From NCBI GenBank assembly GCA_018825425.1, contig JAHJEM010000063.1:1-58011 (forward strand): a DNA stretch of 58,011 nucleotides, in the 5' to 3' direction. The notes below the pieces were generated by a model. It had not been told where the DNA came from. It saw only the letters and a program-made list of their open reading frames with translations, and searched no databases. The stretch comes from Nanobdellota archaeon (lineage in GTDB: Archaea; Nanobdellota; Nanobdellia; Woesearchaeales; JAHJEM01). How positions within the stretch are numbered: the first letter of the stretch is position 1; each line of letters opens with the position of its first letter. This document shows positions 1 through 58,011 of this stretch, piece by piece. The translations under genes and the position numbers were made by a program.

Positions 1-981
1 CAAAGATTTGACAGGTTAGTCGATTTTTTCGATGAACATTTCAAGGATTTTTTTGATTTTGATAGTGAGCCGTATGCAGTTTTTAGAGCAAACACAAATT
101 TAAACGAATTTGACCCGCGTACTGAAGGTCTTCCGAATGGATTAAGTCGTCAATTTGCAACAAGAACAGCTGTTCTTGACGTACCATTGGATGATATTAC
201 AAGTTCTCAGGCAGAAATTTCTATTCCAGGAATGAAGCCAAGAAAGCATATGGAAGTAAGCCGTATTGCTCAGAATGTTGCACAATATGGACATGGAATA
301 AGAATAATGTTTGAGCTAGGATGTGGAAAAGGCTTTCTGACCAATTATCTTGCGATGATGTCAGGATCTGAAGGCAATTTTATTGGCATAGATCATGACC
401 AATGTAGTCTTAAGCAAGCAAAAAAGACAGCTCAAGATCTAGGATTAGATTCAAGATTTATTCATAGCGATGCAGAGAGTATTCATTATGATGAGTTCGC
501 TGGCAGTCTAGAGCCTCGTGCTGTACTTGGTCTACACACCTGCAACTATCTGGCAGACAGAATAGTGCAATCTGGAGCAAATTTAATTGTTGTGGCACCT
601 TGTTGCTATCATGATATGGATCCGGAGCATTATTTCATTAGCAGTCATGGTAAGACTGTAGTGGAAAATAGCAATATTCCTCCTGATGATATACTTGGAG
701 AATTGGCCACAGCTCATGGTTTGTGTATAGGATTAGCCGGCGATTTTAGTACTCACGTTATGGAAACAGAAGACAGATTAGGTGATGCAGGCCCAGATTA
801 CACAAATACTATGTTACAAGCATTAACTCTTATGAAAAGGTTTTGGGGTGAACCCGCATCTGCACTCTTGGCATTAGACCGTGCAGTATATCTCCAAGAA
901 CAGGGATATACTACAGAAGTAAGCACCTTCTCTGAAGGAACTCTTACTCCAGGAAATATTTTGATTACTGCATACAGATAG
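1..981 (+). CDS. SAM-dependent methyltransferase, Methyltransf_32/METTL25-like (5' end lies outside the window)
   Basis: Frame 1 has no stop from base 1 to the TTG at 187 used by the ORF track, so the CDS is 5'-truncated. Has GMKPRKHMEV motif, glycine-rich SAM loop ELGCGKGFL and acidic strand IGIDHD. Confidence 0.6.
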   Translation, partial: QRFDRLVDFFDEHFKDFFDFDSEPYAVFRANTNLNEFDPRTEGLPNGLSRQFATRTAVLDVPLDDITSSQAEISIPGMKPRKHMEVSRIAQNVAQYGHGIRIMFELGCGKGFLTNYLAMMSGSEGNFIGIDHDQCSLKQAKKTAQDLGLDSRFIHSDAESIHYDEFAGSLEPRAVLGLHTCNYLADRIVQSGANLIVVAPCCYHDMDPEHYFISSHGKTVVENSNIPPDDILGELATAHGLCIGLAGDFSTHVMETEDRLGDAGPDYTNTMLQALTLMKRFWGEPASALLALDRAVYLQEQGYTTEVSTFSEGTLTPGNILITAYR

Positions 982-1016
982 AAAAATATTAAAGCCATGC
1001 CATTCCAAGAGATACA

Positions 1017-1361
1017 ATGGTTCAAGATTCTCTTGCAATTCATCATCTTCACAAGAGAAAGAGAATTCATCAGAAGTATGAAAAATATCCTCATCCCAAT
1101 AAATTCAAGAGGATTATGGATAAGCTAATTTTCTTTGCAGGTTTCCTTGCGATTATCATGACTATTCCGCAAGTCTTGAAAATATGGGTTGGACAAAATG
1201 CGTCAGGAGTATCTATATGGTCCTGGTCAGCATATTTGTTTACCACACTTATATGGTTGGGATATGGAATTGTCCATAAAGATAAGGCAATCATATTCGC
1301 CTATTCACCGTTCCTTATTCTACACCCGTTAATCATTATAGGAACCGTATTATATGGCTAG
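1017..1361 (+). CDS. SemiSWEET / PQ-loop small membrane transporter with a basic His-rich N-terminal extension
   Basis: Three predicted TM helices. TM1 carries the PQ motif (IMTIPQVLKIW), followed by a LIWLGYGI..D..II pattern as in bacterial SemiSWEETs. An AATATTAAA box about 27 nt upstream of ATG 1017 supports the long form over Met at 1116. Confidence 0.7.
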   Translation: MVQDSLAIHHLHKRKRIHQKYEKYPHPNKFKRIMDKLIFFAGFLAIIMTIPQVLKIWVGQNASGVSIWSWSAYLFTTLIWLGYGIVHKDKAIIFAYSPFLILHPLIIIGTVLYG

Positions 1362-1408
1362 AGTATATTGCCAAAGTGTGTAGCTTGCACAGGGTTTTCT
1401 CCATTAAC

Positions 1409-1417
1409 TTTATAAAA
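1409..1417 (+). promoter_or_regulatory. TATA box (TTTATAAAA) for leaderless thrS
   Basis: Centred ~28 nt upstream of ATG 1441. The same spacing recurs at many first-in-operon genes in this window. Confidence 0.6.
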
Positions 1418-1440
1418 TCCTTCCAACTTATCCTGCTCAT

Positions 1441-3342
1441 ATGGCAGCTATAAAAATAAAACTCGAAAAAAAGGAGCTTGAGATCAAAAAGGGCGCCAGT
1501 GGACTAGATATCCTAAAGGATAATCCACATGATGGTGCAATCGCCATGAAATTAGATGGCAAATTGGTTGATCTTACAACTACATTAGATAAATCTGCCG
1601 CAATTGAGTTTGTAACAAGCAAAGATGACGAAGGAAAAGAAGTCATCAAACATAGTGCTGCACACATCATGGCTCAAGCCATAAAAAAACTCTATCCTGA
1701 AGCAGAACCCACAATAGGCCCTGCTATAGATACTGGTTTCTACTATGATTTTGACAATCTGAAGATACAGCAGGAAGATCTTCCAAAAATTGAGAAGGAG
1801 ATGAAAAAAATCATCCATGATAAACTTCCTTTCACAAGAAAGGTTGTTCCTTTGAAAGAAGCTCTTGAAATGTTTAAGAATAAGTACAAAAAAGAGATAA
1901 TCAAGGAATTGACAGACAAAGATGTTAGTACTTACAAGCAGGGAGACTTTGTCGACTTATGCCGCGGACCTCATGTCCCACACACAGGATATGTCAAAGC
2001 AATCAAACTAACCAAACTTGCTGGAGCCTATTGGAGGGGCGACAGCAACAATGTCATGCTAACAAGAGTTTACGGAGTGGCATTTGCAAGCAAAGATGAA
2101 CTCAATGAATATGTCAAGCTATTGGAAGAAGCAGAGAAAAGAGATCACAAGAAGATTGGCAAACAGATGGACCTTTTCAGTTTCCACGAGGAAGCAGCAG
2201 GTGTTCCATTTTTCCATCCTAAAGGAAGCATTATCTACAACGAACTCCTGAATTTTATCAGGGATGAATACTTCAAGAGAGATTATGGAGAGGTCGTGAC
2301 CCCAACAATTCTCAAGAACACCATGTGGAAGCAGAGCGGTCATTGGGATCATTATAGAGAAGATATGTATTTTACTAAGATTGACAAGCAGGACTATGGT
2401 TTGAAACCCATGAACTGTCCTGCAGCAATTCTAATCTATAAGAACAGTACAAAAAGCTACAGGCAACTTCCTCTAAGGTATGCTGATTGTGGTTTTATCC
2501 ATAGAAATGAACTCAGTGGAGTACTTAATGGATTATTCAGAGTGAGAAGGTTTATCCAGGATGACTGTCATCATTTTGTCACGCCTGATCAGATGGGTGA
2601 AGAGATCAAGGAATTGATTGATTTTGTGAAATATGTCTACAAGGATGTTTTTGACTTCGAATTCCATGTAGAACTATCTACCAAACCTGATAAGGCCATG
2701 GGTGATGACAAATTATGGGAACAGGCAGAAGGTGCTTTGGGCCTTGCTATGAAGGAGGTCAAGTTGCCTTTTACAATTAATCCTGGCGATGGTGCATTCT
2801 ATGGTCCAAAATTGGACTTCCATATCAAAGACGCGCTTGGAAGGAGCTGGCAGTGCGGTACAATCCAGGTTGATTTCCAGATGCCAGAACGATTTGATCT
2901 CAATTATGAAGGACCTGATGGGACCAAGCATAGACCTGTAATCATCCACAGGACAATAATCGGCAGTGTTGAACGGTTTATGGGTGTGCTCTTGGAGCAT
3001 ACTGCTGGACGACTTCCGCTTTGGCTTTCTCCGGTTCAGGTTAGGATCATGCCTATAGCAGATCGTCATCTGGATTATGCAAAAGGAGTATTGGAGGAGT
3101 TGAAAAAACAAGGAGTCCGGGTTGACATGGATGACCGTACTGAAACCATCGGGAAAAAAGTCAGAGATGCTCAATTGCACAAGGTTCCAATCATGCTTAC
3201 ACTTGGTGACAAGGAATTGGAAGCTAAAACTCTTGCTGCAAGAACATTGGATGGAAAACTCAAGTTTGGAATAAAGACAGCTGACTTTGTAAATGCAGTA
3301 AAACAGAATATTGAGGAGAAGAAGGTTAGCGTTAGTTTTTAG
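1441..3342 (+). CDS. thrS: threonyl-tRNA synthetase, bacterial-type architecture (TGS + N2 editing + class II core + anticodon-binding)
   Basis: N2 editing-domain motifs HSAAHIMAQA and CRGPHVPHTG. Class II core FRVRRFIQDDCHHF, GAFYGPKLDF, HRTIIGSVERF. C-terminal anticodon-binding domain. Confidence 0.95.
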   Translation: MAAIKIKLEKKELEIKKGASGLDILKDNPHDGAIAMKLDGKLVDLTTTLDKSAAIEFVTSKDDEGKEVIKHSAAHIMAQAIKKLYPEAEPTIGPAIDTGFYYDFDNLKIQQEDLPKIEKEMKKIIHDKLPFTRKVVPLKEALEMFKNKYKKEIIKELTDKDVSTYKQGDFVDLCRGPHVPHTGYVKAIKLTKLAGAYWRGDSNNVMLTRVYGVAFASKDELNEYVKLLEEAEKRDHKKIGKQMDLFSFHEEAAGVPFFHPKGSIIYNELLNFIRDEYFKRDYGEVVTPTILKNTMWKQSGHWDHYREDMYFTKIDKQDYGLKPMNCPAAILIYKNSTKSYRQLPLRYADCGFIHRNELSGVLNGLFRVRRFIQDDCHHFVTPDQMGEEIKELIDFVKYVYKDVFDFEFHVELSTKPDKAMGDDKLWEQAEGALGLAMKEVKLPFTINPGDGAFYGPKLDFHIKDALGRSWQCGTIQVDFQMPERFDLNYEGPDGTKHRPVIIHRTIIGSVERFMGVLLEHTAGRLPLWLSPVQVRIMPIADRHLDYAKGVLEELKKQGVRVDMDDRTETIGKKVRDAQLHKVPIMLTLGDKELEAKTLAARTLDGKLKFGIKTADFVNAVKQNIEEKKVSVSF

Positions 3343-3357
3343 GCAATTACAAAAACA

Positions 3358-3365
3358 TTTAAAAA
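3358..3365 (+). promoter_or_regulatory. TATA box (TTTAAAAA) for leaderless serS
   Basis: Centred ~28 nt upstream of ATG 3389. Confidence 0.55.
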
Positions 3366-3388
3366 CGTGCTTGCAGTGCTTAATTCTT

Positions 3389-4663
3389 ATGATAGATATT
3401 CATCAGATAAGAGAGGATTATGAGGGCGTCAAGAAGAATCTCGAGAAACGAAAAGATCCTGAACTCATCAAACTTGTGGATCAAGCCAGACTTCTGGATG
3501 AGAACTGGCGAGAACTAAAAAAACGGACTGACGAGCTACGCCATGAGAGAAATGTTGTTAGTCAGGTCATAAATAAGCTCAAGAAAGATAATAAAGACGC
3601 TGCTTCTGCCATGGAAAAGGCTAAGAAGATTCCAAAGGAGCTCAAAGAGATTGACGAGAAGCAGAAAGCCTTGGAAGCAAAGCTCCGAATTATTATGCTG
3701 CGTATTCCAAACTTGTTGGCAGACAATGTGCCGTATGGTAAGGATTCATCTGAGAATGTTGAGATCAAGAAATATGGTGAGATCAAAAAACAAGGTTTTG
3801 AATTAAAACCACATGGTGAGCTTGCAGAAAGTCTTGGAATTGCTGATTTTGACAGGAGTACCAAGCTAAGCGGTGCTGGATTCTATTTTCTAAAAGGAGA
3901 TCTTGCTATGCTGAACATGGCACTGATCAAGTTCTCTATTGATTTCATGGTCAAGAAAGGATATACCTATGTTGAACCTCCTTTGATGTTATCCAGAAAA
4001 GCGTACGAAGGAGTGACAGATCTTGATGACTTTGAGAATGTCATGTACAAGATAGAAAGTGAAGACGCGTATATGATTGCAACATCAGAACATCCTTTAG
4101 TCAGCCAGCACATGGATGAGACTATTGATCCGAAGGGTCTACCATTAAAGTATGCAGGATACAGCATCTGTTTCCGAAGAGAGATAGGAAGCCGCGGAAT
4201 AGATACCAAAGGATTGTTTCGAACTCATCAGTTCAATAAGATTGAACAAGTAATCATATGTAAACCTGAAGATTCTACCAAATTGTTTGAAGAACTTGAT
4301 AAGAACGCTCAAGAGCTATATGAACAACTAGGTTTACCATTCAGGATTGTAAATATCTGCACAGGAGACATGGGAACTGTGGCACATTACAAACACGACC
4401 TAGAGGTGTGGTTCCCCAGGGTCAATAAGTATCAAGAGGTAGGATCATGTTCCAATTGTACTGATTACCAAGCAAGAAGATTGAATATCCGCCTGGGTGG
4501 CACTGATAAAAGATTTGTCCATACTCTTAACAATACAGCAATCGCCACAAGCAGGTGTATGGTAGCAATCCTAGAGAATTACCAGAACAAAGATGGTAGT
4601 GTTACTATTCCTGAAGTGCTTGTTCCATACATGAATGGAAAGGAAGTGATTAAGAAGAATTAA
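3389..4663 (+). CDS. serS: seryl-tRNA synthetase
   Basis: N-terminal coiled-coil arm and class II motifs (TSEHPL, FRREIGSRG, NNTAIATSR). Start moved from the track's 3311 to ATG 3389 (MIDIHQIRED), which removes the overlap with thrS and matches the TATA spacing. Confidence 0.93.
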   Translation: MIDIHQIREDYEGVKKNLEKRKDPELIKLVDQARLLDENWRELKKRTDELRHERNVVSQVINKLKKDNKDAASAMEKAKKIPKELKEIDEKQKALEAKLRIIMLRIPNLLADNVPYGKDSSENVEIKKYGEIKKQGFELKPHGELAESLGIADFDRSTKLSGAGFYFLKGDLAMLNMALIKFSIDFMVKKGYTYVEPPLMLSRKAYEGVTDLDDFENVMYKIESEDAYMIATSEHPLVSQHMDETIDPKGLPLKYAGYSICFRREIGSRGIDTKGLFRTHQFNKIEQVIICKPEDSTKLFEELDKNAQELYEQLGLPFRIVNICTGDMGTVAHYKHDLEVWFPRVNKYQEVGSCSNCTDYQARRLNIRLGGTDKRFVHTLNNTAIATSRCMVAILENYQNKDGSVTIPEVLVPYMNGKEVIKKN

Positions 4664-5022
4664 ATTTCCTTAGTATCTCCTTCTTCATTTGCAGCAATGA
4701 GTCGTACTCCCACACCAAGTTTGAGCAATGCTGAAAGGATTGCCATGTGCTCTGCTCCACTACCAGATATCATATTGAATGCAACTTCTGTCTCCCCTTC
4801 GAGCTTTCCTTTTAGTTCAGCCTGCAGTATTGCAACATTGTCAGCAATTGGCTTGGCTGCATCAATTAGAACCAAGTCTGCTTCTTTCTCATTCTGGTAG
4901 TTATCCTTAGACCACTGGTTTGTGACCAGGATCATCGTTTCAAACTGTCCAGAGTTGACGAGTGTGCCTACATGGCCCCAAGTGCCTTTTCCTGTGGACA
5001 AGCATGCTATTAGAGTTGTCAT
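4660..5022 (-). CDS. small Rossmann-like protein of unknown function (minimal CARF-like?)
   Basis: 120 aa. N-terminal strand plus glycine loop LIACLSTGKGTWG and later NMISGSGAEHMAI. A TATA-like box sits ~25 nt upstream of the ATG. The function call is speculative. Confidence 0.45.
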   Translation of the reverse strand: MTTLIACLSTGKGTWGHVGTLVNSGQFETMILVTNQWSKDNYQNEKEADLVLIDAAKPIADNVAILQAELKGKLEGETEVAFNMISGSGAEHMAILSALLKLGVGVRLIAANEEGDTKEI

Positions 5023-5061
5023 AGTATTTTCGCAAAAGAAGGATATTAATAAAGGTTTTGG

Positions 5062-5622
5062 CTATAGAAAATCAGAGTTGTTTAGCATAATCATTTCACT
5101 CTCATTCTCAGAATACTCAATTATGTTCAGACAAGCATTGCTCTGCTTGATATCAAGCATATCATTTGCAGGTATTCCATTAATAATACTAATAAGTGCT
5201 TGATTGAATCCAATGTGCGCTGCAATGAGTACACATTCATTAGAATGATTCTGATAAATCTCATCCAAGAATTGTTTAGCTCTTATTTGCATCTCTTCAT
5301 TTGTCTCAATATCATCTGGCCAGTTCTCCCAGTCACAATCATTGTCGAATTTTCCTGTGTAACTGCCCATGTCTCGCTCTCGTACCTCTTCAGTGATATG
5401 AAAATGAACATCTGGATGGTGCTTGGCAACTATTTTTGCAGTATCCAGAGCTCTTGTTAGGTCACTAGAATAAATCTGGTCAATCTGTTCATTTTTCAGC
5501 CTTAATCCTAGTTTTTCAGCTTGTTCAATTCCTTTTTTGGTGAGAGTCCCAGGTAGCTGTCCTGTAGCAATTCGCTTAATATTTTCCTCTGTCTCACCAT
5601 GTCTAGTCAATAAAATCCGCAT
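5062..5622 (-). CDS. histidine phosphatase family protein (phosphoglycerate mutase-like)
   Basis: N-terminal RILLTRHGETEEN (RHG motif), SDLTRALDT, and a later His in AAHIGF. Confidence 0.8.
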   Translation of the reverse strand: MRILLTRHGETEENIKRIATGQLPGTLTKKGIEQAEKLGLRLKNEQIDQIYSSDLTRALDTAKIVAKHHPDVHFHITEEVRERDMGSYTGKFDNDCDWENWPDDIETNEEMQIRAKQFLDEIYQNHSNECVLIAAHIGFNQALISIINGIPANDMLDIKQSNACLNIIEYSENESEMIMLNNSDFL

Positions 5623-5705
5623 ATTAGAGCTAAATACAGAGGAATTAATAAAAATACTCTTTTTTCAACAAAATTTTTAAACTAATAAACCCTCCTTCTT
5701 CCTAT

Positions 5706-6035
5706 ATGGTGGAAGAAAGCTCTGATTTGCTAGAGTTAGGGGGGAATATCAAGCTGGCCGGTTTCGGCACGCTGGAAAAATCCGAGCTCATAGTGGTGAA
5801 GAAGATAGTAGGTAGTTATGCCCGAAGATTCTCTGATAGACATAGTGATTTTGAAAGTCTACATGTAACTATGAAACTCACTCATAAGAGGGAGAAGTCA
5901 GAAAAATACGAGATAATGGGAAAGCTGCTCTTGGGAGGAAGTCCTAACAACTCCAGCGATGTAGATAGAAACCTTTTTTTCTGTCTAGATTCTGTTTTGA
6001 AGAAACTTGACACCACAGCTAGCAAGAAAATCTAA
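5706..6035 (+). CDS. possible HPF/RaiA (S30AE)-like ribosome-associated protein
   Basis: 109 aa. The pattern IKLAG...LHVTMKL...YEIMGKLLLGG...DRNLFFCLDSVLKKL parallels the beta-alpha-beta-beta-beta-alpha layout and the C-terminal d.y.aiD...dKL helix of bacterial HPF/YfiA. A TATA box sits 27 nt upstream. Confidence 0.4.
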   Translation: MVEESSDLLELGGNIKLAGFGTLEKSELIVVKKIVGSYARRFSDRHSDFESLHVTMKLTHKREKSEKYEIMGKLLLGGSPNNSSDVDRNLFFCLDSVLKKLDTTASKKI

Positions 6036-6583
6036 GAACGGGATATTTCTTGTTTCTTCACTCTACTTAGCGCTATAAAAATGACTTGCGGATCCCACTG
6101 CTGTTCTTTAAGAGTTTTTATGATCTCACCATCTGTCGATCCATTGGATCTCATCTCAGTTATATTGTTCTTCACAAGCTCTACAAATTCATACTGAAGT
6201 TCAAGAGACGGCGCTTTTTTAGTATTGAATATACCAAGCCGTTTTGGCACTTTTATCTTGTGTTCCTCTTTATTCTCCTTATGTTCTACTGTAAATTTCT
6301 TGTCCTTCTTAACTTCTAGTTTAGTTTTGGAAATCTTCCGATTTTCAATCTTCGTAAATACACTCTCTGCCTTGTCTTGATAGAAATTACGCCAATTCTC
6401 ATGAGCCTTCTGGAAGTGGTGTTCGTAAAAAAGAAACATAGTCATGGCCAATGTCAAAAACAGTAGTAGAAATGAATACACATCAGGCGTGAATAACTTT
6501 AGATTATCCTCTGCTGCAACAAACGCTTCAAGCAGAATGAAGTCCATAAGGAATACTGCAAGTAAAGTCACTATCTTCTTCAT
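6032..6583 (-). CDS. membrane protein, unknown function
   Basis: Two N-terminal hydrophobic helices followed by a Lys/Glu-rich soluble part. No recognisable domain. Confidence 0.55.
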   Translation of the reverse strand: MKKIVTLLAVFLMDFILLEAFVAAEDNLKLFTPDVYSFLLLFLTLAMTMFLFYEHHFQKAHENWRNFYQDKAESVFTKIENRKISKTKLEVKKDKKFTVEHKENKEEHKIKVPKRLGIFNTKKAPSLELQYEFVELVKNNITEMRSNGSTDGEIIKTLKEQQWDPQVIFIALSRVKKQEISRS

Positions 6584-6674
6584 AACAATTATTGATTCAA
6601 AGAACTCCTTTAAATAAGTTTTGATTTTATACTCGGAAGAAGTACAATAACTATAAGAAAAAAAGTGTAGAAAA

Positions 6675-6953
6675 CTATCCTATAGCTCTTCTAACATCAG
6701 TGACTTCAGCAGATTGTACACCCTCAATCTCCTTTACCTTGTCAGCAATAGGATCAGGACTGCCCTTAGCTTCGTCCATGACAAACATTAGATTAAGAGC
6801 ATTCAAACCGAATGCAATAGGTTCAATTTCAGCTTTTCTGTCCCCTTCTCCAACTTCAGAATAAAGAATCTTGTTGGCCTTCTCCTTTATTGCTTCCAAA
6901 TCAGTATCTGGAGCCTCAGGCATTATCTTTAGTGTAATTATTGCATTAGCCAC
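6675..6953 (-). CDS. ef1b: translation elongation factor aEF-1 beta
   Basis: 92 aa with a GTG start. LKIMPE...IAFGLNAL...V..VRRAIG is typical of archaeal EF-1beta. Confidence 0.9.
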   Translation of the reverse strand: MANAIITLKIMPEAPDTDLEAIKEKANKILYSEVGEGDRKAEIEPIAFGLNALNLMFVMDEAKGSPDPIADKVKEIEGVQSAEVTDVRRAIG

Positions 6954-6965
6954 TATAAATCACCT

Positions 6966-7136
6966 CTAGTTTGGGCCTTCAAAGCCACATTCAGGACAAG
7001 TATATTTAGCAACTATCTGCCTACATTTCTTGCACCTAATAATCTTATGCTTACTACAGCCAGGGCAGTCAAATGTAACTGCACCTCTGTCATTTGCAAT
7101 GTTCTTCTTACATGATATACATTGAATAATCGCCAT
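6966..7136 (-). CDS. Zn-ribbon protein (COG2888-type, usual neighbour of aEF-1beta); absent from the ORF track
   Basis: Hand translation gives MAIIQCISCKKNIANDRGAVTFDCPGCSKHKIIRCKKCRQIVAKYTCPECGFEGPN (56 aa). It has four CxxC pairs. ATG at 7134-7136, TAG at 6966-6968. A TTTAAAAA-type box lies ~30 nt upstream. Confidence 0.8.
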   Translation of the reverse strand: MAIIQCISCKKNIANDRGAVTFDCPGCSKHKIIRCKKCRQIVAKYTCPECGFEGPN

Positions 7137-7287
7137 TTTGGTTGTTGAGAAAAGCAGGTTGTTTAAAAAGGTTATGCATCACAATTGAATACAACATCTG
7201 CTGGGGCGGGTGGTCAGGGAATTAGAAGGAAGACACATAGACATGTTTAAATAAAAAAATGAATTTCCAAGCATGTAGGAGAGTATT

Positions 7288-8088
7288 ATGAAACTAAGAC
7301 TGCTATCATTAATGATTCCTTTTATATTGTACACTATTGGATGTGGGGATGGTGCTGCACCGGAGAAACAAGAAAAATCTAGACGTAAAAAAACTGTAGT
7401 TACTGAAGTAGCTGTAGTTACTAAAGTAGATCCCAAAGTGCAAGCACTGATTAATAAGGATCTTGAAGAAAGAATTGCAGTTCATAAGGAAAAGTTAGGG
7501 ATCGAGCATTTTGGATTGCCAAGAGTGGAACCCGGATTTCCAAAGGCAGGCTGTTATGTTGGAAGTGCACTTTATCATCCTGCAACCGATGCAATTTATT
7601 TAATGTCTTTTGGTGATCTACCCAACAATGGCCTGTTTTCTCCTAACAATGACGGTGATAGCACTTCAGTACATATAATTGATCATGAATTAGGCCATTT
7701 CTATGCAGATCAACTCCATGAAAGTCTCGGCAAAGGTGATTGGCCTCTGTACCCAAATGAAATGACTCTAAATACTCCAGGCATAAACATGATTAGTGAA
7801 GGAATAGCTGAATGGTTTGATAGGACTATTAATTGCAGAGAAGATGCTTTTACAGATACTGATTATCCTGAGGGTTTTGTAAACTGGTATGTTCATTCCA
7901 CTGCAGTATATGATGGCGGGATTTCTAATGTAATTTACAATGGAGGCTATCATCTAGTTAAACCAATTCTTGATAAACATGGAGCTGCTGGAATTGAGTA
8001 CTTGATTACTCACCCGCCTGTATCAGATGATTTCTCTGATCTTCCAGGATATAGAACCAAGGTTCTGGAAGTCCTTGAAGCTAAGTAA
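7288..8088 (+). CDS. secreted/lipid-anchored protein with HExxH zinc-metalloprotease motif
   Basis: Signal peptide ending in a lipobox-like YTIGC. IIDHELGHFYAD motif. Confidence 0.55.
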   Translation: MKLRLLSLMIPFILYTIGCGDGAAPEKQEKSRRKKTVVTEVAVVTKVDPKVQALINKDLEERIAVHKEKLGIEHFGLPRVEPGFPKAGCYVGSALYHPATDAIYLMSFGDLPNNGLFSPNNDGDSTSVHIIDHELGHFYADQLHESLGKGDWPLYPNEMTLNTPGINMISEGIAEWFDRTINCREDAFTDTDYPEGFVNWYVHSTAVYDGGISNVIYNGGYHLVKPILDKHGAAGIEYLITHPPVSDDFSDLPGYRTKVLEVLEAK

Positions 8089-8098
8089 GAAGAATTTG

Positions 8099-8105
8099 AA
8101 AAAAA
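8099..8105 (-). terminator. oligo-T tract (T7 on minus strand) directly after tRNA-Gly
   Basis: The plus strand reads AAAAAAA at 8099-8105, one base after the discriminator. Confidence 0.5.
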
Positions 8106-8106
8106 C

Positions 8107-8218
8107 TGCACCGACTGGGAATCGAACCCAGGTCAAAAGCTGTTTGCGTTAGCAAACTCTGGCAAACGTCAGGTTGCATATATGGCAAGCTTCTATTCTA
8201 CCATTAAACCATCGGTGC
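8107..8218 (-). tRNA. tRNA-Gly(GCC) with a ~41-nt intron at 37/38
   Basis: Minus strand: acceptor GCACCGA/TCGGTGC, D arm GTTT-AATGGTA-GAAT, anticodon stem GAAGC/GCTTT, loop TTGCCA..A (anticodon at 8184-8186), T arm CTGGG-TTCGATT-CCCAG, discriminator A. No encoded CCA. Confidence 0.88.
8142..8182 (-). other. putative tRNA-Gly intron (canonical 37/38 position)
   Basis: 41 nt must be removed to close the anticodon stem. Contains the hairpin GTTTGC-TAAC-GCAAAC. Boundaries are +/-1 nt. Confidence 0.75.
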
Positions 8219-8263
8219 GTAATTATTCAAAAGAACTATGGATTATTTAAATAGTTTATGGAG

Positions 8264-8917
8264 TTAGTACGATGGTTCGATGGTTCTCACAATTGCATCG
8301 TATTGTGCTTCACCCATTATTTCTTTGTACACTTTTGGAGGCCTTGTGAAAGTAGGCGTGCCAATTTGTTGTCCTGATTCGATTGCCTTCTCCAGATTAG
8401 GTATGCCTGGTGTTTCATTACTTCCAGACACAACATATTCAAGTCTTTCAACAACCGACAAAAGAGCATTGAGCATAATTAATCTTGGTTTTTCACCGCC
8501 AGGAAATCTAACATAATATTCCTTTCTAAGAAATGCCTTATCGCTTGTTCCCACATCGAAAGGAATTTCAGCCACAACTGCAGGATGTGAATTTCCGTTG
8601 ATCTGAAATTGACTGAATTGCATATTATGATAGGGTACACCATCCATTCCACACATCTGACCATGAAACACAAGGTAGAATTGAAATGACTTATCTGATT
8701 CTTTAGGATCTAATGGAGCCCATCTATAATGTATCTCTGCATTGTCAGGACCATAAACTGTGTCAAATCTGCTTGATTGATTAGCATTCATCCTTGCAGC
8801 CCATCGATTAAGACCTGCAAGTAGACCTATTCCTTCCACTTCTCTTGGGATTCTCTTCTTGGCCCAACCATCTGGCAATTGCAATCTGAATCCCCTCTTT
8901 TTATCTTCGTGAATCAT
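8264..8917 (-). CDS. hypothetical protein
   Basis: 217-aa ORF with non-repetitive composition. No motif recognised. Confidence 0.55.
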   Translation of the reverse strand: MIHEDKKRGFRLQLPDGWAKKRIPREVEGIGLLAGLNRWAARMNANQSSRFDTVYGPDNAEIHYRWAPLDPKESDKSFQFYLVFHGQMCGMDGVPYHNMQFSQFQINGNSHPAVVAEIPFDVGTSDKAFLRKEYYVRFPGGEKPRLIMLNALLSVVERLEYVVSGSNETPGIPNLEKAIESGQQIGTPTFTRPPKVYKEIMGEAQYDAIVRTIEPSY

Positions 8918-8970
8918 AAAACCAGGAAACCGTCATGAAATATATAAATATATGCTAACTTATCACAACC

Positions 8971-8978
8971 TTTAAAAA
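8971..8978 (+). promoter_or_regulatory. TATA box (TTTAAAAA) for leaderless rps19e
   Basis: Centred ~26 nt upstream of ATG 9001. Confidence 0.55.
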
Positions 8979-9000
8979 GGTCTCACATTTCCTGCAACCC

Positions 9001-9393
9001 ATGAAAAAGGCATCTGAAGCTCAGATAACAGAGAATGCAGCCAAAAAGCTGAAATCTTTATTGGAAAAGCCAGAGTGGGCTAACTTTGTAAAGACTGGAA
9101 TGCATAAAGAACGACCTCCTGAACATGAAGACTGGTGGTATTTGAGAGCTGCTTCAATACTTAGACGAATCAATACTCTTGGTCCAATTGGTGTGTCCAA
9201 ACTTAGAGCTAAATATGGCGGTAAGAAGAACCGAGGCGTAAAGAAAGAACACACGTATAGAGGAAGTGGCAAAATCATAAGAACTCTTGTCCAGGATCTT
9301 GAGAAGAAAGGCTTTGTTGAAAAGGCAAAGGCTCCAGCGACTGGAAGGATAATCACAGTAAAAGGTAAAGAAATCTTATTCAAAGGTCTATAG
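9001..9393 (+). CDS. rps19e: 30S ribosomal protein eS19
   Basis: PEWANFVKTGMHKERPP..EDWWYLRAASILRR...YGGKKNRG is the eS19 signature. Confidence 0.92.
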   Translation: MKKASEAQITENAAKKLKSLLEKPEWANFVKTGMHKERPPEHEDWWYLRAASILRRINTLGPIGVSKLRAKYGGKKNRGVKKEHTYRGSGKIIRTLVQDLEKKGFVEKAKAPATGRIITVKGKEILFKGL

Positions 9394-9394
9394 A

Positions 9395-9568
9395 ATGGCA
9401 ACTTACAAACATAAAAGCAGGAAGAAAAGACTTATTAAGATCGGAAAGCTTTGTAAATGGGCGCCGTTCTGGACTGTTCCTAAAAAATATGGAAAAGGCA
9501 GAAGAGTTCATCCTGGAAGACATACTGTTCTAAAGCGAAGTTGGAGACGTACTAAGAGCAAACAATAA
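9395..9568 (+). CDS. rpl39e: 50S ribosomal protein eL39; absent from the ORF track
   Basis: Hand translation gives MATYKHKSRKKRLIKIGKLCKWAPFWTVPKKYGKGRRVHPGRHTVLKRSWRRTKSKQ (57 aa). Sits between rps19e and rpl31e, as is usual in archaea. Confidence 0.85.
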   Translation: MATYKHKSRKKRLIKIGKLCKWAPFWTVPKKYGKGRRVHPGRHTVLKRSWRRTKSKQ

Positions 9569-9570
9569 AA

Positions 9571-10071
9571 ATGGCAACTGTTCAAAGAACCTATATTGTA
9601 CCTTTAAGAAAAGGATATGCTAATCATGCTAATTGGAAGAGATCAAAAAAAGCAGTTACCGTATTAAAATCATTTCTAGTTAGACATACTAAACGAGAAG
9701 ACATAAAGATTGGTGGCCATCTCAACGAGTATCTTTGGAAACATGGTATAAAGAATCCTCCTGGCAAAGTCAAAGTGGATGTATGGATCAAGGATGAATA
9801 TGCTGAAGCTGAACTTTCAGGTTTCTCTTTCAAAGGAGCAGCCAAGATAGAGAAGAAGAAAGAAGAAGGCGGACTAAAGGATAAGCTCGCAAAGAAGCTT
9901 GGTGTAGACAAGGAAGAAGATAAGGATAGTAAAGATAATAAAGATACCAAGAAGGAAGAGAAGACAGATAAGAAAGACGCCAAGCCTGCAAAAGAAGATA
10001 AGAAAGAAGTGAAGACAGAGAAAAAGGAAGCTAAGAAAGAAACTCCTATTAAGAAAGAAGAGAAAAAGTAG
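9571..10071 (+). CDS. rpl31e: 50S ribosomal protein eL31 with a ~75-aa Lys/Glu-rich C-terminal tail
   Basis: The N-terminal ~90 aa (YIVPLRK...IKIGGHLNEYLWKHGIKNPPGKVKVDV) is eL31. The remainder is a KKEEK-type low-complexity tail. Confidence 0.88.
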   Translation: MATVQRTYIVPLRKGYANHANWKRSKKAVTVLKSFLVRHTKREDIKIGGHLNEYLWKHGIKNPPGKVKVDVWIKDEYAEAELSGFSFKGAAKIEKKKEEGGLKDKLAKKLGVDKEEDKDSKDNKDTKKEEKTDKKDAKPAKEDKKEVKTEKKEAKKETPIKKEEKK

Positions 10072-10076
10072 TAATT

Positions 10077-13076
10077 CTATTTTGCTTGATCTAGACGTAA
10101 CCAGAATTTATAGACTGTTAGAGTATTATTTGGACCCCAATCAGCAGCGTATAATATATCATCCTTTACACAAATGTGTTCCACATCAGGTATTTCTTCT
10201 GCAGGAATTACAATTCTCCCAGGACCAAAATCCCACTTTCTGACATTGATACCTGCATTGCTTGCACTGGTACGAATATACGCATAAAAATCAGGTCCAA
10301 TTCGGAACTGCGTGTTGTGACCATCTGTCCAGTAATGAGGTCTAAAAGAGGTGATATCCGCTGAGTCAAAAAGCCTTGCTTCACTTGAAATATCATAAAT
10401 AATGTATTTTCCCTGCGGACTTGTACCGATATACCAATAAGTATCATATAGCGTTTCCAAAAAATTCACATCATCTAGATTTGCTAAAGGTGCAGCAGCC
10501 AACCATTGCCTCTGCTGATCCAAGTTTTTAGTAGTCATTACCACATTATTGCCTGCTGCATAAGCAGTATGAACTCTTAATTCCAATTCTTCATTATATA
10601 CAACGTGTTCTGTCTCTTCTTCTGTAACAATATTTGTCAGTCCCAAACTACTATGTGCATTTGCTCCAACGATGATATCTCCAATTAGACTAATGTAGTT
10701 CACACCAAATTGGGTCAATACAGTTTTTTCGTGCAAATAATTGTCGGCATTAAATATAAGATACCGATCTGCAAAAACCTCATGCTGCACTATCCAATCT
10801 TGGTTAGCAGCAATTTTTATTCCATCTCTAGGATCATCTGCATCAATTCCAAGGTCAGACTGGCGAAGTGCCAAAACTCGGGTATAATTACCTATTGTAA
10901 TCCAGGAACCTGTTACCTCCAGCGTCTCAGTTTGTGAATTCCAGGTATCAAACTGTCTAGTCATCAATAGTACATACGGCGCTTCTCTAATTGTTAACTC
11001 AAAGCTATCAGGAACGCTATTGCATGCAACAGTTATTGTTTCAGTTCCTGAATATCCATCTTCAAGATCACTCAATACCAGATCATCGTTCTGGTCAACC
11101 CATATTCGGTAATGGTCATGTGAGGATTCAACTGTGAATATAAGTTCGCTATCGATATCACTGGCAAAATTCTTGAGATTATCAATAAATGCTACCGGCG
11201 GGATATTATATTTCAATGACTCATCAGGTAAAGGAACAGTCCAAACAGCCGCATCATCCACAGAATTAACATCCACTCTTATTGTTCCTGAATTAACACC
11301 ATTACAGGATAAGGAGAAAAATTTTGTTCCAAAATAATTATCATCTCTTGCTGTTAATTTGAGATCATCATTAATAATTGATAGTATAATTTCATTCAAA
11401 TCATATTCTGTGGTAAATACCAAGGGGCTATCTGGATCAATAACATAAGATGTAACATTTTCCAATACTGTTGTTCCTGGAGTGGTATCTTCATCAAAAT
11501 TTATGGTTGGAACAACACTCCATCTTGTTGGATCATCCTCTTCATGCACAATCACAGTTATGTCAGGACTTGCAACTCCATTGCAGGCTAGATTAAAAGT
11601 TTTTGTACCATACCAATTCTCTTGTAGATATGTAAGATACAAATCATCATTTCTTATCTCAAACCTTATCTCTCCCAAATCATAAGAATCGACCAACTCC
11701 AATGGACTATCAGGATCTGAAACATACTGGCTGACATAAGTCAACAGTATTGTCTCCAGATCTAAGTCTTCTGGTAATTGTATATTAGGTAGCGGCGTCC
11801 ATACCGCAGGCTCATCATCACCAGATACTGTGAGAGTAAAACTAGTTGGAATTGTATTCCCATCCACTATTACAGTCTCTGATCCATACCAATGCGGATC
11901 TAGATTTCTTACCTTAATATGCCCTCCTTCATAATATGCCTCAAAATGAGTATTATTACTGCTTACAGAGATGTCTTTTGGAGAATCAATGTCTGTCAAG
12001 AGATCATCTATGTTTGCATATGCAACGGTCCCATCAGATGAATTCTCTGCAATCTGTTGATCTATAAGGTCATCCCAAAATGCAGTATCATCAACAGACT
12101 GCACAGTCACATTAAGATCCGGACTTGGAACTCCATTACACACAAGATTCATTGACTTGGTCCCATAATAATTGTCAAGCCTATATGTTAACACTAGAGA
12201 ATCATTATCAACAACTTCAAACTTAACCTGACCCAAATCATACTCTGTCTGGAATACTAGATCAGTATCCTCATCCTGGACAAAAGTATCCAAATCCCTT
12301 GTGACCGTGGTTCCAACTGGAGTGTCTTCGTCAAACCATATTGCAGGTTGGCCGATCCATTCAGTAGGCGAATCCTCACCTTGTACATGGAGTGTGAATG
12401 ATGCGGGTACACCATTTGCCTCCAATTCAATTTCAATATCTCCAAAGTAATTGGGTTCAAGATTAAACCCTATTAGATCATTATTGCCACGCATAAAATC
12501 TAGTCTAGGGTGATTTGGCTGGGGGATGTGAACAGGATCATCTGGATCTTCAGCTAGAAGGAACAAGTTTGGGTAAATCACGAAATTACCTGTAGTATTC
12601 TCAGCAACATACTGATCTTCTAGATCTTGCCACACTGCAGGATCATCCCTGCAAGTTATGTTTAATGCAAACTTTGCAGCAGTATCATTGGCTCTCACTT
12701 CAATTGAGTCAGTACCACAGTGTTGTGCTTCCATATTCTTCAAGTAAAGACTGCTGTCTGCAAAGAACAATGTTCCATGTTGATATGGACCTGTTGAGAA
12801 TTCAGTCTCACCATCAAAGGTGATTCTGTTCTTGATTCCAGGATATACATTGATTGAATCTGTTCCACCTATTGTTCCATCAGTCTCTTCAATAGTCTGT
12901 TCCTGCAATGGTTCCCAAACAGGAACATGCTTTGCAAATGGTTCCAAAGGCTGCTCAGAACAAGACAATGAAAGAGTTAGAATACCTGCAGCAAGCAATC
13001 CTGCACCTGCTCTAATAATATTCCTAGGACTCTTGAATGCATTTACAGTTTTTGCAACAAGTGTGTCGAGGGTCAT
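10077..13076 (-). CDS. large secreted/lipid-anchored surface protein: seven ~92-aa repeats plus a ~300-aa C-terminal domain
   Basis: Signal peptide with lipobox-like LSLSC. Recurring module DDP.VW...[DE]....G.......D.DS.L.F.....L.......L.L......YYGT......CNGV.S. No known catalytic motif. Confidence 0.8.
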   Translation of the reverse strand: MTLDTLVAKTVNAFKSPRNIIRAGAGLLAAGILTLSLSCSEQPLEPFAKHVPVWEPLQEQTIEETDGTIGGTDSINVYPGIKNRITFDGETEFSTGPYQHGTLFFADSSLYLKNMEAQHCGTDSIEVRANDTAAKFALNITCRDDPAVWQDLEDQYVAENTTGNFVIYPNLFLLAEDPDDPVHIPQPNHPRLDFMRGNNDLIGFNLEPNYFGDIEIELEANGVPASFTLHVQGEDSPTEWIGQPAIWFDEDTPVGTTVTRDLDTFVQDEDTDLVFQTEYDLGQVKFEVVDNDSLVLTYRLDNYYGTKSMNLVCNGVPSPDLNVTVQSVDDTAFWDDLIDQQIAENSSDGTVAYANIDDLLTDIDSPKDISVSSNNTHFEAYYEGGHIKVRNLDPHWYGSETVIVDGNTIPTSFTLTVSGDDEPAVWTPLPNIQLPEDLDLETILLTYVSQYVSDPDSPLELVDSYDLGEIRFEIRNDDLYLTYLQENWYGTKTFNLACNGVASPDITVIVHEEDDPTRWSVVPTINFDEDTTPGTTVLENVTSYVIDPDSPLVFTTEYDLNEIILSIINDDLKLTARDDNYFGTKFFSLSCNGVNSGTIRVDVNSVDDAAVWTVPLPDESLKYNIPPVAFIDNLKNFASDIDSELIFTVESSHDHYRIWVDQNDDLVLSDLEDGYSGTETITVACNSVPDSFELTIREAPYVLLMTRQFDTWNSQTETLEVTGSWITIGNYTRVLALRQSDLGIDADDPRDGIKIAANQDWIVQHEVFADRYLIFNADNYLHEKTVLTQFGVNYISLIGDIIVGANAHSSLGLTNIVTEEETEHVVYNEELELRVHTAYAAGNNVVMTTKNLDQQRQWLAAAPLANLDDVNFLETLYDTYWYIGTSPQGKYIIYDISSEARLFDSADITSFRPHYWTDGHNTQFRIGPDFYAYIRTSASNAGINVRKWDFGPGRIVIPAEEIPDVEHICVKDDILYAADWGPNNTLTVYKFWLRLDQAK
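10986..12929 (-). repeat. in-frame tandem domain repeats (7 x ~92 aa) inside the 999-aa surface protein
   Basis: Repeat starts at about aa 50, 144, 234, 328, 419, 513 and 606, each opening with an acidic x-D-D-P/T-x-x-W motif and ending near CNGV. Confidence 0.7.
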
Positions 13077-14686
13077 TTTGTACCTATTCCAAATTCCAAT
13101 CTAAAGCCATCCTGTCTTTCGTTTTTAGATATCTGTTCTTGAGAAAACTTCATCCAATAACCTAATTCTGCTACAACGTCAAAAGGAAGATTAAAAGCTT
13201 GCAACTGTCCCTGTGCTTTGAAAGAGATAGCTATACCTGGTTCAAATTTGGCCTCTTTAATATGGATGGGTTCAAATGTCAGATTGGGTGACAGACTATC
13301 CGGCACACTACGAGAATATTCATATTGATTGTAAGACATCAAGAATGCGATACTCCCATAGAGATTACTTCTTCCCTTAGTAATATCTGCAATTCGAATA
13401 CTACCTCCAACTAAACCAATGTATATCTCAGACTCATAAGAGTGGTCCCACTCTGCAACAGGATCGTTTAGTCTATCCCTAACAGTTATATTCTCATGGA
13501 AAGAATATGTCAGAGGTAATAAATATCCTTTTCCAAAAACAGAAAAACCATGGTTAACATTGTAATCTACTCTTAACCAAGGAATCTCATTAAAAATATC
13601 TTCCATATTAACGCTTACATTTCCATTTCCCTCTGCGATCCAAGGATGGTCAATGCTATAAGCATCTTCAATTTCAGATATGCTGGAATTAATCTGTTCA
13701 GTAAGACCTTTAAATTCCTTGTTGAAAAAACCTAAGCTTACTCCCCCAGACAATACAACTCCTTTACCTAATCTTATACCTTTTCTCGTTTGTACACCGT
13801 TATCTGGTTCATTTGGCTTCAAAACTTTAACCTCAAAAACATTATATTCAATATTGTTTTTTGAATCTCTACAAAATGCATCAAACTTATATGTTCCTGG
13901 GTCATCAGGAATGGAAATCAATGCTGTTGGATCAATACTCCTGCTTTGTTCACCAGCAGGATTAATCGCACCAAAGACATAAGGCGGCACACCTCCTGTC
14001 GCCTCCCATTCTAAAGCCACTTTTAGAGGTGCAGGACCTGAATTTGGAACAGGAGTAACTGTAAACCTCAAAGGTTTCACAATCCTCTCCAATGTAAGTG
14101 TGCCATCTATGCAATCTTCAATGTCTTGGGTATGGCCATTTCCATTCAAAATAAAACCCAGATATGTTTCAAGGCTTGAATAATCAGTTTGAACACTCAA
14201 GTTTGTTGCAGGGACATTTCTTAATTGATTGCAGTCGAGATCTCCTTTACTTACCATCATGCAGGTTCCTGTCACCGGATCACATATCTTAAGGAGTTCT
14301 TGATCCATACGATATCTTTCAAACCAACTTTCAAATTTATCTGCTTCGGATTCCAATATTGTGTGTTTCTCAATGAGTTTTTCACCTTGCATGAACAATG
14401 CAACATTGCAACTGGGCTTATATCTGACATTATCAATATCAACCTGTTCATCAATCCCTTTGTCATGAAGATAAGTAAACGCAGATCCTGCCTCACGGAA
14501 GAATTGGACCATTGATCCCCCTTCCAAGCGCCAAAGATCAGGAGCTTTTTCTTCTTGTGCCTGAGGATCGATGTAATTATCTTGTGCATTGACTGACGGA
14601 AACAAGAAAGTTCCTGCTGCGAGAAGTGTAGCGATTCCTCTTCTAATGGGTGCATTAATCCTGTTAATTTTTTCAATTAGGTTCAT
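13073..14686 (-). CDS. secreted protein with a PKD-like Ig domain and a C-terminal beta-strand-rich region
   Basis: Signal peptide ATLLAAGTFLFPSVNAQ. PKD-like stretch VTPVPNSGPAPLKVALEWEATGG. The last ~235 aa show alternating hydrophobic/aromatic strands. 4-nt ATGA overlap with the downstream gene. Confidence 0.75.
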   Translation of the reverse strand: MNLIEKINRINAPIRRGIATLLAAGTFLFPSVNAQDNYIDPQAQEEKAPDLWRLEGGSMVQFFREAGSAFTYLHDKGIDEQVDIDNVRYKPSCNVALFMQGEKLIEKHTILESEADKFESWFERYRMDQELLKICDPVTGTCMMVSKGDLDCNQLRNVPATNLSVQTDYSSLETYLGFILNGNGHTQDIEDCIDGTLTLERIVKPLRFTVTPVPNSGPAPLKVALEWEATGGVPPYVFGAINPAGEQSRSIDPTALISIPDDPGTYKFDAFCRDSKNNIEYNVFEVKVLKPNEPDNGVQTRKGIRLGKGVVLSGGVSLGFFNKEFKGLTEQINSSISEIEDAYSIDHPWIAEGNGNVSVNMEDIFNEIPWLRVDYNVNHGFSVFGKGYLLPLTYSFHENITVRDRLNDPVAEWDHSYESEIYIGLVGGSIRIADITKGRSNLYGSIAFLMSYNQYEYSRSVPDSLSPNLTFEPIHIKEAKFEPGIAISFKAQGQLQAFNLPFDVVAELGYWMKFSQEQISKNERQDGFRLEFGIGTK

Positions 14687-15780
14687 TGTTTGTCCACGTA
14701 AGCCATGATTTCCACTCCCATCTTGACATCTTCACACACCATACCTTCCAATCTCAATAAATCGACATCATTTCGTCCGATAGGATTTTTCAACTGGCAC
14801 CTTGATCCTAGGAAATGACTCATGTTAGCCTCAAATTTTCCTGCTTTGTCACCAGGTACATCCAACACAAAAGCAACCTTACCATCCTTAACATACACTC
14901 CTTTATTACACTCAGGAAAATAAAACACTGCTGACTGCCGATATTGATATGCAGGATCCCCATTATTATCCTCTCCCATTTCGTATTCTGCTTGCGATAC
15001 AGTTGTTCTATTATCAATCGGACGGAAAATAGGATAGAAAATCTCAGTAGTATAGTTATCAAGAGGAAGTCCTCCTTTGATATGCCACACTAACCCAGTC
15101 ACATAGTCAAGTGTTCCTTGAACCTGCTGATTCATTGGTGTGTTGACAACATAAACATTTACTGTCTGATAAGTATTGTAATTATTTGTGACATCAATGT
15201 CAAAATTAAAGTTATAGTTATTGATCTCAAGTATTGCCAAATTTTTCTGGACAATATCAACTATCTCTTCCCTAGACATTTTCTTTGGAATAACATGTTT
15301 TGGTCGAGGTGGTCTCATGGGGATGGAAGGTGTAGGTTCGCTTGCAGCTTCCAATGCTTGCAATGATTTACTTGACTGTCTTCCTTGTTCACAGGCCTGC
15401 AATCCATTCTTGAATGCCTGATCCATAGTTGCTTCAAAATATACTACTTGGGGAGTATCATCATCCATTGGAGCTGTGCCAGCCACACATCGTCCATTTT
15501 CAAATATTGCCAATCTGTTACCTTTGCTATCATAAACCCATGTTGCATCAATATATTTTTCTCCAAAGTCTGATGTAGAAGGGAATGAATTCAAAAAGAT
15601 CTGCTTTGTGTCTGCATTCAAGGTCCAGTCCCTACCAGGTTCTTTGCATCCAGGATCCGCAGCCACTGCTTGTACCAGAAAAGTCAGACCTAATCCGACA
15701 TTGAATAGGGTGCGTACTCCTTTTTTCACAATCCCCTCAAGCTTACTCAGGACCATTGGCAATGGACCTCCATAATTCAA
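14683..15780 (-). CDS. secreted hypothetical protein
   Basis: N-terminal hydrophobic signal (NVGLGLTFLVQAVAA). 4-nt overlap with the next gene. The start may instead be the internal Met at 15756. Confidence 0.65.
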   Translation of the reverse strand: MNYGGPLPMVLSKLEGIVKKGVRTLFNVGLGLTFLVQAVAADPGCKEPGRDWTLNADTKQIFLNSFPSTSDFGEKYIDATWVYDSKGNRLAIFENGRCVAGTAPMDDDTPQVVYFEATMDQAFKNGLQACEQGRQSSKSLQALEAASEPTPSIPMRPPRPKHVIPKKMSREEIVDIVQKNLAILEINNYNFNFDIDVTNNYNTYQTVNVYVVNTPMNQQVQGTLDYVTGLVWHIKGGLPLDNYTTEIFYPIFRPIDNRTTVSQAEYEMGEDNNGDPAYQYRQSAVFYFPECNKGVYVKDGKVAFVLDVPGDKAGKFEANMSHFLGSRCQLKNPIGRNDVDLLRLEGMVCEDVKMGVEIMAYVDKQ

Positions 15781-16531
15781 GTTCTGTCTCTAAAGTCTCC
15801 TTATACTCTGGGTCTGCTATCTTGTAGGCATATTCAAAATCATCCACAGCTCCTAGCGTATCGCCCATTGTGGCTTTGACTCTTGCCATCTTGGCGTATG
15901 CTTCGGCACTTATAGGATCCACTTGAATATATGATTCATAAGCTTCTAAAGCATCTACCAGACAATCAGGTCTTTCGAAATAAGAGTCTGCCTGGCGCAT
16001 CAATGTAGGTTTGTGAGTTGGATGTATGTCCAATATTTCTGTTGCATACTTGTCCCCTGTGTCCCATACACCTGCTGAATACGCACGATTCAGCAGGATA
16101 TACATCTCGTCCAGAATAAAATTTGGCTCATCTTCTGCTCCAATAGGTGTATTGCCAACGATATTATCTAGAGGGTCATCTGCACCAATAGGAGCTTGAT
16201 TAATAATTGTATTATTAGTTTGTTTGGGCGCAGAATCCCATTTTGCGGATTGCCTAGAAGTAGGAAAAATAATATCATTCCAAGATAAATATGCCAAGGT
16301 TCCGACAACACCTATTGTTATACCAGCAGTCCACAAAAATCTTCTCAATCTTCGTTTTTTTGGAGGTGGTAGTGTATATGGTCTACTTAGCTTTCCTGAT
16401 TTTGGAGCACTCGCAGAAGTCTTTTTATCTTTCCCAGCACCGAGAAACATCTCTTCAAGGGTTTCAGGGAGAATATTGCCTTTTCTAGAAGATCCTTTTC
16501 CACTGTTCGTATCATCTTTATTACTGCCCAA
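15743..16531 (-). CDS. single-pass membrane protein with extracytoplasmic TPR-like repeats
   Basis: Basic N-terminus (PPPKKRRLRRF), TM helix LWTAGITIGVVGTLAYLSW, and C-terminal TPR-like helices (ALEAYESYIQVDPISAEAYAKMARVKATMGD...AVDDFEYAYKIADP). Confidence 0.7.
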   Translation of the reverse strand: MGSNKDDTNSGKGSSRKGNILPETLEEMFLGAGKDKKTSASAPKSGKLSRPYTLPPPKKRRLRRFLWTAGITIGVVGTLAYLSWNDIIFPTSRQSAKWDSAPKQTNNTIINQAPIGADDPLDNIVGNTPIGAEDEPNFILDEMYILLNRAYSAGVWDTGDKYATEILDIHPTHKPTLMRQADSYFERPDCLVDALEAYESYIQVDPISAEAYAKMARVKATMGDTLGAVDDFEYAYKIADPEYKETLETELELWRSIANGPE

Positions 16532-16747
16532 TAGTATCCCCCTAAAGAGTAGTAAAAGGTTGAATTTATATATACTTTTCTAAATTTCGTCGGAAATCTT
16601 CCATGTCACATATTGGAAAAAATTGAATTCAGATTACATAAATTCACACAATTTCCCAAATCCATGTAAAAACCCAATAATAAATATATTCTACAGAATA
16701 CAAATATATATAAATGAGTTCAGTTTAACCCCACTCTGTTGACTTTA

Positions 16748-16764
16748 AGTCAACGAAGAGATAT
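16748..16764. promoter_or_regulatory. perfect 17-bp palindrome GTTGACTT-T-AAGTCAAC upstream of hsp20 (candidate operator)
   Basis: Lies between an ATATATATAAAT box (16704-16715) and the GAGGTGG Shine-Dalgarno (16774-16780) of hsp20, roughly where transcription should start. Confidence 0.45.
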
Positions 16765-16784
16765 TCAAAATCGAGGTGGTATTC

Positions 16785-17228
16785 ATGTATGAATGGTTTG
16801 ATGAAATGCAAAAGATGAGAAACGAGATGGATAGGATCTTCAAAGAATTTGATGGTAGGGATGCACTGGATTATGACCCAAAAGGCAAGGCCATTGCCAA
16901 GCAGATGAGATGCCCTACAATGAATCAATATGAGACCCATACCAAGCTTGTGACTGAAATAGAGCTACCAGGTGTTGACAAGAATGATGTCAAGCTATTC
17001 ATTGCAGAGGATCATGCCGAAGTCAAGGTAGAACAAAAGCATGAGGCAGAAGTCAAAGGATACTACAGAAAAGAGGCCAGAAGCCAGAATTTCTTCAGGA
17101 GAATTCCATTTCCTGTAAAGGTCAATGTAGACCTGGCCAAGGCAGAACAGAAAGATGGAGTCTTAAGGATAGAGATTCCAAAATTAAAAATAGACCATAA
17201 GAATATAAGGCAACTTCAGATCGAATGA
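16785..17228 (+). CDS. hsp20: small heat-shock protein, Hsp20/alpha-crystallin family
   Basis: Alpha-crystallin core with C-terminal GVLRIEIPK. ATG 16785 is preceded by GAGGTGG. The track's GTG 16776 lies inside that SD. Confidence 0.9.
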   Translation: MYEWFDEMQKMRNEMDRIFKEFDGRDALDYDPKGKAIAKQMRCPTMNQYETHTKLVTEIELPGVDKNDVKLFIAEDHAEVKVEQKHEAEVKGYYRKEARSQNFFRRIPFPVKVNVDLAKAEQKDGVLRIEIPKLKIDHKNIRQLQIE

Positions 17229-17725
17229 GAGTGTGTAAAATGAAACAGGAAGAGAAAACAAAGAAAACAAGGGTTGCGAAAAAGGATAATGAAAAAGAAT
17301 TGCAAGATAACCTACAGAGGCTCCAGGCTGAATTCGAGAACTACAAGAAAAGAGTTGCAAAAGAAAGCCAAGAGATTTACTCACATGCTAATGAGAACCT
17401 AATAAAGGAACTTCTTGGTGTTTTGGACAACTTTGAACTTGCTCTCGGCAAAGAGAATGACCAAGGCGGATTCTATAAGGGTGTAGAACTTATATATGGA
17501 AATCTTTATTCCAGCCTTGAAAAATTTGGTTTGAAGAGAATACAAGCAAGGGGACAGGCATTTGATCCTCGTTTGCACGAAGCATTGTTGACTGAAGAAT
17601 CTGACAAAGAAGCTGACACTGTACTTGAGGAACTCCAAACAGGTTATGTATTGAATGATAAGGTGCTAAGGCACACTAAAGTTAAGGTATCAAAACCGAA
17701 AACTTCAAAAACATCCGACGAGTAA
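17225..17725 (+). CDS. grpE: nucleotide exchange factor GrpE
   Basis: LQAEFENYKKRVAKE coiled coil and FDPRLHEAL beta domain. ATGA overlap with hsp20. An alternative start is ATG 17240. Confidence 0.9.
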   Translation: MRVCKMKQEEKTKKTRVAKKDNEKELQDNLQRLQAEFENYKKRVAKESQEIYSHANENLIKELLGVLDNFELALGKENDQGGFYKGVELIYGNLYSSLEKFGLKRIQARGQAFDPRLHEALLTEESDKEADTVLEELQTGYVLNDKVLRHTKVKVSKPKTSKTSDE

Positions 17726-17747
17726 ATAACCCTGGGTGATATTTACA

Positions 17748-18299
17748 ATGGTAATAAAAAAAGAATCAAGTGTTGATGATGTACTCAAATCTAGTGATGA
17801 ATGCAAGAAATGTGGCAAATGCTGTGAAAAAGGTTTTGGCTTTGTACTAAATCATGAGATATCCAAGATGGCTAAGTTCATGGGCCAGAATGAAACCAAT
17901 TTCATAAGAAAGTTCCTTGAACCTGTTGAAGTATTTCATACTTCAAAACACAGGACCAAGCGCAGAAAAAGTAACAAAGACAAGCCATACGGACGATGTG
18001 TATTTCATGATTCCAAAACAGGTGAATGCAAGATTCATGATGCCAAACCATTGTATTGTAAGCTTGGAACTTGTCAAACGCACGGAGAATCGTTAATTCA
18101 ATGGTATTACCTTAATTTCTTCGTAAATCCAAAGGATCCTTCCTCTGTCAGAGAATGGAAGATCTATGCAGATATGAAAGAAGTGATTCCTGGTGGAAAA
18201 CCACAGGATCTGGTCGGAATGGAAAATCTGCTGAAGATCCTTAACTATAGTGAACTCACTATGGCACCACCAAAACCTAAGCTCAAGAAGAAACAATAA
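17748..18299 (+). CDS. YkgJ/UPF0153-type CxxCxxCC cysteine-cluster protein
   Basis: [15 protein letters not shown]-terminal cluster and a later CVFHD...[13 protein letters not shown] motif. Confidence 0.7.
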
Positions 18300-18340
18300 A
18301 TTGTGTATTTAAGAAATTAAATTATGTATTAGAGGATAAA

Positions 18341-20233
18341 ATGATGGAAAAAATAATAGGTATCGATCTTGGAACAACATTCTCAGCTGCTGCTGTACTG
18401 GAAGGAGGAAAACCAGTAATAATTCCAAATGCTGAAGGACAGCGGACAACTCCGAGTGTGGTGAGTATAACAAAAGATGGTGAGAGACTTGTAGGCCAAC
18501 TGGCTAGAAATCAAGCAATCACAAATCCTGCACATACAGTACGAAGCATCAAAAGACATATGGGTGAAGACTTTAAGGTAAAGATGTGGGATAAAGAATA
18601 CACACCTCAAGAAGTAAGTGCTATGATCCTTCAGAAGCTTAAAGCTGATGCAGAAAGCTATCTTGGCCAGAAAATTAACAAAGCAGTCATCACTACTCCT
18701 GCTTATTTTACAGATGCACAAAGGCAAGCAACCAAAGACGCAGGAAAGATTGCAGGACTTGAAGTGCTAAGGATAATCAACGAGCCTACTGCTGCAAGCC
18801 TCGCATACGGTCTTGACAAGAAAGACAAGGAACAGACAGTACTTGTCTTTGACTTTGGAGGTGGAACATTTGATGTCTCCATACTAGAACTTGGCGATGG
18901 AGTATTTGAGGTTAAGGCAACCAATGGCGACAACCATCTTGGTGGAGATGACATTGATGAAATACTCATTGATTGGATAGCTACTGAATTCAAGAAAGAA
19001 AAAGGAATTGATCTTAGAGAGGATAGGACAGCTCTTCAAAGATTAAAGGAAGCTGCTGAGAAGGCAAAGATTGAACTATCATCCAAGATGAAGGCAACAA
19101 TCAATCTTCCGTTCATAACTGCTGGAGCATCAGGTCCTCAACACCTTGAAATTGAGATTTCAAGATCAAAATATGAACAGTTGATTGAGAATATAATCAA
19201 AAGACTAGAAGGTCCTTGCAGACAGGCAATGAAAGATGCCAATATGACTGGAGACCAAATAGATAAAGTATTACTCGTTGGAGGAAGTACTAGAATTCCT
19301 TCAGTTCAGGAACTTGTAAAAGGACTTACTGGTAAAGATGGAGATAAGTCAGTCAATCCTGATGAAGCAGTATCTTTAGGTGCTGCTCTTCAAGGAGGAA
19401 TACTTGCAGGCGAAGTAAAAGATGTTCTTTTACTTGATGTAACTCCACTATCTCTAGGTATTGAGACTCTTGGTGGAGTAATGACACCAGTTATTACCAA
19501 GAATACAACAATCCCTACCAAGAAAAGTCAGACATTCTCAACTGCTGCAGATAATCAACCAGCAGTAAGCATCCATGTATTACAAGGAGAAAGAAGCATG
19601 GCTTCTGACAACAAATCTCTTGGAAGGTTTGACCTGGTCGGAATCCCACCTGCACCAAGAGGTATACCTCAGATAGAGGTCACCTTTGACATCGATGCTA
19701 ATGGCATAGTTCATGTCAGTGCAAAGGATCTCGCAACCAAGAAAGAACAGAGCATCAAGATTACTGCAACTAGCAACTTGAGTGAAGATGAAGTCAAAAA
19801 GATGCGAGAAGATGCAGAGAAGTTTGCTGATGAAGACAAGAAAAGAAAAGAAGAGATAGAGACAATTAACAATGCTGATACTCTTGTATACAGTACTGAA
19901 AAATTGCTCAAAGACTTTGAGGGCAAAGCAGACTCTAAGGAAATCGATTTAATCAAAAAAGAGATCAGTGAACTTAAGACTCTTCTGGAACCAGAAAAGA
20001 AAGATGCTGATGCAATAAAAAAGAAGATGGATGGCATCAATGAAAAGATCCAGAAAATCAGCACTGAAATGTATCAGAAAGTGGCTGAAGAGCAAGCAAA
20101 AGCACAACAAGCACAAGCAGGTGCTCAACCTGGAGGAGAAACACCTCCAGGTGGCAAGAAAGACGATGTTGTCGACGCAGAGTTCAAGGAAGTTGATGAT
20201 GAGAAAAAGAAGGATAAAGAAAAAAAGAAATGA
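18341..20233 (+). CDS. dnaK: molecular chaperone DnaK (Hsp70)
   Basis: [31 protein letters not shown], plus substrate-binding and lid domains. Confidence 0.97.
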
Positions 20234-20242
20234 GGATTAAAA

Positions 20243-20482
20243 ATGGCTAAAGCAAAAAAACCAAAAGAAAAAAAGACTTCTGAAGGACCTATTGTCCAGA
20301 TGTTTGGTCTGAGGATGATAAAGGAGATCAATCCAAAAACCAAGCAAGTTCATCTTGAGATCAAATCAAAGTCCGAAGGCATGCCAATGGCAGAAGCAAT
20401 GCTTCTAGTCGAAGGCTGGCTCAAGGCTGAAAAGGAAAAGATGATTGGACCAGTATTCAAGCAAAAAAAAGAAGTGAAATAA
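20243..20482 (+). CDS. small Lys-rich hypothetical protein between dnaK and dnaJ
   Basis: 79-aa ORF starting 9 nt after dnaK. No recognisable motif. Confidence 0.45.
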   Translation: MAKAKKPKEKKTSEGPIVQMFGLRMIKEINPKTKQVHLEIKSKSEGMPMAEAMLLVEGWLKAEKEKMIGPVFKQKKEVK

Positions 20483-20496
20483 GAGAATAAGCAGAA

Positions 20497-21078
20497 ATGA
20501 TTACTAAAGAACAGGCTCAAGAGTTAATCAAGGAATTCAAGCTTCCTAAAAATATTGTTGAACATACGAATACGGTTAATCGGATTTGCTTGTATCTAGG
20601 CAATAAGGCAAAGCTTGGAAATGATGAATTAAATCTTTTAGATGTCAGTTCAATGCTCCATGACCTATTCAAGCCCATTGAATTGGATCTTGACGAGGAA
20701 GTGTTTGATACAGAATCTCGTGCATTCTGGAAAGCGCAGAAAGAGAAGTATCAGGGTATGGATCATACAGTTGCAGCCTATGAATATTTCAAGGATTCTG
20801 AGCCCGAAATAGCATTCCTTATAAGATCTCACAAGTTCAAAACCATACTCGAACAAAGAAAAAAATCATTACCAGAAAAGATCCTTAAGTACGCTGACCT
20901 CCGAGTCAAACACGACCAAATAGTAAGTATGAAAGAGCGGTTAGACGACATCAAAACAAGGTATGCTAAGCCAACATCCTCACAAATCCCATTCTCGGTA
21001 TTCCAGGACTTTGAGAATGAATTAGTTGATGCAATAGGATTTAGGCCTGATGAACTCTTGGAGTTGAACCAAAAATGA
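20497..21078 (+). CDS. HD-domain phosphohydrolase
   Basis: EHTNTVNRI...[10 protein letters not shown] (H...HD) and a later H in IRSHKF. 4-nt overlap with dnaJ. Confidence 0.7.
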
Positions 21079-22160
21079 ACGATCCTTATGAAATTCTAGG
21101 AGTAAGCAAGAATGCATCAAAGGAAGATATAAAGAAAGCTTATAAGAAACTTGCAAAAAAATATCATCCAGACCTGAACAAAGAGGAAGGATCAGATGCA
21201 AAGTTCAAGGAGCTTAACAATGCTTTCTCAATTTTAAATGATGATCAGAAGAGATCACAATATGACCAGTTTGGTGGAGATGCTTTCAAGTATGGTCAAG
21301 GTGGTCCTGGTGCAGGTGGTTTTGGAGACTTTGGTGCTGATTTTGGTTTTGGAGACATTTTCGAGACTTTTTTTGGTGGGGGTGGCGGAGGAAGCAGACG
21401 CAGAAGAACTGAACGTGGATCTGACCTCTTATTTGATGTAGATATCGAATTGGAGGATGCGGCTTTTGGCTTAACCAAGACCTTTGAACTCAAGAAGAAT
21501 GAAACCTGTTCTGATTGCAGTGGTAAAGGTGGAAGCAACCCTATAAAATGTTCTGATTGTGGAGGATCAGGTGTTGTAACAGAGCAAAGAAGGACTATGT
21601 TTGGAATATTCCAGACTCAATCACCTTGCAGAGCATGCCAAGGCAAAGGTGAACAATTCAAGAATACATGTACTACCTGTCATGGCGAAGGCAGGGCAAA
21701 GCAGAAAAAGAAACTTGAGATCAAGATACCTGCAGGAGTACAGGATGGAAACCAGGTAAGACTTCCTGGTGAAGGTGAAGCCGGAAAACAGGGTGCACCA
21801 GCAGGAAATCTATATGTGCGGGTGCATATCAAGCCTCACGAATTCTTTGAACGTATTGATGATGATGTTCTTTTGGAGGTTCCAATCAGTTTTACCCAAG
21901 CCGCGCTTGGAGCAGAAATAAAAGTTCCAACTTTAGAAGGCAAAGCTAATTTAAAGATAGATCCAGGCACCCAATCCGGCACAGTTTTTAGAATGAAAGG
22001 AAAAGGTATTCCTCACATAAGAGGATATGGCTCTGGCGACCAGAATGTCAGAGTCCATGTGAACATTCCAAAGAAGCTTTCAAGAAAACAAAAGAATATT
22101 ATTGAGGATCTGAAGAAAGAATTAGGGAAGGATGCAGAGCCGCAGAAGGGGATGTTTTAA
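21075..22160 (+). CDS. dnaJ: co-chaperone DnaJ (type I)
   Basis: J domain with KYHPD, Gly/Phe-rich linker, four CxxCxG-type zinc-finger motifs, and C-terminal client-binding domains. Confidence 0.95.
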
Positions 22161-22561
22161 TAAAAAGATTCTATGTACAGATGATTATTGTATAAGAATT
22201 CTTCAACAACAGGTGCAACCTGATAATATCCAACTGCAGCCCAACCAATCAGATTTCCAATTATTGCAACTCTTGGATACCATTTAATCTGTCTACCAAT
22301 TATTTTTTCCAATGGATCATCTGGTTTCCTTTTAATACGTTCTTCATGATAGATTGATTCATGTCCTGCAATCATATCAACCAATCCAAGTGATACACAA
22401 GACATGAATGGTACAGGAATTTGAGCATTCATTCCACAATTGAAGAACACATAATCCAAGCCAGCTATGCTTGCATTGATTGTCGCTGTAAAAGTGTATC
22501 CAAACAAGTCAACAATTTCAGAAATTGCTTCAATTTCAGCATGCTTCTTTGGACTATTCAT
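22157..22561 (-). CDS. hypothetical membrane-associated protein
   Basis: Start moved to Met-20 of the track ORF (MNSPKKH) because an AAAATTAATATA box lies ~27 nt upstream. No domain recognised. Confidence 0.45.
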
Positions 22562-22647
22562 ATAGTTGGAATAAGAATGCAGTATATTAATTTTAGTTGT
22601 TATAAAACATAACAACATTTTTATTGACTCACAAATTTCCTCTTGGT

Positions 22648-23364
22648 ATGAACACTATTAATGAGAATCTGAAGAAAGCAGGCTTAACAGGTAATGAAGC
22701 CAAAGTATATTATGCGCTTTTACAGAGAGATCCTTCTTCTGCAAATGAAGTAGCTAAGAAAATTAGTATGGATAGAAGTTTAACATACACAGTTCTTAAT
22801 AATCTCATAGAAAAGGGTTTTGTCAGCTACGTAATAAAGGGTAAGAAAAAATATTTTCAGGCCACACCACCGGAAATATTCCTAACTTCATTAAAAAAGC
22901 AAGAGTTTATTGTGACAAACCTTGTGACTACATTGAATAAAATTAAGAAAGTACCAGAATCAGATCATGAAATAAGAGTTTATGAAGGAAAAGAGGGCAG
23001 CCGTACATTTATGAGATTACTTTCCAAACAAAAAGATGTTTGCACATTTGGTGCAACTGGAAGAACTTATGATCTTTTATATGAATCTCCTACTATTGTC
23101 AAGGATTTTGAGAAAAAAGGTTTCACTGCACGCATAATTACCAATCCAAAATATAAAACGCATCCGATGACCAAAATAAAAAATGCAAAAATAAAATATT
23201 TAAGGATTAATAGTGATGCAACGACAACAATATTTGGAGATTATGTTGGAATTCATATACTAACTCAGAAACCAGTGATTATTCTAATAAGAAATAAGGA
23301 GATAGCTAGGAGTTATAAGAACCACTTTGAGGTATTGTGGGAAGCATCTTCTGCTAAACCTTAG
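22648..23364 (+). CDS. TrmB-family transcriptional regulator
   Basis: Winged-helix N-terminus LTGNEAKVYYALLQRDPSSANEVAKKISMDRSLTYTVLNNLIEKGFV. ATG 22648 lies 28 nt from a TTTTTATT box. Confidence 0.75.
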   Translation: MNTINENLKKAGLTGNEAKVYYALLQRDPSSANEVAKKISMDRSLTYTVLNNLIEKGFVSYVIKGKKKYFQATPPEIFLTSLKKQEFIVTNLVTTLNKIKKVPESDHEIRVYEGKEGSRTFMRLLSKQKDVCTFGATGRTYDLLYESPTIVKDFEKKGFTARIITNPKYKTHPMTKIKNAKIKYLRINSDATTTIFGDYVGIHILTQKPVIILIRNKEIARSYKNHFEVLWEASSAKP

Positions 23365-23656
23365 ATTGTCTGTAATTCATTAGATATTTTCTCAAATCTG
23401 CATATCCTTTGTTTCTATCAAGAATGCACAAAACAGTAATATTTGGTTTGTCCACAAGATAAATAACTCGTTTTTCTTTCCTTTGATCTTCAAACCGAAT
23501 TCTAAACAAGAACAGTTCATAACCAACAATTCTTTTATTGCGAAATGGATTCTGTTTGGCAAGTAGCAGTTTTCTTTCTACAATTTTGGCTGCATCCTTA
23601 CTGAGATCATCAAATTGGTTTCGAAAGATATGAGTTGCTTTTAGAATATATTCCAT
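23354..23656 (-). CDS. RelE/ParE-family type II toxin
   Basis: 100 aa. ..NPF....IVGYELFLFRIRFEDQ...RVIYLVDKPNITVLCILDRNKGY matches the RelE/ParE fold pattern. Sits 2 nt downstream of an RHH gene. Confidence 0.65.
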   Translation of the reverse strand: MEYILKATHIFRNQFDDLSKDAAKIVERKLLLAKQNPFRNKRIVGYELFLFRIRFEDQRKEKRVIYLVDKPNITVLCILDRNKGYADLRKYLMNYRQSKV

Positions 23657-23658
23657 GA

Positions 23659-23901
23659 CTATCGCCTGAGCTTCTTGAACAGCTCGGCTTCACTCACATA
23701 AAGATTCTGCTTATCACTAATATCAATAATCTTTTTTATTAAATCAGCCTCCTTTTTTGTAAGCTTTTCCTCGAAAAGCTTTTCTCTCAAAGTTTCCTTA
23801 ATGAATTCTTGGATATTCCCATATCCATTCTTTTCTGCGTGAGCCTCTGCTGTTTGCATAAGCTTCTGCGGTAATCTGAGGTTTATTTGTTTTGTCATCA
23901 T
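23659..23901 (-). CDS. ribbon-helix-helix (CopG-like) antitoxin
   Basis: KQINLRLPQKLMQTAEAHAEKNGYGNIQEFIKETLREKL is an RHH motif. Confidence 0.65.
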   Translation of the reverse strand: MMTKQINLRLPQKLMQTAEAHAEKNGYGNIQEFIKETLREKLFEEKLTKKEADLIKKIIDISDKQNLYVSEAELFKKLRR

Positions 23902-23932
23902 TTTTCCGAAGGTCTTGCGACAATACCGAAAG

Positions 23933-23946
23933 ATACCAATTGGTAT
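23933..23946. promoter_or_regulatory. 14-bp perfect palindrome ATACCAATTGGTAT abutting the TA-operon TATA box (candidate operator)
   Basis: A third ATACC copy lies at 23924-23928. The TATTTAAAT box lies at 23944-23952. Confidence 0.45.
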
Positions 23947-23959
23947 TTAAATGTTGTTA

Positions 23960-24628
23960 TTATTCCAATCTCTCAATCGCCCTCTCCAAGTTCTCTCGTG
24001 CTTTTATTTCGTATTTATCAGCGAAATGATCTGTATAGAAAATTCTAGATCTTTCTAGAAAACTATGGAAGATTCTAGAACGTCCTTCCCTGTATTGTTC
24101 ATCAGGAACCCACAGGTATTCTTGGCGAATTGCTGCGTCATATTCGTCAAATCGTTTCTCTGGTTTTCCTAATATGGACAAATCAATATCCACTATGTAC
24201 TCTTGACTAAATCCTATTGGTCTCTCTGTATGTCTTGTGGCAAGAATGCATTTCTCAACCTCAGTAATATAATCGAGGCTCAAATTATCAAGGTGTTCAG
24301 GTTCTTGTTTCGCAATTCCAAGGCGTAACAACAAAGATCTTGCCAATCTCGCACTCTGTTCTTCATTGTCATGAGCTCTGGTGTCATAGACTGCGTCATG
24401 GAACCATATGGCCATCTTTAGACGTTCATCAATATCCAACAATTCATCTTTGATTCTTGCATATTCCACCAAGCATTCATCAATGTGTTGAAGGTTATGA
24501 TAATGTCTATGAGGTTCTGAATATCTCTGAATTAATTCAGCAAATAACTGTTCATAAGGTTTTCCTACTTCTTGGGGCCACCATGAATCAAGAAAATCCT
24601 TTCTGAGTTTTTCAACTAACTCATTCAT
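23960..24628 (-). CDS. HD-superfamily metal-dependent phosphohydrolase (COG4339-like)
   Basis: EPHRHYHNLQHI and WFHDAVYD motifs. Confidence 0.7.
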   Translation of the reverse strand: MNELVEKLRKDFLDSWWPQEVGKPYEQLFAELIQRYSEPHRHYHNLQHIDECLVEYARIKDELLDIDERLKMAIWFHDAVYDTRAHDNEEQSARLARSLLLRLGIAKQEPEHLDNLSLDYITEVEKCILATRHTERPIGFSQEYIVDIDLSILGKPEKRFDEYDAAIRQEYLWVPDEQYREGRSRIFHSFLERSRIFYTDHFADKYEIKARENLERAIERLE

Positions 24629-25758
24629 TTTACCCTCAGCTCTGCTAGAACCGTTTCAAAGACAGCCCTTATGTTGTTATCAGGTGCACCATCTGAATTC
24701 TGAATACTCCAAATCTTTCCTTGCTTGTCCCGTTCTATTACATGGTTCAATAATCCATATTTTGTTTTATAATCATATTGGCTATGGATTCTTCTCTGGG
24801 TTTGATCAAAGGAGTACCCTCTTTCAATTAGTCTGCGATACTGACTTTCCTCATCAACATATACCAAAACAACATTGTTATTACTAAGATAACCCCCATC
24901 AGATTCTGCTAACAACGCACTGTTGACCAGAATTAATCCCTGTTTTCCATATAGAGCCTTTCTAAATCTTACTTGGATAGGTGAATACATCAATTCATTG
25001 AGCTTTGCTAGCTTGTCAGGCTCTCCAAATACAAGTCCTCCAAGCACTTTTCTGTCTATGGTTCCATCTGGTCTCCTCACACTTCTTCCAAAGGTTCTTT
25101 CAATATTTTCCCTTACTGTCTCATAACCTGGTTCTTTCAGGTTTCCAAGAATATCATGAGCTACGTGGTCAAGTTCTATGTTGTAAACATTAACACCATA
25201 TTCTGCTCCCAATTCCACAAACCTATTACTAACGTGTGACTTACCCGCACCTATCTCACCAGACACACCAATAAGATACTGTCCACTAATACGCTCTTCA
25301 AGGCATTGCTTGACATAAAGAGGAACATATTCATGAATGTCTCCCTGATGATTTTGAATTTCTTTGACTGCACTGCTGCTCACATGAGCTAATTCTGGTC
25401 TGGCAAACAGAATATGAGTATCTATACCTAGATTTTGGCTGTCTCCAACATGATGAAGAGTTCTTTCATAATCAAAATCTTTAGAATCCCTCACACCTTT
25501 GACAATCACACTTGCACCTTGTTCATATGCGTAATCAACAAGCAAACCTTCAAAAGGCGTGACTATGATATTGGACACGTCCTGTAGAGATATTCTAGCC
25601 ATCTCTGTTCTTTCATCTAATGAGAAGGTGTAGTTCTTGGCAGGATTTACACCAATACCAATGATTACCTCTTCAAATACATGTGCTGCTCTTTTGATAA
25701 TGTCTATGTGCCCATATGTGATTGGGTCTCCTGAAAATGCGTATATTGCTTTTGTCAT
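24625..25758 (-). CDS. coaDE: bifunctional bacterial-type phosphopantetheine adenylyltransferase (CoaD) / dephospho-CoA kinase (CoaE) fusion
   Basis: The N-terminal half aligns with CoaD (AIYAFSGDPITYGHIDIIKRA; VKGVRDSKDFDYE; SSSAVKEI..HQGD). The C-terminal half aligns with CoaE (IGVSGEIGAGKSHV P-loop). Start moved to ATG 25756-25758 (MTKAIYAF), 27 nt from a TTTAATATTTA box. The track's upstream extension crosses the divergent promoter. Confidence 0.8.
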   Translation of the reverse strand: MTKAIYAFSGDPITYGHIDIIKRAAHVFEEVIIGIGVNPAKNYTFSLDERTEMARISLQDVSNIIVTPFEGLLVDYAYEQGASVIVKGVRDSKDFDYERTLHHVGDSQNLGIDTHILFARPELAHVSSSAVKEIQNHQGDIHEYVPLYVKQCLEERISGQYLIGVSGEIGAGKSHVSNRFVELGAEYGVNVYNIELDHVAHDILGNLKEPGYETVRENIERTFGRSVRRPDGTIDRKVLGGLVFGEPDKLAKLNELMYSPIQVRFRKALYGKQGLILVNSALLAESDGGYLSNNNVVLVYVDEESQYRRLIERGYSFDQTQRRIHSQYDYKTKYGLLNHVIERDKQGKIWSIQNSDGAPDNNIRAVFETVLAELRVK

Positions 25759-25855
25759 CTTAGTAAATAAATCCATTCCACTAAATATTAAATCTACTAG
25801 TTGAAATTCCATATTTAGGGGAAAATTTATATATAAATAACTCTTTTTGCAGTGT

Positions 25856-26818
25856 ATGAGGCTTGATTTAGTTGATAAGAAGATCCTGTGTGAGCTGGAT
25901 CTTAATTGCAGAACATCAATATCAAGGATTGCAAAGAAGCTTCGCATCAGTAGAGATGTTGCAGGTTATCGGATTAAGGGATTAGAAAAAGAGGGCGTAA
26001 TCTCTAAGTACATCACTGCAGTCAATCTTGGAATGCTTGGCTATCAGACCAGAAAGATATACTTCAGGATCTGGAGTGGCCAGGAAGAAGAAAAAGAATT
26101 TGTTTCATTCTTAGTTAATCATAAACAGACCATAAGTGTCCTAAAAACAGAAGGCTCATTTGATTATTCTGTTGCAATAGCCGTAAAGAACATCCATGAG
26201 CTTGAAGAGTTCTTGATGAAAGTGAGAAATGATTTCAAGAGCCTGGTAAAGGATTACACAGTAAGTATAGTTGTTTATTCTCGAATCTTTAAGTTGAACA
26301 AACTTTTACTCCATCCAAAATACTCTGAATTGAAAGTCGAGAAGTATGAAGGAGAATCAAAAGACATTGAAATGGATGACAAAGATGTGACCATATTGAA
26401 AGTCTTGAGCCAGAATGCCAACATGTCATTGGTTGATCTTTCCAAAAAGACAAAACTTTCATTGGATGTTGTAAAATACAGGGTAAGGCATTTTGACAAG
26501 AACTTTCTTCTGTCCCACAGGATAATGCTTGATTTTGAGAAGATAGGATATTATCAATACGTGATCATGCTTCGGATTCGTCAAGCAACATACAAGGATG
26601 AGAATATGTTGGCAGAATGGTGTCATCAGAAAAACAATGTGTTGTTTTTCAACAAGAGAATTGCAGTGTATGACTTTGAAATAAATGTGGCCATTACAAA
26701 CCTGAAAGAATTGACTGACTTCATCACAGAATTGAAACAGAGGTTTGGAGGCATGATATCAAGCTATGACACCATGCTAAAGAGCAAGTTATTAAAATTA
26801 AATTATGTTCCGTTTTAG
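25856..26818 (+). CDS. Lrp/AsnC-family regulator with two complete HTH + ligand-domain modules in tandem
   Basis: DLVDKKILCELDLNCRTSISRIAKKLRISRDVAGYRIKGLEKEGVI, and again DDKDVTILKVLSQNANMSLVDLSKKTKLSLDVVKYRVRHF. ATG 25856 lies 26 nt from TTTATATATA. Confidence 0.75.
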   Translation: MRLDLVDKKILCELDLNCRTSISRIAKKLRISRDVAGYRIKGLEKEGVISKYITAVNLGMLGYQTRKIYFRIWSGQEEEKEFVSFLVNHKQTISVLKTEGSFDYSVAIAVKNIHELEEFLMKVRNDFKSLVKDYTVSIVVYSRIFKLNKLLLHPKYSELKVEKYEGESKDIEMDDKDVTILKVLSQNANMSLVDLSKKTKLSLDVVKYRVRHFDKNFLLSHRIMLDFEKIGYYQYVIMLRIRQATYKDENMLAEWCHQKNNVLFFNKRIAVYDFEINVAITNLKELTDFITELKQRFGGMISSYDTMLKSKLLKLNYVPF

Positions 26819-26821
26819 ACA

Positions 26822-27682
26822 ATGAATTGGTTTATCCTCGCAATCTTGGCAGCAGTGTTCTTTTCAGCACAAAGAATTGTTGCAAGATTACTTCTTAGGA
26901 AGCAAGGAAATCCTATTGCGTTTACTGTTTGCCATAATCTTATTGCAGGAGCTGTGATAATTCCTGCATTTTTCTTTTTTGATTTCCATCTTCCTGTTCA
27001 TGCAAAGACCTGGCTACTATATTTAGTGGCAGTTTTTTTCTATGGAGTAGGCGATGTGTACACATACAAAGCAATACAGAATCTTAGTGTATCAACTTGG
27101 CAGATTATTACCCAGGTCAGACATATCTTTACATTGCTTGGTGGTTTTCTGATCTATTCTGAACCTCTTGCTGCTGTAAAAATATTGGGAATAGTATTGA
27201 TAATTACCGGGGCATTTGTCACACTATACAATAAGCGCGAGAAGACAAAACTTAATTGGTCTGTTGGCATATTTTTCACAGTTCTTGCAGCATTTCTTAT
27301 ATCAGCAGGTATCATCACTGATAAGACCATAATCCATGACTTTTCCATGCCAGTCTATGTATCACTTAATCTGATCACGATATCAGTAGGTGGATTTCTG
27401 TATCTAGGAATAAAAGGAAAGACCAAATCCATTGTTCAAGAACTCAAAATGCAGCGATATGGTTTGCTGCTAGCAGGCATCCTATTTGGAATCCATAAGT
27501 TCATACTAATTCTTGCGATTAAACTTGGTGAAGTGTCAAGGGTTATCCCTGTATCCCAGGCAGCACTGATATTTACAGTGATTGCAGGAGTACTGTTCTT
27601 GAAAGAAAATGAGAGACTTCCTCAGAAAGTCATTGGAATTGCCATTATAGCACTAGGCGTTATCAGCATGTACTTTTTCTGA
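26822..27682 (+). CDS. EamA/DMT-family transporter
   Basis: About 10 TM helices in two homologous halves. Confidence 0.7.
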   Translation: MNWFILAILAAVFFSAQRIVARLLLRKQGNPIAFTVCHNLIAGAVIIPAFFFFDFHLPVHAKTWLLYLVAVFFYGVGDVYTYKAIQNLSVSTWQIITQVRHIFTLLGGFLIYSEPLAAVKILGIVLIITGAFVTLYNKREKTKLNWSVGIFFTVLAAFLISAGIITDKTIIHDFSMPVYVSLNLITISVGGFLYLGIKGKTKSIVQELKMQRYGLLLAGILFGIHKFILILAIKLGEVSRVIPVSQAALIFTVIAGVLFLKENERLPQKVIGIAIIALGVISMYFF

Positions 27683-27734
27683 GTCGAAATCTTTATAAAT
27701 CTCCTCGCTATCGCTGGTTTATTGGGGGTTAAGT

Positions 27735-28064
27735 ATGAAGGAGAAAATATCAGTTGTTGTGGATAAAGAGCTTTGGACTGACTTTAAGGCGTACTGTAAA
27801 GAAAATGGTATGAGTTTTTCCAAAAAAGTCGAAGTCCTGATCAGAAACGAGCTTGATCATAAGACCAGAAAAGAGAAGCGACAGACTGAGATTATGGAGA
27901 TTCTCGCAGACCTGATCCATGAGAAGAAAGGAACTAAGACACCCTCCCCTAAAGCACATTCTAAATTAGTCAAGAAAGCTTCTGCAAAAGGAACTGTGTC
28001 TGATCTTCAAGGTCTAACTGAAAGATTCTTGGAAAAAAGAGGACGGTTGCCTCCACGAGAGTAA
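27735..28064 (+). CDS. ribbon-helix-helix-like small protein
   Basis: The N-terminus KISVVVDKELWTDFKAYCKENGMSFSKKVEVLIRNEL looks RHH-like. The C-terminal tail is basic. Confidence 0.45.
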   Translation: MKEKISVVVDKELWTDFKAYCKENGMSFSKKVEVLIRNELDHKTRKEKRQTEIMEILADLIHEKKGTKTPSPKAHSKLVKKASAKGTVSDLQGLTERFLEKRGRLPPRE

Positions 28065-28107
28065 TTCTTGGGAACATTTTTAAATAAAAGTTGTCATAGA
28101 TATAGAC

Positions 28108-29382
28108 ATGGCAATGCAGATGATGCAAACACCTTGGAATCAAGATTCTAATCTTACAGGTATTGCAAAGAAAGCAGAATTAGCTAAAACCAGTTTTACA
28201 GGTATAGGAATTGTGCGAAATGTTGTTGCTGCAATAATAATTGCTGCAGTTCTGATTGTTGTTCTGCAATTACCCAAAGATAAGGTCATTCTGATTGCTG
28301 CAATTGAAATTATATTCCAGATTTTTGGAGGAATTGTTACTTTCAATAAATTTAAGACAATTAAAGCAATCAAGAAACCAACCAATTCACAATATAGAGA
28401 GATTCTTATTAAAACAGAATACTTTGGATTACAAAGGGTTGCAATCAGTACCGCTTCAGCCTTGATCATGCTAGGGATTGTCTACTATACTATTGACACC
28501 TTCAAGATTGACTTTGAAAGTATTCCTCTTCTTGCCAGCTTATCTGACTACACTCATATTGTACTATATATAATAATAGCAGTTATGACATTAAGATTAT
28601 TAGAGCTGGCATTCAAATACATCAGATATAAAGTCTATTCAACACTTCCAGAGAATTGTGAATTTGACGAGTTGAACCGTAAATATTCCTTGATCAAAGA
28701 AAAGCTAGATCTTGTCACATTCATTCCAGTCATGTCAATTGTAATTGTTGTCATGATTATTTCACCAATACCTGCAATCGGTCCCATTTTATTTGGTATC
28801 TTTGGAATTGGATTTGTATGGTTGTCAATTACTAAGATAAAAAGAGTAAAAAATGTCCAATTCCAGAAGGATGTTATTGAAGACACCAGGAAAATACATA
28901 TTGAATCATTGTCTGGAGAGACAATAAGTGGATCTGTTTTTGGCGTATTGAAGGCAGCAGCGACTTTCAAGGACATCTTCCAAGTCCAAGGCTCATCTTT
29001 TGCAGGCACAGGCAAACATAAATTCCCTGAGAACAGCATTGTTGTAACCAATAAGCGTATTTTGTTGGTTTTTGTTCCTGTTACTGGCGGAAATAAAATA
29101 GTTGACGGCACAGACTATGTAACCCAGAATTTTTATTATAATCGAAGTGAGATAATCGCGAAAGGAAAAGAGTTTGTAAAGAAACCATTGAGAGATATAC
29201 TGGCTGCAACAACAAGGACGTACTCGTTTTCTGATATAAAATCAGCGCGGATTAAACAAGCAGAGATACTTCTGACATTGAATAGTGGAATCAAGATCAA
29301 GTATATATTCTTAGATAGAGAAATTGGGGATGAATTATATTCTCTTCTTGCGCCATTAAGTGACAAGGTTGTGAAGAAATAA
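28108..29382 (+). CDS. multi-pass membrane protein with a C-terminal PH-like (bacterial PH / YdbT-like) domain
   Basis: Several TM helices, then ENSIVVTNKRILLVFVP...AEILLTLNSGIKIKYIF. Confidence 0.45.
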   Translation: MAMQMMQTPWNQDSNLTGIAKKAELAKTSFTGIGIVRNVVAAIIIAAVLIVVLQLPKDKVILIAAIEIIFQIFGGIVTFNKFKTIKAIKKPTNSQYREILIKTEYFGLQRVAISTASALIMLGIVYYTIDTFKIDFESIPLLASLSDYTHIVLYIIIAVMTLRLLELAFKYIRYKVYSTLPENCEFDELNRKYSLIKEKLDLVTFIPVMSIVIVVMIISPIPAIGPILFGIFGIGFVWLSITKIKRVKNVQFQKDVIEDTRKIHIESLSGETISGSVFGVLKAAATFKDIFQVQGSSFAGTGKHKFPENSIVVTNKRILLVFVPVTGGNKIVDGTDYVTQNFYYNRSEIIAKGKEFVKKPLRDILAATTRTYSFSDIKSARIKQAEILLTLNSGIKIKYIFLDREIGDELYSLLAPLSDKVVKK

Positions 29383-29436
29383 AAGCCTGTTATTTTGGCA
29401 AATCTTTTTAAATAACTTATATCTCCATAGGTTTAG

Positions 29437-29567
29437 CCCTCCATAGCTTAGTGGCTAGAGCGCTCGGCTGTAGAAGTTGCAAGACGGTCTCAGCACATTC
29501 TCTGAGTAAGAATGAAATGCAATCAGCGGCCACCGAGAGATCCCCGGTTCAAGTCTGGGTGGAGGGA
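29437..29567 (+). tRNA. tRNA-Tyr(GTA) with a ~58-nt intron at 37/38
   Basis: Acceptor CCCTCCA/TGGAGGG (C1:G72, the archaeal/eukaryal Tyr identity pair). D arm GCTT-AGTGGCTA-GAGC. Anticodon stem CTCGG/CCGAG, anticodon GTA at 29470-29472. T arm CCCGG-TTCAAGT-CTGGG, discriminator A. Confidence 0.88.
29474..29531 (+). other. putative tRNA-Tyr intron (canonical position)
   Basis: 58 nt lie between position 37 and the 3' half of the anticodon stem. Intron CAGC can pair with exon GCTG, which includes the first anticodon base. Confidence 0.75.
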
Positions 29568-29571
29568 CTTC

Positions 29572-29579
29572 TTTTTTTT
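29572..29579 (+). terminator. T8 tract after tRNA-Tyr
   Basis: CTTCTTTTTTTTA follows the discriminator base immediately. Confidence 0.55.
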
Positions 29580-29769
29580 AGAAAATACCAATCATAAACA
29601 CAGTAGTCATCCCCACTGCAAAAAGAAGCATAATAACTCCTCCTATAAGATACATGAGTTTCTTTTTTCCCGATGTTTTCTTCCAAAGAAAGACTGACCA
29701 TATGCCCAGAGCATAGAGTGCTATCTGGATTAGAATAATAATCAATGCGATTGGCCATTTGTAACCCAT
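29578..29769 (-). CDS. small two-TM membrane protein
   Basis: 63 aa with two hydrophobic helices separated by KKTSGKKK. A TTTAAATA box lies 28 nt upstream of the ATG. Preferred over the overlapping 106-aa ORF, which runs into the tRNA. Confidence 0.55.
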   Translation of the reverse strand: MGYKWPIALIIILIQIALYALGIWSVFLWKKTSGKKKLMYLIGGVIMLLFAVGMTTVFMIGIF

Positions 29770-29869
29770 ATTTGGGATTCTGGATTTGGATGTTTAAATA
29801 GTTTTCGAGACAAGAGGTGTTGCTGTGGTTAATCGTTATATTGATGTGCAGGGTTAAGAATAAATACAC

Positions 29870-30568
29870 CTATTTCTTCCTCAGTTTAATCACCAAAAAC
29901 GTTGGATTTCTGCAGTGCCAGGTTATTTTTTCTGTTTTTGGTTGTGGCTCTTTAAAACTTAATAATTCAAATCCATTTCCTAATAATGCAGAAAAATAAT
30001 CTTCTAAGGGCTTATGATAATGCTCCATGGTAGCAGTTCCACCCCATTTCCTGGTAATCTTTCTTCTCTCAAAATAATTTCCAAAGATTTTTTTCTTACC
30101 TAGTATCTTGATTTTTCCAACCAAACTACCTTCTTGATAGAATATAGGGTTTGTAACTGAAAAAACAATTATCCCTTTATTCTTTAAAACTCGATTACAT
30201 TCTTTAAAAAGAGTGTCTACATCCTCTAAATGATCAAATACCAGACTTGAGGTTATAATATCAAAACTGGAATTTTTAAAAGGAAATTTTTTTGATATAT
30301 CATATACCATAAATTTTGTGTTAGGAATGCTTAGATTTTTTGCATGTTCAATCTCTTTTTTAGAATTATCAACCGCTGTGACAATCGCACCTTTCTTAGA
30401 ATAAATGTTTGCATAGTCTCCAAATCCGCAACCCAAGTCCAATAATTTCTTGCTTTTAATATTTCCCAATAACTGGAGCATTACAGGAAATTCTGCATTC
30501 ATTTTCTTGTCGAACATATTGCTTCTCATAGCAATATATTCTTTGGCAAATTTATCATACTGAGACAT
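29870..30568 (-). CDS. class I SAM-dependent methyltransferase
   Basis: LLDLGCGFGDY motif I, then VTAVDNS, then DIITSSLVFDHL. Confidence 0.8.
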   Translation of the reverse strand: MSQYDKFAKEYIAMRSNMFDKKMNAEFPVMLQLLGNIKSKKLLDLGCGFGDYANIYSKKGAIVTAVDNSKKEIEHAKNLSIPNTKFMVYDISKKFPFKNSSFDIITSSLVFDHLEDVDTLFKECNRVLKNKGIIVFSVTNPIFYQEGSLVGKIKILGKKKIFGNYFERRKITRKWGGTATMEHYHKPLEDYFSALLGNGFELLSFKEPQPKTEKITWHCRNPTFLVIKLRKK

Positions 30569-30650
30569 AATGTATTAATTGTATCCGCAATATATAAATA
30601 TTTACAGCATAGATTATTAGTATATCATTATAGTGGTTAGAGAAGCATAT

Positions 30651-31286
30651 CTAACTCGGATGCAACGCCTCAGGCTTCTCAGCAACCTCAGCTTCCACCT
30701 TAAACGGATTCTTCAGTTTCGCAACAATCTTTGGATCAGTTGGTTCTCCTTTTACCCATTCTTTTCCTAATTCCTCAAGTAGATCCTTATGACCTGCTCT
30801 TCGTAGTTTGCCTTTCAGTTGAGTCAATGGATTACTATCATGATATCCCCCTTTGATGAATTCAAAGTCATGTTCTTTGCCATTAGTCTCAACAATCTTT
30901 ACAAAATAATGGCAGTGTGGACTGACTCTATGTGTTGTTAGTTTATATTGGACCTGAATTATTCCTTTTGACTTTATTTTTCTGATATGCAACCAGTTCA
31001 GAGAGGTCTCACCCATATAAACCCCTTCTTTATCTATCTTGATTGCCTCTTTGAAGCCCAGATACTCCTTAGGACTCCCTTTTGGCCTGTTTTCTTGCAT
31101 AAAAACATGAATTTTCCTATTGAGAACATTAGTTACCATAAACACAATCACAATGAGAACACCTAATAGCATTGCGATACCAGAGGTCAGAGTATCTGTT
31201 CTTCTGAAGTACCAAACACCTATTATTAAGATAACCACCAATATATACATGAGCTTGTTTAGTAGAATTATCCTCTGTTGTTCCAT
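30651..31286 (-). CDS. membrane-anchored hypothetical protein
   Basis: Two N-terminal TM helices plus a soluble C-terminal domain. TATA-like box 29 nt upstream. Confidence 0.55.
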   Translation of the reverse strand: MEQQRIILLNKLMYILVVILIIGVWYFRRTDTLTSGIAMLLGVLIVIVFMVTNVLNRKIHVFMQENRPKGSPKEYLGFKEAIKIDKEGVYMGETSLNWLHIRKIKSKGIIQVQYKLTTHRVSPHCHYFVKIVETNGKEHDFEFIKGGYHDSNPLTQLKGKLRRAGHKDLLEELGKEWVKGEPTDPKIVAKLKNPFKVEAEVAEKPEALHPS

Positions 31287-31577
31287 ACGCTGCTTGGATT
31301 GAGGTACTTATTTAAATATATTGGAAACTTACCTGACAAAAATATCATACATTTTCCCCAATCACCTCAGAATATGCTTAAAATGGCCCTGAAAGTGCCA
31401 AAAGACCGCAATGTTTATAAAGGGTTTGGAGTTTCTAGCGGTATTAATCCCTATATAGACCAATTTGCGGCTCAAGAATCCAAAATGACAAAGAATTCTT
31501 TACCAATCCACAATTACAATTATCCTAATACAGATGTATCCATATCATACTCATGCCCTGGTAGTGTAGTTCGGCTC

Positions 31578-31594
31578 ATATAAATGCGACAGCT
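31578..31594 (+). other. putative D-loop intron of tRNA-Asp (17 nt)
   Basis: ATATAAATGCGACAGCT separates AGTTCGGCTC from ATCAT. Boundaries are approximate. Confidence 0.55.
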
Positions 31595-31611
31595 ATCATG
31601 AAGCCCTGTCG

Positions 31612-31624
31612 ACTTCAGGCGGAC
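31612..31624 (+). other. putative canonical 37/38 intron of tRNA-Asp (13 nt)
   Basis: ACTTCAGGCGGAC. CCTGTC/GACAGG pairing spans the exon-intron junction. Confidence 0.65.
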
Positions 31625-31646
31625 AGGCTTCGACCCGGGTTCGAAT

Positions 31647-31679
31647 GCAGTGAATGTGACAAGATTTGCTGCCGTGTGT
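31647..31679 (+). other. putative T-loop intron of tRNA-Asp (33 nt)
   Basis: The insert lies between TTCGAAT and the CCCGG 3' half of the T stem. It has an internal GCAG...CTGC stem. Confidence 0.55.
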
Positions 31680-31720
31680 CCCGGCCAGGGCGCTTAAATG
31701 GGCCGGTAGCTCAGCCTGGA

Positions 31721-31734
31721 GAAATGCGGGCAAT
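31721..31734 (+). other. putative D-loop intron of tRNA-Lys (~14 nt)
   Basis: GAAATGCGGGCAAT lies inside an otherwise standard AGCCTGG.A D-loop. Intron CGGGC can pair with exon GCCTG. Confidence 0.55.
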
Positions 31735-31751
31735 AGAGCACACCACTTTTA

Positions 31752-31782
31752 ACCAAAACGTCTTTTCCAGACGTTGAAAGTA
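31752..31782 (+). other. putative canonical 37/38 intron of tRNA-Lys (31 nt)
   Basis: Contains the hairpin AACGTC-TTTTCCA-GACGTT. Removing it closes CACCA/TGGTG. Confidence 0.65.
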
Positions 31783-31804
31783 ATGGTGTGGTCGCGGGTT
31801 CAAA

Positions 31805-31816
31805 AAACTTTGAAAA
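31805..31816 (+). other. putative T-loop intron of tRNA-Lys (12 nt)
   Basis: The T-loop reads TTCAAA-AAACTTTGAAAA-T. Exon TTCAAA is complementary to intron TTTGAA. Confidence 0.5.
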
Positions 31817-31852
31817 TCCCGTCCGGCCCATTTTATAATATTGGGGGATAAA

Positions 31853-32083
31853 ATGCCAAAGCAACTAATTAAACACATGCTAGTACCTGAGCATGTCAAG
31901 CTCAAAGAGAAGGAGAAGAAATCTCTTTATGAAGAGATGAGGATCACATTTGGTGATTTACCTAAAATTTCTGTTAACGACGCTGCATTAGAACACTTAG
32001 ATGTCAAACTAGGTGATGTCATAAAGATTAAAAGAATAAGCGTAACTGCAGGAGAATGCTTCTTTTACAGAGGCGTAACATAA
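31853..32083 (+). CDS. rpoH: DNA-directed RNA polymerase subunit H (Rpo5)
   Basis: HMLVPEHVKL..EKEKKSLYEE...LPKISVNDAA...GDVIKIKRIS.TAGE..FYR. ATG 31853 is preceded by GGGGGAT. First gene of the RNAP operon. Confidence 0.9.
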   Translation: MPKQLIKHMLVPEHVKLKEKEKKSLYEEMRITFGDLPKISVNDAALEHLDVKLGDVIKIKRISVTAGECFFYRGVT

Positions 32084-32103
32084 AATTTCATTCCAGATGC
32101 AAA

Positions 32104-33591
32104 ATGACCAATAAAATAGGACGGGTTTTAATTCAGAAATACTTTGAAGAGAATTCAATAGTAAATGCCAATATTCGATCGTTCAATGAATTCGTTGAAC
32201 ACGAACTTCTTGAGATCATTGAAGAGAACAGGGAGATCGAACCTACAATAATTCCTCCTAATGTTGACGAATTCAAGATTAGGTTGGATAACATATGGGT
32301 TACAAAACCCGAGATTATTGAGGCTGATGGATCTAAACGTGCCATCCACCCCTCTGAAGCTCGGCTTCGTAAACTCTCTTATTCTGCTCCTATTTTTCTG
32401 GAGGTTTCTTCAATAATTAATGGTGTTCAACGTGAATCTTTCAAGACTCAGATTGGATATCTTCCTATCATGCTAAAATCCAAGTACTGCCATCTAAGTC
32501 AGTTGCCAAGAGAGGAATTGATTAAGAATGGAGAGGATCCTGACGATCCAGGCGGTTACTTCATCATAAACGGAACTGAAAAAGCAATTGTAACTATCGA
32601 AGATCTTGCATCCAATAGGATGATGGTTGAAAAGACAGCTCTTGGAGTCTCTACTTATACTGGTAAGTTATTCTCAGAAAAAGGGTCTTACAAGATCCCT
32701 CATGTCATGGAAAAGATGAAAGATGGCATATTCAATTTCACTTTCACACGAGTAAAAAGAATTCCTTGTGTTGCTGTAATCAAGGCTCTAGGTTTGGTTA
32801 AGGATCAAGAGATTATGGAATATATTAACCTGGACAATGATGCTAGTGTGTTCATAAACTTATATGAATTCGCTGATCTAAAAACAGAAGAGGATGCAAT
32901 TGATTACATTGCCAAGAAGATTGGAATAACCCAATCAAAAGAGATCCGACTTGATCGTATGCGTGACATACTCGATAAGTATCTGCTCCCCCATCTTGGT
33001 ACAAGTGACAAAGACAGATTCTTCAAGGCAGTTAATATCTGCAAGCTCATGAAACAGTTTATCATATTTATTGAGTCAGATGTGCATCATGATGATAAGG
33101 ATCATTACATGAATAAGAGGCTTAAGATGTCTGGTGACCTGCTTGCAGATCTTTTCAGGGTAAATCTTAAAGTGCTCATCGGAGATCTTCTCTACAATTT
33201 CCAGAGGATAGTAAAAAGGGGTAAGTTCCCAAGCATCAAAGTAATAATCAGGGAAAAACTTCTTACACAGAGAATATATAGTAGCATGGCTACTGGAACC
33301 TGGGTTGGAGGAAGAAAAGGTATTAGCCAGAGGATTGAAAGACTGAACTTCTTGCAGACACAAAGTCATTTGCAGAGAGTAATCTCGCCTCTTTCAACTA
33401 GCCAAGAGAATTTTGAAGCAAGGGCTCTTCACCCTACACATCTTGGAAGATTGTGTCCTAATGAGACTCCTGAAGGAACAAATATCGGCCTTAGAAAAAA
33501 TCTTGCAATGCTTGCAAGTGTTACACGAGGAATTAAAGAGGACGAAGTTTTAGGTTACTTGAAAAAATTGGGTCTGGAGGCAGTAAAATGA
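32104..33591 (+). CDS. rpoB2: DNA-directed RNA polymerase subunit B'' (N-terminal part of split Rpo2)
   Basis: GGYFIINGTEKAIV and LHPTHLGRLCPNETPEGTNIGL. Start moved to ATG 32104 (MTNKIG), after the rpoH stop. Confidence 0.95.
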   Translation: MTNKIGRVLIQKYFEENSIVNANIRSFNEFVEHELLEIIEENREIEPTIIPPNVDEFKIRLDNIWVTKPEIIEADGSKRAIHPSEARLRKLSYSAPIFLEVSSIINGVQRESFKTQIGYLPIMLKSKYCHLSQLPREELIKNGEDPDDPGGYFIINGTEKAIVTIEDLASNRMMVEKTALGVSTYTGKLFSEKGSYKIPHVMEKMKDGIFNFTFTRVKRIPCVAVIKALGLVKDQEIMEYINLDNDASVFINLYEFADLKTEEDAIDYIAKKIGITQSKEIRLDRMRDILDKYLLPHLGTSDKDRFFKAVNICKLMKQFIIFIESDVHHDDKDHYMNKRLKMSGDLLADLFRVNLKVLIGDLLYNFQRIVKRGKFPSIKVIIREKLLTQRIYSSMATGTWVGGRKGISQRIERLNFLQTQSHLQRVISPLSTSQENFEARALHPTHLGRLCPNETPEGTNIGLRKNLAMLASVTRGIKEDEVLGYLKKLGLEAVK

Positions 33592-35390
33592 GCGAAGTAT
33601 ATTTAGATAGCAAGTTTATCGGAACTGTCAAGGATGGCAAGGAATTCGCTCAGAAGATTATCGAGCAGCGAAGAATGAATAAGCTTCCTGAGTCAATTAA
33701 TGTGTTTTATGATTCAAAAAAGGATAATGTTTATGTTGAGGCATTCAAAGGAAGATGTGTTCGACCATTGATTGTGGTCAAAGAAGGAAAGCCCATTCTT
33801 AATGACAAACATATTGAACAGCTGGAAAAGGGAGAGATTAGTTGGTCTGACTTGATGAAGCAAGGTGTTGTTGAATATCTTGACTCAGCCGAAGAAGAAA
33901 ATGCACTTGTTGCTTTCACTCAGGAAGATCTTACACCTGACCACACACATTTGGAGATTGCACCATTGGACATTGTTGGTCTAACAACTTCGTTGGTTCC
34001 ATTCGGAAATTATGATCATGGAGTAAGGCTTACTCAAGGCTCAAAGAACCAGAAGCAGGCAATTGGTTTCTATGCTGCCAACTATTATAATAGAATGGAT
34101 ATGGACGTAAACATCCTTCATTATTCTCAGATTCCGGTTGTTGGATCGCTTATGCACCAAGTACTGAAGTACGATAAGCACCCATCAGGTATGAATGTCA
34201 CTCTGGCAATCATGTCTTATCAAGGATATAACATGGAAGACGCTATTGTCCTTAACAAAGGAAGTGTTGACCGAGGCCTTGCAAGAAGCACCTACTATAG
34301 GCCTGTTATCAGTGAAGAGCTAAGATACAGTGGTGGCCTTATTGATGAGGTATGTATCCCTGACAAAGATGTCAAAGGGTATAGAAGCGAACATGATTAC
34401 AGATTCCTTGAAGAGGATGGAATCATTTTCCCTGAGGCAAAAGTTAAGGAAGGCGATGTCGTGATTGGAAAGACAAGCCCTCCAAGATTCCTTTCAAGTC
34501 TTGATGAGTACAATCTTGCATCAAGTTCAAGGAGAGAGAGTTCAATGAGCCTCAAGCACGGTGAAAAAGGTGTTATTGATTTTGTATTGATAACTGAGAA
34601 CAGCGAAGGTAACAAGCTGATTCAGGTCAGACTACGTGACCAAAGGATTCCTGAAATTGGAGATAAGTTCACTTCGAGACACGGACAGAAGGGCGTAATC
34701 TCCTTGATTGTTCCTGAAGCAGACATACCTTTTAGTGCGTCAGGTGTAAAGCCAGATATCCTATTTGGACCTCACGGAATCCCTTCCCGTATGACTGTTG
34801 CTCATCTAATAGAGATCATAGGTGGAAAGACAGGCGCATTGTCTGGAAGACTTGTCAATGGTACAGTATATGAAAGTGAGAATGAACAGGACATCCGAAA
34901 TGAGTTGTGCCAACTTGGTTTCAGAGAAGATGGAACTGAATTGCTCTACAATGGAACCACAGGAGAAATGTATCCATCAAGAATATTCATAGGTAATATT
35001 TACTATCTAAAACTAAAGCATTTAGTTGCAAACAAATTGCACAGCAGAGCAAGAGGACCAATCCAACTGCTTACACGACAGCCTACCGAAGGTCGCGCAA
35101 AAGAGGGAGGACTAAGGCTCGGAGAAATGGAGAAAGACACATTTGTGGCTCACGGAGCATCTCTCCTTCTAAAGGAAAGATTTGACTCTGATAGGACAGT
35201 AATCCCCATATGTGAAGGATGCGGAATGATAGCAATATACGATGCCAGAAAAGGTAAGGCATTCTGTCCTATGTGTGGAGATAAGGTTACAATATCAGAT
35301 GTTGAGATGGCCTATGCATTCAAACTCATCCTTGATGAGTTCAAGGCACTCACCGTCTATCCAAAATTATTGTTAAAGGGGAAATACTAA
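33588..35390 (+). CDS. rpoB1: DNA-directed RNA polymerase subunit B' (C-terminal part of split Rpo2)
   Basis: GYNMEDAIVLNK, SRHGQKGV, GLRLGEMEKD, and C-terminal Zn ribbon CEGCG...CPMCG. ATGA overlap with rpoB2. Confidence 0.96.
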   Translation: MSEVYLDSKFIGTVKDGKEFAQKIIEQRRMNKLPESINVFYDSKKDNVYVEAFKGRCVRPLIVVKEGKPILNDKHIEQLEKGEISWSDLMKQGVVEYLDSAEEENALVAFTQEDLTPDHTHLEIAPLDIVGLTTSLVPFGNYDHGVRLTQGSKNQKQAIGFYAANYYNRMDMDVNILHYSQIPVVGSLMHQVLKYDKHPSGMNVTLAIMSYQGYNMEDAIVLNKGSVDRGLARSTYYRPVISEELRYSGGLIDEVCIPDKDVKGYRSEHDYRFLEEDGIIFPEAKVKEGDVVIGKTSPPRFLSSLDEYNLASSSRRESSMSLKHGEKGVIDFVLITENSEGNKLIQVRLRDQRIPEIGDKFTSRHGQKGVISLIVPEADIPFSASGVKPDILFGPHGIPSRMTVAHLIEIIGGKTGALSGRLVNGTVYESENEQDIRNELCQLGFREDGTELLYNGTTGEMYPSRIFIGNIYYLKLKHLVANKLHSRARGPIQLLTRQPTEGRAKEGGLRLGEMEKDTFVAHGASLLLKERFDSDRTVIPICEGCGMIAIYDARKGKAFCPMCGDKVTISDVEMAYAFKLILDEFKALTVYPKLLLKGKY

Positions 35391-35393
35391 AAA

Positions 35394-37985
35394 ATGGAAG
35401 TTCAACCACACAAAAAAATCGCTCAGCTAGAGTTTGGAATAATGAGTCCTAGGTTTATCAAGGACATGGCAAGTGCCAAGATTGTCACTCCAGAACTATA
35501 TGATAAGGAAGGATATCCTGTTGATGGGGGTCTTATGGATGTCAGACTTGGAGTTATTGATCCTGGTCTGAAATGCAAGACCTGCGGACAGAAACTCAAA
35601 GAGTGTCCTGGCCATTTTGGATTCATCGAACTTGCAAGACCTGTTGTTCATATTAAGTTCATAAATGTAATCATGGATTTACTGCGATGCACTTGTCGTG
35701 ACTGCTCCAGAATCCTTATTCCTAAGAATAAGATTGACAAGTTCAGGATTCAAATTGAAGAGGTTGGTGAGATTAGTGGACTTACAGCTCGGAGAAAGAC
35801 AATTAAAGAGTTCATCTCTGCATTAAAGACTGTGAATAAATGTCCATACTGCAAAGCAAAGCAGTTCAAAATCACATTAGAAAAGCCTACAACTGTTATC
35901 GAAGATGAAAAAAGGCTTTCACCTATTGAAATCAGGACCCGACTTGAGAAAGTCACGGATTCTGATATTGAGCTTTTCGGTATCAGACCTGAAAGCGTAA
36001 GGCCTGAATGGATGATACTTACGATTCTACCAATACCTCCTGTAACAATGAGGCCAAGTATTACTTTGGAATCTGGTGAGAGAAGTGAAGATGATCTTAC
36101 TCACAAACTAGGAGATATTGTAAGGATTAACCAGAGATTGTTTGAGAATATCAATGCAGGAGCACCTGAAATCATAATTGAGGATCTTTGGGATCTTCTA
36201 CAATATCACGTGACCACGTTCATTGATAACAATGTTGCCCAACTTCCACCCGCAAGGCATAGGGGAGGACAACCACTTAAGACTCTCACTGCAAGGATCA
36301 AGTCAAAAGAAGGAAGGATCAGGCACAATCTTGTTGGAAAAAGAACTAATTTCAGTGCAAGGACAGTTATAAGTCCGGATCCAAAGCTCCAGATCAATGA
36401 AGTTGGAGTTCCATTAGTAATTGCAATGAAACTTACTGTTCCAGAAAGAACAACTGAATGGAACATGAAATACTTAAAGGAATTTATTGAAAGAGGACCA
36501 GGCAAATACCCTGGATCAAATTACATAATCAGGCCTGATGGTAAGCGAAAAAAGATAACTGATGAAACCAAAGAGCAATTACTTGAAGAGATCCAACCAG
36601 GATATATTGTTGAAAGGCATCTCATGGATGGCGATGTCACCTTGTTTAATAGACAACCGTCACTTCACAGGATGAGCATGATGTGCCATAGAGTTAGAGT
36701 TCTTCCAGGTCTTACCCTAAGATTGAATCCTGCAGTATGTGCACCATACAACGCAGACTTTGATGGAGATGAGATGAACCTTCACGTTCCTCAGACTGAA
36801 GAAGCCCGTGCAGAAGCAGAGATTCTCATGGAAGTACAGACTCAACTGATCAGTCCAAGATACGGACTGAGCATAATTGGATGTAACCAGGACGCAATCA
36901 GCGGTAACTATATTCTGACCCAACCTTGGTTCAAGGTACCACGGTCTGAAGCTATTGACATGCTGAGTGCAATCGGAATAGAGGACTTCTCAAAATTCAC
37001 AACCAAAGAGACTGTTACTGGAAAGGAGATTTTCAGTTACTTACTACCTACTGATTTTAACTTTAAGGGACTGTCAAGGTTGTATAAGGATGCTCCAGAG
37101 GACCCTGATTCTGTTGTTGAAATCAAGAATGGAAAAATATTGCATGGTATCATGGATAAGAACAATCTTGGAGAAGGAAGTGGCTTGCTGCTTAGAACTC
37201 TTCATAAAAAGTATGGAAGCACTGCTATGGTTGATATATTAGGAAAGATGTATAGACTAGGAATCGAGACCTTATTCAGGCATGGTTTTAGTGTATCATT
37301 ATCTGATCTTGATCTCCCAGCTGAATCCCATAAAGAGGTTAAGGATATCCTATTAAAAGCAGAGCAAGAAGTTGAAGATTTCATTGCAAAATACAATGAT
37401 GGTTCTCTTGAAGCAATGCCTGGAAGAAGCAGAGAAGAGACGCTTGAACTTAGAATCCTTGAAAGGCTAAATAGAGCAAGAGATGATAGTGGAAGAATTG
37501 TAACCAAGAAATCAAAACAGAACAGCCATATGATGAATATGGTAAGATCAGGTTCTAGAGGTAATGTTATCAATCTTGCTCAGATGGCAGCATGTGTAGG
37601 CCAACAAGCTCTAAGAGGAGGTAGGATCAGCATAGGTTATCGTGGTAGAACATTAAGCTGTTTCAATTCTAATGATTTAAGGGCTCCTGCAAGGGGTTTT
37701 ATCAGGAATGGATTTAAGGATGGACTGAAGCCTCATGAAGCCTTTTTTATGGCAATGACTGGACGAGACAGCCTTATGGATACGGCTCTACGAACTCCAA
37801 AATCAGGTTATCTTTATAGACGGCTTGCGAATGCGCTTCAAGATTTGAAGGTCGAGTATGATTATACTGTACGAGATGCAGGGGGGCGTATTGTCCAGTT
37901 CCAATATGGTGAAGACTCTGTAGATGTCTCAAAGAGTGAAGCAGGAAAAATTAATATCAGAAAGATTGTCAGATCGGTGGAATAA
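35394..37985 (+). CDS. rpoA1: DNA-directed RNA polymerase subunit A' (Rpo1N)
   Basis: Zn motifs CKTCGQ..CPGHFG and the catalytic [12 protein letters not shown]. Confidence 0.97.
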
Positions 37986-37986
37986 A

Positions 37987-39129
37987 ATGGATTCAGTATA
38001 CAAAGAATATGAAAGTGAACTCCCTCCTCAAATAATTGAGGAAGTCAAGAAGCATGTTGAAAAGAATGTATCAAAGCCTAGACTGAAAAAGATAATGGAA
38101 GAGGTCTATCGAGAATACAAACAGACAATTGCTGATCCTGGAGAAAGTGTTGGTTTGGTATGTGCTGAATCTATTGGAGAACCAGGTACTCAGATGACTT
38201 TGAACACATTCCACTTTGCTGGCGTTTCAGAGATGAACGTAACAACAGGTCTTCCTAGATTGATTGAAATTCTTGATGGAAGAAAGGAAATTAGCACAAA
38301 AATGACTGAGATTCATTTAAAGAAACCCTGGAGCGGGGGAAAGGATATTACAAAGATTGCCAAATCTATCAAAGAGACAACCTTTGAAGAGCATATCAAT
38401 AGCATTGACATTGATATGGTTGAGCTCACTATGGTAATAAAACTCAACGAAGACACAGATATTGCTCCTGAACAGCTTGTAAAGATTCTTAGTAAATCTG
38501 TACGAGCATTCACATTTAAGCTTGATAAAGAGAATAATATTGTGGTCAGGCCATCTTCAAAAGATGCTAGTCTGAATAGTCTTTATACCTTGAAAGAAAA
38601 GATCAAGACAGTCTGGGTATCAGGTATTAAGGGAATCACTCAAGTTCTTCCTGTTAAAAAGGGAGATAATTTCATCATCATGACTGCAGGCAGTAATCTA
38701 AAGGAAATTGCCAAGCTTGAATTTGTGGATTTGTACAATACCACAACTAATGATATTTTTGAACTTGAAAGAACTTTTGGTATTGAAGCTGCGAGACAAG
38801 GAATAATCAACGAAATTCAGAAAGTTATCAAAACCCAAGGTATTGAGATTGATATTAGGCATATCATGCTTGTGTCAGATACTATGTGTATGTCAGGATC
38901 AGTTCTAGGTATCAATAGATATGGCATTGTAAAAGAGAAGCCAAGTGTCCTTGCACGTGCATCATTTGAGACTCCAATCAAACAGATAATCGAAGCGAGC
39001 CTGATTGGCGAGTCAGATTATCTGAATAGCGTAATCGAGAATGTAATGATCAATCAGCCTGTACCTGTTGGAACAGGAATACCAACATTAATAGCAAAGA
39101 TATCAAAATCGAAAGGTGATTTAAAGTGA
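37987..39129 (+). CDS. rpoA2: DNA-directed RNA polymerase subunit A'' (Rpo1C)
   Basis: [16 protein letters not shown] trigger-loop region. Start moved to ATG 37987, 1 nt after the rpoA1 stop. Confidence 0.95.
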
Positions 39130-39380
39130 GTCTAGAAGAAATCAAGAAGAATCTTGCAAGTGTCATTATAGGAACGAATGTAGTTATGGATAATTTAAGA
39201 CAGGGAAAAATTAAGAAAATCTATCTTGCTAGTAATGCTGATGCCTCTTTGAAAAAAGAGATTGAACACTTTAAGATTATCTCTTATTTTGAAATTGAAG
39301 AACTCAATGTTTCAAATGATGACCTTGGCACTGAATGTAAAAAACCATTTTCTGTTTCAGTTGTGGGAGTGCTTAAATAA
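39126..39380 (+). CDS. rpl30e: 50S ribosomal protein eL30
   Basis: [26 protein letters not shown]...[19 protein letters not shown] start overlapping the rpoA2 stop. In the conserved operon position. Confidence 0.85.
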
Positions 39381-39799
39381 TGGCAAAAGTAACATATAAT
39401 GTTGAAATATTACAATTCATGTCCCTTTTTGAAAAGGTTACTCATTCTCATCTTAAAGATTGCTTTTTTTCTCGAGATAAAATGGTTTTTTTGGTCCAAG
39501 AAGGCCAACTGGGAAAGGCATTAGGTAAGAATAAGTCTAACGTCACCCGATTAGAGAAACTTATTAATAAGCGGTTTAAGATTGTTGAATTCAATTCTGA
39601 CATGCACCAGTTCATTGCTAACCTAATGGCACCGCTCCGAATAGCCAAGATGGATGAAGATGCAGGCGTGGTTACAATTACTGGCCCTGATTCTAAGACT
39701 AAAGGCTTGATGATCGGTGCGAGAGCTCAGAATCTTCGTGAATATGAAAGTGTAGTCAAGAAATACTTTCCTGAATTGGTTGAGATTAAGGTTGTTTAG
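39380..39799 (+). CDS. nusA: archaeal NusA-like transcription factor (two KH domains)
   Basis: ISLFEKVT...VKDC...FLVQEGQLGKALGKNKSNVTRLEKL and a second KH with GLMIGARAQNL. Confidence 0.88.
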   Translation: MAKVTYNVEILQFMSLFEKVTHSHLKDCFFSRDKMVFLVQEGQLGKALGKNKSNVTRLEKLINKRFKIVEFNSDMHQFIANLMAPLRIAKMDEDAGVVTITGPDSKTKGLMIGARAQNLREYESVVKKYFPELVEIKVV

Positions 39800-40629
39800 T
39801 CAGAAACAATTATCTTATGCAAATACTTTACTTCTAAACCAGCATTTGTTATGATCTTCTTCAATCTCAATGCATGTTGACCTACCGCAGCAAGATCAAT
39901 TATAACATCTTTGACTAGAACATCTGTCTTGCTAATGGCTTCTGCCAACGTCTCTTTTGTGAAATTATCTACTTGGTTAGATGGGCACATATGCCCTATC
40001 ACTATTTTGTCATTAATGATCTCTTGATTTCCCAATCTGTTTTGCATTAAAGGCACTATATTCCGCATATAATGATCCCCTCCTACAACTATAGACGCAT
40101 CACGTTTGTTTGGCTTGAAATTTGCCAGAATATCCTGGACCACTTTAACTATTACTTCTGCTGCTTTTTCATCTTCCCAGGCCTCTTGATTAGAACCAAT
40201 TTCAAGGTTCAGTACAGGTACTGACACGTCTGGTCCGTGGTGCGTGGCTTCGAGGCATACAGAAAAGTCAGGAAGATCATTGTTTCTTATTAATGAGTTA
40301 TAGGTGAATTTAAGAAGAGAGGGCTAAATCATGGAAAGTTTTCCTGGTTTGCCCCCAAGGTCTTTGGTATCATCTCCCTCAATATCAATAGACCATAGTC
40401 CATTCCAGTTACCGGAAGGGTGAACTGTGAAGAGTTTGAGCCGGTCACGGAGGCTATGGATAGTTATGGCTACTAGATAATCATAGTCTTTCGGTACAGT
40501 ACCATCTATAAAGTCCAAGTGTCTTCCAGGTATTTCAATCATTGGAATATTCTTATCCTTCAAAAGCTGATTGACTCTTAGGTTAAATTTCTCTTCATAC
40601 CATTTCGAACATATGATTCCAATTCTCAT
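39796..40629 (-). pseudogene. dtdA: archaeal-type D-aminoacyl-tRNA deacylase (DtdA) interrupted by one in-frame TAG at 40324-40326
   Basis: Track ORFs 40324..40629 and 39796..40227 are in the same frame. Extending the second upstream gives PSLLKFTYNSLIRNNDLPDFSVCLEATHHGPDVSVPVLNLEIGS directly after ..GGKPGKLSMI-TAG. HPSGNW, ATHHGP, EIGS and GGDHY motifs are all intact. Confidence 0.8.
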
Positions 40630-41378
40630 GCTAGTGCACCTTCTGTCACTTTCTCAAATCTTGCTACAAAGAATTCTTTTGGGGATCTCGAGACTGTAAT
40701 CCCGTATTTTTGCTCTAATAAGGGAGGTATGTTTTGCGCGGGGATGGACTGGATGTATGCAATTTCACAACCAAGGTCTCCCATTGCCATGATTAACTCT
40801 CGTGGAGAAAACAGATTTTCTGGAGGATCACTATGATTAATCAATTCATCTAGTATTTCTCTTGTTGCTCTTATAATCTCTTGATTACCCTCAATATCCA
40901 CTCGTATGTGAGGAGCATAGCAAGGATCCGCAATAATTACTTGTCCTCCAATTGCTGAGTACTGAAGAAGATTGCCTAATCCATTATAAAAGGCAGTTTT
41001 GCCCCCCATACTTTTGGCAATTTCATGAGCAGATCTTAAAAGAGTCAGTCCATGCAATGAACCTAGCGTAAGCTCAAATGCTGTTGGAGCTTGCATCATG
41101 TCTCCCTTCTTAGGAGTGTAGAGAACCTTGCCTTCCTGTTTTGCTAATTCTGCAGCATCGTCAACCAGGTTTGAAGGTTCAATGCCTAGGATATCAAGTT
41201 CCAATCCTGCTGCATTAGCGAGCTCAGCGATTGTACCAGGACCTGTACCAATATCTAGAATTGTGGATTTGACCGGATAGCATGCAAGTTGGCTGGTTAT
41301 GGCTGCATAGAACTGTTGTTCTGGCTCTTGAAACCTTTCTCTATAATCGTCTCCGCTTAACTCATTGAATACATTCAT
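40626..41378 (-). CDS. class I SAM-dependent methyltransferase
   Basis: ILDIGTGPGTIAELA motif I and ILGIEPS. 4-nt overlap with dtdA. Confidence 0.7.
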   Translation of the reverse strand: MNVFNELSGDDYRERFQEPEQQFYAAITSQLACYPVKSTILDIGTGPGTIAELANAAGLELDILGIEPSNLVDDAAELAKQEGKVLYTPKKGDMMQAPTAFELTLGSLHGLTLLRSAHEIAKSMGGKTAFYNGLGNLLQYSAIGGQVIIADPCYAPHIRVDIEGNQEIIRATREILDELINHSDPPENLFSPRELIMAMGDLGCEIAYIQSIPAQNIPPLLEQKYGITVSRSPKEFFVARFEKVTEGALA

Positions 41379-41438
41379 AAATGAGAGAATTGGAACATGC
41401 TTTTTAAATATTAAGGCAAAAATGAATGAAAAATAGGA

Positions 41439-44060
41439 TTATTCCTCTTTCAACACAGCATGCGCAGCCGCTAATCTCGCCACTGGAACTCTATATGGAC
41501 TGCAGCTAACATAGTTCAAACCAAGTTTGTGGCAGAATGCAATGCTTGCAGGGTTTCCACCATGTTCTCCACAGATTCCTAGCTTCAGGTCTTTCTTGAC
41601 TTCTCGCCCTTTTTTGCAGGCCAACTCCATCAGTTGTCCTACCCCGCATTCGTCTATCCTTTGGAATGGATCCCATGCAAGAACTTTCTTGTCATAATAC
41701 TCATTTAAGAATTTACCTGCATCATCCCTGCTGAATCCAAAGGTCATCTGGGTAAGATCATTTGTTCCAAAGCTAAAGAAGTCTGCTTCTGCTGCGATTT
41801 TTTCTGCAGTGAGACATGCTCTTGGTATCTCAATCATAGTTCCGACCTGATAATCGAGTTTAACACCAAAATTCTTAATGGTTTCATCAGCTATCTTGAT
41901 GATAAGTTCTCTTAAGAGTTTTAATTCATTGACATGACCTACTAGAGGCACCATGATTTCTGGCTTGACTTCTTTACCTTCCTTTTTTAACTCACATGCG
42001 GCCTCTATTATTGCCCTTGTCTGCATCTCTGCAATCTCAGGATACGTTATACACAACCGGCATCCTCTGTGACCAAGCATAGGATTGAATTCATGGAGTG
42101 CTTCAAGTCGTTCCTTGATCTTTTCTTCAGGAATACCCAAATCCTTGCTTACCTCTTTGATTGCTTCCTCAGTCTGAGGAAGGAATTCATGAAGTGGAGG
42201 ATCAATCAATCTGATATTTGCAGGTTTTCCTTCCAAAACCTCAAAGATGGCTTTGAAATCTCCTTTCTGTATTGGCATAAGTTTGTCCAAAGCTTTTTTT
42301 CTTCCTTCGACATCTGTTGCAAGGATCATTTCTCGCACATGGAGTATCCTTTCTCCTTCAAAGAACATGTGTTCTGTCCTGCAAAGACCTATTCCTTCTG
42401 CGCCAAAGTCAATTGCTACTTTTGTGTCCTTAGGAGTATCTGAGTTGGTTCTTATCTTTAGGGTTCTATGATTATCTGCCCAGCCCATTAACTTTTGGAA
42501 TTCACCACTCATCTCGGGCTCTACCATATTTACTTGTCCTAAAAAGACTTCTCCTGTGCTACCGTCAATACTAATCCAACTATCTTCATTCAGTTGCTGG
42601 TCCTTGATTTTGACCGTTTTTGCGCTTTCATCAATGATTACCTCTTCGCAACCTGCAACACAGCATTTACCCATGCCTCTTGCAACGACTGCGGCGTGAC
42701 TGGTCATTCCTCCTCTGCTTGTGAGTATTCCTTGAGCAGAATGCATACCTTCAATGTCTTCAGGACTGGTCTCAGTTCTAACTAGAAGGACTTTCTTACC
42801 AGCTGAATTCTTGTCATGGGCTTCTTCTGCTGTAAATGCAATCTGGCCAACTGCAGCACCAGGGCTTGCTGGAAGACCTTTTGCAATTAATTGAGCTTTC
42901 TTCTTACCCTCAGGATCAAGTTGCTTATGCATTACTTGTTCTATCTGGTCAGGATTGACTCTAAGAATTGCTTCTTTCTGGTTGATCAGACCTTCAGATT
43001 CCATGTCAACTGCAATCTTGATTGCAGCTTGAGCAGTCCTCTTACCATTACGTGTCTGGAGTATGAATAATACATTGTTCTCGATTGTAAATTCGAAATC
43101 TTGAACATCTTTATAATGTAGTTCCAGTTTCTCATAGACCTTGATCAGTTCAGCATATGGTCCGGGAAGATCTTGTTTCATGTCGTCAATCTTTTTTGGT
43201 GTTCGTATTCCTGCTACAACATCTTCTCCCTGAGCATTGATCAAATATTCTCCATAATGCTCTTTATCACCTGTACTTGGATTTCTTGTGAATGAAACTC
43301 CGGTTCCAGAATCATTTCCCATGTTTCCAAAGACCATCTCTTGGATACTGACTGCAGTACCTGCATCATCAGGAATATTATTTAGTCTTCTATATGTGAC
43401 TGCTCGTTTGCCATTCCATGATCCAAACACAGCTGTTACAGATAGTTTCAATTGTTCCAAGGGATCCGTAGGAATCTCTTTTCCTGATTCTTTCTTAATA
43501 ATATCCTTAAAATTTTTGACCAACTCTTTCAAGTCTTCTACTTTGAGTTCTGTGTCAAGTTTGACGCCTTTTTTATTCTTTAACTCATGGATAGCAGCCT
43601 CAAAACTAGAGTGTTTTACTCCCATGACCACATCTCCAAACATCTGGACAAATCGCCTATAAGAATCATATGAACCACGTTCATTATTTGTTTTGACTAC
43701 AAGACCTTGAATAACTTCGTCATTAAGACCAAGGTTAAGGACTGTGTCCATCATTCCAGGCATTGATACATATGAACCTGACCGTACAGACAATAATAGA
43801 GGATTGGATTTATTTCCAAAACCTTTCTTGGTCTTGTCTTCCATTGCTTTAACACTTGCCTTAAGTTCATCCTCCAAGCCATCAGGCCAAGAATTATTTT
43901 TTATGTATTCACGGCAAGCGTCCGTGGTTATTGTAAATGCTTTTGGAACAGGAAGACCAATCTTCATCATTTCAGACAACTGAGCCCCCTTGTTTCCTAA
44001 TAGCTTGTAGATCTCTAACGGATTATCAACCTCATCCAGTTGATAGACATATTTTCCCAT
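41439..44060 (-). CDS. ppdK: pyruvate, phosphate dikinase
   Basis: 873 aa. ATP-grasp N-terminus, phosphohistidine motif GGMTSHAAVVARGMGK, and PEP/pyruvate-binding TIM barrel (GICGEHGG). GGTGA SD upstream. Confidence 0.95.
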   Translation of the reverse strand: MGKYVYQLDEVDNPLEIYKLLGNKGAQLSEMMKIGLPVPKAFTITTDACREYIKNNSWPDGLEDELKASVKAMEDKTKKGFGNKSNPLLLSVRSGSYVSMPGMMDTVLNLGLNDEVIQGLVVKTNNERGSYDSYRRFVQMFGDVVMGVKHSSFEAAIHELKNKKGVKLDTELKVEDLKELVKNFKDIIKKESGKEIPTDPLEQLKLSVTAVFGSWNGKRAVTYRRLNNIPDDAGTAVSIQEMVFGNMGNDSGTGVSFTRNPSTGDKEHYGEYLINAQGEDVVAGIRTPKKIDDMKQDLPGPYAELIKVYEKLELHYKDVQDFEFTIENNVLFILQTRNGKRTAQAAIKIAVDMESEGLINQKEAILRVNPDQIEQVMHKQLDPEGKKKAQLIAKGLPASPGAAVGQIAFTAEEAHDKNSAGKKVLLVRTETSPEDIEGMHSAQGILTSRGGMTSHAAVVARGMGKCCVAGCEEVIIDESAKTVKIKDQQLNEDSWISIDGSTGEVFLGQVNMVEPEMSGEFQKLMGWADNHRTLKIRTNSDTPKDTKVAIDFGAEGIGLCRTEHMFFEGERILHVREMILATDVEGRKKALDKLMPIQKGDFKAIFEVLEGKPANIRLIDPPLHEFLPQTEEAIKEVSKDLGIPEEKIKERLEALHEFNPMLGHRGCRLCITYPEIAEMQTRAIIEAACELKKEGKEVKPEIMVPLVGHVNELKLLRELIIKIADETIKNFGVKLDYQVGTMIEIPRACLTAEKIAAEADFFSFGTNDLTQMTFGFSRDDAGKFLNEYYDKKVLAWDPFQRIDECGVGQLMELACKKGREVKKDLKLGICGEHGGNPASIAFCHKLGLNYVSCSPYRVPVARLAAAHAVLKEE

Positions 44061-44274
44061 GTTTTCACCTAATCCTTTGAATTTCAGAAGAGGTATAAAA
44101 AGGTTTTGAATACGATATCATACCAGACAGTGATGTATATTGTACAATATTTATTTGAGAGACAAACAAATCATGACAAGGACAAAAACAGCAATTGTAC
44201 ATACACAACTGTGTTGCCCTTGATGATAAATCAAGAGCACAAACTTTAAATACAGCCAGTAAGAACCTGCGTGC

Positions 44275-44655
44275 ATGGCTAAGGATGATCAAGAAAATGC
44301 AAAATTATGCGATGGATGCACTCTTTGTTGTGAACATGTAGCATTAGAAATTGACGTCCCTGAGGATTTAAAGGACTATGAGGAGATTGTATGGTATGTC
44401 TTACACAAGGATGTTTCTGTATTTATTGATGATGAAGGTTGTTGGTATATTCAATTCGAAGGTAAATGCACCCAATTGGATAATGGAAAATGCAACCTAT
44501 ACAACAAAAGACCATATCTTTGCAGAGATTATAACCAGGATGATTGTGTCAAATATGGTGAAGGAGAACCTCATGTATGGAAATTTGACAATAGGGAGCA
44601 ATTTCTAGAATATGTAAAGAAGAAAAAGCCACAAATTTGGCGGAAACTTAAGTGA
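44275..44655 (+). CDS. YkgJ/UPF0153-type CxxCxxCC cysteine-cluster protein (second copy)
   Basis: CDGCTLCCEHVALEI and CTQLDNGKCNLYNKRPYLCRDY. TTTAAATA box 27 nt upstream. Confidence 0.65.
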   Translation: MAKDDQENAKLCDGCTLCCEHVALEIDVPEDLKDYEEIVWYVLHKDVSVFIDDEGCWYIQFEGKCTQLDNGKCNLYNKRPYLCRDYNQDDCVKYGEGEPHVWKFDNREQFLEYVKKKKPQIWRKLK

Positions 44656-44998
44656 TCACTTCAAATAATTCTTCGTGACCATTACTTGTTGAGACTGTGA
44701 TAATATCGCCAGCGTCTATTATTTTCTCATTCTTTTTTAGCGAGTCTAAACACCCCTCTTTTTTTGGCTTTAGAAAGACTTTGTCTTGTGACCAGAGTTC
44801 CCAGTCAGCACCATTTGTTGCCAAGGCAAAACTAGCTTCTCCTGCTTCACCTCTTATCTTGATATCCGCATTACTCTCAACACTTCCAAAACGCGTTATA
44901 GACTTCAATAATAGAACATCTCCTTCTGCACTGTAATGACTGCTTTCTTTTAGTATGACCTGATTCATATCAATTATTCGCAGTTTCAATTCAGCCAT
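44648..44998 (-). CDS. hypothetical protein
   Basis: 116-aa ORF. It has a weak FHA-like appearance that I do not trust. Confidence 0.45.
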   Translation of the reverse strand: MAELKLRIIDMNQVILKESSHYSAEGDVLLLKSITRFGSVESNADIKIRGEAGEASFALATNGADWELWSQDKVFLKPKKEGCLDSLKKNEKIIDAGDIITVSTSNGHEELFEVIT

Positions 44999-45036
44999 AC
45001 TTTTAAAATGTGTGCGCGTTAATATAATTTTCGCTT

Positions 45037-45063
45037 AAAAGAAAAAGAAAAAAAAGAAAAAAA
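45037..45063 (-). terminator. long oligo-T tract (minus strand) immediately after the 411-aa gene
   Basis: The plus strand reads AAAAGAAAAAGAAAAAAAAGAAAAAAA and ends one base before the TAA (45065-45067) of the minus-strand gene. Confidence 0.6.
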
Positions 45064-45064
45064 G

Positions 45065-46300
45065 TTAGACAGGAATCCTGAACACAGGAGGCCTATTTCT
45101 ATCCTCAACAGTTATATGGACGTCTTGACTGGTCTCAAGCGTTCCATCACTTGCGGTTACAGTTACGTCATACTCACCAGCATCTGAGTATGTGGTTGTA
45201 TATTCCAGATCATCCATCCATCCAATTACCCTAACTACTACATCATCTCCATCTGGATCTGTTGCAAATGCAAGAATTCTGACTGTTTCACCTTCTTCAA
45301 CTGTTATGTCAGCAATCTCTTCCAAGACTGGCGGACTATTCAATTTGCCAACTACAATCTCCACTGTCTTTTCAATGATCGCCTTACCATCACTAACTCT
45401 AACTTCTGCAGTGTATACACCATCATCACCCATCCGGGTCTCCCATTCACCATTCTCATCCAATGGATCTCCAAAGGTTATGGTAAGATCATCTGTGTCT
45501 TCATCAGTTACTTCTGGAACGACCTTGACCATTTCCCCTTCAGTCACTCTTATAGTTCTGAATTCTTTGACAACCGGCAATCTGTTCTTGTCTTCAACAA
45601 TTACTTTTATGGTTGCTTTTGTGCTTTTCTTACCATCAGAAGCTGTAACATATACCATATGTGTTCCTGCATCATTGTATCCTGTCATCTTAACTCTTGA
45701 AGCAGCCCAGCCACTATACTCAAATACAAGGTCATCACCTTCATTGTCTGTAGCGTCACATTCAATGAATAGGTCTTCTCCTTCTTTAAGAGAAATCTCC
45801 TCTGGACATGTCAGGACAGGAGCCTTGTTGCTAGAAAGCAATACCACTAATACATCTTGTGAAGTAGTATCTTTTCCATCACTTGCTGTAATAGTAACCT
45901 TATAGAATCCAGCATCTCCCTCTGTTGTTACCCAAGAACCCTTATCATCGAATGGTTCTGAAAAAGAGTATGTGATCTCATCGCCATCATAATCAATTGC
46001 TTGAGGCTTAAGTTCAATAGTCTCACCTTCTATTGCAAACTTTTTGACTGTAATATCTGCATATTCTTCAGGAATCTCAACAGTTTCAACCTTCACCTCT
46101 TCAGGCTTATTCTCTGTCTCATATACAACTTCGCCTGTGATATCTGGTACTTCAGCTGTATCTTCAGGCGTGCTGATTTGGATTATATCACTTTCAAGAA
46201 CTGAGAGATTCATAGTTGTGTTGTCTGGCTGCGGAGTGCAAGCCACTAAAGTCAATAATAAAACTACTAGTATAAGTTCTTTCTTTCCCACATTCATCAC
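45065..46300 (-). CDS. lipoprotein-like secreted protein with four cadherin/He_PIG-like Ig repeats
   Basis: Signal plus lipobox LTLVAC. Four modules of the form A.D.DGD.(L/I/V).(F/Y/V)......(Y/T)..AG.Y.V.V.ASDG......V.I.V...N..PV. Confidence 0.75.
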   Translation of the reverse strand: MMNVGKKELILVVLLLTLVACTPQPDNTTMNLSVLESDIIQISTPEDTAEVPDITGEVVYETENKPEEVKVETVEIPEEYADITVKKFAIEGETIELKPQAIDYDGDEITYSFSEPFDDKGSWVTTEGDAGFYKVTITASDGKDTTSQDVLVVLLSSNKAPVLTCPEEISLKEGEDLFIECDATDNEGDDLVFEYSGWAASRVKMTGYNDAGTHMVYVTASDGKKSTKATIKVIVEDKNRLPVVKEFRTIRVTEGEMVKVVPEVTDEDTDDLTITFGDPLDENGEWETRMGDDGVYTAEVRVSDGKAIIEKTVEIVVGKLNSPPVLEEIADITVEEGETVRILAFATDPDGDDVVVRVIGWMDDLEYTTTYSDAGEYDVTVTASDGTLETSQDVHITVEDRNRPPVFRIPV

Positions 46301-46444
46301 CCTAATATTATTTTATTCAGTAAACACTTATTTAACTCTTAAGTAATATATAAAGATTTCTATTTTGGAGTGAAGACAAAGATTACTATTCTGTAGAGAT
46401 AAGGATTAGAACAAAAAACACTCGAGAAATACGCACTACATTAT

Positions 46445-47209
46445 TCAACTGGCCTTCTTCTTAGTCAACTTGACAAATATCTCTCCAAAATGCTTTGGTT
46501 GATGCATATCGACCTTTCTTTGGGTCTCAAGATGAAGTAAAGGTATAAATGTCATTACCTTATCTTCTTTTGAATCTGAAGGTGATAGATTAGTAAATGT
46601 AAGTTTGGTCTCTGCATTTTTCTTAAAATGCGTCACAATATTACCATACACTTCTCCAATCACAGCTGTGATTTCCTTGCCTTTTTTTGGTGCCTCGACT
46701 CTTGGTGCAGGAACAGTCCATCGCTTCTTTCTCTTGTCTTCAGTTTCCAATGCTTTTTCCAAAGCATTGACCAAGTCATACACACTCACTTTCCTTTTTC
46801 TTGGCTGGGGCGTCCGAGGATATATCTTAGGCCTTTGTTTCTTAATATTCTGAAGCAAGTCAAGGTCCTCAATATCTTCCAACAGATCAAGATCATCCTC
46901 CTCAGAATTAATCAACTGATCCAAAGCCACAATGTCTTCATGTAACAACTTATTACTCTTGATTTTAAGAAGTATAGCTGCTGCTAGAACAACTTTTCCG
47001 CTTATCCGAAAGTCCATCTCCTTTAAGGAACGTACCTTCTGGATGAACTTTTTGGCAAGCTTCCCAACATCCACATCCCACGGCTCTATCTCACCAGCAT
47101 CTATCATGTCATAGATGATATTCTGCCAAGTCAGTTCATCTTGAGTGAATAATATGTTAAATATCTTGTCGTTCGTGACTTCATTTGGCGCTAGAAGGGT
47201 CTGTTTCAT
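46445..47209 (-). CDS. scpA: segregation and condensation protein A (kleisin ScpA)
   Basis: WDVDVGKLAKKFIQKV...MDFRISGKVVLAAAILLKIKSNKLL. Start placed at MKQTLLAP. The track's GTG 47284 is an alternative. Confidence 0.75.
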   Translation of the reverse strand: MKQTLLAPNEVTNDKIFNILFTQDELTWQNIIYDMIDAGEIEPWDVDVGKLAKKFIQKVRSLKEMDFRISGKVVLAAAILLKIKSNKLLHEDIVALDQLINSEEDDLDLLEDIEDLDLLQNIKKQRPKIYPRTPQPRKRKVSVYDLVNALEKALETEDKRKKRWTVPAPRVEAPKKGKEITAVIGEVYGNIVTHFKKNAETKLTFTNLSPSDSKEDKVMTFIPLLHLETQRKVDMHQPKHFGEIFVKLTKKKAS

Positions 47210-47518
47210 TGTTTTTCCCGATTTCCTGCACGTACTATAATAGTATACTGGTCTATATGGTTGTTTATAAATCTTTTGGTGCACATTTATCCTCGGAAAG
47301 CTTGCGACACACCTTTAAAATATGTCGTAATATTTAAATACAGAAGCTGAAAACCAATATAACAGCAACTTTGTCCATAATTAATATATTATACGTGGGA
47401 CAAAGTTTCTGGAACTCTCAAATCAACCATAGTAGAGGCAGGTAATTTCAATTTACATGCTTGCTTAATTTGAGAGTAATGTGATTTGCTGCAAAAAGCA
47501 CTGACAAAGGTTTTATAA

Positions 47519-48088
47519 ATGGATTACATACCAGCAAGTCCTAGTGTGAAGGTGGAATTTCAAAACCTCATACGAAATTACTTCGCTCAAGAGGGAAACA
47601 GGGACAAGAAGGGACGCAGAAAAAGCATAATAGAATATATCAAGATTCTAGATAGTGAGACTGCGGATAAATTCACTTATGCTTGGAAACTAGGTGATGC
47701 TAGAGGTTTTTTCATTAACAGGGCAATACATAGGTTTTCTCATGGCGAGAATTGGGACGATATTGGAATCACAGCAGAGATTCTTCATAAGAGCTTTGAG
47801 ACAGGACCGACATCTGAATCTGAACTGGCATTACTTAGGGAATTGAGGATTGCAATTGCAGAGCAAGTATATAAACTAGGTGTACCTGATAATGAACACG
47901 ACTTCGAAGGATACTACAAGACACTTCGAACTGTCAATGCAGAAACACATCATAAGATCCTGGTAAATAAACCATTCAAAATCATGGGAAGAAAGATAAG
48001 GGTACATGGTAAGGAATTGGAAGTAAAAGAACCGGTATTCAAACCTAAGAGCAAGGATGAAGTTATGGATGATCTGATCCGGTTGTGA
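47519..48088 (+). CDS. hypothetical protein (orphan; paralogue-like to the next gene)
   Basis: 189-aa ORF. Shares a K-x-G-D-x-R-G-[FL]-F motif with the downstream ORF. A TTTTATAAA box abuts the ATG, so GTG 47546 or 47552 may be the real leaderless start. Confidence 0.5.
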   Translation: MDYIPASPSVKVEFQNLIRNYFAQEGNRDKKGRRKSIIEYIKILDSETADKFTYAWKLGDARGFFINRAIHRFSHGENWDDIGITAEILHKSFETGPTSESELALLRELRIAIAEQVYKLGVPDNEHDFEGYYKTLRTVNAETHHKILVNKPFKIMGRKIRVHGKELEVKEPVFKPKSKDEVMDDLIRL

Positions 48089-48129
48089 TTATCGAAATTC
48101 TTATATACTTACTCAACTATTGACTTTAT

Positions 48130-48834
48130 ATGGTCAATGAAGCAATGGCATATCGTAGCGCTGAAAATGTAAAATTTGGAGATAAACTCAAAGAATGGTT
48201 TGGAGGAGGAGATTTTAAGCTTGTAGACATCCCGAACCGATTAAATCTAACACAGGATCGAAGTATCCAAGTAATAAAGAATCGATTTGCACGCTATTTG
48301 AAAGACGGAGACGGAAGAGGTTTGTTCTGCAAATTATTGCGAGAACAGTTGACAGCATGCGACAATATGGTTCAATTGAATATATTAGCTGATAGATACA
48401 AACAAGGACTTTTGTTCATATCTGATCTTAGACTTTCATTTAAACGTGATTTTGAGAATGCATTTTTGAGAGCGAGTGCTAATAGCTACAAACATTGTAA
48501 CAATTGGACAAAGGTTCTTGAAAGAATGCTTGGCCTTAACGAGCAGTGGAGGAATTACTTTTTGGATTTCACAAGCCAAGTGACATCAGGAATTCCCAGG
48601 ACCACACTCTTGCCATTAGTAGCAAGATTGGGTCTGCCTCATGGAGGAAATCATGATGAGGAATTGGAAGCCTTCAAAACAATCATGACCAAATCAGGTG
48701 TTCCTGTTGAATTGGAAGAGACACAGAATACAAGAAAAGGGCTGTTAAGGTTGGTGGGACCCAAAAAAAGTCGCGTTCTAAAACATAATAAAGAGTGGTT
48801 TATTACAGAATTGGATTCGCAAAAAGCTGCTTGA
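48130..48834 (+). CDS. hypothetical protein (orphan)
   Basis: 234-aa ORF. CTTATATA box 26 nt upstream of the ATG. No known domain recognised. Confidence 0.55.
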   Translation: MVNEAMAYRSAENVKFGDKLKEWFGGGDFKLVDIPNRLNLTQDRSIQVIKNRFARYLKDGDGRGLFCKLLREQLTACDNMVQLNILADRYKQGLLFISDLRLSFKRDFENAFLRASANSYKHCNNWTKVLERMLGLNEQWRNYFLDFTSQVTSGIPRTTLLPLVARLGLPHGGNHDEELEAFKTIMTKSGVPVELEETQNTRKGLLRLVGPKKSRVLKHNKEWFITELDSQKAA

Positions 48835-49146
48835 TCACAATAATCTCAACATATCCAAGACTTCTTCTGGTTGATCATATGGCAAAATCGTTGCATGAGG
48901 TATTTCATATTCTGCTCGCCTGCGTACTTCAGGATCAGAATCAAATACTACCACATCATCCAAGTGGTCAAATTCTTTGAGACTTGCATCTGTTGTGTGA
49001 AGTGACACACTCATCCCACCAAACTTTTGCCCTCTAGCAATATATTCCCAGAGGTCTCTCTGTGTTGTCACAACGTGTGTGTATCTCTCAATACCATCTT
49101 CTATCGACGATAATCCAACTATGTAAATCTTTCTTGAGCCGTACAT
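48835..49146 (-). CDS. small hypothetical protein (weak Toprim-like pattern)
   Basis: KIYIVGLSSIEDG ... VVVFDSDPEVRRRAE resembles the E...DxD layout of small Toprim proteins, but the match is weak. TATA box 30 nt upstream. Confidence 0.35.
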   Translation of the reverse strand: MYGSRKIYIVGLSSIEDGIERYTHVVTTQRDLWEYIARGQKFGGMSVSLHTTDASLKEFDHLDDVVVFDSDPEVRRRAEYEIPHATILPYDQPEEVLDMLRLL

Positions 49147-49268
49147 TGTCTGCTCTTGTTTTTGCAGGTGGTATTTAAAGCTATTCCTTTAGAATATTTG
49201 CCTTCCGAATAAATTACGGCAACATTTGCACAAAACATTTAAATGACATTGTAATTCATTGTCATACA

Positions 49269-49544
49269 ATGGAAGCAATAAGCATAAGATTCCAGGAGAA
49301 CATCCTAAAAAAGATGGATAAAACCATTAGAAAGAACAATTTTAACTCGAGAACTGAATTTATTAGAGAAGCAGTGAGGGAAAAACTGACTGATGTTGAA
49401 CGGGCTTATGCTATTAATGAATTTTTTAAGCTGTATGGTAAAGGTAAACCAAAAACTAACCTAAGTGACAGACAGATAAGAGAAATTGTCAGTAAAGAAC
49501 TAATGGAAGATCTTGATCGTCGGTTTAGACATTCTGAGGACTGA
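49269..49544 (+). CDS. ribbon-helix-helix (CopG/Arc-like) protein
   Basis: ISIRFQENILKKMDKTIRKNNFNSRTEFIREAVREKL. TTTAAAT box 28 nt upstream. Confidence 0.65.
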   Translation: MEAISIRFQENILKKMDKTIRKNNFNSRTEFIREAVREKLTDVERAYAINEFFKLYGKGKPKTNLSDRQIREIVSKELMEDLDRRFRHSED

Positions 49545-49944
49545 CAGCTACGCAGATATCCGAAAGATACCTAAAGAAATGTTTATCTTGTGAGACCAAG
49601 ACTGCATTGTATTTTCTTGCATGCAAAGCATTAAGACAGTCAACAAATGGCAAATTTCTTTCCAGTGATATTTTCTTTGCAACAATATGTTCTTCATTAC
49701 ATATGGGAATTCTCTTAAGAAGCCCAATAATGTCAAGAAAGCCCAGCAACTCTTCAATTTCTGTTTTGGGATAGTTTTTACCCAATTCCCATACAAGAGT
49801 ATCAGAGAACAGTATCGTACTCCTGTCTTTGATTGCTTTCATAAAAAAATTGTGCGCTTGTTTAGCCAGAGGTTTACCTCCTCTACCAATTCGTGCATCA
49901 TAAAAATCTCTCCACACACAAGTGTCCACTAAATAATTCTTCAT
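49525..49944 (-). CDS. PIN-domain (VapC-like) nuclease
   Basis: N-terminal YLVDTCVW (first acidic residue), a central E in VWELG, and C-terminal LVSQDKHF. Confidence 0.7.
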   Translation of the reverse strand: MKNYLVDTCVWRDFYDARIGRGGKPLAKQAHNFFMKAIKDRSTILFSDTLVWELGKNYPKTEIEELLGFLDIIGLLKRIPICNEEHIVAKKISLERNLPFVDCLNALHARKYNAVLVSQDKHFFRYLSDICVAVSPQNV

Positions 49945-50028
49945 AAATTTGTCAAGTGAAAAGCATTATTAACATTGACTCAAAAAAAGCATCAATTTTT
50001 TCGGTATGGTTTGAAAATATTTGCAGAT

Positions 50029-50316
50029 TCATTGAAACAAACTCAATACCACAAACACCAAGAACGCAATCAAGCCGAGGATTGCAGAAAGTATTCCAAG
50101 GACACACAAGATTATCCCAATCATGGCATTGTCCTTTTCTTTCTGGTTTCCATGCCTGTAAGCAGAAAGACCATGGTGGATCCCTGTATAAATGAGTATC
50201 CAACCAACAAGAGGTACGGCCCCAAGAATCACAGATAATATTCCAAGTATGATAGACGCTGTTGCATTAGTCTCAATATCATCAGGATGAGGCCTTTTCT
50301 TGGGTTTTTTCTTCAT
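50029..50316 (-). CDS. small membrane protein, DUF4190-like
   Basis: Two glycine-rich hydrophobic hairpins (ASIILGILSVILGAVPLVGWIL and MIGIILCVLGILSAILGLIAFLV). The overlapping ORFs 49952-50238 are taken as shadows. Confidence 0.6.
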   Translation of the reverse strand: MKKKPKKRPHPDDIETNATASIILGILSVILGAVPLVGWILIYTGIHHGLSAYRHGNQKEKDNAMIGIILCVLGILSAILGLIAFLVFVVLSLFQ

Positions 50317-50402
50317 TGAAGAGTATTCTGTGGATTTAAATTTATAAAGGTTCTCACAAAACTCAACAAAATTTATATAATACTGTAGGAATCTGTGTTC
50401 TT

Positions 50403-50807
50403 ATGGACAGACCAAAAGTTGGTGTAGGTGTATTCGTATTCAAGGATGGCAAGTTTCTTCTGATGCACAGAAAAGGATCTCATGGTTCTGGAACGTGGTG
50501 TCCTCCAGGTGGCCACTTGGAAGGTGGTGAAGAGCCTGAAGAGTGCGCAAAGCGAGAGACCATGGAAGAGATTGGTGTAAAGATCAAGAACCTAAGAAGA
50601 GGTCCATGGACAAACGATGTGTTCATAGAAGAGAATAAGCACTACATCACGCTTTGTATCATAAGCGACTATGATTCTGGAGAACCTAAAATCATGGAAC
50701 CGGATAAGTGTACAGAATGGAGATGGGTGACCTGGGAGGATATGCCCAAACCATTGTTCTTGCCAACGCTTAATCTGAAGAAGAGCGGGTGGATTCCACC
50801 TAAATAA
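50403..50807 (+). CDS. NUDIX hydrolase
   Basis: Nudix box GGHLEGGEEPEECAKRETMEEIGV. Confidence 0.88.
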   Translation: MDRPKVGVGVFVFKDGKFLLMHRKGSHGSGTWCPPGGHLEGGEEPEECAKRETMEEIGVKIKNLRRGPWTNDVFIEENKHYITLCIISDYDSGEPKIMEPDKCTEWRWVTWEDMPKPLFLPTLNLKKSGWIPPK

Positions 50808-51947
50808 TCATATAATCCTTTGTGCAAATTCTCTCTGAACCATACCTTCCATGCTGTTAAATACCATTTCGTTCTCTTTTGGGAAGATTACACTTGTATC
50901 TCGGAACTCGCTTGGATACATGTGATTATTTAGGAATGCAAGTTTTATTCCTGTGTTCACTATCATGCCTTGATTGTAAATGCTATTCATGAGATTGGGA
51001 GTAAGTACCTTTCCAGCTCGGTGTTCATGGAATTCTCGATCACAGAATAGTTTATATGCCTGCAATGCCCCTCCAGAGAAATATGCAATGGCAATATTTG
51101 GCAGGCTTTCCTGTATCTTCTCTCCATTGTGGGCGATTACACCAATGTCACTAACTGGCTTACCGGTTGGCTCCAACAGATAGGTAAATCTGATTGGTCC
51201 TCCAGGAGACTTAATGCTTGGATCCAAATCAAACTGGCGCAGATGGGTTCCCATCCTATTGTTCTCATATTTTCCAGGAGTATTATAACACAACATCCTA
51301 TTTGTTTCATCTGTCTTGAATCTAACTTGTTCAGTCAGATCATCAACACTTGAAATATCACCAATATTTGCTTGGAATACTCCAGGTTCATATCCCACAA
51401 ACACTTCTCCAGTAAAAAGATTGAGGACAACAGTGTATTTTATAGTATTATCCTTTAGAAGAGTAACAGAGGAATTGCATGCTTCCACTCTTGCATGATC
51501 TTCACCGATCCGTTCCCGTTCAGCGTCGAGCACTTCACCCATGGTCTTGCATTTGCCTTTATGTGCCTCGATGGCCTGTTCAAGATATGATGATCTGTCA
51601 ACAGGATCGCTAATGATGACAGGAGTATTATGCTCAATCCTTCGATCATCTGGAACTCTTCCTCTTTCTTCAGTAATAATCACTCCTGACTGAGAATATA
51701 CTCTTTGGAATAGAGAATAGTGTCCCCAGAAATCTGTTCCAAGAGAGATTGCATTTTCAGCAACAATATCAAAGAAAATGGTGTCTTTGCCGTCCTTTCT
51801 TGCATAGAGTCTTCGTTTTTTTTCATCCAACTCGCTTATATCCTTTGCTGCTTCTTCAACATTCAATGCTCTGAGATGGGTAAGCATATGCTTCATTATG
51901 TTGATAGAACCATTCAACATCTCCATGTCTTCATCGATCATGTTCAT
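50808..51947 (-). CDS. hypothetical protein, possibly a distant IMPase/FBPase-fold member
   Basis: ITEERG and VIISDPVDRSSY resemble the EE and DP(I/L)D(G/S)(T/S) metal motifs. The later WD.(A/G)(A/G) motif was not found. Confidence 0.3.
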   Translation of the reverse strand: MNMIDEDMEMLNGSINIMKHMLTHLRALNVEEAAKDISELDEKKRRLYARKDGKDTIFFDIVAENAISLGTDFWGHYSLFQRVYSQSGVIITEERGRVPDDRRIEHNTPVIISDPVDRSSYLEQAIEAHKGKCKTMGEVLDAERERIGEDHARVEACNSSVTLLKDNTIKYTVVLNLFTGEVFVGYEPGVFQANIGDISSVDDLTEQVRFKTDETNRMLCYNTPGKYENNRMGTHLRQFDLDPSIKSPGGPIRFTYLLEPTGKPVSDIGVIAHNGEKIQESLPNIAIAYFSGGALQAYKLFCDREFHEHRAGKVLTPNLMNSIYNQGMIVNTGIKLAFLNNHMYPSEFRDTSVIFPKENEMVFNSMEGMVQREFAQRII

Positions 51948-52068
51948 TATTAGTACATGGAATGCTTAGGACATATTAAACTTTTCCTTGTAGTATATAT
52001 TGTGAATATATATTTGACCAATATGTCCCATAATCTTTAAATATCCTCCTCCAATCCTCACCATTATC

Positions 52069-53055
52069 GTGGTAATCGGGATGTTGGGATTTGGAGCTAT
52101 GAATTATGCTGTGGCTGTTCATCTTTCTAGAAGAAGTGATAATCCCAAGATAGTGGTCTGGGATATTGATGAACATATTATGGAAACTGTTAGAGATGAA
52201 CGCATTCATCCATATCATTTTGTTGAGGATGTTTTGCCTGAATCAATAGTTACAGGCACATTAGATGATTTTGTGGATGTAGATCATGTCATAATCGGTA
52301 TGGGTGCCCAGAATATGCGATCTGCAATGGTATCTGCAGGAACAAGATTGAAAAAGCCTTACAAGACAATTGTCTCAAAAGGACTTTTAGGTACTGGCAA
52401 AAGGCTTTCTCAAGTTGTCCAAGAAGAAGTTGGTGATGATAAGATTGCCATGTTTGCAGGGGGTACTGTTGCACATGATCTTTTCTATGGTAACTCGCTT
52501 GCTGCGGATGTTGCAGCTATTGATCCTCGCGTCAGATATGAGGTTGCAGAACTTCTTCACAGCAACACATTAAGAATTTATGAAGTGGATGACTTGGTCG
52601 GCGTTGAACTAATTGCAGCATTAAAGAACATAATCAGTATGGGTGCTGGAATGGCAGAAAGCCTGCACAACAGTGTTGGGACCAAATCATCTTTCAAGAT
52701 AAGATTAGAATATGAAGTATTCCAGCTGGCAATGAAGATGGGTGCAAATATGACCACGTTTCTGCCTGGAAGACCCAGTTGGTCAGGTGACACAAATCTT
52801 AGTTCTTTTGGTAAGACTAGAAATAGAGAGTATGGTATGAGAATAGGTGGAGGAGAGGATCCGGATGACGCATTAAAAAGAATGGAAAGAGGTCATAAAA
52901 CTGTTGAAGGTTATTACACCCTAAAAGTTGCTCATGATTTGACCAGAGATATGGATACGCCCTGTATTGACCAATTGTATGCTGTAGTATATGGGAAGGT
53001 GCCCCCTCTAGAAGCAGAAGCTGCATTGATGAGTAGGGCAAGGAGAAGGGATTGA
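52069..53055 (+). CDS. gpsA: NAD(P)H-dependent glycerol-3-phosphate dehydrogenase (GpsA)-like
   Basis: N-terminal Rossmann GMLGFGAMNYAVA, then DLVGVELIAALKNIISMGAGM, SGDTNLSSFGKTRNREYGMRIG, and TVEGYYT. GTG start 27 nt from a TTTAAATA box. Confidence 0.7.
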   Translation: MVIGMLGFGAMNYAVAVHLSRRSDNPKIVVWDIDEHIMETVRDERIHPYHFVEDVLPESIVTGTLDDFVDVDHVIIGMGAQNMRSAMVSAGTRLKKPYKTIVSKGLLGTGKRLSQVVQEEVGDDKIAMFAGGTVAHDLFYGNSLAADVAAIDPRVRYEVAELLHSNTLRIYEVDDLVGVELIAALKNIISMGAGMAESLHNSVGTKSSFKIRLEYEVFQLAMKMGANMTTFLPGRPSWSGDTNLSSFGKTRNREYGMRIGGGEDPDDALKRMERGHKTVEGYYTLKVAHDLTRDMDTPCIDQLYAVVYGKVPPLEAEAALMSRARRRD

Positions 53056-53100
53056 GGTTTTTACACAAATTTTTTATATGACCAATATAAATGTTGTGTT

Positions 53101-53502
53101 ATGAAGTGGATTTTGTTGATTTGTTGCATTGTTCTGATATCTTGTTCTGCTCCAATGGAAAAAGAGTATGATAAAAGTTGTGAGACTGATGCTGATTGTA
53201 GATGCACCTGTGGTTGTGGGTGCATTAATGATCAAGAAGAATGTGAAAGCAAAACTAAATGCTTTACTGGACCTCCAGGTGCTAAATGTGTTAGAGGTCA
53301 GTGCGTTGAAGATCCACAAAATCTTAATAGAATCTGCAATGCTGACTTCCACTGTAAATGTACGTGTGGTTGCGGTTGCATAAATATTAACGAAGAGTGT
53401 GAAGAAACAGAGCTTTGTGATAGGGGACCGCCTCCAGCAATATGCCATAAAAACACATGCATTGAAGGAGAATATGATCTTCCAAAGGGAGATAGTAGCT
53501 GA
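53101..53502 (+). CDS. secreted/lipid-anchored cysteine-rich protein with an internal duplication
   Basis: Signal plus lipobox-like LISC. Two 42-aa units with 10 Cys each, containing CxCxCGCGC. TATA-like box ~25 nt upstream. Preferred over the antisense ORF 53074..53511. Confidence 0.65.
   Translation: MKWILLICCIVLISCSAPMEKEYDKSCETDADCRCTCGCGCINDQEECESKTKCFTGPPGAKCVRGQCVEDPQNLNRICNADFHCKCTCGCGCININEECEETELCDRGPPPAICHKNTCIEGEYDLPKGDSS
53179..53460 (+). repeat. two tandem 10-Cys modules (53179-53304 and 53335-53460)
   Basis: C-x5-C-x-C-x-C-G-C-G-C-I-N-x3-E-C-E-x4-C-x8-C-x4-C is conserved in both copies. Confidence 0.7.
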
Positions 53503-53595
53503 AGAAAACAAACTTAAACTTTATTGCCGTAATCTTGCATTTCAACTAAAAGTTTATATATTCAAACCACCAATAGAACCCTTGAGGTGGTATAA

Positions 53596-53973
53596 ATGAC
53601 TCCAATTGAGATATTAGCATTGATATTGATCATAATATCTGTGATCAAGATAATATTTGTAATGGCTAACCCAAAGGCATGGATGAAGAATGCTATGGGC
53701 ATGTATAAACAGCCAATAGCTGTAATGATTGTTTCATTGGTACTCTCAGCTCTTGTGTTAAGATACTTGCTGGTTGAGTTGACCATAGTCCAGATCTTTG
53801 CAGTACTATTGTTCTTGCTGTTAATGATTAATGTTACAGTTGCAGGCTTTGGCAAGGAGATTACAGAGTTTGCAGAAAAGATTATGAAGACCAATATATT
53901 CAAGAAGTGTTGGCTTGGAATAATAGTCTGGATTGTGCTAATAATCTGGGCATTGTATGTATTGTTTGTTTAA
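53596..53973 (+). CDS. small multi-pass membrane protein
   Basis: 125 aa with about 4 hydrophobic helices. GAGGTGG SD 6 nt upstream. Confidence 0.6.
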   Translation: MTPIEILALILIIISVIKIIFVMANPKAWMKNAMGMYKQPIAVMIVSLVLSALVLRYLLVELTIVQIFAVLLFLLLMINVTVAGFGKEITEFAEKIMKTNIFKKCWLGIIVWIVLIIWALYVLFV

Positions 53974-54067
53974 TTACCTAAGAACTCCTGGATGCGTCCA
54001 GCGAGTTCATTATATTCTTTGCTAATCACATTTTTTACTCATGAACTTAAGAAAAAGATTCAATTAG

Positions 54068-54667
54068 TTAGGACTTATGATGCAAGCATATCAATATATC
54101 ATTGTCAACATCAATAACAGGATAATTGAAATCTGCCTTTTGAATCTCAATTTTTGCAGCAATTGGTACTGGTTCATCAGTAACGTGTTGCCAAGAACCA
54201 GCAGGGGTGTTGGTGAAATTATTTGTTGTCGAAACAACATAGACCGTGCCTGTATCTCTGATTGTCTGATCATGCACTCCATGTATCTTTACGCTGAAAG
54301 GATTTGCAGGAATTGAAAAAATAGGATATTCTGAAGTAAAGCTAAAACTACCCGGAGAATAAATCATTTTGGGAACCCTGATAAAATACGGATAGACTAA
54401 ACCATCCCCTGTAAGATCTCGATTTGATATGATCGCCTTCATAATTGCAATGGATGCCTTACCAGATACATAGATTCTATCTCCTCTTAAATGAGTATCA
54501 TCTAAATTGTCAACAGACCCACGAAGAAGGACACCATATTGTTGAACAAGATGGTCAAGAAATTGTTCAGTTGAATAGTCTGGCAATTTAAGCAAATCAG
54601 ACCTTGTAACAACTGATATTCCTGGTTGCATTATCTCCTTTTCATTCACAAAATCATCTATGTTCAT
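54068..54667 (-). CDS. hypothetical protein
   Basis: 199-aa ORF. No motif recognised. Confidence 0.5.
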   Translation of the reverse strand: MNIDDFVNEKEIMQPGISVVTRSDLLKLPDYSTEQFLDHLVQQYGVLLRGSVDNLDDTHLRGDRIYVSGKASIAIMKAIISNRDLTGDGLVYPYFIRVPKMIYSPGSFSFTSEYPIFSIPANPFSVKIHGVHDQTIRDTGTVYVVSTTNNFTNTPAGSWQHVTDEPVPIAAKIEIQKADFNYPVIDVDNDILICLHHKS

Positions 54668-54809
54668 AAGAAGAGGTAATGCAGACTTTTTTATAAACCT
54701 AATGTCTTTTTTGATGAGCCATCACACGCACGGAAAGTCATAATAAATGCTGTCATAGGGACAATTCTAATAAAACTTTTTAAATCCTCCTCAAATAATA
54801 ATCATAATT

Positions 54810-56009
54810 ATGAGATTTAATGAAACATCCAAACTTGCATTGATGAATTTCTTACTTCATCTTGCTTTCTTAAGTCCAGTTATTACCTTTTTTTTCAGGG
54901 AAAAGGGTCTAAATTACTTCCAAATCCTCAGCCTAGAATCCATTCTTATGCTCTTCATACTATTTTTTGAGTTGCCAACAGGAATTATTGGTGATATTAT
55001 TGGACGGAAATGGGCAATACTTATTGGAGGAGTATTCATTGCATTGGAACCTGTAATCTTTCTATTTTCAAGCAACTTTTTGCTATTTGCATTATCATTT
55101 GGTCTAGCAGGAATTGGCATTTCCTTTCTTTCAGGCACTGTCGAGGCACATATTTATGACACTTTGAAGAAGAAAAGGGCAGAAAATGCAATGAAAAAAG
55201 CCATGGGTACGTATGGGGCTGCTGCGCTCTTAGCAATGATTATCGCCCCTGCTATTGGCAGTTATTTGGCAAAAGAGCTAATTATGCCTCAATTCAATAT
55301 CTTGATCATACTAACCATATTTGCTAACGCACTAGGTGTTATCATAATTCTATTTCTTAAAGAGAAAAAAAACAAACAATCCAACAAACACAGTCATAAG
55401 ATGTTGCTAAAATCAAGTTTTAACACGATTAGAAATAACAATAATTTGAAGAGAATAATTCTTTTAAGTATTTTTTCCAGTCCATTTATGTTCACTTTAA
55501 ACTATTTATATCAACCGTATTTTAAAACTTCAGGTGTGAACATTAGCTTATTTGGAATAATATTTGGAGTTTCACTGCTACTTGCAGCAGTTATTCAGAA
55601 ATATGCTTACAAATTGGAAGAAAAGATTGGAATGAAAAAATCAATATTTATTGCTACAATCGCACCAGGTATATTGTATGTGATAATGGCAATCTCAATT
55701 TCGCCCTTTGGAGCAATTCTACTTTTTATTCTATTAAGGGGGCTTATGGGACTATCAGAACCTCTATTTGCAGACTATAAAAATGCACACATCCCAAGTA
55801 ACTGCCGAGCAACAGTACTTTCAATGATCTCCATGTTTGCAAGTGTCTATTTGCTAATAATGCGACTAATTATAGGTAAGCTTGCAGATATTAATTTGAG
55901 TTACGCGTTTATTCTAATTGGTACAATCATTGTATTGTCTTCTTTTGTGTTTCGTTTGAATGAGAGTCATATTACTATAAAAAAAATCAATATTAAAAAA
56001 TCAAGTTAA
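54810..56009 (+). CDS. MFS transporter
   Basis: About 12 TM helices. GDIIGRKWA loop motif between TM2 and TM3. Confidence 0.8.
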   Translation: MRFNETSKLALMNFLLHLAFLSPVITFFFREKGLNYFQILSLESILMLFILFFELPTGIIGDIIGRKWAILIGGVFIALEPVIFLFSSNFLLFALSFGLAGIGISFLSGTVEAHIYDTLKKKRAENAMKKAMGTYGAAALLAMIIAPAIGSYLAKELIMPQFNILIILTIFANALGVIIILFLKEKKNKQSNKHSHKMLLKSSFNTIRNNNNLKRIILLSIFSSPFMFTLNYLYQPYFKTSGVNISLFGIIFGVSLLLAAVIQKYAYKLEEKIGMKKSIFIATIAPGILYVIMAISISPFGAILLFILLRGLMGLSEPLFADYKNAHIPSNCRATVLSMISMFASVYLLIMRLIIGKLADINLSYAFILIGTIIVLSSFVFRLNESHITIKKINIKKSS

Positions 56010-56025
56010 TCCACTGGGTTTGATA

Positions 56026-57345
56026 TTACTTAAGAAGTCTACAAGTAATATCTTTAGCTCGGTCATATGAACCAAAAAGAACTGTGCTTTTTAACTCATT
56101 TGGATTTGCTCTAACATTTCCTAATGCATGCTCCCTTTCCAACTGAAGCCACCAAACGTAACGCAAAGCGAAATCCCACTTATTCTCTCGAATACCATAT
56201 CTTTCAAAAATCTTCTCACCTAAAAATGTTCCGGGATATGGTCTTATTGGCTTAGGATCCCATTCTTCAACAGGACGCTCTGGCAAACCTAAAATCTCAG
56301 CATACTCAGGAGCATAGAAATTAATCCTAAATTCATTAACAACAGGGATAAGTTCATGACTTACATTAAGAATTCTCTCAAGCTTCCCATAATCCACATT
56401 CTTCTTTATGTTCTCTGCCACCCGCTCATCCTGGACCTCCACACCATATTCAATATAAATACAACCACTATCTGCCATAAGCCGGACCAGGTCCTCAGTC
56501 ATTAAGTCTGGTCTGGACTGATTTCCAAAAGCTATACCTTTTGACCTTAATAAATCAAGCAGACCTTTCAAATTGGCCGAAGGCATATTAAATATTTCAT
56601 CAATAAAATATACATATGTACCTCCATTATCTGATATATAATCTAATTCCATTTCCATCTGATTTAGGGTCTTAGTCCTGAATTCATCTCTAAATCCTTC
56701 CTTAAAACAGTAAACACATGAATACGGACAACCTCTTGAATATTCAAGAACTAGATTGATTTTGGCATCTCCTAGCAGATGCTTTTGGAGTTCTGGAAGC
56801 CAAGCATGTGCCTCATATAAACTAATGTCAAATTTGTCAAAAGCAGGCATCGGCAATTTAGTTAAATCTACAGGACCAGGATTTGGATATGTGCTCCTGA
56901 TTAATCCACTACTAACAATCTCAACAAATGCCAAATCAGGTTCGCCTTGAACAATAGTATCTGCTCCAGTTTGACTATGTGTCCAAAAAGAATCATTTGT
57001 ACCATGAGGTCCAATTACTCCTATTTTGGTGTCAATGCTTGATCTGACTGCAGAAGACAACTCTGAAGGAACAGATAAGTCCAAAGGAGGACATCTCCAA
57101 AACAGGTAAGTAGGCGCAGTATCAATTACTACCAAATCTGGTTTGATTGTATCAAGCTGCCTTACGATTTGTGATTTGGTCAGGTTTTGTGCATATGCAT
57201 CAATAACAGCTACGTCACAATGATCCTCAATAGACGCAGCTACATATGCAAGTTCCAAAGGAACTGATTTTGGAACAATTAATGATGCTGTTGTGTGTGG
57301 AACATTGTGTTCCTGCCAGTTTGGATTAATCAATACAACTTTCAT
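56026..57345 (-). CDS. B12-binding-domain radical SAM enzyme
   Basis: N-terminal Rossmann-like B12-type domain (KVVLINP...DLVVID) and radical SAM cluster motif YSRGCPYSCVYC. Confidence 0.8.
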   Translation of the reverse strand: MKVVLINPNWQEHNVPHTTASLIVPKSVPLELAYVAASIEDHCDVAVIDAYAQNLTKSQIVRQLDTIKPDLVVIDTAPTYLFWRCPPLDLSVPSELSSAVRSSIDTKIGVIGPHGTNDSFWTHSQTGADTIVQGEPDLAFVEIVSSGLIRSTYPNPGPVDLTKLPMPAFDKFDISLYEAHAWLPELQKHLLGDAKINLVLEYSRGCPYSCVYCFKEGFRDEFRTKTLNQMEMELDYISDNGGTYVYFIDEIFNMPSANLKGLLDLLRSKGIAFGNQSRPDLMTEDLVRLMADSGCIYIEYGVEVQDERVAENIKKNVDYGKLERILNVSHELIPVVNEFRINFYAPEYAEILGLPERPVEEWDPKPIRPYPGTFLGEKIFERYGIRENKWDFALRYVWWLQLEREHALGNVRANPNELKSTVLFGSYDRAKDITCRLLK

Positions 57346-58011
57346 TTTTTTGAGACAAGAAAATTACCTATAGCCAAATAGTCTAGGCCGCATGAAAAGA
57401 AGGTCCGAATTGCATCTCGAGGAGTACATACAATAGGTTCACCTTTAATATTGTATGATGTGTTAATAACTACAGGCACACCTGTTTTTGCTTCAAATGC
57501 CTTGATCATATTCCAATATCTTGGGTTTGCATCTTTTGCAACAGTTTGTGCTCTGACTGTACCATCAACGTGGAGTACTCCAGGAATTTTTGGTTGAGCA
57601 TTTGTCGGGACATCAAAACTTAATATCATATAAGGAGAATCTGCAGCGCCCACCAAGTAATCCTCTTTGGCTTCTTGTAGAATACTGGGTGCAAATGGCC
57701 TCCAGGCCTCTCTAAATTTTACATATTGGTTTACTCTATCTTTTGCATCAGGATTGATCGGATTCGCTAGTATCGTGCGATTTCCCAGTGCTCGTGGTCC
57801 AACTTCCATTCTTCCCTGGAACCAACCAACAAGATTTTCCTGGGCCAATAGACCCGCAACCCTTTCTTCAATATTTGCAGTTTCAGAATAGCTAAGTTTG
57901 TACTCTTCAAGTACAGCACGAATTTCGTCTTCTGAATAACCAGGACCCAAATACACGTGGGAAAAAACACCTTTCCAATCGTGACTAAGATTAATTGCAG
58001 CACCTAGTGCA
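57342..58011 (-). CDS. carbamoyltransferase (NodU/CmcH family), C-terminal part; 5' end outside the window
   Basis: GPRALGNRTILANP, FREAWRPFAPS, HVDGTVRAQTV, VVINTSYNIKGEPIV. The frame stays open upstream of the track's GTG 57956 (..ALGAAINLSHDWKGVFSHV-YLGPG) to the window edge. ATGA overlap with the radical SAM gene. Confidence 0.85.
   Translation of the reverse strand, partial: ALGAAINLSHDWKGVFSHVYLGPGYSEDEIRAVLEEYKLSYSETANIEERVAGLLAQENLVGWFQGRMEVGPRALGNRTILANPINPDAKDRVNQYVKFREAWRPFAPSILQEAKEDYLVGAADSPYMILSFDVPTNAQPKIPGVLHVDGTVRAQTVAKDANPRYWNMIKAFEAKTGVPVVINTSYNIKGEPIVCTPRDAIRTFFSCGLDYLAIGNFLVSKK

Follow-up and report, generated by a model that had tools for sequence, protein, structure and literature searches.

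Cadherin-type repeats comprise the EC domains of eukaryotes and, in RTX and other fibrillar adhesins, the prokaryotic cadherin-like, Big_9 (PF17963) and Cadherin_4-5 domains, and PKD domains (PF00801/PF18911) are known from secreted prokaryotic proteins such as collagenase ColG and archaeal surface-layer proteins; bacterial PilF/BamD-type assembly factors and MamA are membrane-anchored or periplasmic TPR scaffolds, and large surface proteins of DPANN and CPR organisms have been proposed to act in host attachment. At DPANN-host contacts, the structures on the cell surface await molecular characterisation, as stressed in the literature (PMC11420986, PMC11329633), and clusters of cadherin, PKD or TPR genes are mentioned in neither of these papers. 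Moreover, we found no literature joining Woesearchaeota with cadherin. The molecular basis of DPANN attachment to partners is largely obscure, and loci of the type described here are obvious candidates. We analyzed four genes (G1-G4) in a window of 58,011 nucleotides, i.e., the whole stretch of DNA under analysis, from an archaeon whose S19e is 47-60% identical to S19e of Woesearchaeota/Nanoarchaeota MAGs. With confidence that is about evenly poised, we read G1-G4 as one transcription unit for four lineage-specific envelope proteins of a Woesearchaeota-like DPANN archaeon, among which G4 would be a cadherin-like fibrillar-adhesin lipoprotein with a role in adhesion.

The features of the locus are listed in Table 1. 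The four ORFs are co-directional and overlap at all junctions, with exactly the coordinates given in the initial annotation. The ATGA start/stop overlaps that it placed at the G2/G3 (14683-14686) and G3/G4 (13073-13076) junctions were recovered, and its 38-nt G1/G2 overlap (15743-15780) was reduced to 14 nt (15743-15756): a GGAGGT motif (15766-15771) lies 9 nt upstream of the ATG at 15756, and public annotation gives a gene of 357 aa, so this ATG is the more likely start of G2. The product, described before as a 365-aa secreted protein, is thus shorter and still predicted to be secreted. The intergenic region ahead of G1 is AT-rich, as had been noted, with a GC content of 0.287 vs 0.383 for the window. 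Within it, 43 nt ahead of the G1 start (-43), a purine-rich GAAAAG is followed by a TATA-like box, TATATATAAA (16565-16574), and G1 starts with TTG, 5 nt behind a Shine-Dalgarno-like GGGGGA. The GC1>GC2>GC3 pattern and the codon usage of G1-G4 are the same as in other genes of the window, and the G4 open frame, with 999 codons at 38% GC, is not a product of chance. All four products are predicted from their sequences to be envelope or extracellular proteins, and searches for a catalytic family or motif were negative for all of them. The earlier inference of stoichiometric assembly from translational coupling was weak, since 4-nt overlaps also occur at sHSP/GrpE, HD/DnaJ, RpoB''/B' and more pairs within the window; being common in this genome, they do not imply physical association of the G1-G4 products. 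No direct or inverted DNA repeat touching 10077-16531 was found, which speaks against a diversity-generating retroelement target.

Table 1. Coordinates of the G1-G4 genes and their predicted features in the window.
Feature	Position (nt)	Strand	Remarks
Divergent AT-rich region, putative promoter	16532-16775	minus	promoter function suggested by GC content and motif positions
G1	15743-16531	minus	262 aa ORF
G1 predicted TM helix	16280-16339	minus	aa ~65-84, from hydrophobicity
G1 TPR units	15782-16129	minus	aa 135-250, three units
G2	14683-15756	minus	357 aa; longer ORF frame 14683-15780
G3	13073-14686	minus	537 aa ORF
G3 PKD domain	13796-14098	minus	aa ~197-297
G4	10077-13076	minus	999 aa ORF
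G4 signal peptide	12960-13076	minus	lipobox-like (…AGILTLSLS, then C39SEQ); hydrophobic window aa 19-40
G4 stalk	10977-12932	minus	aa 49-700; seven tandem cadherin-like beta-sandwich repeats, 91-95 aa each
G4 C-terminal domain	10080-10976	minus	aa 701-999, ~300 aa, distal to anchor

The first gene encodes a membrane-anchored TPR protein. Its disordered basic N-terminal tail (aa 1-64) ends in KKRRLRR just before the single TM helix, and the positive-inside rule predicts an N-in/C-out topology, which would place the TPRs outside the cell. The 34-aa helix-turn-helix repeats that follow fit the TPR consensus, and a sequence search of the PDB matched consensus or engineered TPR (1.4e-25), the OGT TPRs (7e-9) and CTPR3 (2e-5). 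The Pfam match, to TPR_9 at 9e-5, was under the curated gathering cut-off.

G2 and G3 carry no C-terminal anchors. The G2 product has a Sec-type signal with cleavage between MVLSKLEGIVKKGVRTLFNVGLGLTFLVQAVA and ADP, followed by two domains, one N-terminal and one C-terminal, that are separated by a Pro-rich linker (aa ~150-175); no family match was found in Pfam, NCBIfam, PDB, PADLOC or PHROGs, and its sole match among 5.8 billion proteins was G2 itself. G3 has a signal peptide (aa 1-34) and a single PKD copy between two orphan domains, one N-terminal (aa ~35-195) and one C-terminal and Gly/aromatic-rich (aa ~300-537). An exhaustive phmmer search with G3 returned 67 matches, all limited to aa ~195-295, and the seven that were scanned with Pfam were all PKD/PKD_4 or He_PIG proteins. 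In the AF2 model, this segment, which contains a GGxPPY motif, reached pLDDT 90-96, with the remainder below 50-65, and Foldseek superposed it on the ColG PKD domain (TMt 0.84, rmsd 1.8 Å). Fold and sequence relatives both assign it to the PKD family, and Pfam HMMs did not detect it directly. No full-length relative of G3 was found among the 5.8 billion proteins or among 1.84 billion representatives.

The G4 product begins with a predicted lipoprotein signal. LTLSLS-C39 fits only a relaxed lipobox, having S in position -1 and L in position -2 (the standard being [LVI][ASTVI][GAS]-C), and lipidation at C39 is putative; similar motifs occur in two other predicted envelope proteins of the window, LTLVAC (45065-46300) and YTIGC (7288-8088). 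The stalk repeats were delimited by a conserved Trp at aa 54, 149, 240, 334, 426, 519 and 612, and were undetectable at the DNA level. Repeats 6-7 were modeled by AF2 as tandem beta-sandwiches with pLDDT 82-98 (~90), for which the best Foldseek matches were PCDH15 EC2-3 (2.7e-6), CELSR1 EC4-7 and CDH23 EC1-2 (TMt 0.49), with an RTX adhesin repeat also among the matches. These Greek-key sandwiches, superposing on EC pairs, place aa 49-700 in the cadherin-like fold. The repeats are joined by acidic linkers, R/V/G/E-D-D-x-A/P-x-W, in which DD precedes the conserved W in 6/7 cases, and conserved E16 and D34-x-D36 fall in the alignment columns of the cadherin XEX, DXD and DXNDN motifs, suggesting that the linkers may bind Ca2+. 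In addition, G4 is strongly acidic (167 D+E vs 54 K+R), and N-glycosylation sequons were not enriched. None of the seven repeats reached E<=1 against the curated cadherin, Big_9 or Ig models of Pfam, and a profile search of the PDB with the repeats found nothing. A repeat of P0002, a metagenomic protein with the G4 repeat type, shares 38% identity with G4 repeat 2 and matched Pfam Big_9 at 8e-4, under the cut-off. A second lipobox protein of the window carries four cadherin-like repeats of its own (Big_9/Cadherin_4), and hhalign of these with the G4 repeats gave a probability of 3%, the alignment being confined to the E…DxD stretch.

The C-terminal domain of G4 gave no homologue or family match. 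Its AF2 pLDDT was 25-45 except for a 3-strand meander at aa ~963-993 (pLDDT 59-70), and by eye its sequence may resemble beta-propeller blades. It is a candidate ligand-binding head, with which G4, having an anchor and a stalk, would show the adhesin-like layout of anchor, stalk and head. Collectively, these analyses largely agree with the initial annotation, which had described G1 as a single-pass protein with a basic tail and TPRs, G3 as containing a PKD-like domain and a beta-rich C-terminus (putative, given the pLDDT below 50 there), and G4 as seven ~92-aa repeats plus a ~300-aa terminal domain; it had also seen no recognisable catalytic motif, and neither an ordinary enzyme nor an S-layer assignment emerged from our searches.

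The structural matches also bear on a different view, which we consider unlikely, in which G4, possibly with G3, is a structural envelope or S-layer component whose Ig/cadherin-like domains tile the surface, anchored or assembled by G1 and G2, with no adhesin involved. Many S-layer proteins of archaea are fast-evolving, acidic arrays of Ig-like domains with a lipid anchor, traits that fit the orphan status of G2-G4 and the acidity of G4, and the Foldseek matches include SbsB, Sap and an archaeal surface-layer PKD/propeller fragment; the position of G1-G4 among housekeeping genes and their native codon usage are in line with this as well. However, the S-layer matches rank well under the cadherin EC pairs (TM 0.10-0.27), the codon bias of G1-G4 is no stronger than that of average genes, and there was no sign of lattice contacts. 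An essential envelope protein should, moreover, have recognisable orthologues in related Woesearchaeota, and none were found.

Outside the window, repeats of the G4 type were found on three contigs from metagenomes (L001, L022 and L023), giving four public loci in all. The three repeat proteins are surface proteins with several domains, which further include PKD, CARDB, Big_9 or dockerin-like ones; the dockerin-like matches of L022 and L023 are weak (E 5e-4 to 5e-3) and under the cut-off, and a neighboring protein in L023 carries NPCBM_assoc/CARDB domains. Such company would suit an extracellular set for substrate capture or for polymer binding and degradation, similar to a cellulosome or a glycan-binding complex, in which the orphan domains of G2-G4 bind or cleave and the PKD and cadherin-like modules are spacers; both modules are common companions of secreted hydrolases, and the Foldseek lists include PKD domains of collagenase as well as GH107, GH158 and GH5. 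We regard this as improbable: the search of all four proteins returned no catalytic family or motif, the glycosidase matches cover accessory Ig-like domains only, and the dockerin matches belong to proteins of other organisms, not to G4.

The neighbors of the repeat genes on the three metagenomic contigs shared no detectable homology. No full-length relatives were found in the search of 5.8 billion proteins, which covered G2, G3 and G4, and no homologues of G1-G4 were present in 20 related DPANN loci. The cluster lies between the S19e-L31e and sHSP-GrpE-DnaK blocks, and in a related genome this chaperone operon directly adjoins S19e-L31e, with nothing between. The initial annotation had put the four genes forward as a candidate for an undescribed system and set their co-occurrence in other genomes beforehand as the test; this claim was not supported, as G2-G4 are singletons beyond matches to single domains and the 20 DPANN loci are devoid of the cluster, with neither the co-occurrence nor the synteny of a conserved multi-gene system. 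With no orthologues of G2-G4 found elsewhere, the locus reads as private, fast-evolving and adhesin-like rather than as a conserved new system, and comparative support for a functional unit is lacking. The host-contact role that had been attached to it is purely conjectural. The loci of the related repeat proteins were also seen to be mosaic.

These results leave a small chance that the four genes encode unrelated surface or secreted proteins, packed at a rearrangement-prone spot of a compact genome and sharing a promoter but neither a complex nor a common function. The direct adjacency of the two flanking blocks in the related genome, the mosaic make-up of the other repeat-protein loci, the absence of co-occurrence of the families (with G2-G4 covered by the large-database search) and the 4-nt overlaps that link functionally unrelated neighbors elsewhere in the window all speak for it. 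Nevertheless, four envelope-directed products would be an unlikely coincidence under random placement, an outward TPR anchor devoid of further domains requires a partner, and a gene for a secreted protein lies directly upstream in 3/3 of the other G4-type repeat loci (in L023, which is truncated by the end of the contig, no signal peptide is seen).

We therefore return to the adhesin reading, which is based on the gene packing, the TATA-like box and Shine-Dalgarno motifs, the signal peptides and TM segment, the TPR, PKD and cadherin-like repeats, the acidity of G4 and its conserved linker residues, the recurrence of its repeat type in metagenomic surface proteins, the second lipobox protein with cadherin-like repeats, and the native codon usage. 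Against it count the failure of the G4 repeats to reach the Pfam cadherin/Ig models, their weak hhalign match within the window, the lack of sequon enrichment, the absence of homologues for the G4 head, all of G2 and two thirds of G3, the frequency of overlapping genes in this genome, the lack of conservation of the cluster, and the fact that no binding domain, ligand or partner was identified. According to this reading, G1-G4 would be co-transcribed as a single unit, with G4 as the effector, a fibrillar-adhesin-like protein anchored at its N-terminus through the lipobox-type signal. Its seven repeats would probably be stiffened by Ca2+ at the acidic linkers, and the stalk would project the ~300-aa C-terminal binding domain ~30 nm off the membrane, based on ~4.5 nm per cadherin-type domain. 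G1, seated in the membrane with its three TPRs outward, would most plausibly serve as a scaffold for protein-protein docking, by which the anchorless G2 and G3 are retained or assembled beside G4. The role would be adhesion to another cell, a surface or a polymer. If this is true, a Woesearchaeota-like cell would have a concrete adhesin in the form of a Ca2+-dependent cadherin-like fiber.

The secreted proteins encoded directly upstream of the G4-type repeat genes in the window, L001, L022 and L023 have a variable N-terminal part and end in ~200 aa that are rich in Gly and aromatic residues and resemble amphipathic beta-strands. If these C-terminal parts belong to a single, very divergent domain family, e.g., a beta-barrel or pore-forming one, a barrel-tailed partner and a cadherin-like fiber could make up an unrecognised two-component device of DPANN archaea for contact or membrane insertion, with a bearing on how these organisms breach or fuse with host envelopes. 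We consider this highly improbable. With the G3 C-terminal domain, examined as a possible beta-barrel or autotransporter anchor, searches of Pfam, NCBIfam and PDB gave no match, and a profile of four sequences returned only FtbL, at a chance-level E of 0.04. The AF2 model of the domain shows three long hairpin strands (aa 372-424) and has a pLDDT below 50. DPANN archaea themselves lack an outer membrane.

As the locus appears private to one lineage, with two thirds of its protein mass uninterpretable, its value is limited and not generalisable; it is a further example of the fast-evolving mosaic surface-protein islands of reduced archaeal genomes. Compared with known systems, G1 resembles TPR scaffolds in its three consensus-like TPRs, its single TM anchor and its place at the head of an operon for exported proteins, and may be a functional analog of PilF, BamD or MamA-type scaffolds. 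It differs from them in that its homology is to generic TPR only, and in that no secretin or barrel machinery accompanies it in a single-membrane archaeal host. G3 shares GGxPPY, PKD/He_PIG relatives and the ColG superposition with PKD proteins, but its relatives are multi-repeat, unlike its single copy flanked by orphan domains and missed by Pfam HMMs. The small-genome DPANN host and the large, fast-evolving, secreted proteins with Ig-like repeats recall the DPANN/CPR surface proteins. The closest likeness of G4 is to cadherin-type repeats, i.e., eukaryotic EC domains and the prokaryotic domains of RTX and other fibrillar adhesins: its tandem ~92-aa beta-sandwiches match EC1-2/EC2-3, its acidic residues take the XEX, DXD, LDxx(N-aromatic) and terminal DD positions, a classical Big_9 domain ending in VNDGP lines up in register with its repeats, and, as fibrillar adhesins do, it combines a predicted N-terminal anchor with a distal domain outside the repeats. 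Unlike these, its linker is DDxAxW with an invariant Trp vs DxNDNxP, 0/7 repeats reach Pfam cadherin/Ig, and the Ca2+ sites are putative. The locus is thus best read as familiar parts (TPR anchor, PKD and cadherin-like repeats) in a lineage-specific envelope setting, in which the modeled cadherin-like fold of G4 would be the new element, and its repeats a seed for a divergent cadherin-like family missed by current Pfam models.

The four minus-strand open reading frames of the cluster (G1, a TPR protein; G2 and G3, secreted proteins; G4, a repeat protein) were present as the initial annotation had described them (Table), and both ATGA start/stop overlaps were confirmed in the sequence. For G2, the reading frame, drawn from 14683 to 15780, stood, and its start and length probably did not: the public gene call is 357 aa long, and an ATG lies at 15756. 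This codon has GGAGGT upstream at 9-nt spacing and is probably the start, rather than the upstream-most TTG, which makes the overlap between G1 and G2 14 nt long. Ahead of G1, the intergenic region is indeed AT-rich, with a GC content of 0.287 vs 0.383 in the window, and contains the TATA-like box TATATATAAA, a putative promoter element, 43 nt upstream of the G1 start, along with a GGGGGA motif 5 nt upstream of the same start. In codon usage and in GC by codon position, the four frames resemble the housekeeping genes of the window. G1 to G4 are real, native genes, and since GC and codon usage fit the window, recent horizontal transfer is unsupported.

Table. Coordinates of the features discussed
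Sequence	Positions	Strand	Feature
Window	6032-6583		Orphan ORF
Window	7288-8088	+	Orphan ORF, 266-aa protein
Window	8264-8917		Orphan ORF
Window	9571-10071	+	L31e, 166 aa
Window	9966-10025		30-nt imperfect DNA repeats in the L31e extension
Window	10077-13076	-	G4, 999 aa
Window	13073-14686	-	G3, 537 aa
Window	14683-15756	-	G2, 357 aa
Window	15743-16531	-	G1, 262 aa
Window	16532-16775		AT-rich region
Window	16738-16754		Perfect palindrome, GTTGACTT-T-AAGTCAAC
Window	45065-46300	-	Second envelope protein, 411 aa
L020	3546-11863		DnaJ-HD-DnaK-CxxCxxCC-GrpE-sHSP, divergent to S19e-L31e
L022	4116-6784	+	ParA/MinD-type P-loop ATPase gene (522 aa) and overlapping membrane-protein gene (367 aa)
L022	9980-11539		Stretch near-identical to L023
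L023	2026-3582		Stretch near-identical to L022

Sequence searches of the four proteins against Pfam, NCBIfam, PADLOC, PHROGs and PDB returned a TPR signal alone. This came from G1, where the TPR-like repeats proposed earlier proved to be three TPR units at aa 135-250, matching consensus TPR proteins in PDB with E values down to 1.4e-25 and detected in Pfam, but below threshold. Its N-terminal tail is basic, of low complexity and ends in KKRRLRR, and a single hydrophobic segment follows at about aa 65-84; by the positive-inside rule, the TPRs would face outwards. G2 has a Sec-type signal peptide and a Pro-rich linker, and had no detectable relatives in the same databases or among 5.8 billion proteins, where it matched only itself. 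G3 also carries a signal peptide, for which, on reading the sequence, a class III (pilin-type) signal (RRG|IATLL) was judged less likely than a Sec signal, since VNA|Q comes after a short h-region. The PKD-like domain claimed for G3 is a genuine PKD (aa ~197-297): its AF2 model reached pLDDT 90-96 and superimposed on the ColG PKD domain with a TM of 0.84 and an rmsd of 1.8 Å. When G3 was searched exhaustively with phmmer against 1.84 billion representatives, 67 matches came back, all confined to this segment, and the seven scanned with Pfam were all PKD/He_PIG repeat proteins. For the N-terminal (~160 aa) and C-terminal (~240 aa) parts of G3, that search gave no relatives. Both, like the C-terminal domain of G4, were modelled at pLDDT below 50 and were therefore given no fold assignment; the G3 C-terminal region was drawn as long hairpins, at low confidence.

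The seven ~92-aa repeats and ~300-aa terminal domain reported for G4 were both recovered, the units being 91-95 aa long and held in phase by an invariant Trp. Its signal peptide was likewise found, and the lipobox claim stood in part, as the motif LTLSLS-C matches the relaxed pattern only. The repeats were modelled in AF2 with a small alignment of the internal repeats and those of P0002, the single database relative, and repeats 6-7 reached pLDDT 82-98. When compared with PDB by Foldseek, the top matches were mostly tandem cadherin EC domains (protocadherin-15 EC2-3, 2.7e-6; CELSR1; cadherin-23 EC1-2, TMt 0.49). Acidic residues in the repeat alignment fall in columns corresponding to the XEX, DXD and terminal DXNDN motifs of cadherins (E16, D34-x-D36, and DD ahead of Trp in six of the seven linkers), and the repeats align in register with a classical Big_9 domain whose end is VNDGP. 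No Pfam model matched the repeats; the 38% identical repeat of P0002 hit Big_9 at 8e-4, below the cut-off, and when they were compared by hhalign with another window protein's Big_9/Cadherin_4 repeats, the E…DxD stretch alone aligned, at a probability of 3%. The sequence models thus hint faintly at a link with the cadherin/Big_9 families, and we therefore call the repeats cadherin-like, a putative divergent subfamily, by modelled fold and motif pattern and not by curated-family membership. With 167 acidic vs 54 basic residues, the composition of G4 is consistent with a surface protein predicted to bind Ca2+, and its predicted architecture, in which a stalk of ~30 nm joins the N-terminal anchor to a globular domain at the far end, is that of a fibrillar adhesin. 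Ranked lower by Foldseek were S-layer proteins, accessory domains of GH107 and a repeat from an Aeromonas RTX adhesin. A structural envelope or S-layer role for the locus is unlikely, and the capture or degradation of an extracellular polymer is more improbable still.

G4 is not the only envelope protein of this kind in the window. The second one combines a clear lipobox (LLTLVAC) with four repeats of ~80 aa that match Pfam PKD, Big_9 and Cadherin_4; part of the repetition also shows in the DNA, as a direct repeat of 56 nt with copies 732 nt apart. Cadherin-like proteins with a lipobox anchor seem to recur as a theme in this genome.

On one side the cluster is flanked by the S19e and L31e genes, and on the other by those of sHSP20, GrpE, a CxxCxxCC protein, DnaK, an HD protein and DnaJ. 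Away from the cluster, the window also encodes split RNA polymerase B and A subunits. The palindrome, which lies about 21 nt before the start of the sHSP20-GrpE-CxxCxxCC-DnaK operon, may serve a heat-shock regulator as its operator and is no CIRCE element. The L31e protein has an ~85-aa Lys/Glu-rich C-terminal extension past its Pfam domain (aa 4-79), and its stop codon lies 5 nt from the convergent G4 stop. Beyond S19e-L31e there is a run of orphan ORFs, one of whose products has a lipobox-like signal (…LYTIGCGDG), a HELGH motif and no Pfam match, and may be a candidate surface zinc metalloprotease.

The S19e gene of the window is 47-60% identical to that of Woesearchaeota/Nanoarchaeota MAGs, which bears out the assignment to a DPANN archaeon. 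To look for the cluster elsewhere, we used the positional orthology of S19e in 185,579 species genomes, which gave 20 related DPANN loci. No homologues of G1 to G4 were found in these by tblastn. In one of them, the Woesearchaeota chromosome OY970338.1 (L020), the sHSP-GrpE-DnaK-DnaJ block directly adjoins S19e-L31e with no genes between, so G1 to G4 sit at a rearranged, variable spot. The relative orientation of the two blocks also differs from the window, which implies that the junction has undergone an inversion or an insertion. Among 5.8 billion clustered proteins, a k-mer-indexed search yielded no full-length homologues of G2, G3 or G4, the output being self matches plus one repeat-level match for G4, and an exact-sequence contig look-up of G4 gave no record. 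The proposal of an undescribed conserved system was thus not borne out, nor did these searches show the cluster co-occurring in other genomes: only the repeat type of G4 turned up again, in the protein search on the metagenomic contig L001 and in a metagenome scan on two more, L022 and L023. The argument from translational coupling is also weakened, because 4-nt overlaps are common in the window, where they join sHSP/GrpE, HD/DnaJ, RpoB''/B' and other pairs. That these are unrelated surface genes sharing no more than a location is an unlikely reading.

The repeat proteins of the three contigs are different multi-domain surface proteins, also with PKD, CARDB, Big_9 or dockerin-like modules, and the genes upstream of them had no significant similarity to G1, G2 or G3. 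In the window as on these three contigs, the repeat-protein gene is directly preceded by one for a secreted protein (cut at the contig end in L023), and the last ~200 residues of these secreted proteins are Gly/aromatic-rich and look like amphipathic beta-strands. Shuffle z-scores between their C-terminal domains ranged from -1.2 to 4.4 and were marginal (4.4 for G3-L023, 2.9 for L022-L023, below 2 for the remaining pairs), so homology among them was not treated as established. A match of the four-sequence profile to the monocin tail protein FtbL in PDB (E 0.04) was judged to be chance. A secreted partner ahead of a G4-type repeat protein may, from gene order, be a recurring pattern, and a reading built on it has a low probability. 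From ~390 nt inside the repeat gene onward, L022 and L023 are 96.4% identical in DNA; upstream of that point, in the N-terminus of the repeat gene and the preceding gene, there is no similarity. This sharp recombination breakpoint shows mosaic evolution of these surface-protein loci. Ahead of the repeat-protein gene set, L022 has an ATPase gene with a 4-nt overlap to a gene whose 367-aa product spans the membrane once and has a basic N-terminal tail; the G1-G4 cluster has no counterpart of this ATPase.

In our model, the locus would be one promoter-proximal operon in which the outward-facing TPRs of G1 would serve as a docking scaffold, G2 and G3 would be exported partners without an anchor, kept at the surface, and G4 would form a lipid-anchored, Ca2+-stiffened cadherin-like fibre presenting a C-terminal binding head. 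No TR/VR-like repeats were found that would indicate DGR/hypervariation, PADLOC and PHROGs gave no link to defence systems or phages, N-glycosylation sequons, as a surface marker, were not enriched, and the literature yielded no link between such a cluster and DPANN attachment organelles. The initial proposal of a surface or host-contact module is supported in part, as to a surface, adhesin-like module, and not as to an undescribed conserved system. The value that the locus retains lies in its orphan domains and its divergent cadherin-like repeat family; it is an orphan case, in a reduced archaeal genome, of an already known kind, in which surface proteins with Ig/cadherin repeats are accompanied by accessory secreted proteins.

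Follow-up and report, generated by a model that had tools for sequence, protein, structure and literature searches.

Tandem tRNA-Asp and tRNA-Lys genes with three predicted introns each in a Woesearchaeota-type archaeon

Cleavage of archaeal tRNA introns by the endonuclease EndA and ligation of the exons by RtcB are established archaeal tRNA biology (PMC4090602, PMC4033280, PMC8450103). Multi-intron tRNA genes have been described in Thermoproteales such as Pyrobaculum and Thermofilum (Sugahara et al. 2007 and 2008, as cited in PMC4033280 and PMC8450103), where the mean is 0.84 introns per gene and P. calidifontis carries 71 introns in 46 genes. Relaxed forms of the bulge-helix-bulge (BHB) motif, hBH and HBh', are established EndA substrates in other archaea (PMC4033280 and PMC5829648), where they depend on endonucleases that possess a specificity loop. 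Kaneta et al. 2018 (PMC5829648) report increased tRNA disruption for DPANN, one Woesearchaeote included, together with multiple introns and with tRNA sets that are incomplete and call for manual curation; they also describe an L3-loop α4 EndA in several DPANN lineages and link it to a larger number of disrupted tRNA genes. Since disrupted and multi-intron tRNA genes had thus already been reported from DPANN in that paper, a Woesearchaeote among them, the first-pass annotation of the DNA analysed here overrated their novelty.

We analysed a 58,011-nucleotide stretch of DNA, hereafter the window. Its sequence argues very strongly for a tandem pair of functional genes, tRNA-Asp(GUC) and tRNA-Lys(UUU), in a DPANN archaeon of the Woesearchaeota/Nanoarchaeota type, where the D, anticodon and T arms of either tRNA are predicted to hold one protein-spliced BHB intron apiece, three per gene (Table 1).

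Detection of the tRNA-Asp and tRNA-Lys genes

Run in default mode over the whole window, ARAGORN called no tRNA gene. With introns allowed, it called only tRNA-Gly(GCC) at 8107-8218(-) and tRNA-Tyr(GTA) at 29437-29567(+), which were also the only two tRNA genes returned for the window by Rfam at the gathering threshold. The unspliced segment 31555-31830 gave no ARAGORN tRNA call, and a permissive Rfam search (E ≤ 10) over 31400-32000 yielded no tRNA, only noise (abiF and snoRNA-like matches, E > 0.5). Once three inserts per gene were spliced out in silico, ARAGORN recognized both genes as full cloverleaves, tRNA-Asp(gtc) with 75 nt and tRNA-Lys(ttt) with 74 nt.

The first-pass annotation had proposed two adjacent tRNA genes that each need three excisions, and this proposal holds: it is borne out by the cloverleaves obtained after splicing and by syntenic orthologues with or without each insert. 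The 75-nt mature length suggested for tRNA-Asp, together with its 13-nt insert at 37/38, agrees with ARAGORN and the BHB register, while the rounded figures offered for tRNA-Lys (inserts of about 14, 31 and 12 nt, leaving about 74 nt) are replaced by the exact values in Table 1.

A scan anchored on the T arm and acceptor of both strands found exactly four credible tRNA genes in the window (Asp, Lys, Gly and Tyr). These carry 8 introns in total, three each in tRNA-Asp and tRNA-Lys; those of tRNA-Tyr and tRNA-Gly are of the ordinary 37/38 type, and their 4-bp central helix (H) draws on nucleotides 32-35. The Asp and Lys genes show all the sequence-level features of BHB-intron tRNA genes and therefore belong to a known archaeal phenomenon. 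They are probably co-transcribed. A search for a conserved TATA/BRE 5' of tRNA-Asp found no alignable element among the orthologues. The product of the open reading frame that follows tRNA-Lys is presumably RpoH, as recognized from its sequence. RpoB'' from the same operon is up to 79% identical to proteins from Nanoarchaeota/Woesearchaeota MAGs, which confirms the DPANN-like context suspected at first pass.

Table 1. Predicted features of the tRNA-Asp and tRNA-Lys locus (window positions)
Feature	Position	Strand	Description	Basis or junction type
tRNA-Asp(GTC) gene	31555..31692	+	138 nt unspliced, 75 nt mature; CCA not encoded	ARAGORN on spliced form
Asp exon 1	31555..31575	+	acceptor 5' strand, D-stem 5' strand, D-loop to C20	spliced alignment, BHB register, orthologue consensus
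Asp intron 1	31576..31592	+	17 nt, D-loop, after mature nt 21, Sprinzl 20/20a	relaxed BHB
Asp exon 2	31593..31611	+	D-loop end, D-stem 3' strand, anticodon stem 5' strand, anticodon GTC (31608-31610), G37	
Asp intron 2	31612..31624	+	13 nt, canonical 37/38	4-bp H (CTGT/GCGG) with 7-bp outer helix and only a loop on the inner side (hBH-loop)
Asp exon 3	31625..31645	+	A38, anticodon stem 3' strand, variable loop, T-stem 5' strand, T54-A59	
Asp intron 3	31646..31678	+	33 nt, T-loop 59/60	near-canonical hBHBh'
Asp exon 4	31679..31692	+	T60, T-stem 3' strand, acceptor 3' strand, discriminator G73	
tRNA-Lys(TTT) gene	31700..31830	+	131 nt unspliced, 74 nt mature; 7 nt 3' of tRNA-Asp	ARAGORN on spliced form
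Lys exon 1	31700..31719	+	acceptor 5' strand, D-stem 5' strand, D-loop to G19	
Lys intron 1	31720..31733	+	14 nt, D-loop, after mature nt 20, Sprinzl 19/20	relaxed BHB
Lys exon 2	31734..31751	+	T20-A21, D-stem 3' strand, anticodon stem 5' strand, anticodon TTT (31748-31750), A37	
Lys intron 2	31752..31782	+	31 nt, canonical 37/38	4-bp H (CTTT/AAAG) with 7-bp outer helix
Lys exon 3	31783..31804	+	A38, anticodon stem 3' strand, variable loop, T-stem 5' strand, T54-A59	
Lys intron 3	31805..31816	+	12 nt, T-loop 59/60	hBH-loop, 5' site in loop
Lys exon 4	31817..31830	+	T60, T-stem 3' strand, acceptor 3' strand, discriminator A73	
rpoH (presumed)	31854..32083	+	opens rpoH-rpoB''-rpoB'-rpoA operon, 23 nt 3' of tRNA-Lys; syntenic anchor for orthologue search	ORF list, translation

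Junction geometry of the six introns

Archaeal BHB motifs combine a 4-bp H with 3-nt bulges, an outer helix (h) and an inner helix (h'). We scored every pair of cut sites against this geometry, with H formed by exon a-5..a-2 and intron b-5..b-2 (4 bp) and 3-nt bulges cut after the second nucleotide, and recorded the outer and inner helices. All six junctions of the Asp and Lys genes, including those in the D and T loops for which the first-pass annotation had expected such folds, showed BHB or relaxed BHB geometry in the correct register. The strict hBHBh' form is approached by Asp intron 3 only. The other five introns lack a proper inner or outer helix and are thus classed as relaxed hBH, BHL or HBh' motifs.

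At both 59/60 sites, the outer helix is the T stem (5 bp). In Asp intron 3, H (TTCG/CGTG) forms 3 of 4 bp and is accompanied by a 9-bp inner helix (31647-31655/31664-31672). The boundaries first assigned to this insert (31647-31679) give the same mature sequence, and the BHB register moves the cut sites to 31646-31678. In Lys intron 3, H (TTCA/TGAA, 31799-31802/31811-31814) forms all 4 bp and the 3' bulge is AA^T. The exon-intron complementarity pointed out earlier for tRNA-Lys, TTCAAA with TTTGAA and GCCTG with CGGGC, was found to form central BHB helices. Lys intron 2 contains a 7-bp internal hairpin (AACGTCT/AGACGTT) that is offset from the 5' bulge.

Departure from the strict motif is greatest at the D-loop junctions. 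In Asp intron 1, H pairs 31570-31573 with 31587-31590 and forms 3 of 4 bp, with one U.C mismatch. The bulges lie at 31574-31576 and 31591-31593, the inner helix CAT/ATG (31577-31579/31584-31586) has 3 bp, and the outer helix is a single G.U pair (1 bp), which makes for a weak junction. The first-pass length of 17 nt stands, whereas its boundaries (31578-31594) are 2 nt off: there and at two equivalent shifts H reaches at most 2 bp, and we prefer 31576-31592, the only position with a BHB-like junction. Its excision leaves the mature D-loop GGCCTATCAT / GGCCUAUCAU, identical to that of orthologues lacking the intron, for example L002 and L043. In Lys intron 1, H (GCCT/GGGC, 31714-31717/31728-31731) has 4 bp, the 3' bulge is AA^T and h' has 1 bp. 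The outer helix is the D stem beyond one A14.A21 mismatch, which counts as 0 bp by the strict definition. Asp intron 1 also holds the hexamer CGACAG, complementary to CTGTCG of the anticodon loop. The heptamer AAATGCG occurs in both D-loop introns (31582-31588 and 31722-31728) and is too short for a claim of common origin.

In the RNAfold MFE structure of the Lys precursor, the acceptor and T stems are present, the D, anticodon and T arms are extended and carry 3-nt 3' bulges, and intron 3 appears as T stem, helix and 3-nt bulge. The MFE structure of the Asp precursor contains the acceptor stem, the T stem and the 9-bp inner helix, and the D-loop BHB is absent from it. This absence, the imperfect H and 1-bp outer helix of Asp intron 1, the strict outer helix of 0 bp in Lys, and a CGACAG-CTGTCG pairing that could compete with the BHB would all fit a scheme in which ordinary EndA introns are limited to the 37/38 and 59/60 inserts and the D-loop inserts are handled differently, either after the other introns have gone and the precursor has refolded, by another nuclease or through inefficient regulatory splicing. 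We nevertheless regard such a separate route as very unlikely. H and an AA^Y 3' bulge are conserved at the D-loop site in 13 Lys and 4 Asp orthologues and in 12 metagenome contigs, the Lys D stem can act as the outer helix once the A.A mismatch is passed, and relaxed hBH/HBh' motifs are known EndA substrates in other archaea (PMC4033280 and PMC5829648).

Self-splicing group I or group II introns were rejected as an account of the inserts, which in the window are just 12-33 nt long, whereas the catalytic RNA core of such introns takes up a few hundred nucleotides or more; no Rfam match to a group I/II catalytic core was found in 31400-32000 at E ≤ 10. Split or permuted tRNA genes were likewise rejected, as each gene spans 138 or 131 nt and has its four exons in colinear order.

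The Asp-Lys locus in related genomes

The comparative set consisted of 80 related MAG loci found via RpoB'', each with 3-kb flanks. Using exon probes and a spliced aligner, we found the Asp-Lys pair directly 5' of rpoH in ~60 of the 80, and 122 orthologous genes (56 Asp and 66 Lys) aligned well. Of these, 25 are intron-less, 57 carry a single intron, 34 carry two and 6 carry three, giving a mean of ~1.17 introns per gene at this locus. Nearly all of the 143-146 inserts of at least 10 nt fall at the same three sites. In Asp, 4-5 are in the D-loop, 32 at 37/38 and 33 at 59/60; the corresponding numbers in Lys are 13, 36 and 15, and a few further inserts lie at Lys 31/32 and other places. The Asp D-loop site is also occupied in L001, L006 and L076, while the Lys D-loop intron is in the same register in 13 orthologues, 11 of them with an H of 4 bp. 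Apparent introns of 63-91 nt in the Lys 3' acceptor strand of three loci (L062, L077 and L074) have poor BHB motifs and run into rpoH coding sequence, and were set aside as alignment artefacts.

A pattern search of metagenome contigs recovered 12 further contigs with an Asp D-loop insert at the site equivalent to 31576-31592, and the metagenome search added further triple-intron genes (L082 Asp and L092 Lys). An exact 45-mer spanning the Asp intron 3 junction had no match in the metagenome contigs. Both genes are intron-less and contiguous at the predicted junctions in L028, L041 and L043. Intron-less orthologues score 56-58 bits (Asp) and 70-75 bits (Lys) with the Rfam tRNA model; the multi-intron orthologues L076, L007, L001 Asp and L002 Asp received no Rfam tRNA call, as in the window. 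The closest relatives, L001, L002 and L076 (RpoB'' identity of 71-79%), carry differing subsets of introns that also differ in length and sequence, which fits intron turnover or the active intron gain suggested at first pass.

With BHB registers taken as the best of ±5-nt shifts, which inflates the scores somewhat, and with controls optimised identically, H was fully paired in 110 of 146 orthologous inserts as compared with 18.8% of length-matched random positions in the same loci; under the same optimisation, an H of 4 bp combined with an outer helix of at least 2 bp was found in 93 of the 146 (64%) and in 2.7% of controls. In the 59/60 BHB, 97.9% of cells were paired, compared with 86% after shuffling and at most 60% in slid registers, and the covariation score was reached by 0 of 500 shuffles. 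The pair between nucleotide 57 and the intron is A-U in 19 cases, G-C in 11 and G-U in 2. Within H at this site, TTCA is matched by TGAA and TTCG by CGAA or CGGA, and there is one TCCA/TGGA double change. The introns span 12-122 nt and their interiors are unrelated in sequence, conservation being limited to the nucleotides that form the BHB. At the level of sequence, a free interior combined with conserved BHB nucleotides is the signature expected of a segment that is removed and constrained at its splice motif alone.

These comparisons bear on two other readings. The first holds that the genes are decaying tRNA pseudogenes with acquired insertions, and that functional intron-less copies reside elsewhere in the genome. 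The failure of standard detectors to call either gene is in keeping with this. We consider it highly improbable, given that the exons have no stem-breaking mutation and are near-identical to those of intron-less orthologues, that the inserts sit exactly at BHB-forming positions with helices that covary across lineages, that selection acts on the splice motifs, and that some 60 genomes keep this Asp-Lys pair in conserved synteny. In small DPANN genomes a tRNA gene is usually present in one copy, which also counts against a decayed pair, and the T-arm-anchored scan found no second Asp or Lys tRNA copy within the window. The second reading, that the inserts are retained in tRNAs working with enlarged D and T loops or else reflect chance or an assembly artefact, has in our estimation a negligible chance of being right. 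The L-shape of tRNA depends on the G18/G19-U55/C56 elbow, which inserts at 19/20-20/20a and 59/60 would break. Insert length and sequence vary while only the BHB-forming nucleotides are conserved, and independent assemblies show the same architecture. We favour functional genes whose inserts are removed as BHB introns.

Proposed splicing and comparison with known systems

In the splicing pathway that we propose, each arm of the precursor would be prolonged separately into a helix. Four conserved loop nucleotides (U16-G18 in Asp or G15-U17a in Lys for the D arm, 32-35 for the anticodon arm and U54-R57 for the T arm) would provide one strand of H, the central helix of 4 bp, and the 3' part of the intron would provide the other. 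The splice sites would flank H, either as two 3-nt bulges or as a bulge and a loop. EndA would cleave between bulge nucleotides 2 and 3, and an RtcB-type ligase would join the exons and circularise the introns, yielding tRNAs of 75 and 74 nt. CCA would be added post-transcriptionally, as none is encoded. Because each BHB is confined to one arm, the three introns could be removed in any order, and three BHBs in separate arms are able to coexist.

By analogy with other archaea, we infer that EndA and RtcB are the enzymes and that the Asp and Lys precursors are indeed spliced. The 40 window ORFs scanned gave no Pfam match to EndA (PF01974/PF02778) or RtcB. EndA of the α4 type has long been considered strict in its specificity. 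Relaxed junctions, including the 12-14-nt D- and T-loop introns, predict a broad-specificity EndA in what is reported to be a homotetrameric α4 lineage. From the five relaxed introns among the six, we infer that the EndA of this organism would accept relaxed hBH/BHL motifs and have broad specificity, a reasonable expectation that agrees with Kaneta et al. 2018 (PMC5829648).

There are also implications for annotation. ARAGORN and the Rfam tRNA model miss the two genes described here as well as multi-intron orthologues in public MAGs. Since detectors miss multi-intron tRNA genes, part of the 'missing tRNA' problem in DPANN, along with inferences of host dependence, is likely a detection artefact, as Kaneta et al. 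suspected (PMC5829648). Furthermore, as every combination of the three introns occurs at a single orthologous locus in close relatives, this locus makes a good natural data set for intron gain and loss.

What is notable about the locus is its intron density and the rapid turnover of its introns; it is not conceptually surprising. Within the accessible portions of the cited archaeal tRNA-intron literature, we found no description of two adjacent genes that are both at the known maximum of three introns, of a layout with one intron per arm in which conserved loop nucleotides serve as the H strand, or of very rapid intron turnover at one orthologous locus across ~70 genomes. It is possible, if rather doubtful, that Woesearchaeota-type DPANN constitute a second and independent hot spot of tRNA introns that rivals or exceeds Thermoproteales, with repeated gain and loss at three loop sites of conserved nucleotides. 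If so, conserved nucleotides, notably U54-U55-C56-R57, would supply one BHB strand, and any tRNA could therefore host the same intron. Such a hot spot would also imply an active gain mechanism, for example intron transposition, reverse splicing between tRNAs or local inverted duplication, of which the TTCAAA/TTTGAA pair in the Lys T-loop may be a hint, and an α4-type endonuclease that has evolved broad specificity.

The locus resembles the tRNA genes of Thermoproteales in the number of BHB-type introns (as many as three per gene), in their placement at both canonical and non-canonical sites, in the abundance of very short introns with relaxed hBH/HBh' motifs, and in an intron content that differs between related species. 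It differs in its host, which is a Woesearchaeota/Nanoarchaeota-like DPANN archaeon and not a crenarchaeon, and in the mesophile-like, AT-rich composition of the genome (~38% GC). Introns here are concentrated at three hot spots, one per arm, whereas the sites in Thermoproteales are 'seemingly random'. The endonucleases should differ too: going by the literature, an α4 enzyme with an L3 loop is expected here, in contrast to the (αβ)2 enzyme with a CSL/L1 loop in Thermoproteales.

Intron 2 of Asp and Lys alike corresponds to the canonical 37/38 BHB intron, with a 4-bp H from nucleotides 32-35; unlike canonical introns, four of the six Asp-Lys introns are not in the anticodon loop. DPANN and Crenarchaeota also include split and permuted tRNA genes (Nanoarchaeum equitans and Caldivirga; PMC3218864), which have BHB junctions and the same endonuclease in common with the genes described here. 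In contrast to those genes, the exons of the Asp-Lys pair are colinear and contiguous, and neither trans-splicing nor permutation is needed.

The same superphylum also contains disrupted tRNA genes associated with L3-loop α4 or ε2 EndA (PMC5829648 and, for ARMAN-2, Fujishima 2011 and Hirata 2012, PMC3488258). The main text of PMC5829648 does not describe an Asp-Lys locus, triple-intron genes in Woesearchaeota or a population-wide pattern of presence and absence. On the evidence of that same text, the Asp-Lys genes are exactly the type of hidden gene that Kaneta et al. predict.

Proximity of the tRNA pair to the RNA polymerase operon

The tRNA-Lys gene ends 23 nt before the start of rpoH, the first gene of the rpoH-rpoB''-rpoB'-rpoA operon, and a Shine-Dalgarno-like run, GGGGGAT, precedes rpoH in this stretch (31831-31856). 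A gap this short cannot accommodate an independent TATA/BRE promoter. The spacing recurs in many orthologous loci from related Woesearchaeota/Nanoarchaeota (L003, L004, L013, L015, L019 and others), where the gap downstream of tRNA-Lys is 10-25 nt. The Asp-Lys tRNA pair and the RNA polymerase operon may share one primary transcript, and the 5' end of the operon mRNA may be a product of tRNA 3' processing.

Intron sites in orthologues and intron sequence features

Orthologues of tRNA-Lys contain further non-canonical intron sites, at 31/32 in L056, L057, L067 and L086/L087 and around position 43 in L010, L019 and L069. Two introns interrupt the anticodon arm of tRNA-Lys in both L056 and L057 (31/32 and 37/38), accompanied by one in the T-loop at 59/60. 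Additional triple-intron genes were found for tRNA-Asp in L007 and L082 and for tRNA-Lys in L076 and L092.

The D-loop introns of tRNA-Asp and tRNA-Lys have the heptamer AAATGCG in common, which could reflect chance, structural constraint or common origin. The tRNA-Lys T-loop has TTCAAA on one side of AAAC and TTTGAA on the other, a perfect inverted repeat of 6 nt. Such a repeat is compatible with a speculative scenario in which the 12-nt T-loop intron would have arisen when the T-loop was duplicated locally in inverted orientation.

Protein-coding surroundings

Genes for tRNA-related proteins are grouped in the window; the match of the D-aminoacyl-tRNA deacylase fragment (143 aa) covers the C-terminal part of the profile. 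Judged from position and size, the 630-aa ORF of the chaperone cluster is probably dnaK. In the run of four large ORFs, a Pfam scan returned no match for the 999-, 537- and 365-aa ORFs, and the sole match for the last, of 262 aa, was a sub-threshold TPR.

Features of the window
Feature	Position	Strand	Details
tRNA-related proteins	187-981, 1441-4663, 39796-40227		TRM13-like methyltransferase; threonyl-tRNA synthetase; seryl-tRNA synthetase; D-aminoacyl-tRNA deacylase fragment
tRNA-Gly(GCC)	8107-8218	-	41-nt intron at 37/38
Four large ORFs	10077-16531	-	999, 537, 365, 262 aa
Chaperone cluster, bacterial-type	16776-22160		hsp20, grpE, CxxCxxCC protein, 630-aa ORF, HD-domain protein, dnaJ
PPAT-like/CoaE fusion	24625-25947		
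tRNA-Tyr(GTA)	29437-29567	+	58-nt intron at 37/38
Shared heptamer, Asp	31582-31588		D-loop intron
Shared heptamer, Lys	31722-31728		D-loop intron
Inverted repeat, Lys	31799-31814		T-loop

Other tRNA genes and the cluster in relatives

Because tRNA-Tyr and tRNA-Gly each carry an intron at the canonical site, every one of the window's four tRNA genes is intron-bearing, with eight introns in total; ARAGORN in default mode detected none of the four. In some relatives, an additional intron-containing tRNA lies immediately 5' of tRNA-Asp (L028, 2059-2187; L043, 2378-2506), which makes a three-tRNA cluster. The stretch directly 5' of tRNA-Asp in L043 is similar to the 3'-terminal part of tRNA-Tyr in the window, where tRNA-Tyr itself lies 2 kb from tRNA-Asp, with two minus-strand ORFs between them.

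What the first reader, a model, noticed from the sequence alone, without database searches (positions are those of the whole stretch)
39796..40629. Otherwise intact archaeal D-aminoacyl-tRNA deacylase (dtdA) with a single in-frame TAG
The 101-aa and 143-aa track ORFs are the two parts of one DtdA-family gene in the same frame. The only interruption is TAG at 40324-40326, between ..GGKPGKLSMI and PSLLKFTY..ATHHGPDVSVP..EIGS. About 277 codons show no other stop or frameshift, and all family motifs I can recall (H.SGNW, ATHHGP, EIGS, GGDHY) are preserved. The lesion is therefore very recent, or an assembly or population variant, or the codon is read through. TAG is a genuine stop elsewhere in the window (thrS, rps19e, rpl31e, nusA, the SemiSWEET gene and the Zn-ribbon gene), so genome-wide reassignment is unlikely. 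Archaeal-type ThrRS editing domains are DtdA homologues, and this genome instead carries a bacterial-type ThrRS with the N2 editing domain at 1441-3342.
Basis: partly seen in the sequence, partly recalled or inferred. Interest (0 to 1): 0.6.

Follow-up and report, generated by a model that had tools for sequence, protein, structure and literature searches.

The report
One-base stop codon private to assembly
The stop codon that splits this archaeal D-aminoacyl-tRNA deacylase gene is a single-base difference found only in this deposited genome bin; two independent public read-set assemblies of the same DNA carry a serine codon there, so the gene is intact and ordinary and the anomaly is most likely an assembly error or rare variant.

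Summary
Window 39796-40629 (- strand) is one 277-codon DtdA/DTD2 gene (Pfam PF04414, E 4.6e-39) with a single in-frame TAG at 40324-40326.

The TAG is not a feature of the organism's gene. Logan assemblies of two public runs, SRR2544004 (6,245 bp) and SRR27458548 (1,516 bp), carry the same locus. Each differs from the window at one base only, 40325, which gives TCG (Ser) in place of TAG. About 29.5 kb of this genome bin (MAG) was compared with SRR2544004 contigs, and that base is the only difference. Serine is also the usual residue at this position in the closest intact relatives (40-47% identical).

Recoding is very unlikely. No PylS or PylD gene was found. None of the 19 detected tRNAs has a CUA anticodon. 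TAG ends about 26% of long ORFs.

The same MAG has other such stops. Its only HisRS gene contains an in-frame TAA where a Logan contig has GAA. A conserved protease-like gene contains an in-frame TAG.

Verdict: a consensus error or rare variant in the MAG, in an otherwise ordinary, well-preserved DTD2.

Side note: this divergent DTD2 subfamily is always directly preceded, usually with an overlap, by a gene for a methyltransferase-like protein.

The parts
39796..40629 (-). dtdA (DTD2-type D-aminoacyl-tRNA deacylase), 277 codons plus stop. It is intact with Ser102 in two other public assemblies.
   Evidence: Translation. PF04414 E 4.6e-39. NCBIfam NF003072 E 2.5e-38, below its equivalog cut-off. 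AlphaFold pLDDT 93, pTM 0.92. Foldseek matches 1yqe and 2gfq at TM 0.76-0.79. Every one of the 17 columns invariant in a 46-sequence family alignment that includes this protein carries the shared residue here.
40324..40326 (-). In-frame TAG (codon 102). It is TCG (Ser) in Logan contigs SRR2544004_312654 and SRR27458548_124600.
   Evidence: The single differing base is window position 40325: T here and G in both run assemblies on the + strand, which is A versus C on the coding strand.
40626..41378 (-). Upstream 250-aa class-I-SAM-methyltransferase-like gene. Its TGA stop overlaps the dtdA ATG (ATGA), which indicates one operon.
   Evidence: overlap. Weak Methyltransf_23/25 matches below Pfam cut-offs. 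A homologous gene sits directly upstream of dtdA, usually overlapping it, in 6 of 7 subfamily loci, and a same-sized ORF sits there in the seventh. No such gene was found in 182 other DtdA-family loci.
39380..39799 (+). Convergent KH/NusA-like gene. Its TAG stop overlaps the dtdA stop by 4 nt.
   Evidence: The same gene order is seen in Logan contig L210.

Best explanation
The organism's gene is an intact, single-domain DTD2/DtdA deacylase with serine at residue 102. The TAG in this record is a one-base discrepancy: TCG to TAG on the coding strand, G to T at window position 40325 on the + strand. It is private to the deposited MAG contig, so it is either a consensus or assembly error or a low-frequency nonsense variant that the assembler picked up. 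It is not a fixed pseudogene and not a recoding signal. Shown here: the intact allele exists in two independent run assemblies that are otherwise base-for-base identical to the window. Inferred: the TAG is an artefact or a minority allele rather than the majority state in the sample the MAG came from.
For: (1) The 90% cluster that holds the window's two fragments also holds a 277-aa Logan protein identical to the read-through translation with Ser102. (2) Logan contigs from SRR2544004 (6,245 bp) and SRR27458548 (1,516 bp) match window 36139-42383 and 39545-41060 with a single mismatch, at gene position 305: C in Logan, A in the window. (3) Across 29,466 bp of the MAG compared with SRR2544004 contigs and 4,313 bp compared with SRR27458548 contigs, that is the only difference. 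(4) The N-terminal 101-aa fragment that the TAG allele would produce is on record only from the 58,011-bp NCBI contig. (5) In the closest intact relatives (40-47% identity) the aligned residue is Ser in 8 of 10 distinct sequences, with Leu and Asp once each. TCG is one step from TAG. (6) The same MAG has an in-frame TAA in its only HisRS gene, an essential gene, where a Logan contig encodes Glu (GAA). It also has an in-frame TAG in a protease-like gene that is intact in 11 relatives. Stops of two kinds in conserved genes point to scattered base errors or variants that selection has not filtered. (7) The gene shows no other decay: all family-invariant residues are kept and the fold is predicted with high confidence.
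Against: The allele frequency in the MAG's own source data is therefore unknown, and I could not establish which run(s) the MAG was built from. Logan contigs drop rare variants, so they show that TCG exists but not that TAG is absent. dtdA was not found in the three same-genus genomes or in four of five same-family genomes, so a real loss-of-function allele would be tolerable in this clade.
Confidence: 0.88

Rival explanations
1. A real, very young pseudogene. In the population sampled for the MAG, a TCG-to-TAG nonsense mutation has become the majority allele, and the gene is starting to be lost, as it has been in congeners.
For: No DTD2 or DTD1 gene was found in the three same-genus genomes (71-94% complete), nor in the one same-family genome also searched with both family models. 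The gene therefore looks dispensable in this clade. A truncation at residue 101 removes all catalytic motifs.
Against: Two independent runs carry the intact allele on a background that is otherwise 100% identical. The same MAG has a nonsense codon in its single essential HisRS gene that a Logan contig lacks, and that one cannot be a viable fixed mutation. There is no second lesion in the 277 codons.
Confidence: 0.08
2. Programmed decoding of the TAG by pyrrolysine, a suppressor tRNA or context-dependent readthrough, giving a full-length protein.
For: The frame is perfectly open on both sides. The next base after the TAG is C. The tRNA census is incomplete: 19 hits, and this genome has multi-intron tRNAs that finders miss. 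A second conserved gene in the genome also has an in-frame TAG.
Against: There is no PylS match and only a sub-threshold PylD match (18 bits against a 150-bit cut-off). No detected tRNA has a CUA anticodon. TAG terminates 26% of long frames, and same-frame ORF pairs separated by TAG are not enriched. The other confirmed in-frame stop is TAA, not TAG. Above all, the same DNA in two other assemblies simply has TCG.
Confidence: 0.02
3. A functional split gene: the 101-aa and the roughly 143-175-aa products are made separately and assemble into an active enzyme.
For: DPANN archaea are known for split genes (general knowledge). Start codons exist after the stop: the TTG used for the 164-aa database call and the GTG of the 143-aa ORF.
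Against: The break falls inside one compact domain, at the N-cap of helix 103-116 (pLDDT 98). The database's 164-aa start would delete 11 conserved residues. All 10 subfamily relatives are single ORFs. The intact allele exists on an identical background.
Confidence: 0.01

Closest known systems
DTD2 / DtdA, archaeal and plant D-aminoacyl-tRNA deacylase (Pfam PF04414; structures 1yqe AF0625 and 2gfq PH0006; Arabidopsis GEK1, PMC1807948; PMC7857688; PMC10942605)
   Same: A PF04414 domain across the whole protein. The same fold (TM 0.76-0.79). All family-invariant residues are kept (H58, H70, G73, N74, G92, G93, E127, T129-P133, E143, G145, W151, G184, H186). It is the only deacylase of this kind found in the genome.
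   Different: It belongs to a divergent subfamily, at most 35% identical to DtdA of other members of its order and 40-47% identical to about 10 subfamily members. It carries extra residues after the GNW motif and a low-confidence loop at about residues 197-207. It is always directly preceded, usually with an overlap, by a methyltransferase-like gene. It scores far below the NCBIfam equivalog cut-offs (132 against 272 bits). Activity was not tested.
Pyrrolysine (TAG) decoding in methanogens and some other archaea
   Same: A single in-frame TAG in an otherwise intact gene.
   Different: No pylS, pylB, pylC or pylD genes and no tRNA(CUA) were found. TAG is a frequent stop (26%). The codon is TCG in other assemblies of the same DNA.
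Consensus errors or minority variants in metagenome-assembled genomes (general knowledge)
   Same: An isolated single-base difference from other assemblies of the same population. Nonsense codons of more than one type occur in conserved and even essential single-copy genes. The genes show no accompanying decay.
   Different: The cause could not be established without reads. Both resolved cases are G:C-to-T:A changes, which is the pattern of oxidative damage, but two cases prove nothing.

Membership tests
DTD2 / DtdA (PF04414) | Pfam tRNA_deacylase domain above the gathering score | tested here: met
   134.5 bits against a cut-off of 33.6, residues 47-267, model positions 3-204 of 205
DTD2 / DtdA (PF04414) | DTD2 fold as in the solved archaeal structures | tested here: met
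   AlphaFold pLDDT 93, pTM 0.92. Foldseek 1yqe E 5e-20 at TM 0.79, and 2gfq at TM 0.76. Sequence matches to both structures.
DTD2 / DtdA (PF04414) | Conserved motif residues (GNW, E-THHGP, E-x-G-S, GG-H-Y) | tested here: met
   The window protein carries the shared residue at all 17 columns that are invariant in a 46-sequence alignment of which it is the first row.
DTD2 / DtdA (PF04414) | Deacylation of D-aminoacyl-tRNA or N-ethyl-D-aminoacyl-tRNA | not testable with these tools
   A biochemical assay is needed. NCBIfam equivalog cut-offs are not reached (132 against 272 bits), so functional equivalence is inferred and not shown.
Pyrrolysine decoding system | pylS (PylRS) and pylBCD genes in the genome | tested here: not met
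   TIGR02367 gave no match. TIGR03911 gave one 18-bit match against a 150-bit cut-off. PylB and PylC models were not searched. The genome is 82% complete.
Pyrrolysine decoding system | tRNA with a CUA anticodon | tested here: inconclusive
   None among the 14 ARAGORN and 19 Rfam tRNA hits. The tRNA set is less than half complete, and multi-intron tRNAs escape the finders.
Pyrrolysine decoding system | TAG rare as a terminator | tested here: not met
   TAG ends 248 of 955 long frames in the genome and 8 of 35 larger ORFs tallied in the window.
Pseudogene (fixed loss of function) | The lesion is present in independent samples of the same lineage, or further decay is visible | tested here: not met
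   Two independent run assemblies have TCG. There is no second stop or frameshift, and all invariant residues are kept.

The most novel reading that the evidence does not exclude
The nonsense codons in this MAG are real in the cells it was assembled from and are tolerated because this DPANN archaeon reads through stop codons at an appreciable rate. The codons are TAG in dtdA, TAA in the only HisRS gene, and TAG in a conserved membrane protease-like gene. The lineage would then carry viable 'interrupted' essential genes.
Probability: 0.02. Interest if true: 0.7.

Novelty: not a real feature. Interest (0 to 1): 0.1.

Why it matters
The main value is as a caution. An 'otherwise intact gene with one in-frame TAG' in a MAG looks like recoding or a newborn pseudogene. 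Here, an exact-protein look-up in run-level assemblies resolved it to a single base private to the deposited contig. The same MAG has at least two more such stops, one of them in its only HisRS gene, so in-frame stops in this assembly should not be read as biology until reads are checked. In the positive sense, the organism has a well-preserved but divergent DTD2, while its sequenced congeners appear to lack any D-aminoacyl-tRNA deacylase. This DTD2 subfamily is also strictly coupled to an uncharacterised methyltransferase-like gene, a small lead for anyone studying DTD2 function.

Tried and rejected
I did not use read laying because it takes run ids from that tool.
2. Close relatives in JGI metagenome contigs: a search with the C-terminal 175 aa found none. 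An alignment-based scan found only relatives at 42% identity or less.
3. The search for homologous proteins found only the window's own 164-aa fragment and distant hits. The full HMMER scan was needed to reveal the 40-46% subfamily.
4. Synteny in congeners: in G001, the only congener whose flank was read, the gene order breaks directly after nusA, so there was no orthologous site to compare.
5. A genome-wide scan for same-frame ORF pairs separated by one stop: the raw lists were mostly non-coding frames. A codon-usage filter followed by Pfam and relative searches gave two further genuine interruptions, HisRS and the gene on contig 99 (C99). It also gave two unresolved candidates: contig 48 (C48), a TGA before a C-terminal membrane anchor; and contig 121 (C121), a TAA whose downstream 171-aa product is called identically in a Logan assembly, so it is probably a true gene start.
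6. P0010, a 167-aa subfamily protein that begins right at the position of the stop, looked like a second split gene. It starts at the conserved Met of the KLSM motif and has Ser at the TAG column, so it is a fragment or a start-site call and not a shared stop.
7. Four further exact look-ups of window proteins failed: the 101-aa TAG-allele fragment, which bears on point 4 of the evidence, and three intact proteins, probably because of start-site calls or fragmented contigs.

Full report
**Observation.** The minus strand of window 39796-40629 reads as one 277-codon frame with a single internal stop. That stop is TAG at 40324-40326, between ..GKPGKLSMI and PSLLKFTY... The ORF listing shows the two pieces as a 101-aa and a 143-aa ORF in the same frame. 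Pfam PF04414 (D-aminoacyl-tRNA deacylase, the DtdA/DTD2 family) matches residues 47-267 across the stop at E 4.6e-39. NCBIfam DtdA models match too, but below their equivalog cut-offs. The gene's ATG overlaps the TGA of the upstream 250-aa gene (ATGA). Its stop overlaps the stop of the convergent nusA-like gene.

**Genome context.** The window is contig 80 of a 1.51-Mb, 143-contig, 38.9% G+C metagenome-assembled genome (MAG), estimated 82% complete. Record titles of related loci place the gene family's relatives in Woesearchaeota/Nanoarchaeota (DPANN).

**Test of recoding.**
- No PylS match was found. The only PylD match scores 18 bits against a cut-off of 150.
- ARAGORN finds 14 tRNAs and Rfam RF00005 finds 19. 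None has a CUA anticodon.
- This census is incomplete.
- TAG ends 248 of 955 long open frames. Same-frame neighbouring frames separated by a TAG are no commoner than TAG usage predicts: 34 of 126, or 27%. In the window, TAG ends 8 of the 35 larger ORFs tallied, including thrS and nusA.
- Genome-wide reassignment is therefore excluded, and a dedicated TAG decoder has no support.

**Relatives.**
- Within the same order, 28 of 40 genomes have a DtdA homologue, but at no more than 35% identity. None of the three same-genus genomes has one, and only one of five same-family genomes does.
- Searches with the Pfam models for DTD2 and for bacterial DTD1 were also empty in the three congeners and in the one same-family genome searched.
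- In the one congener whose flank was read (G001), the gene order breaks right after nusA.
- A full HMMER scan of 1.84 billion representative proteins found a small divergent subfamily at 38-46% identity. Back-translated scans recovered seven of its loci with DNA, and all are uninterrupted.
- At the column of the TAG, 8 of 10 distinct subfamily sequences have Ser; one has Leu and one Asp. Ser (TCG) and Leu (TTG) are each one step from TAG.

**The decisive result.** The 90%-identity cluster that contains the window's two fragments also contains a 277-aa protein from Logan assemblies. It is identical to the window's read-through translation with Ser at residue 102. That protein is encoded on contig SRR2544004_312654 (6,245 bp) and on SRR27458548_124600 (1,516 bp), with the same neighbouring genes.
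- Both contigs align to the window without gaps and with one mismatch each, at the same place. Gene position 305 is C in both contigs and A in the window, giving TCG against TAG. On the + strand this is window position 40325, G against T.
- Further look-ups brought in four more Logan contigs. In all, 29,466 bp of the MAG were compared with SRR2544004 contigs and 4,313 bp with SRR27458548 contigs. Position 40325 is the only difference anywhere.
- The 101-aa product that a TAG allele would give is on record only from the 58,011-bp NCBI contig.
- The TAG is therefore private to the deposited contig, while the same DNA in two independent read sets has a serine codon.
This is the nearest available equivalent.

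**Other in-frame stops in the same MAG.** A scan for stops with coding signal on both sides, followed by Pfam and relative searches, found two more.
- *HisRS.* The genome's only HisRS gene lies on contig 59 (C59), minus strand, with a TAA at 25786-25788. The tRNA-synt_His domain runs straight across the stop. The two congeners with a HisRS match have it intact, with Gln or Arg at that position. A Logan contig encodes the intact 433-aa protein with Glu, GAA.
- *Protease-like gene.* A conserved secreted, membrane-anchored protease-like gene lies on contig 99 (C99), with a TAG at 6841-6843. Its homologues in 11 relatives are open across that point, and both flanks are strongly conserved. No full-length version is on record elsewhere.
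- *What this implies.* Stops of two kinds in conserved genes, one of them essential and single-copy, are what scattered base errors or unfiltered minority variants would produce. They are not what a TAG-specific mechanism would produce. Both resolved cases are G:C-to-T:A changes, the class produced by oxidative DNA damage, but two cases do not establish a cause.

**What the gene is.** With Ser102 the protein folds with high confidence (pLDDT 93, pTM 0.92). Its fold matches the two solved archaeal DTD2 structures, 1yqe and 2gfq, at TM 0.76-0.79 (sequence matches). It carries the shared residue at every column that is invariant in a 46-sequence family alignment that includes it. Residue 102 sits at the N-cap of helix 103-116 inside the single domain. 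Truncation there would remove the E-THHGP, EIGS and GGDHY motifs, so the TAG allele would be null. By homology the protein is expected to hydrolyse D-aminoacyl-tRNAs and their aldehyde adducts, as shown for DTD2 (PMC1807948, PMC7857688, PMC10942605). That function is inferred and was not tested.

**Correction of an aside.** From my own knowledge, that domain resembles DTD1, not DTD2. PMC7857688 calls the two deacylases evolutionarily distinct and relates DTD2 to peptidyl-tRNA hydrolase. The ThrRS in the window does have the bacterial-type tRNA_SAD domain.

**Side finding.** In six of seven subfamily loci, a homologue of the window's upstream 250-aa gene directly precedes the dtdA-like gene, overlapping it in most. 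The seventh locus has a same-sized ORF there. None of 182 other DtdA-family loci has that gene within the flanks fetched. The protein has only a class-I SAM-binding motif, with Pfam scores below cut-off, and matches no curated family or solved relative. In three of four subfamily genomes the subfamily member is the only DTD2.

**Verdict.** The anomaly is most likely a consensus error or rare variant of the MAG (confidence 0.88). Alternatives are a real young pseudogene (0.08), recoding (0.02) and a functional split gene (0.01).

Noticed in passing
G000 contig 59 (C59), 25786-25788 (- strand); outside the window: The genome's only HisRS gene has an in-frame TAA inside the tRNA-synt_His domain. 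The two congeners with a HisRS match have Gln or Arg there, and a Logan contig encodes the same protein intact with Glu (GAA). This is a second nonsense codon private to the MAG, in an essential gene.
   Followed up: yes
G000 contig 99 (C99), 6841-6843 (+ strand); outside the window: An in-frame TAG in a 597-codon gene for a secreted, membrane-anchored protease-like protein. The gene is uninterrupted in 11 related genomes, with S, E or G at that column, and is strongly conserved on both sides. No other assembly of this exact gene is on record, so whether the TAG is private to the MAG is unknown.
   Followed up: partly
window 40626-41378 (-) together with 39796-40629 (-); also L046-L049 and L126-L128: The divergent DtdA subfamily is always directly preceded, usually with an overlap, by a gene of about 250 aa for a class-I-methyltransferase-like protein with no curated family. 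This holds by homology in 6 of 7 loci, and a same-sized ORF is present in the seventh. A divergently oriented gene whose N-terminus looks like a TrmB-type regulator (judged by eye, not scanned) is often next to the pair. None of 182 loci with other DtdA-family genes has the methyltransferase-like gene. This is a possible two-gene functional unit.
   Followed up: partly
G001-G004 (three same-genus genomes and one same-family genome): Neither DTD2 (PF04414) nor DTD1 (PF02580) was found in the three same-genus genomes (71-94% complete) or in one same-family genome. This clade may largely do without a stand-alone D-aminoacyl-tRNA deacylase.
   Followed up: partly
window 1 onward and G000 contig 71 (C71), 1669-5124: Logan contig SRR2544004_281720 (9,819 bp) matches C71 1669-5124 and window 1-6323 at 100% identity, with 40 nt between them. 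Contigs 71 and 80 of the MAG are therefore adjacent in the genome.
   Followed up: yes
window 40366-40398 and about 40009-40041 (-), residues 78-88 and 197-207: This DtdA has lineage-specific insertions. The subfamily has extra residues after the GNW motif, with five more here (..IDIEG..). There is also a loop of about 9 residues (NRLGNQEII) that is predicted with low confidence.
   Followed up: no
G000 contig 48 (C48), about 11330 (+ strand): A 1,267-codon surface-protein frame ends in TGA and is followed in the same frame by a transmembrane helix plus a basic tail. This looks like its own C-terminal anchor, so it may be another interrupted gene.
   Followed up: no
whole genome G000: Only 19 tRNA genes are detectable with Rfam RF00005 and 14 with ARAGORN. 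Many carry introns, so the tRNA set is far from complete and anticodon censuses here are unreliable.
   Followed up: partly
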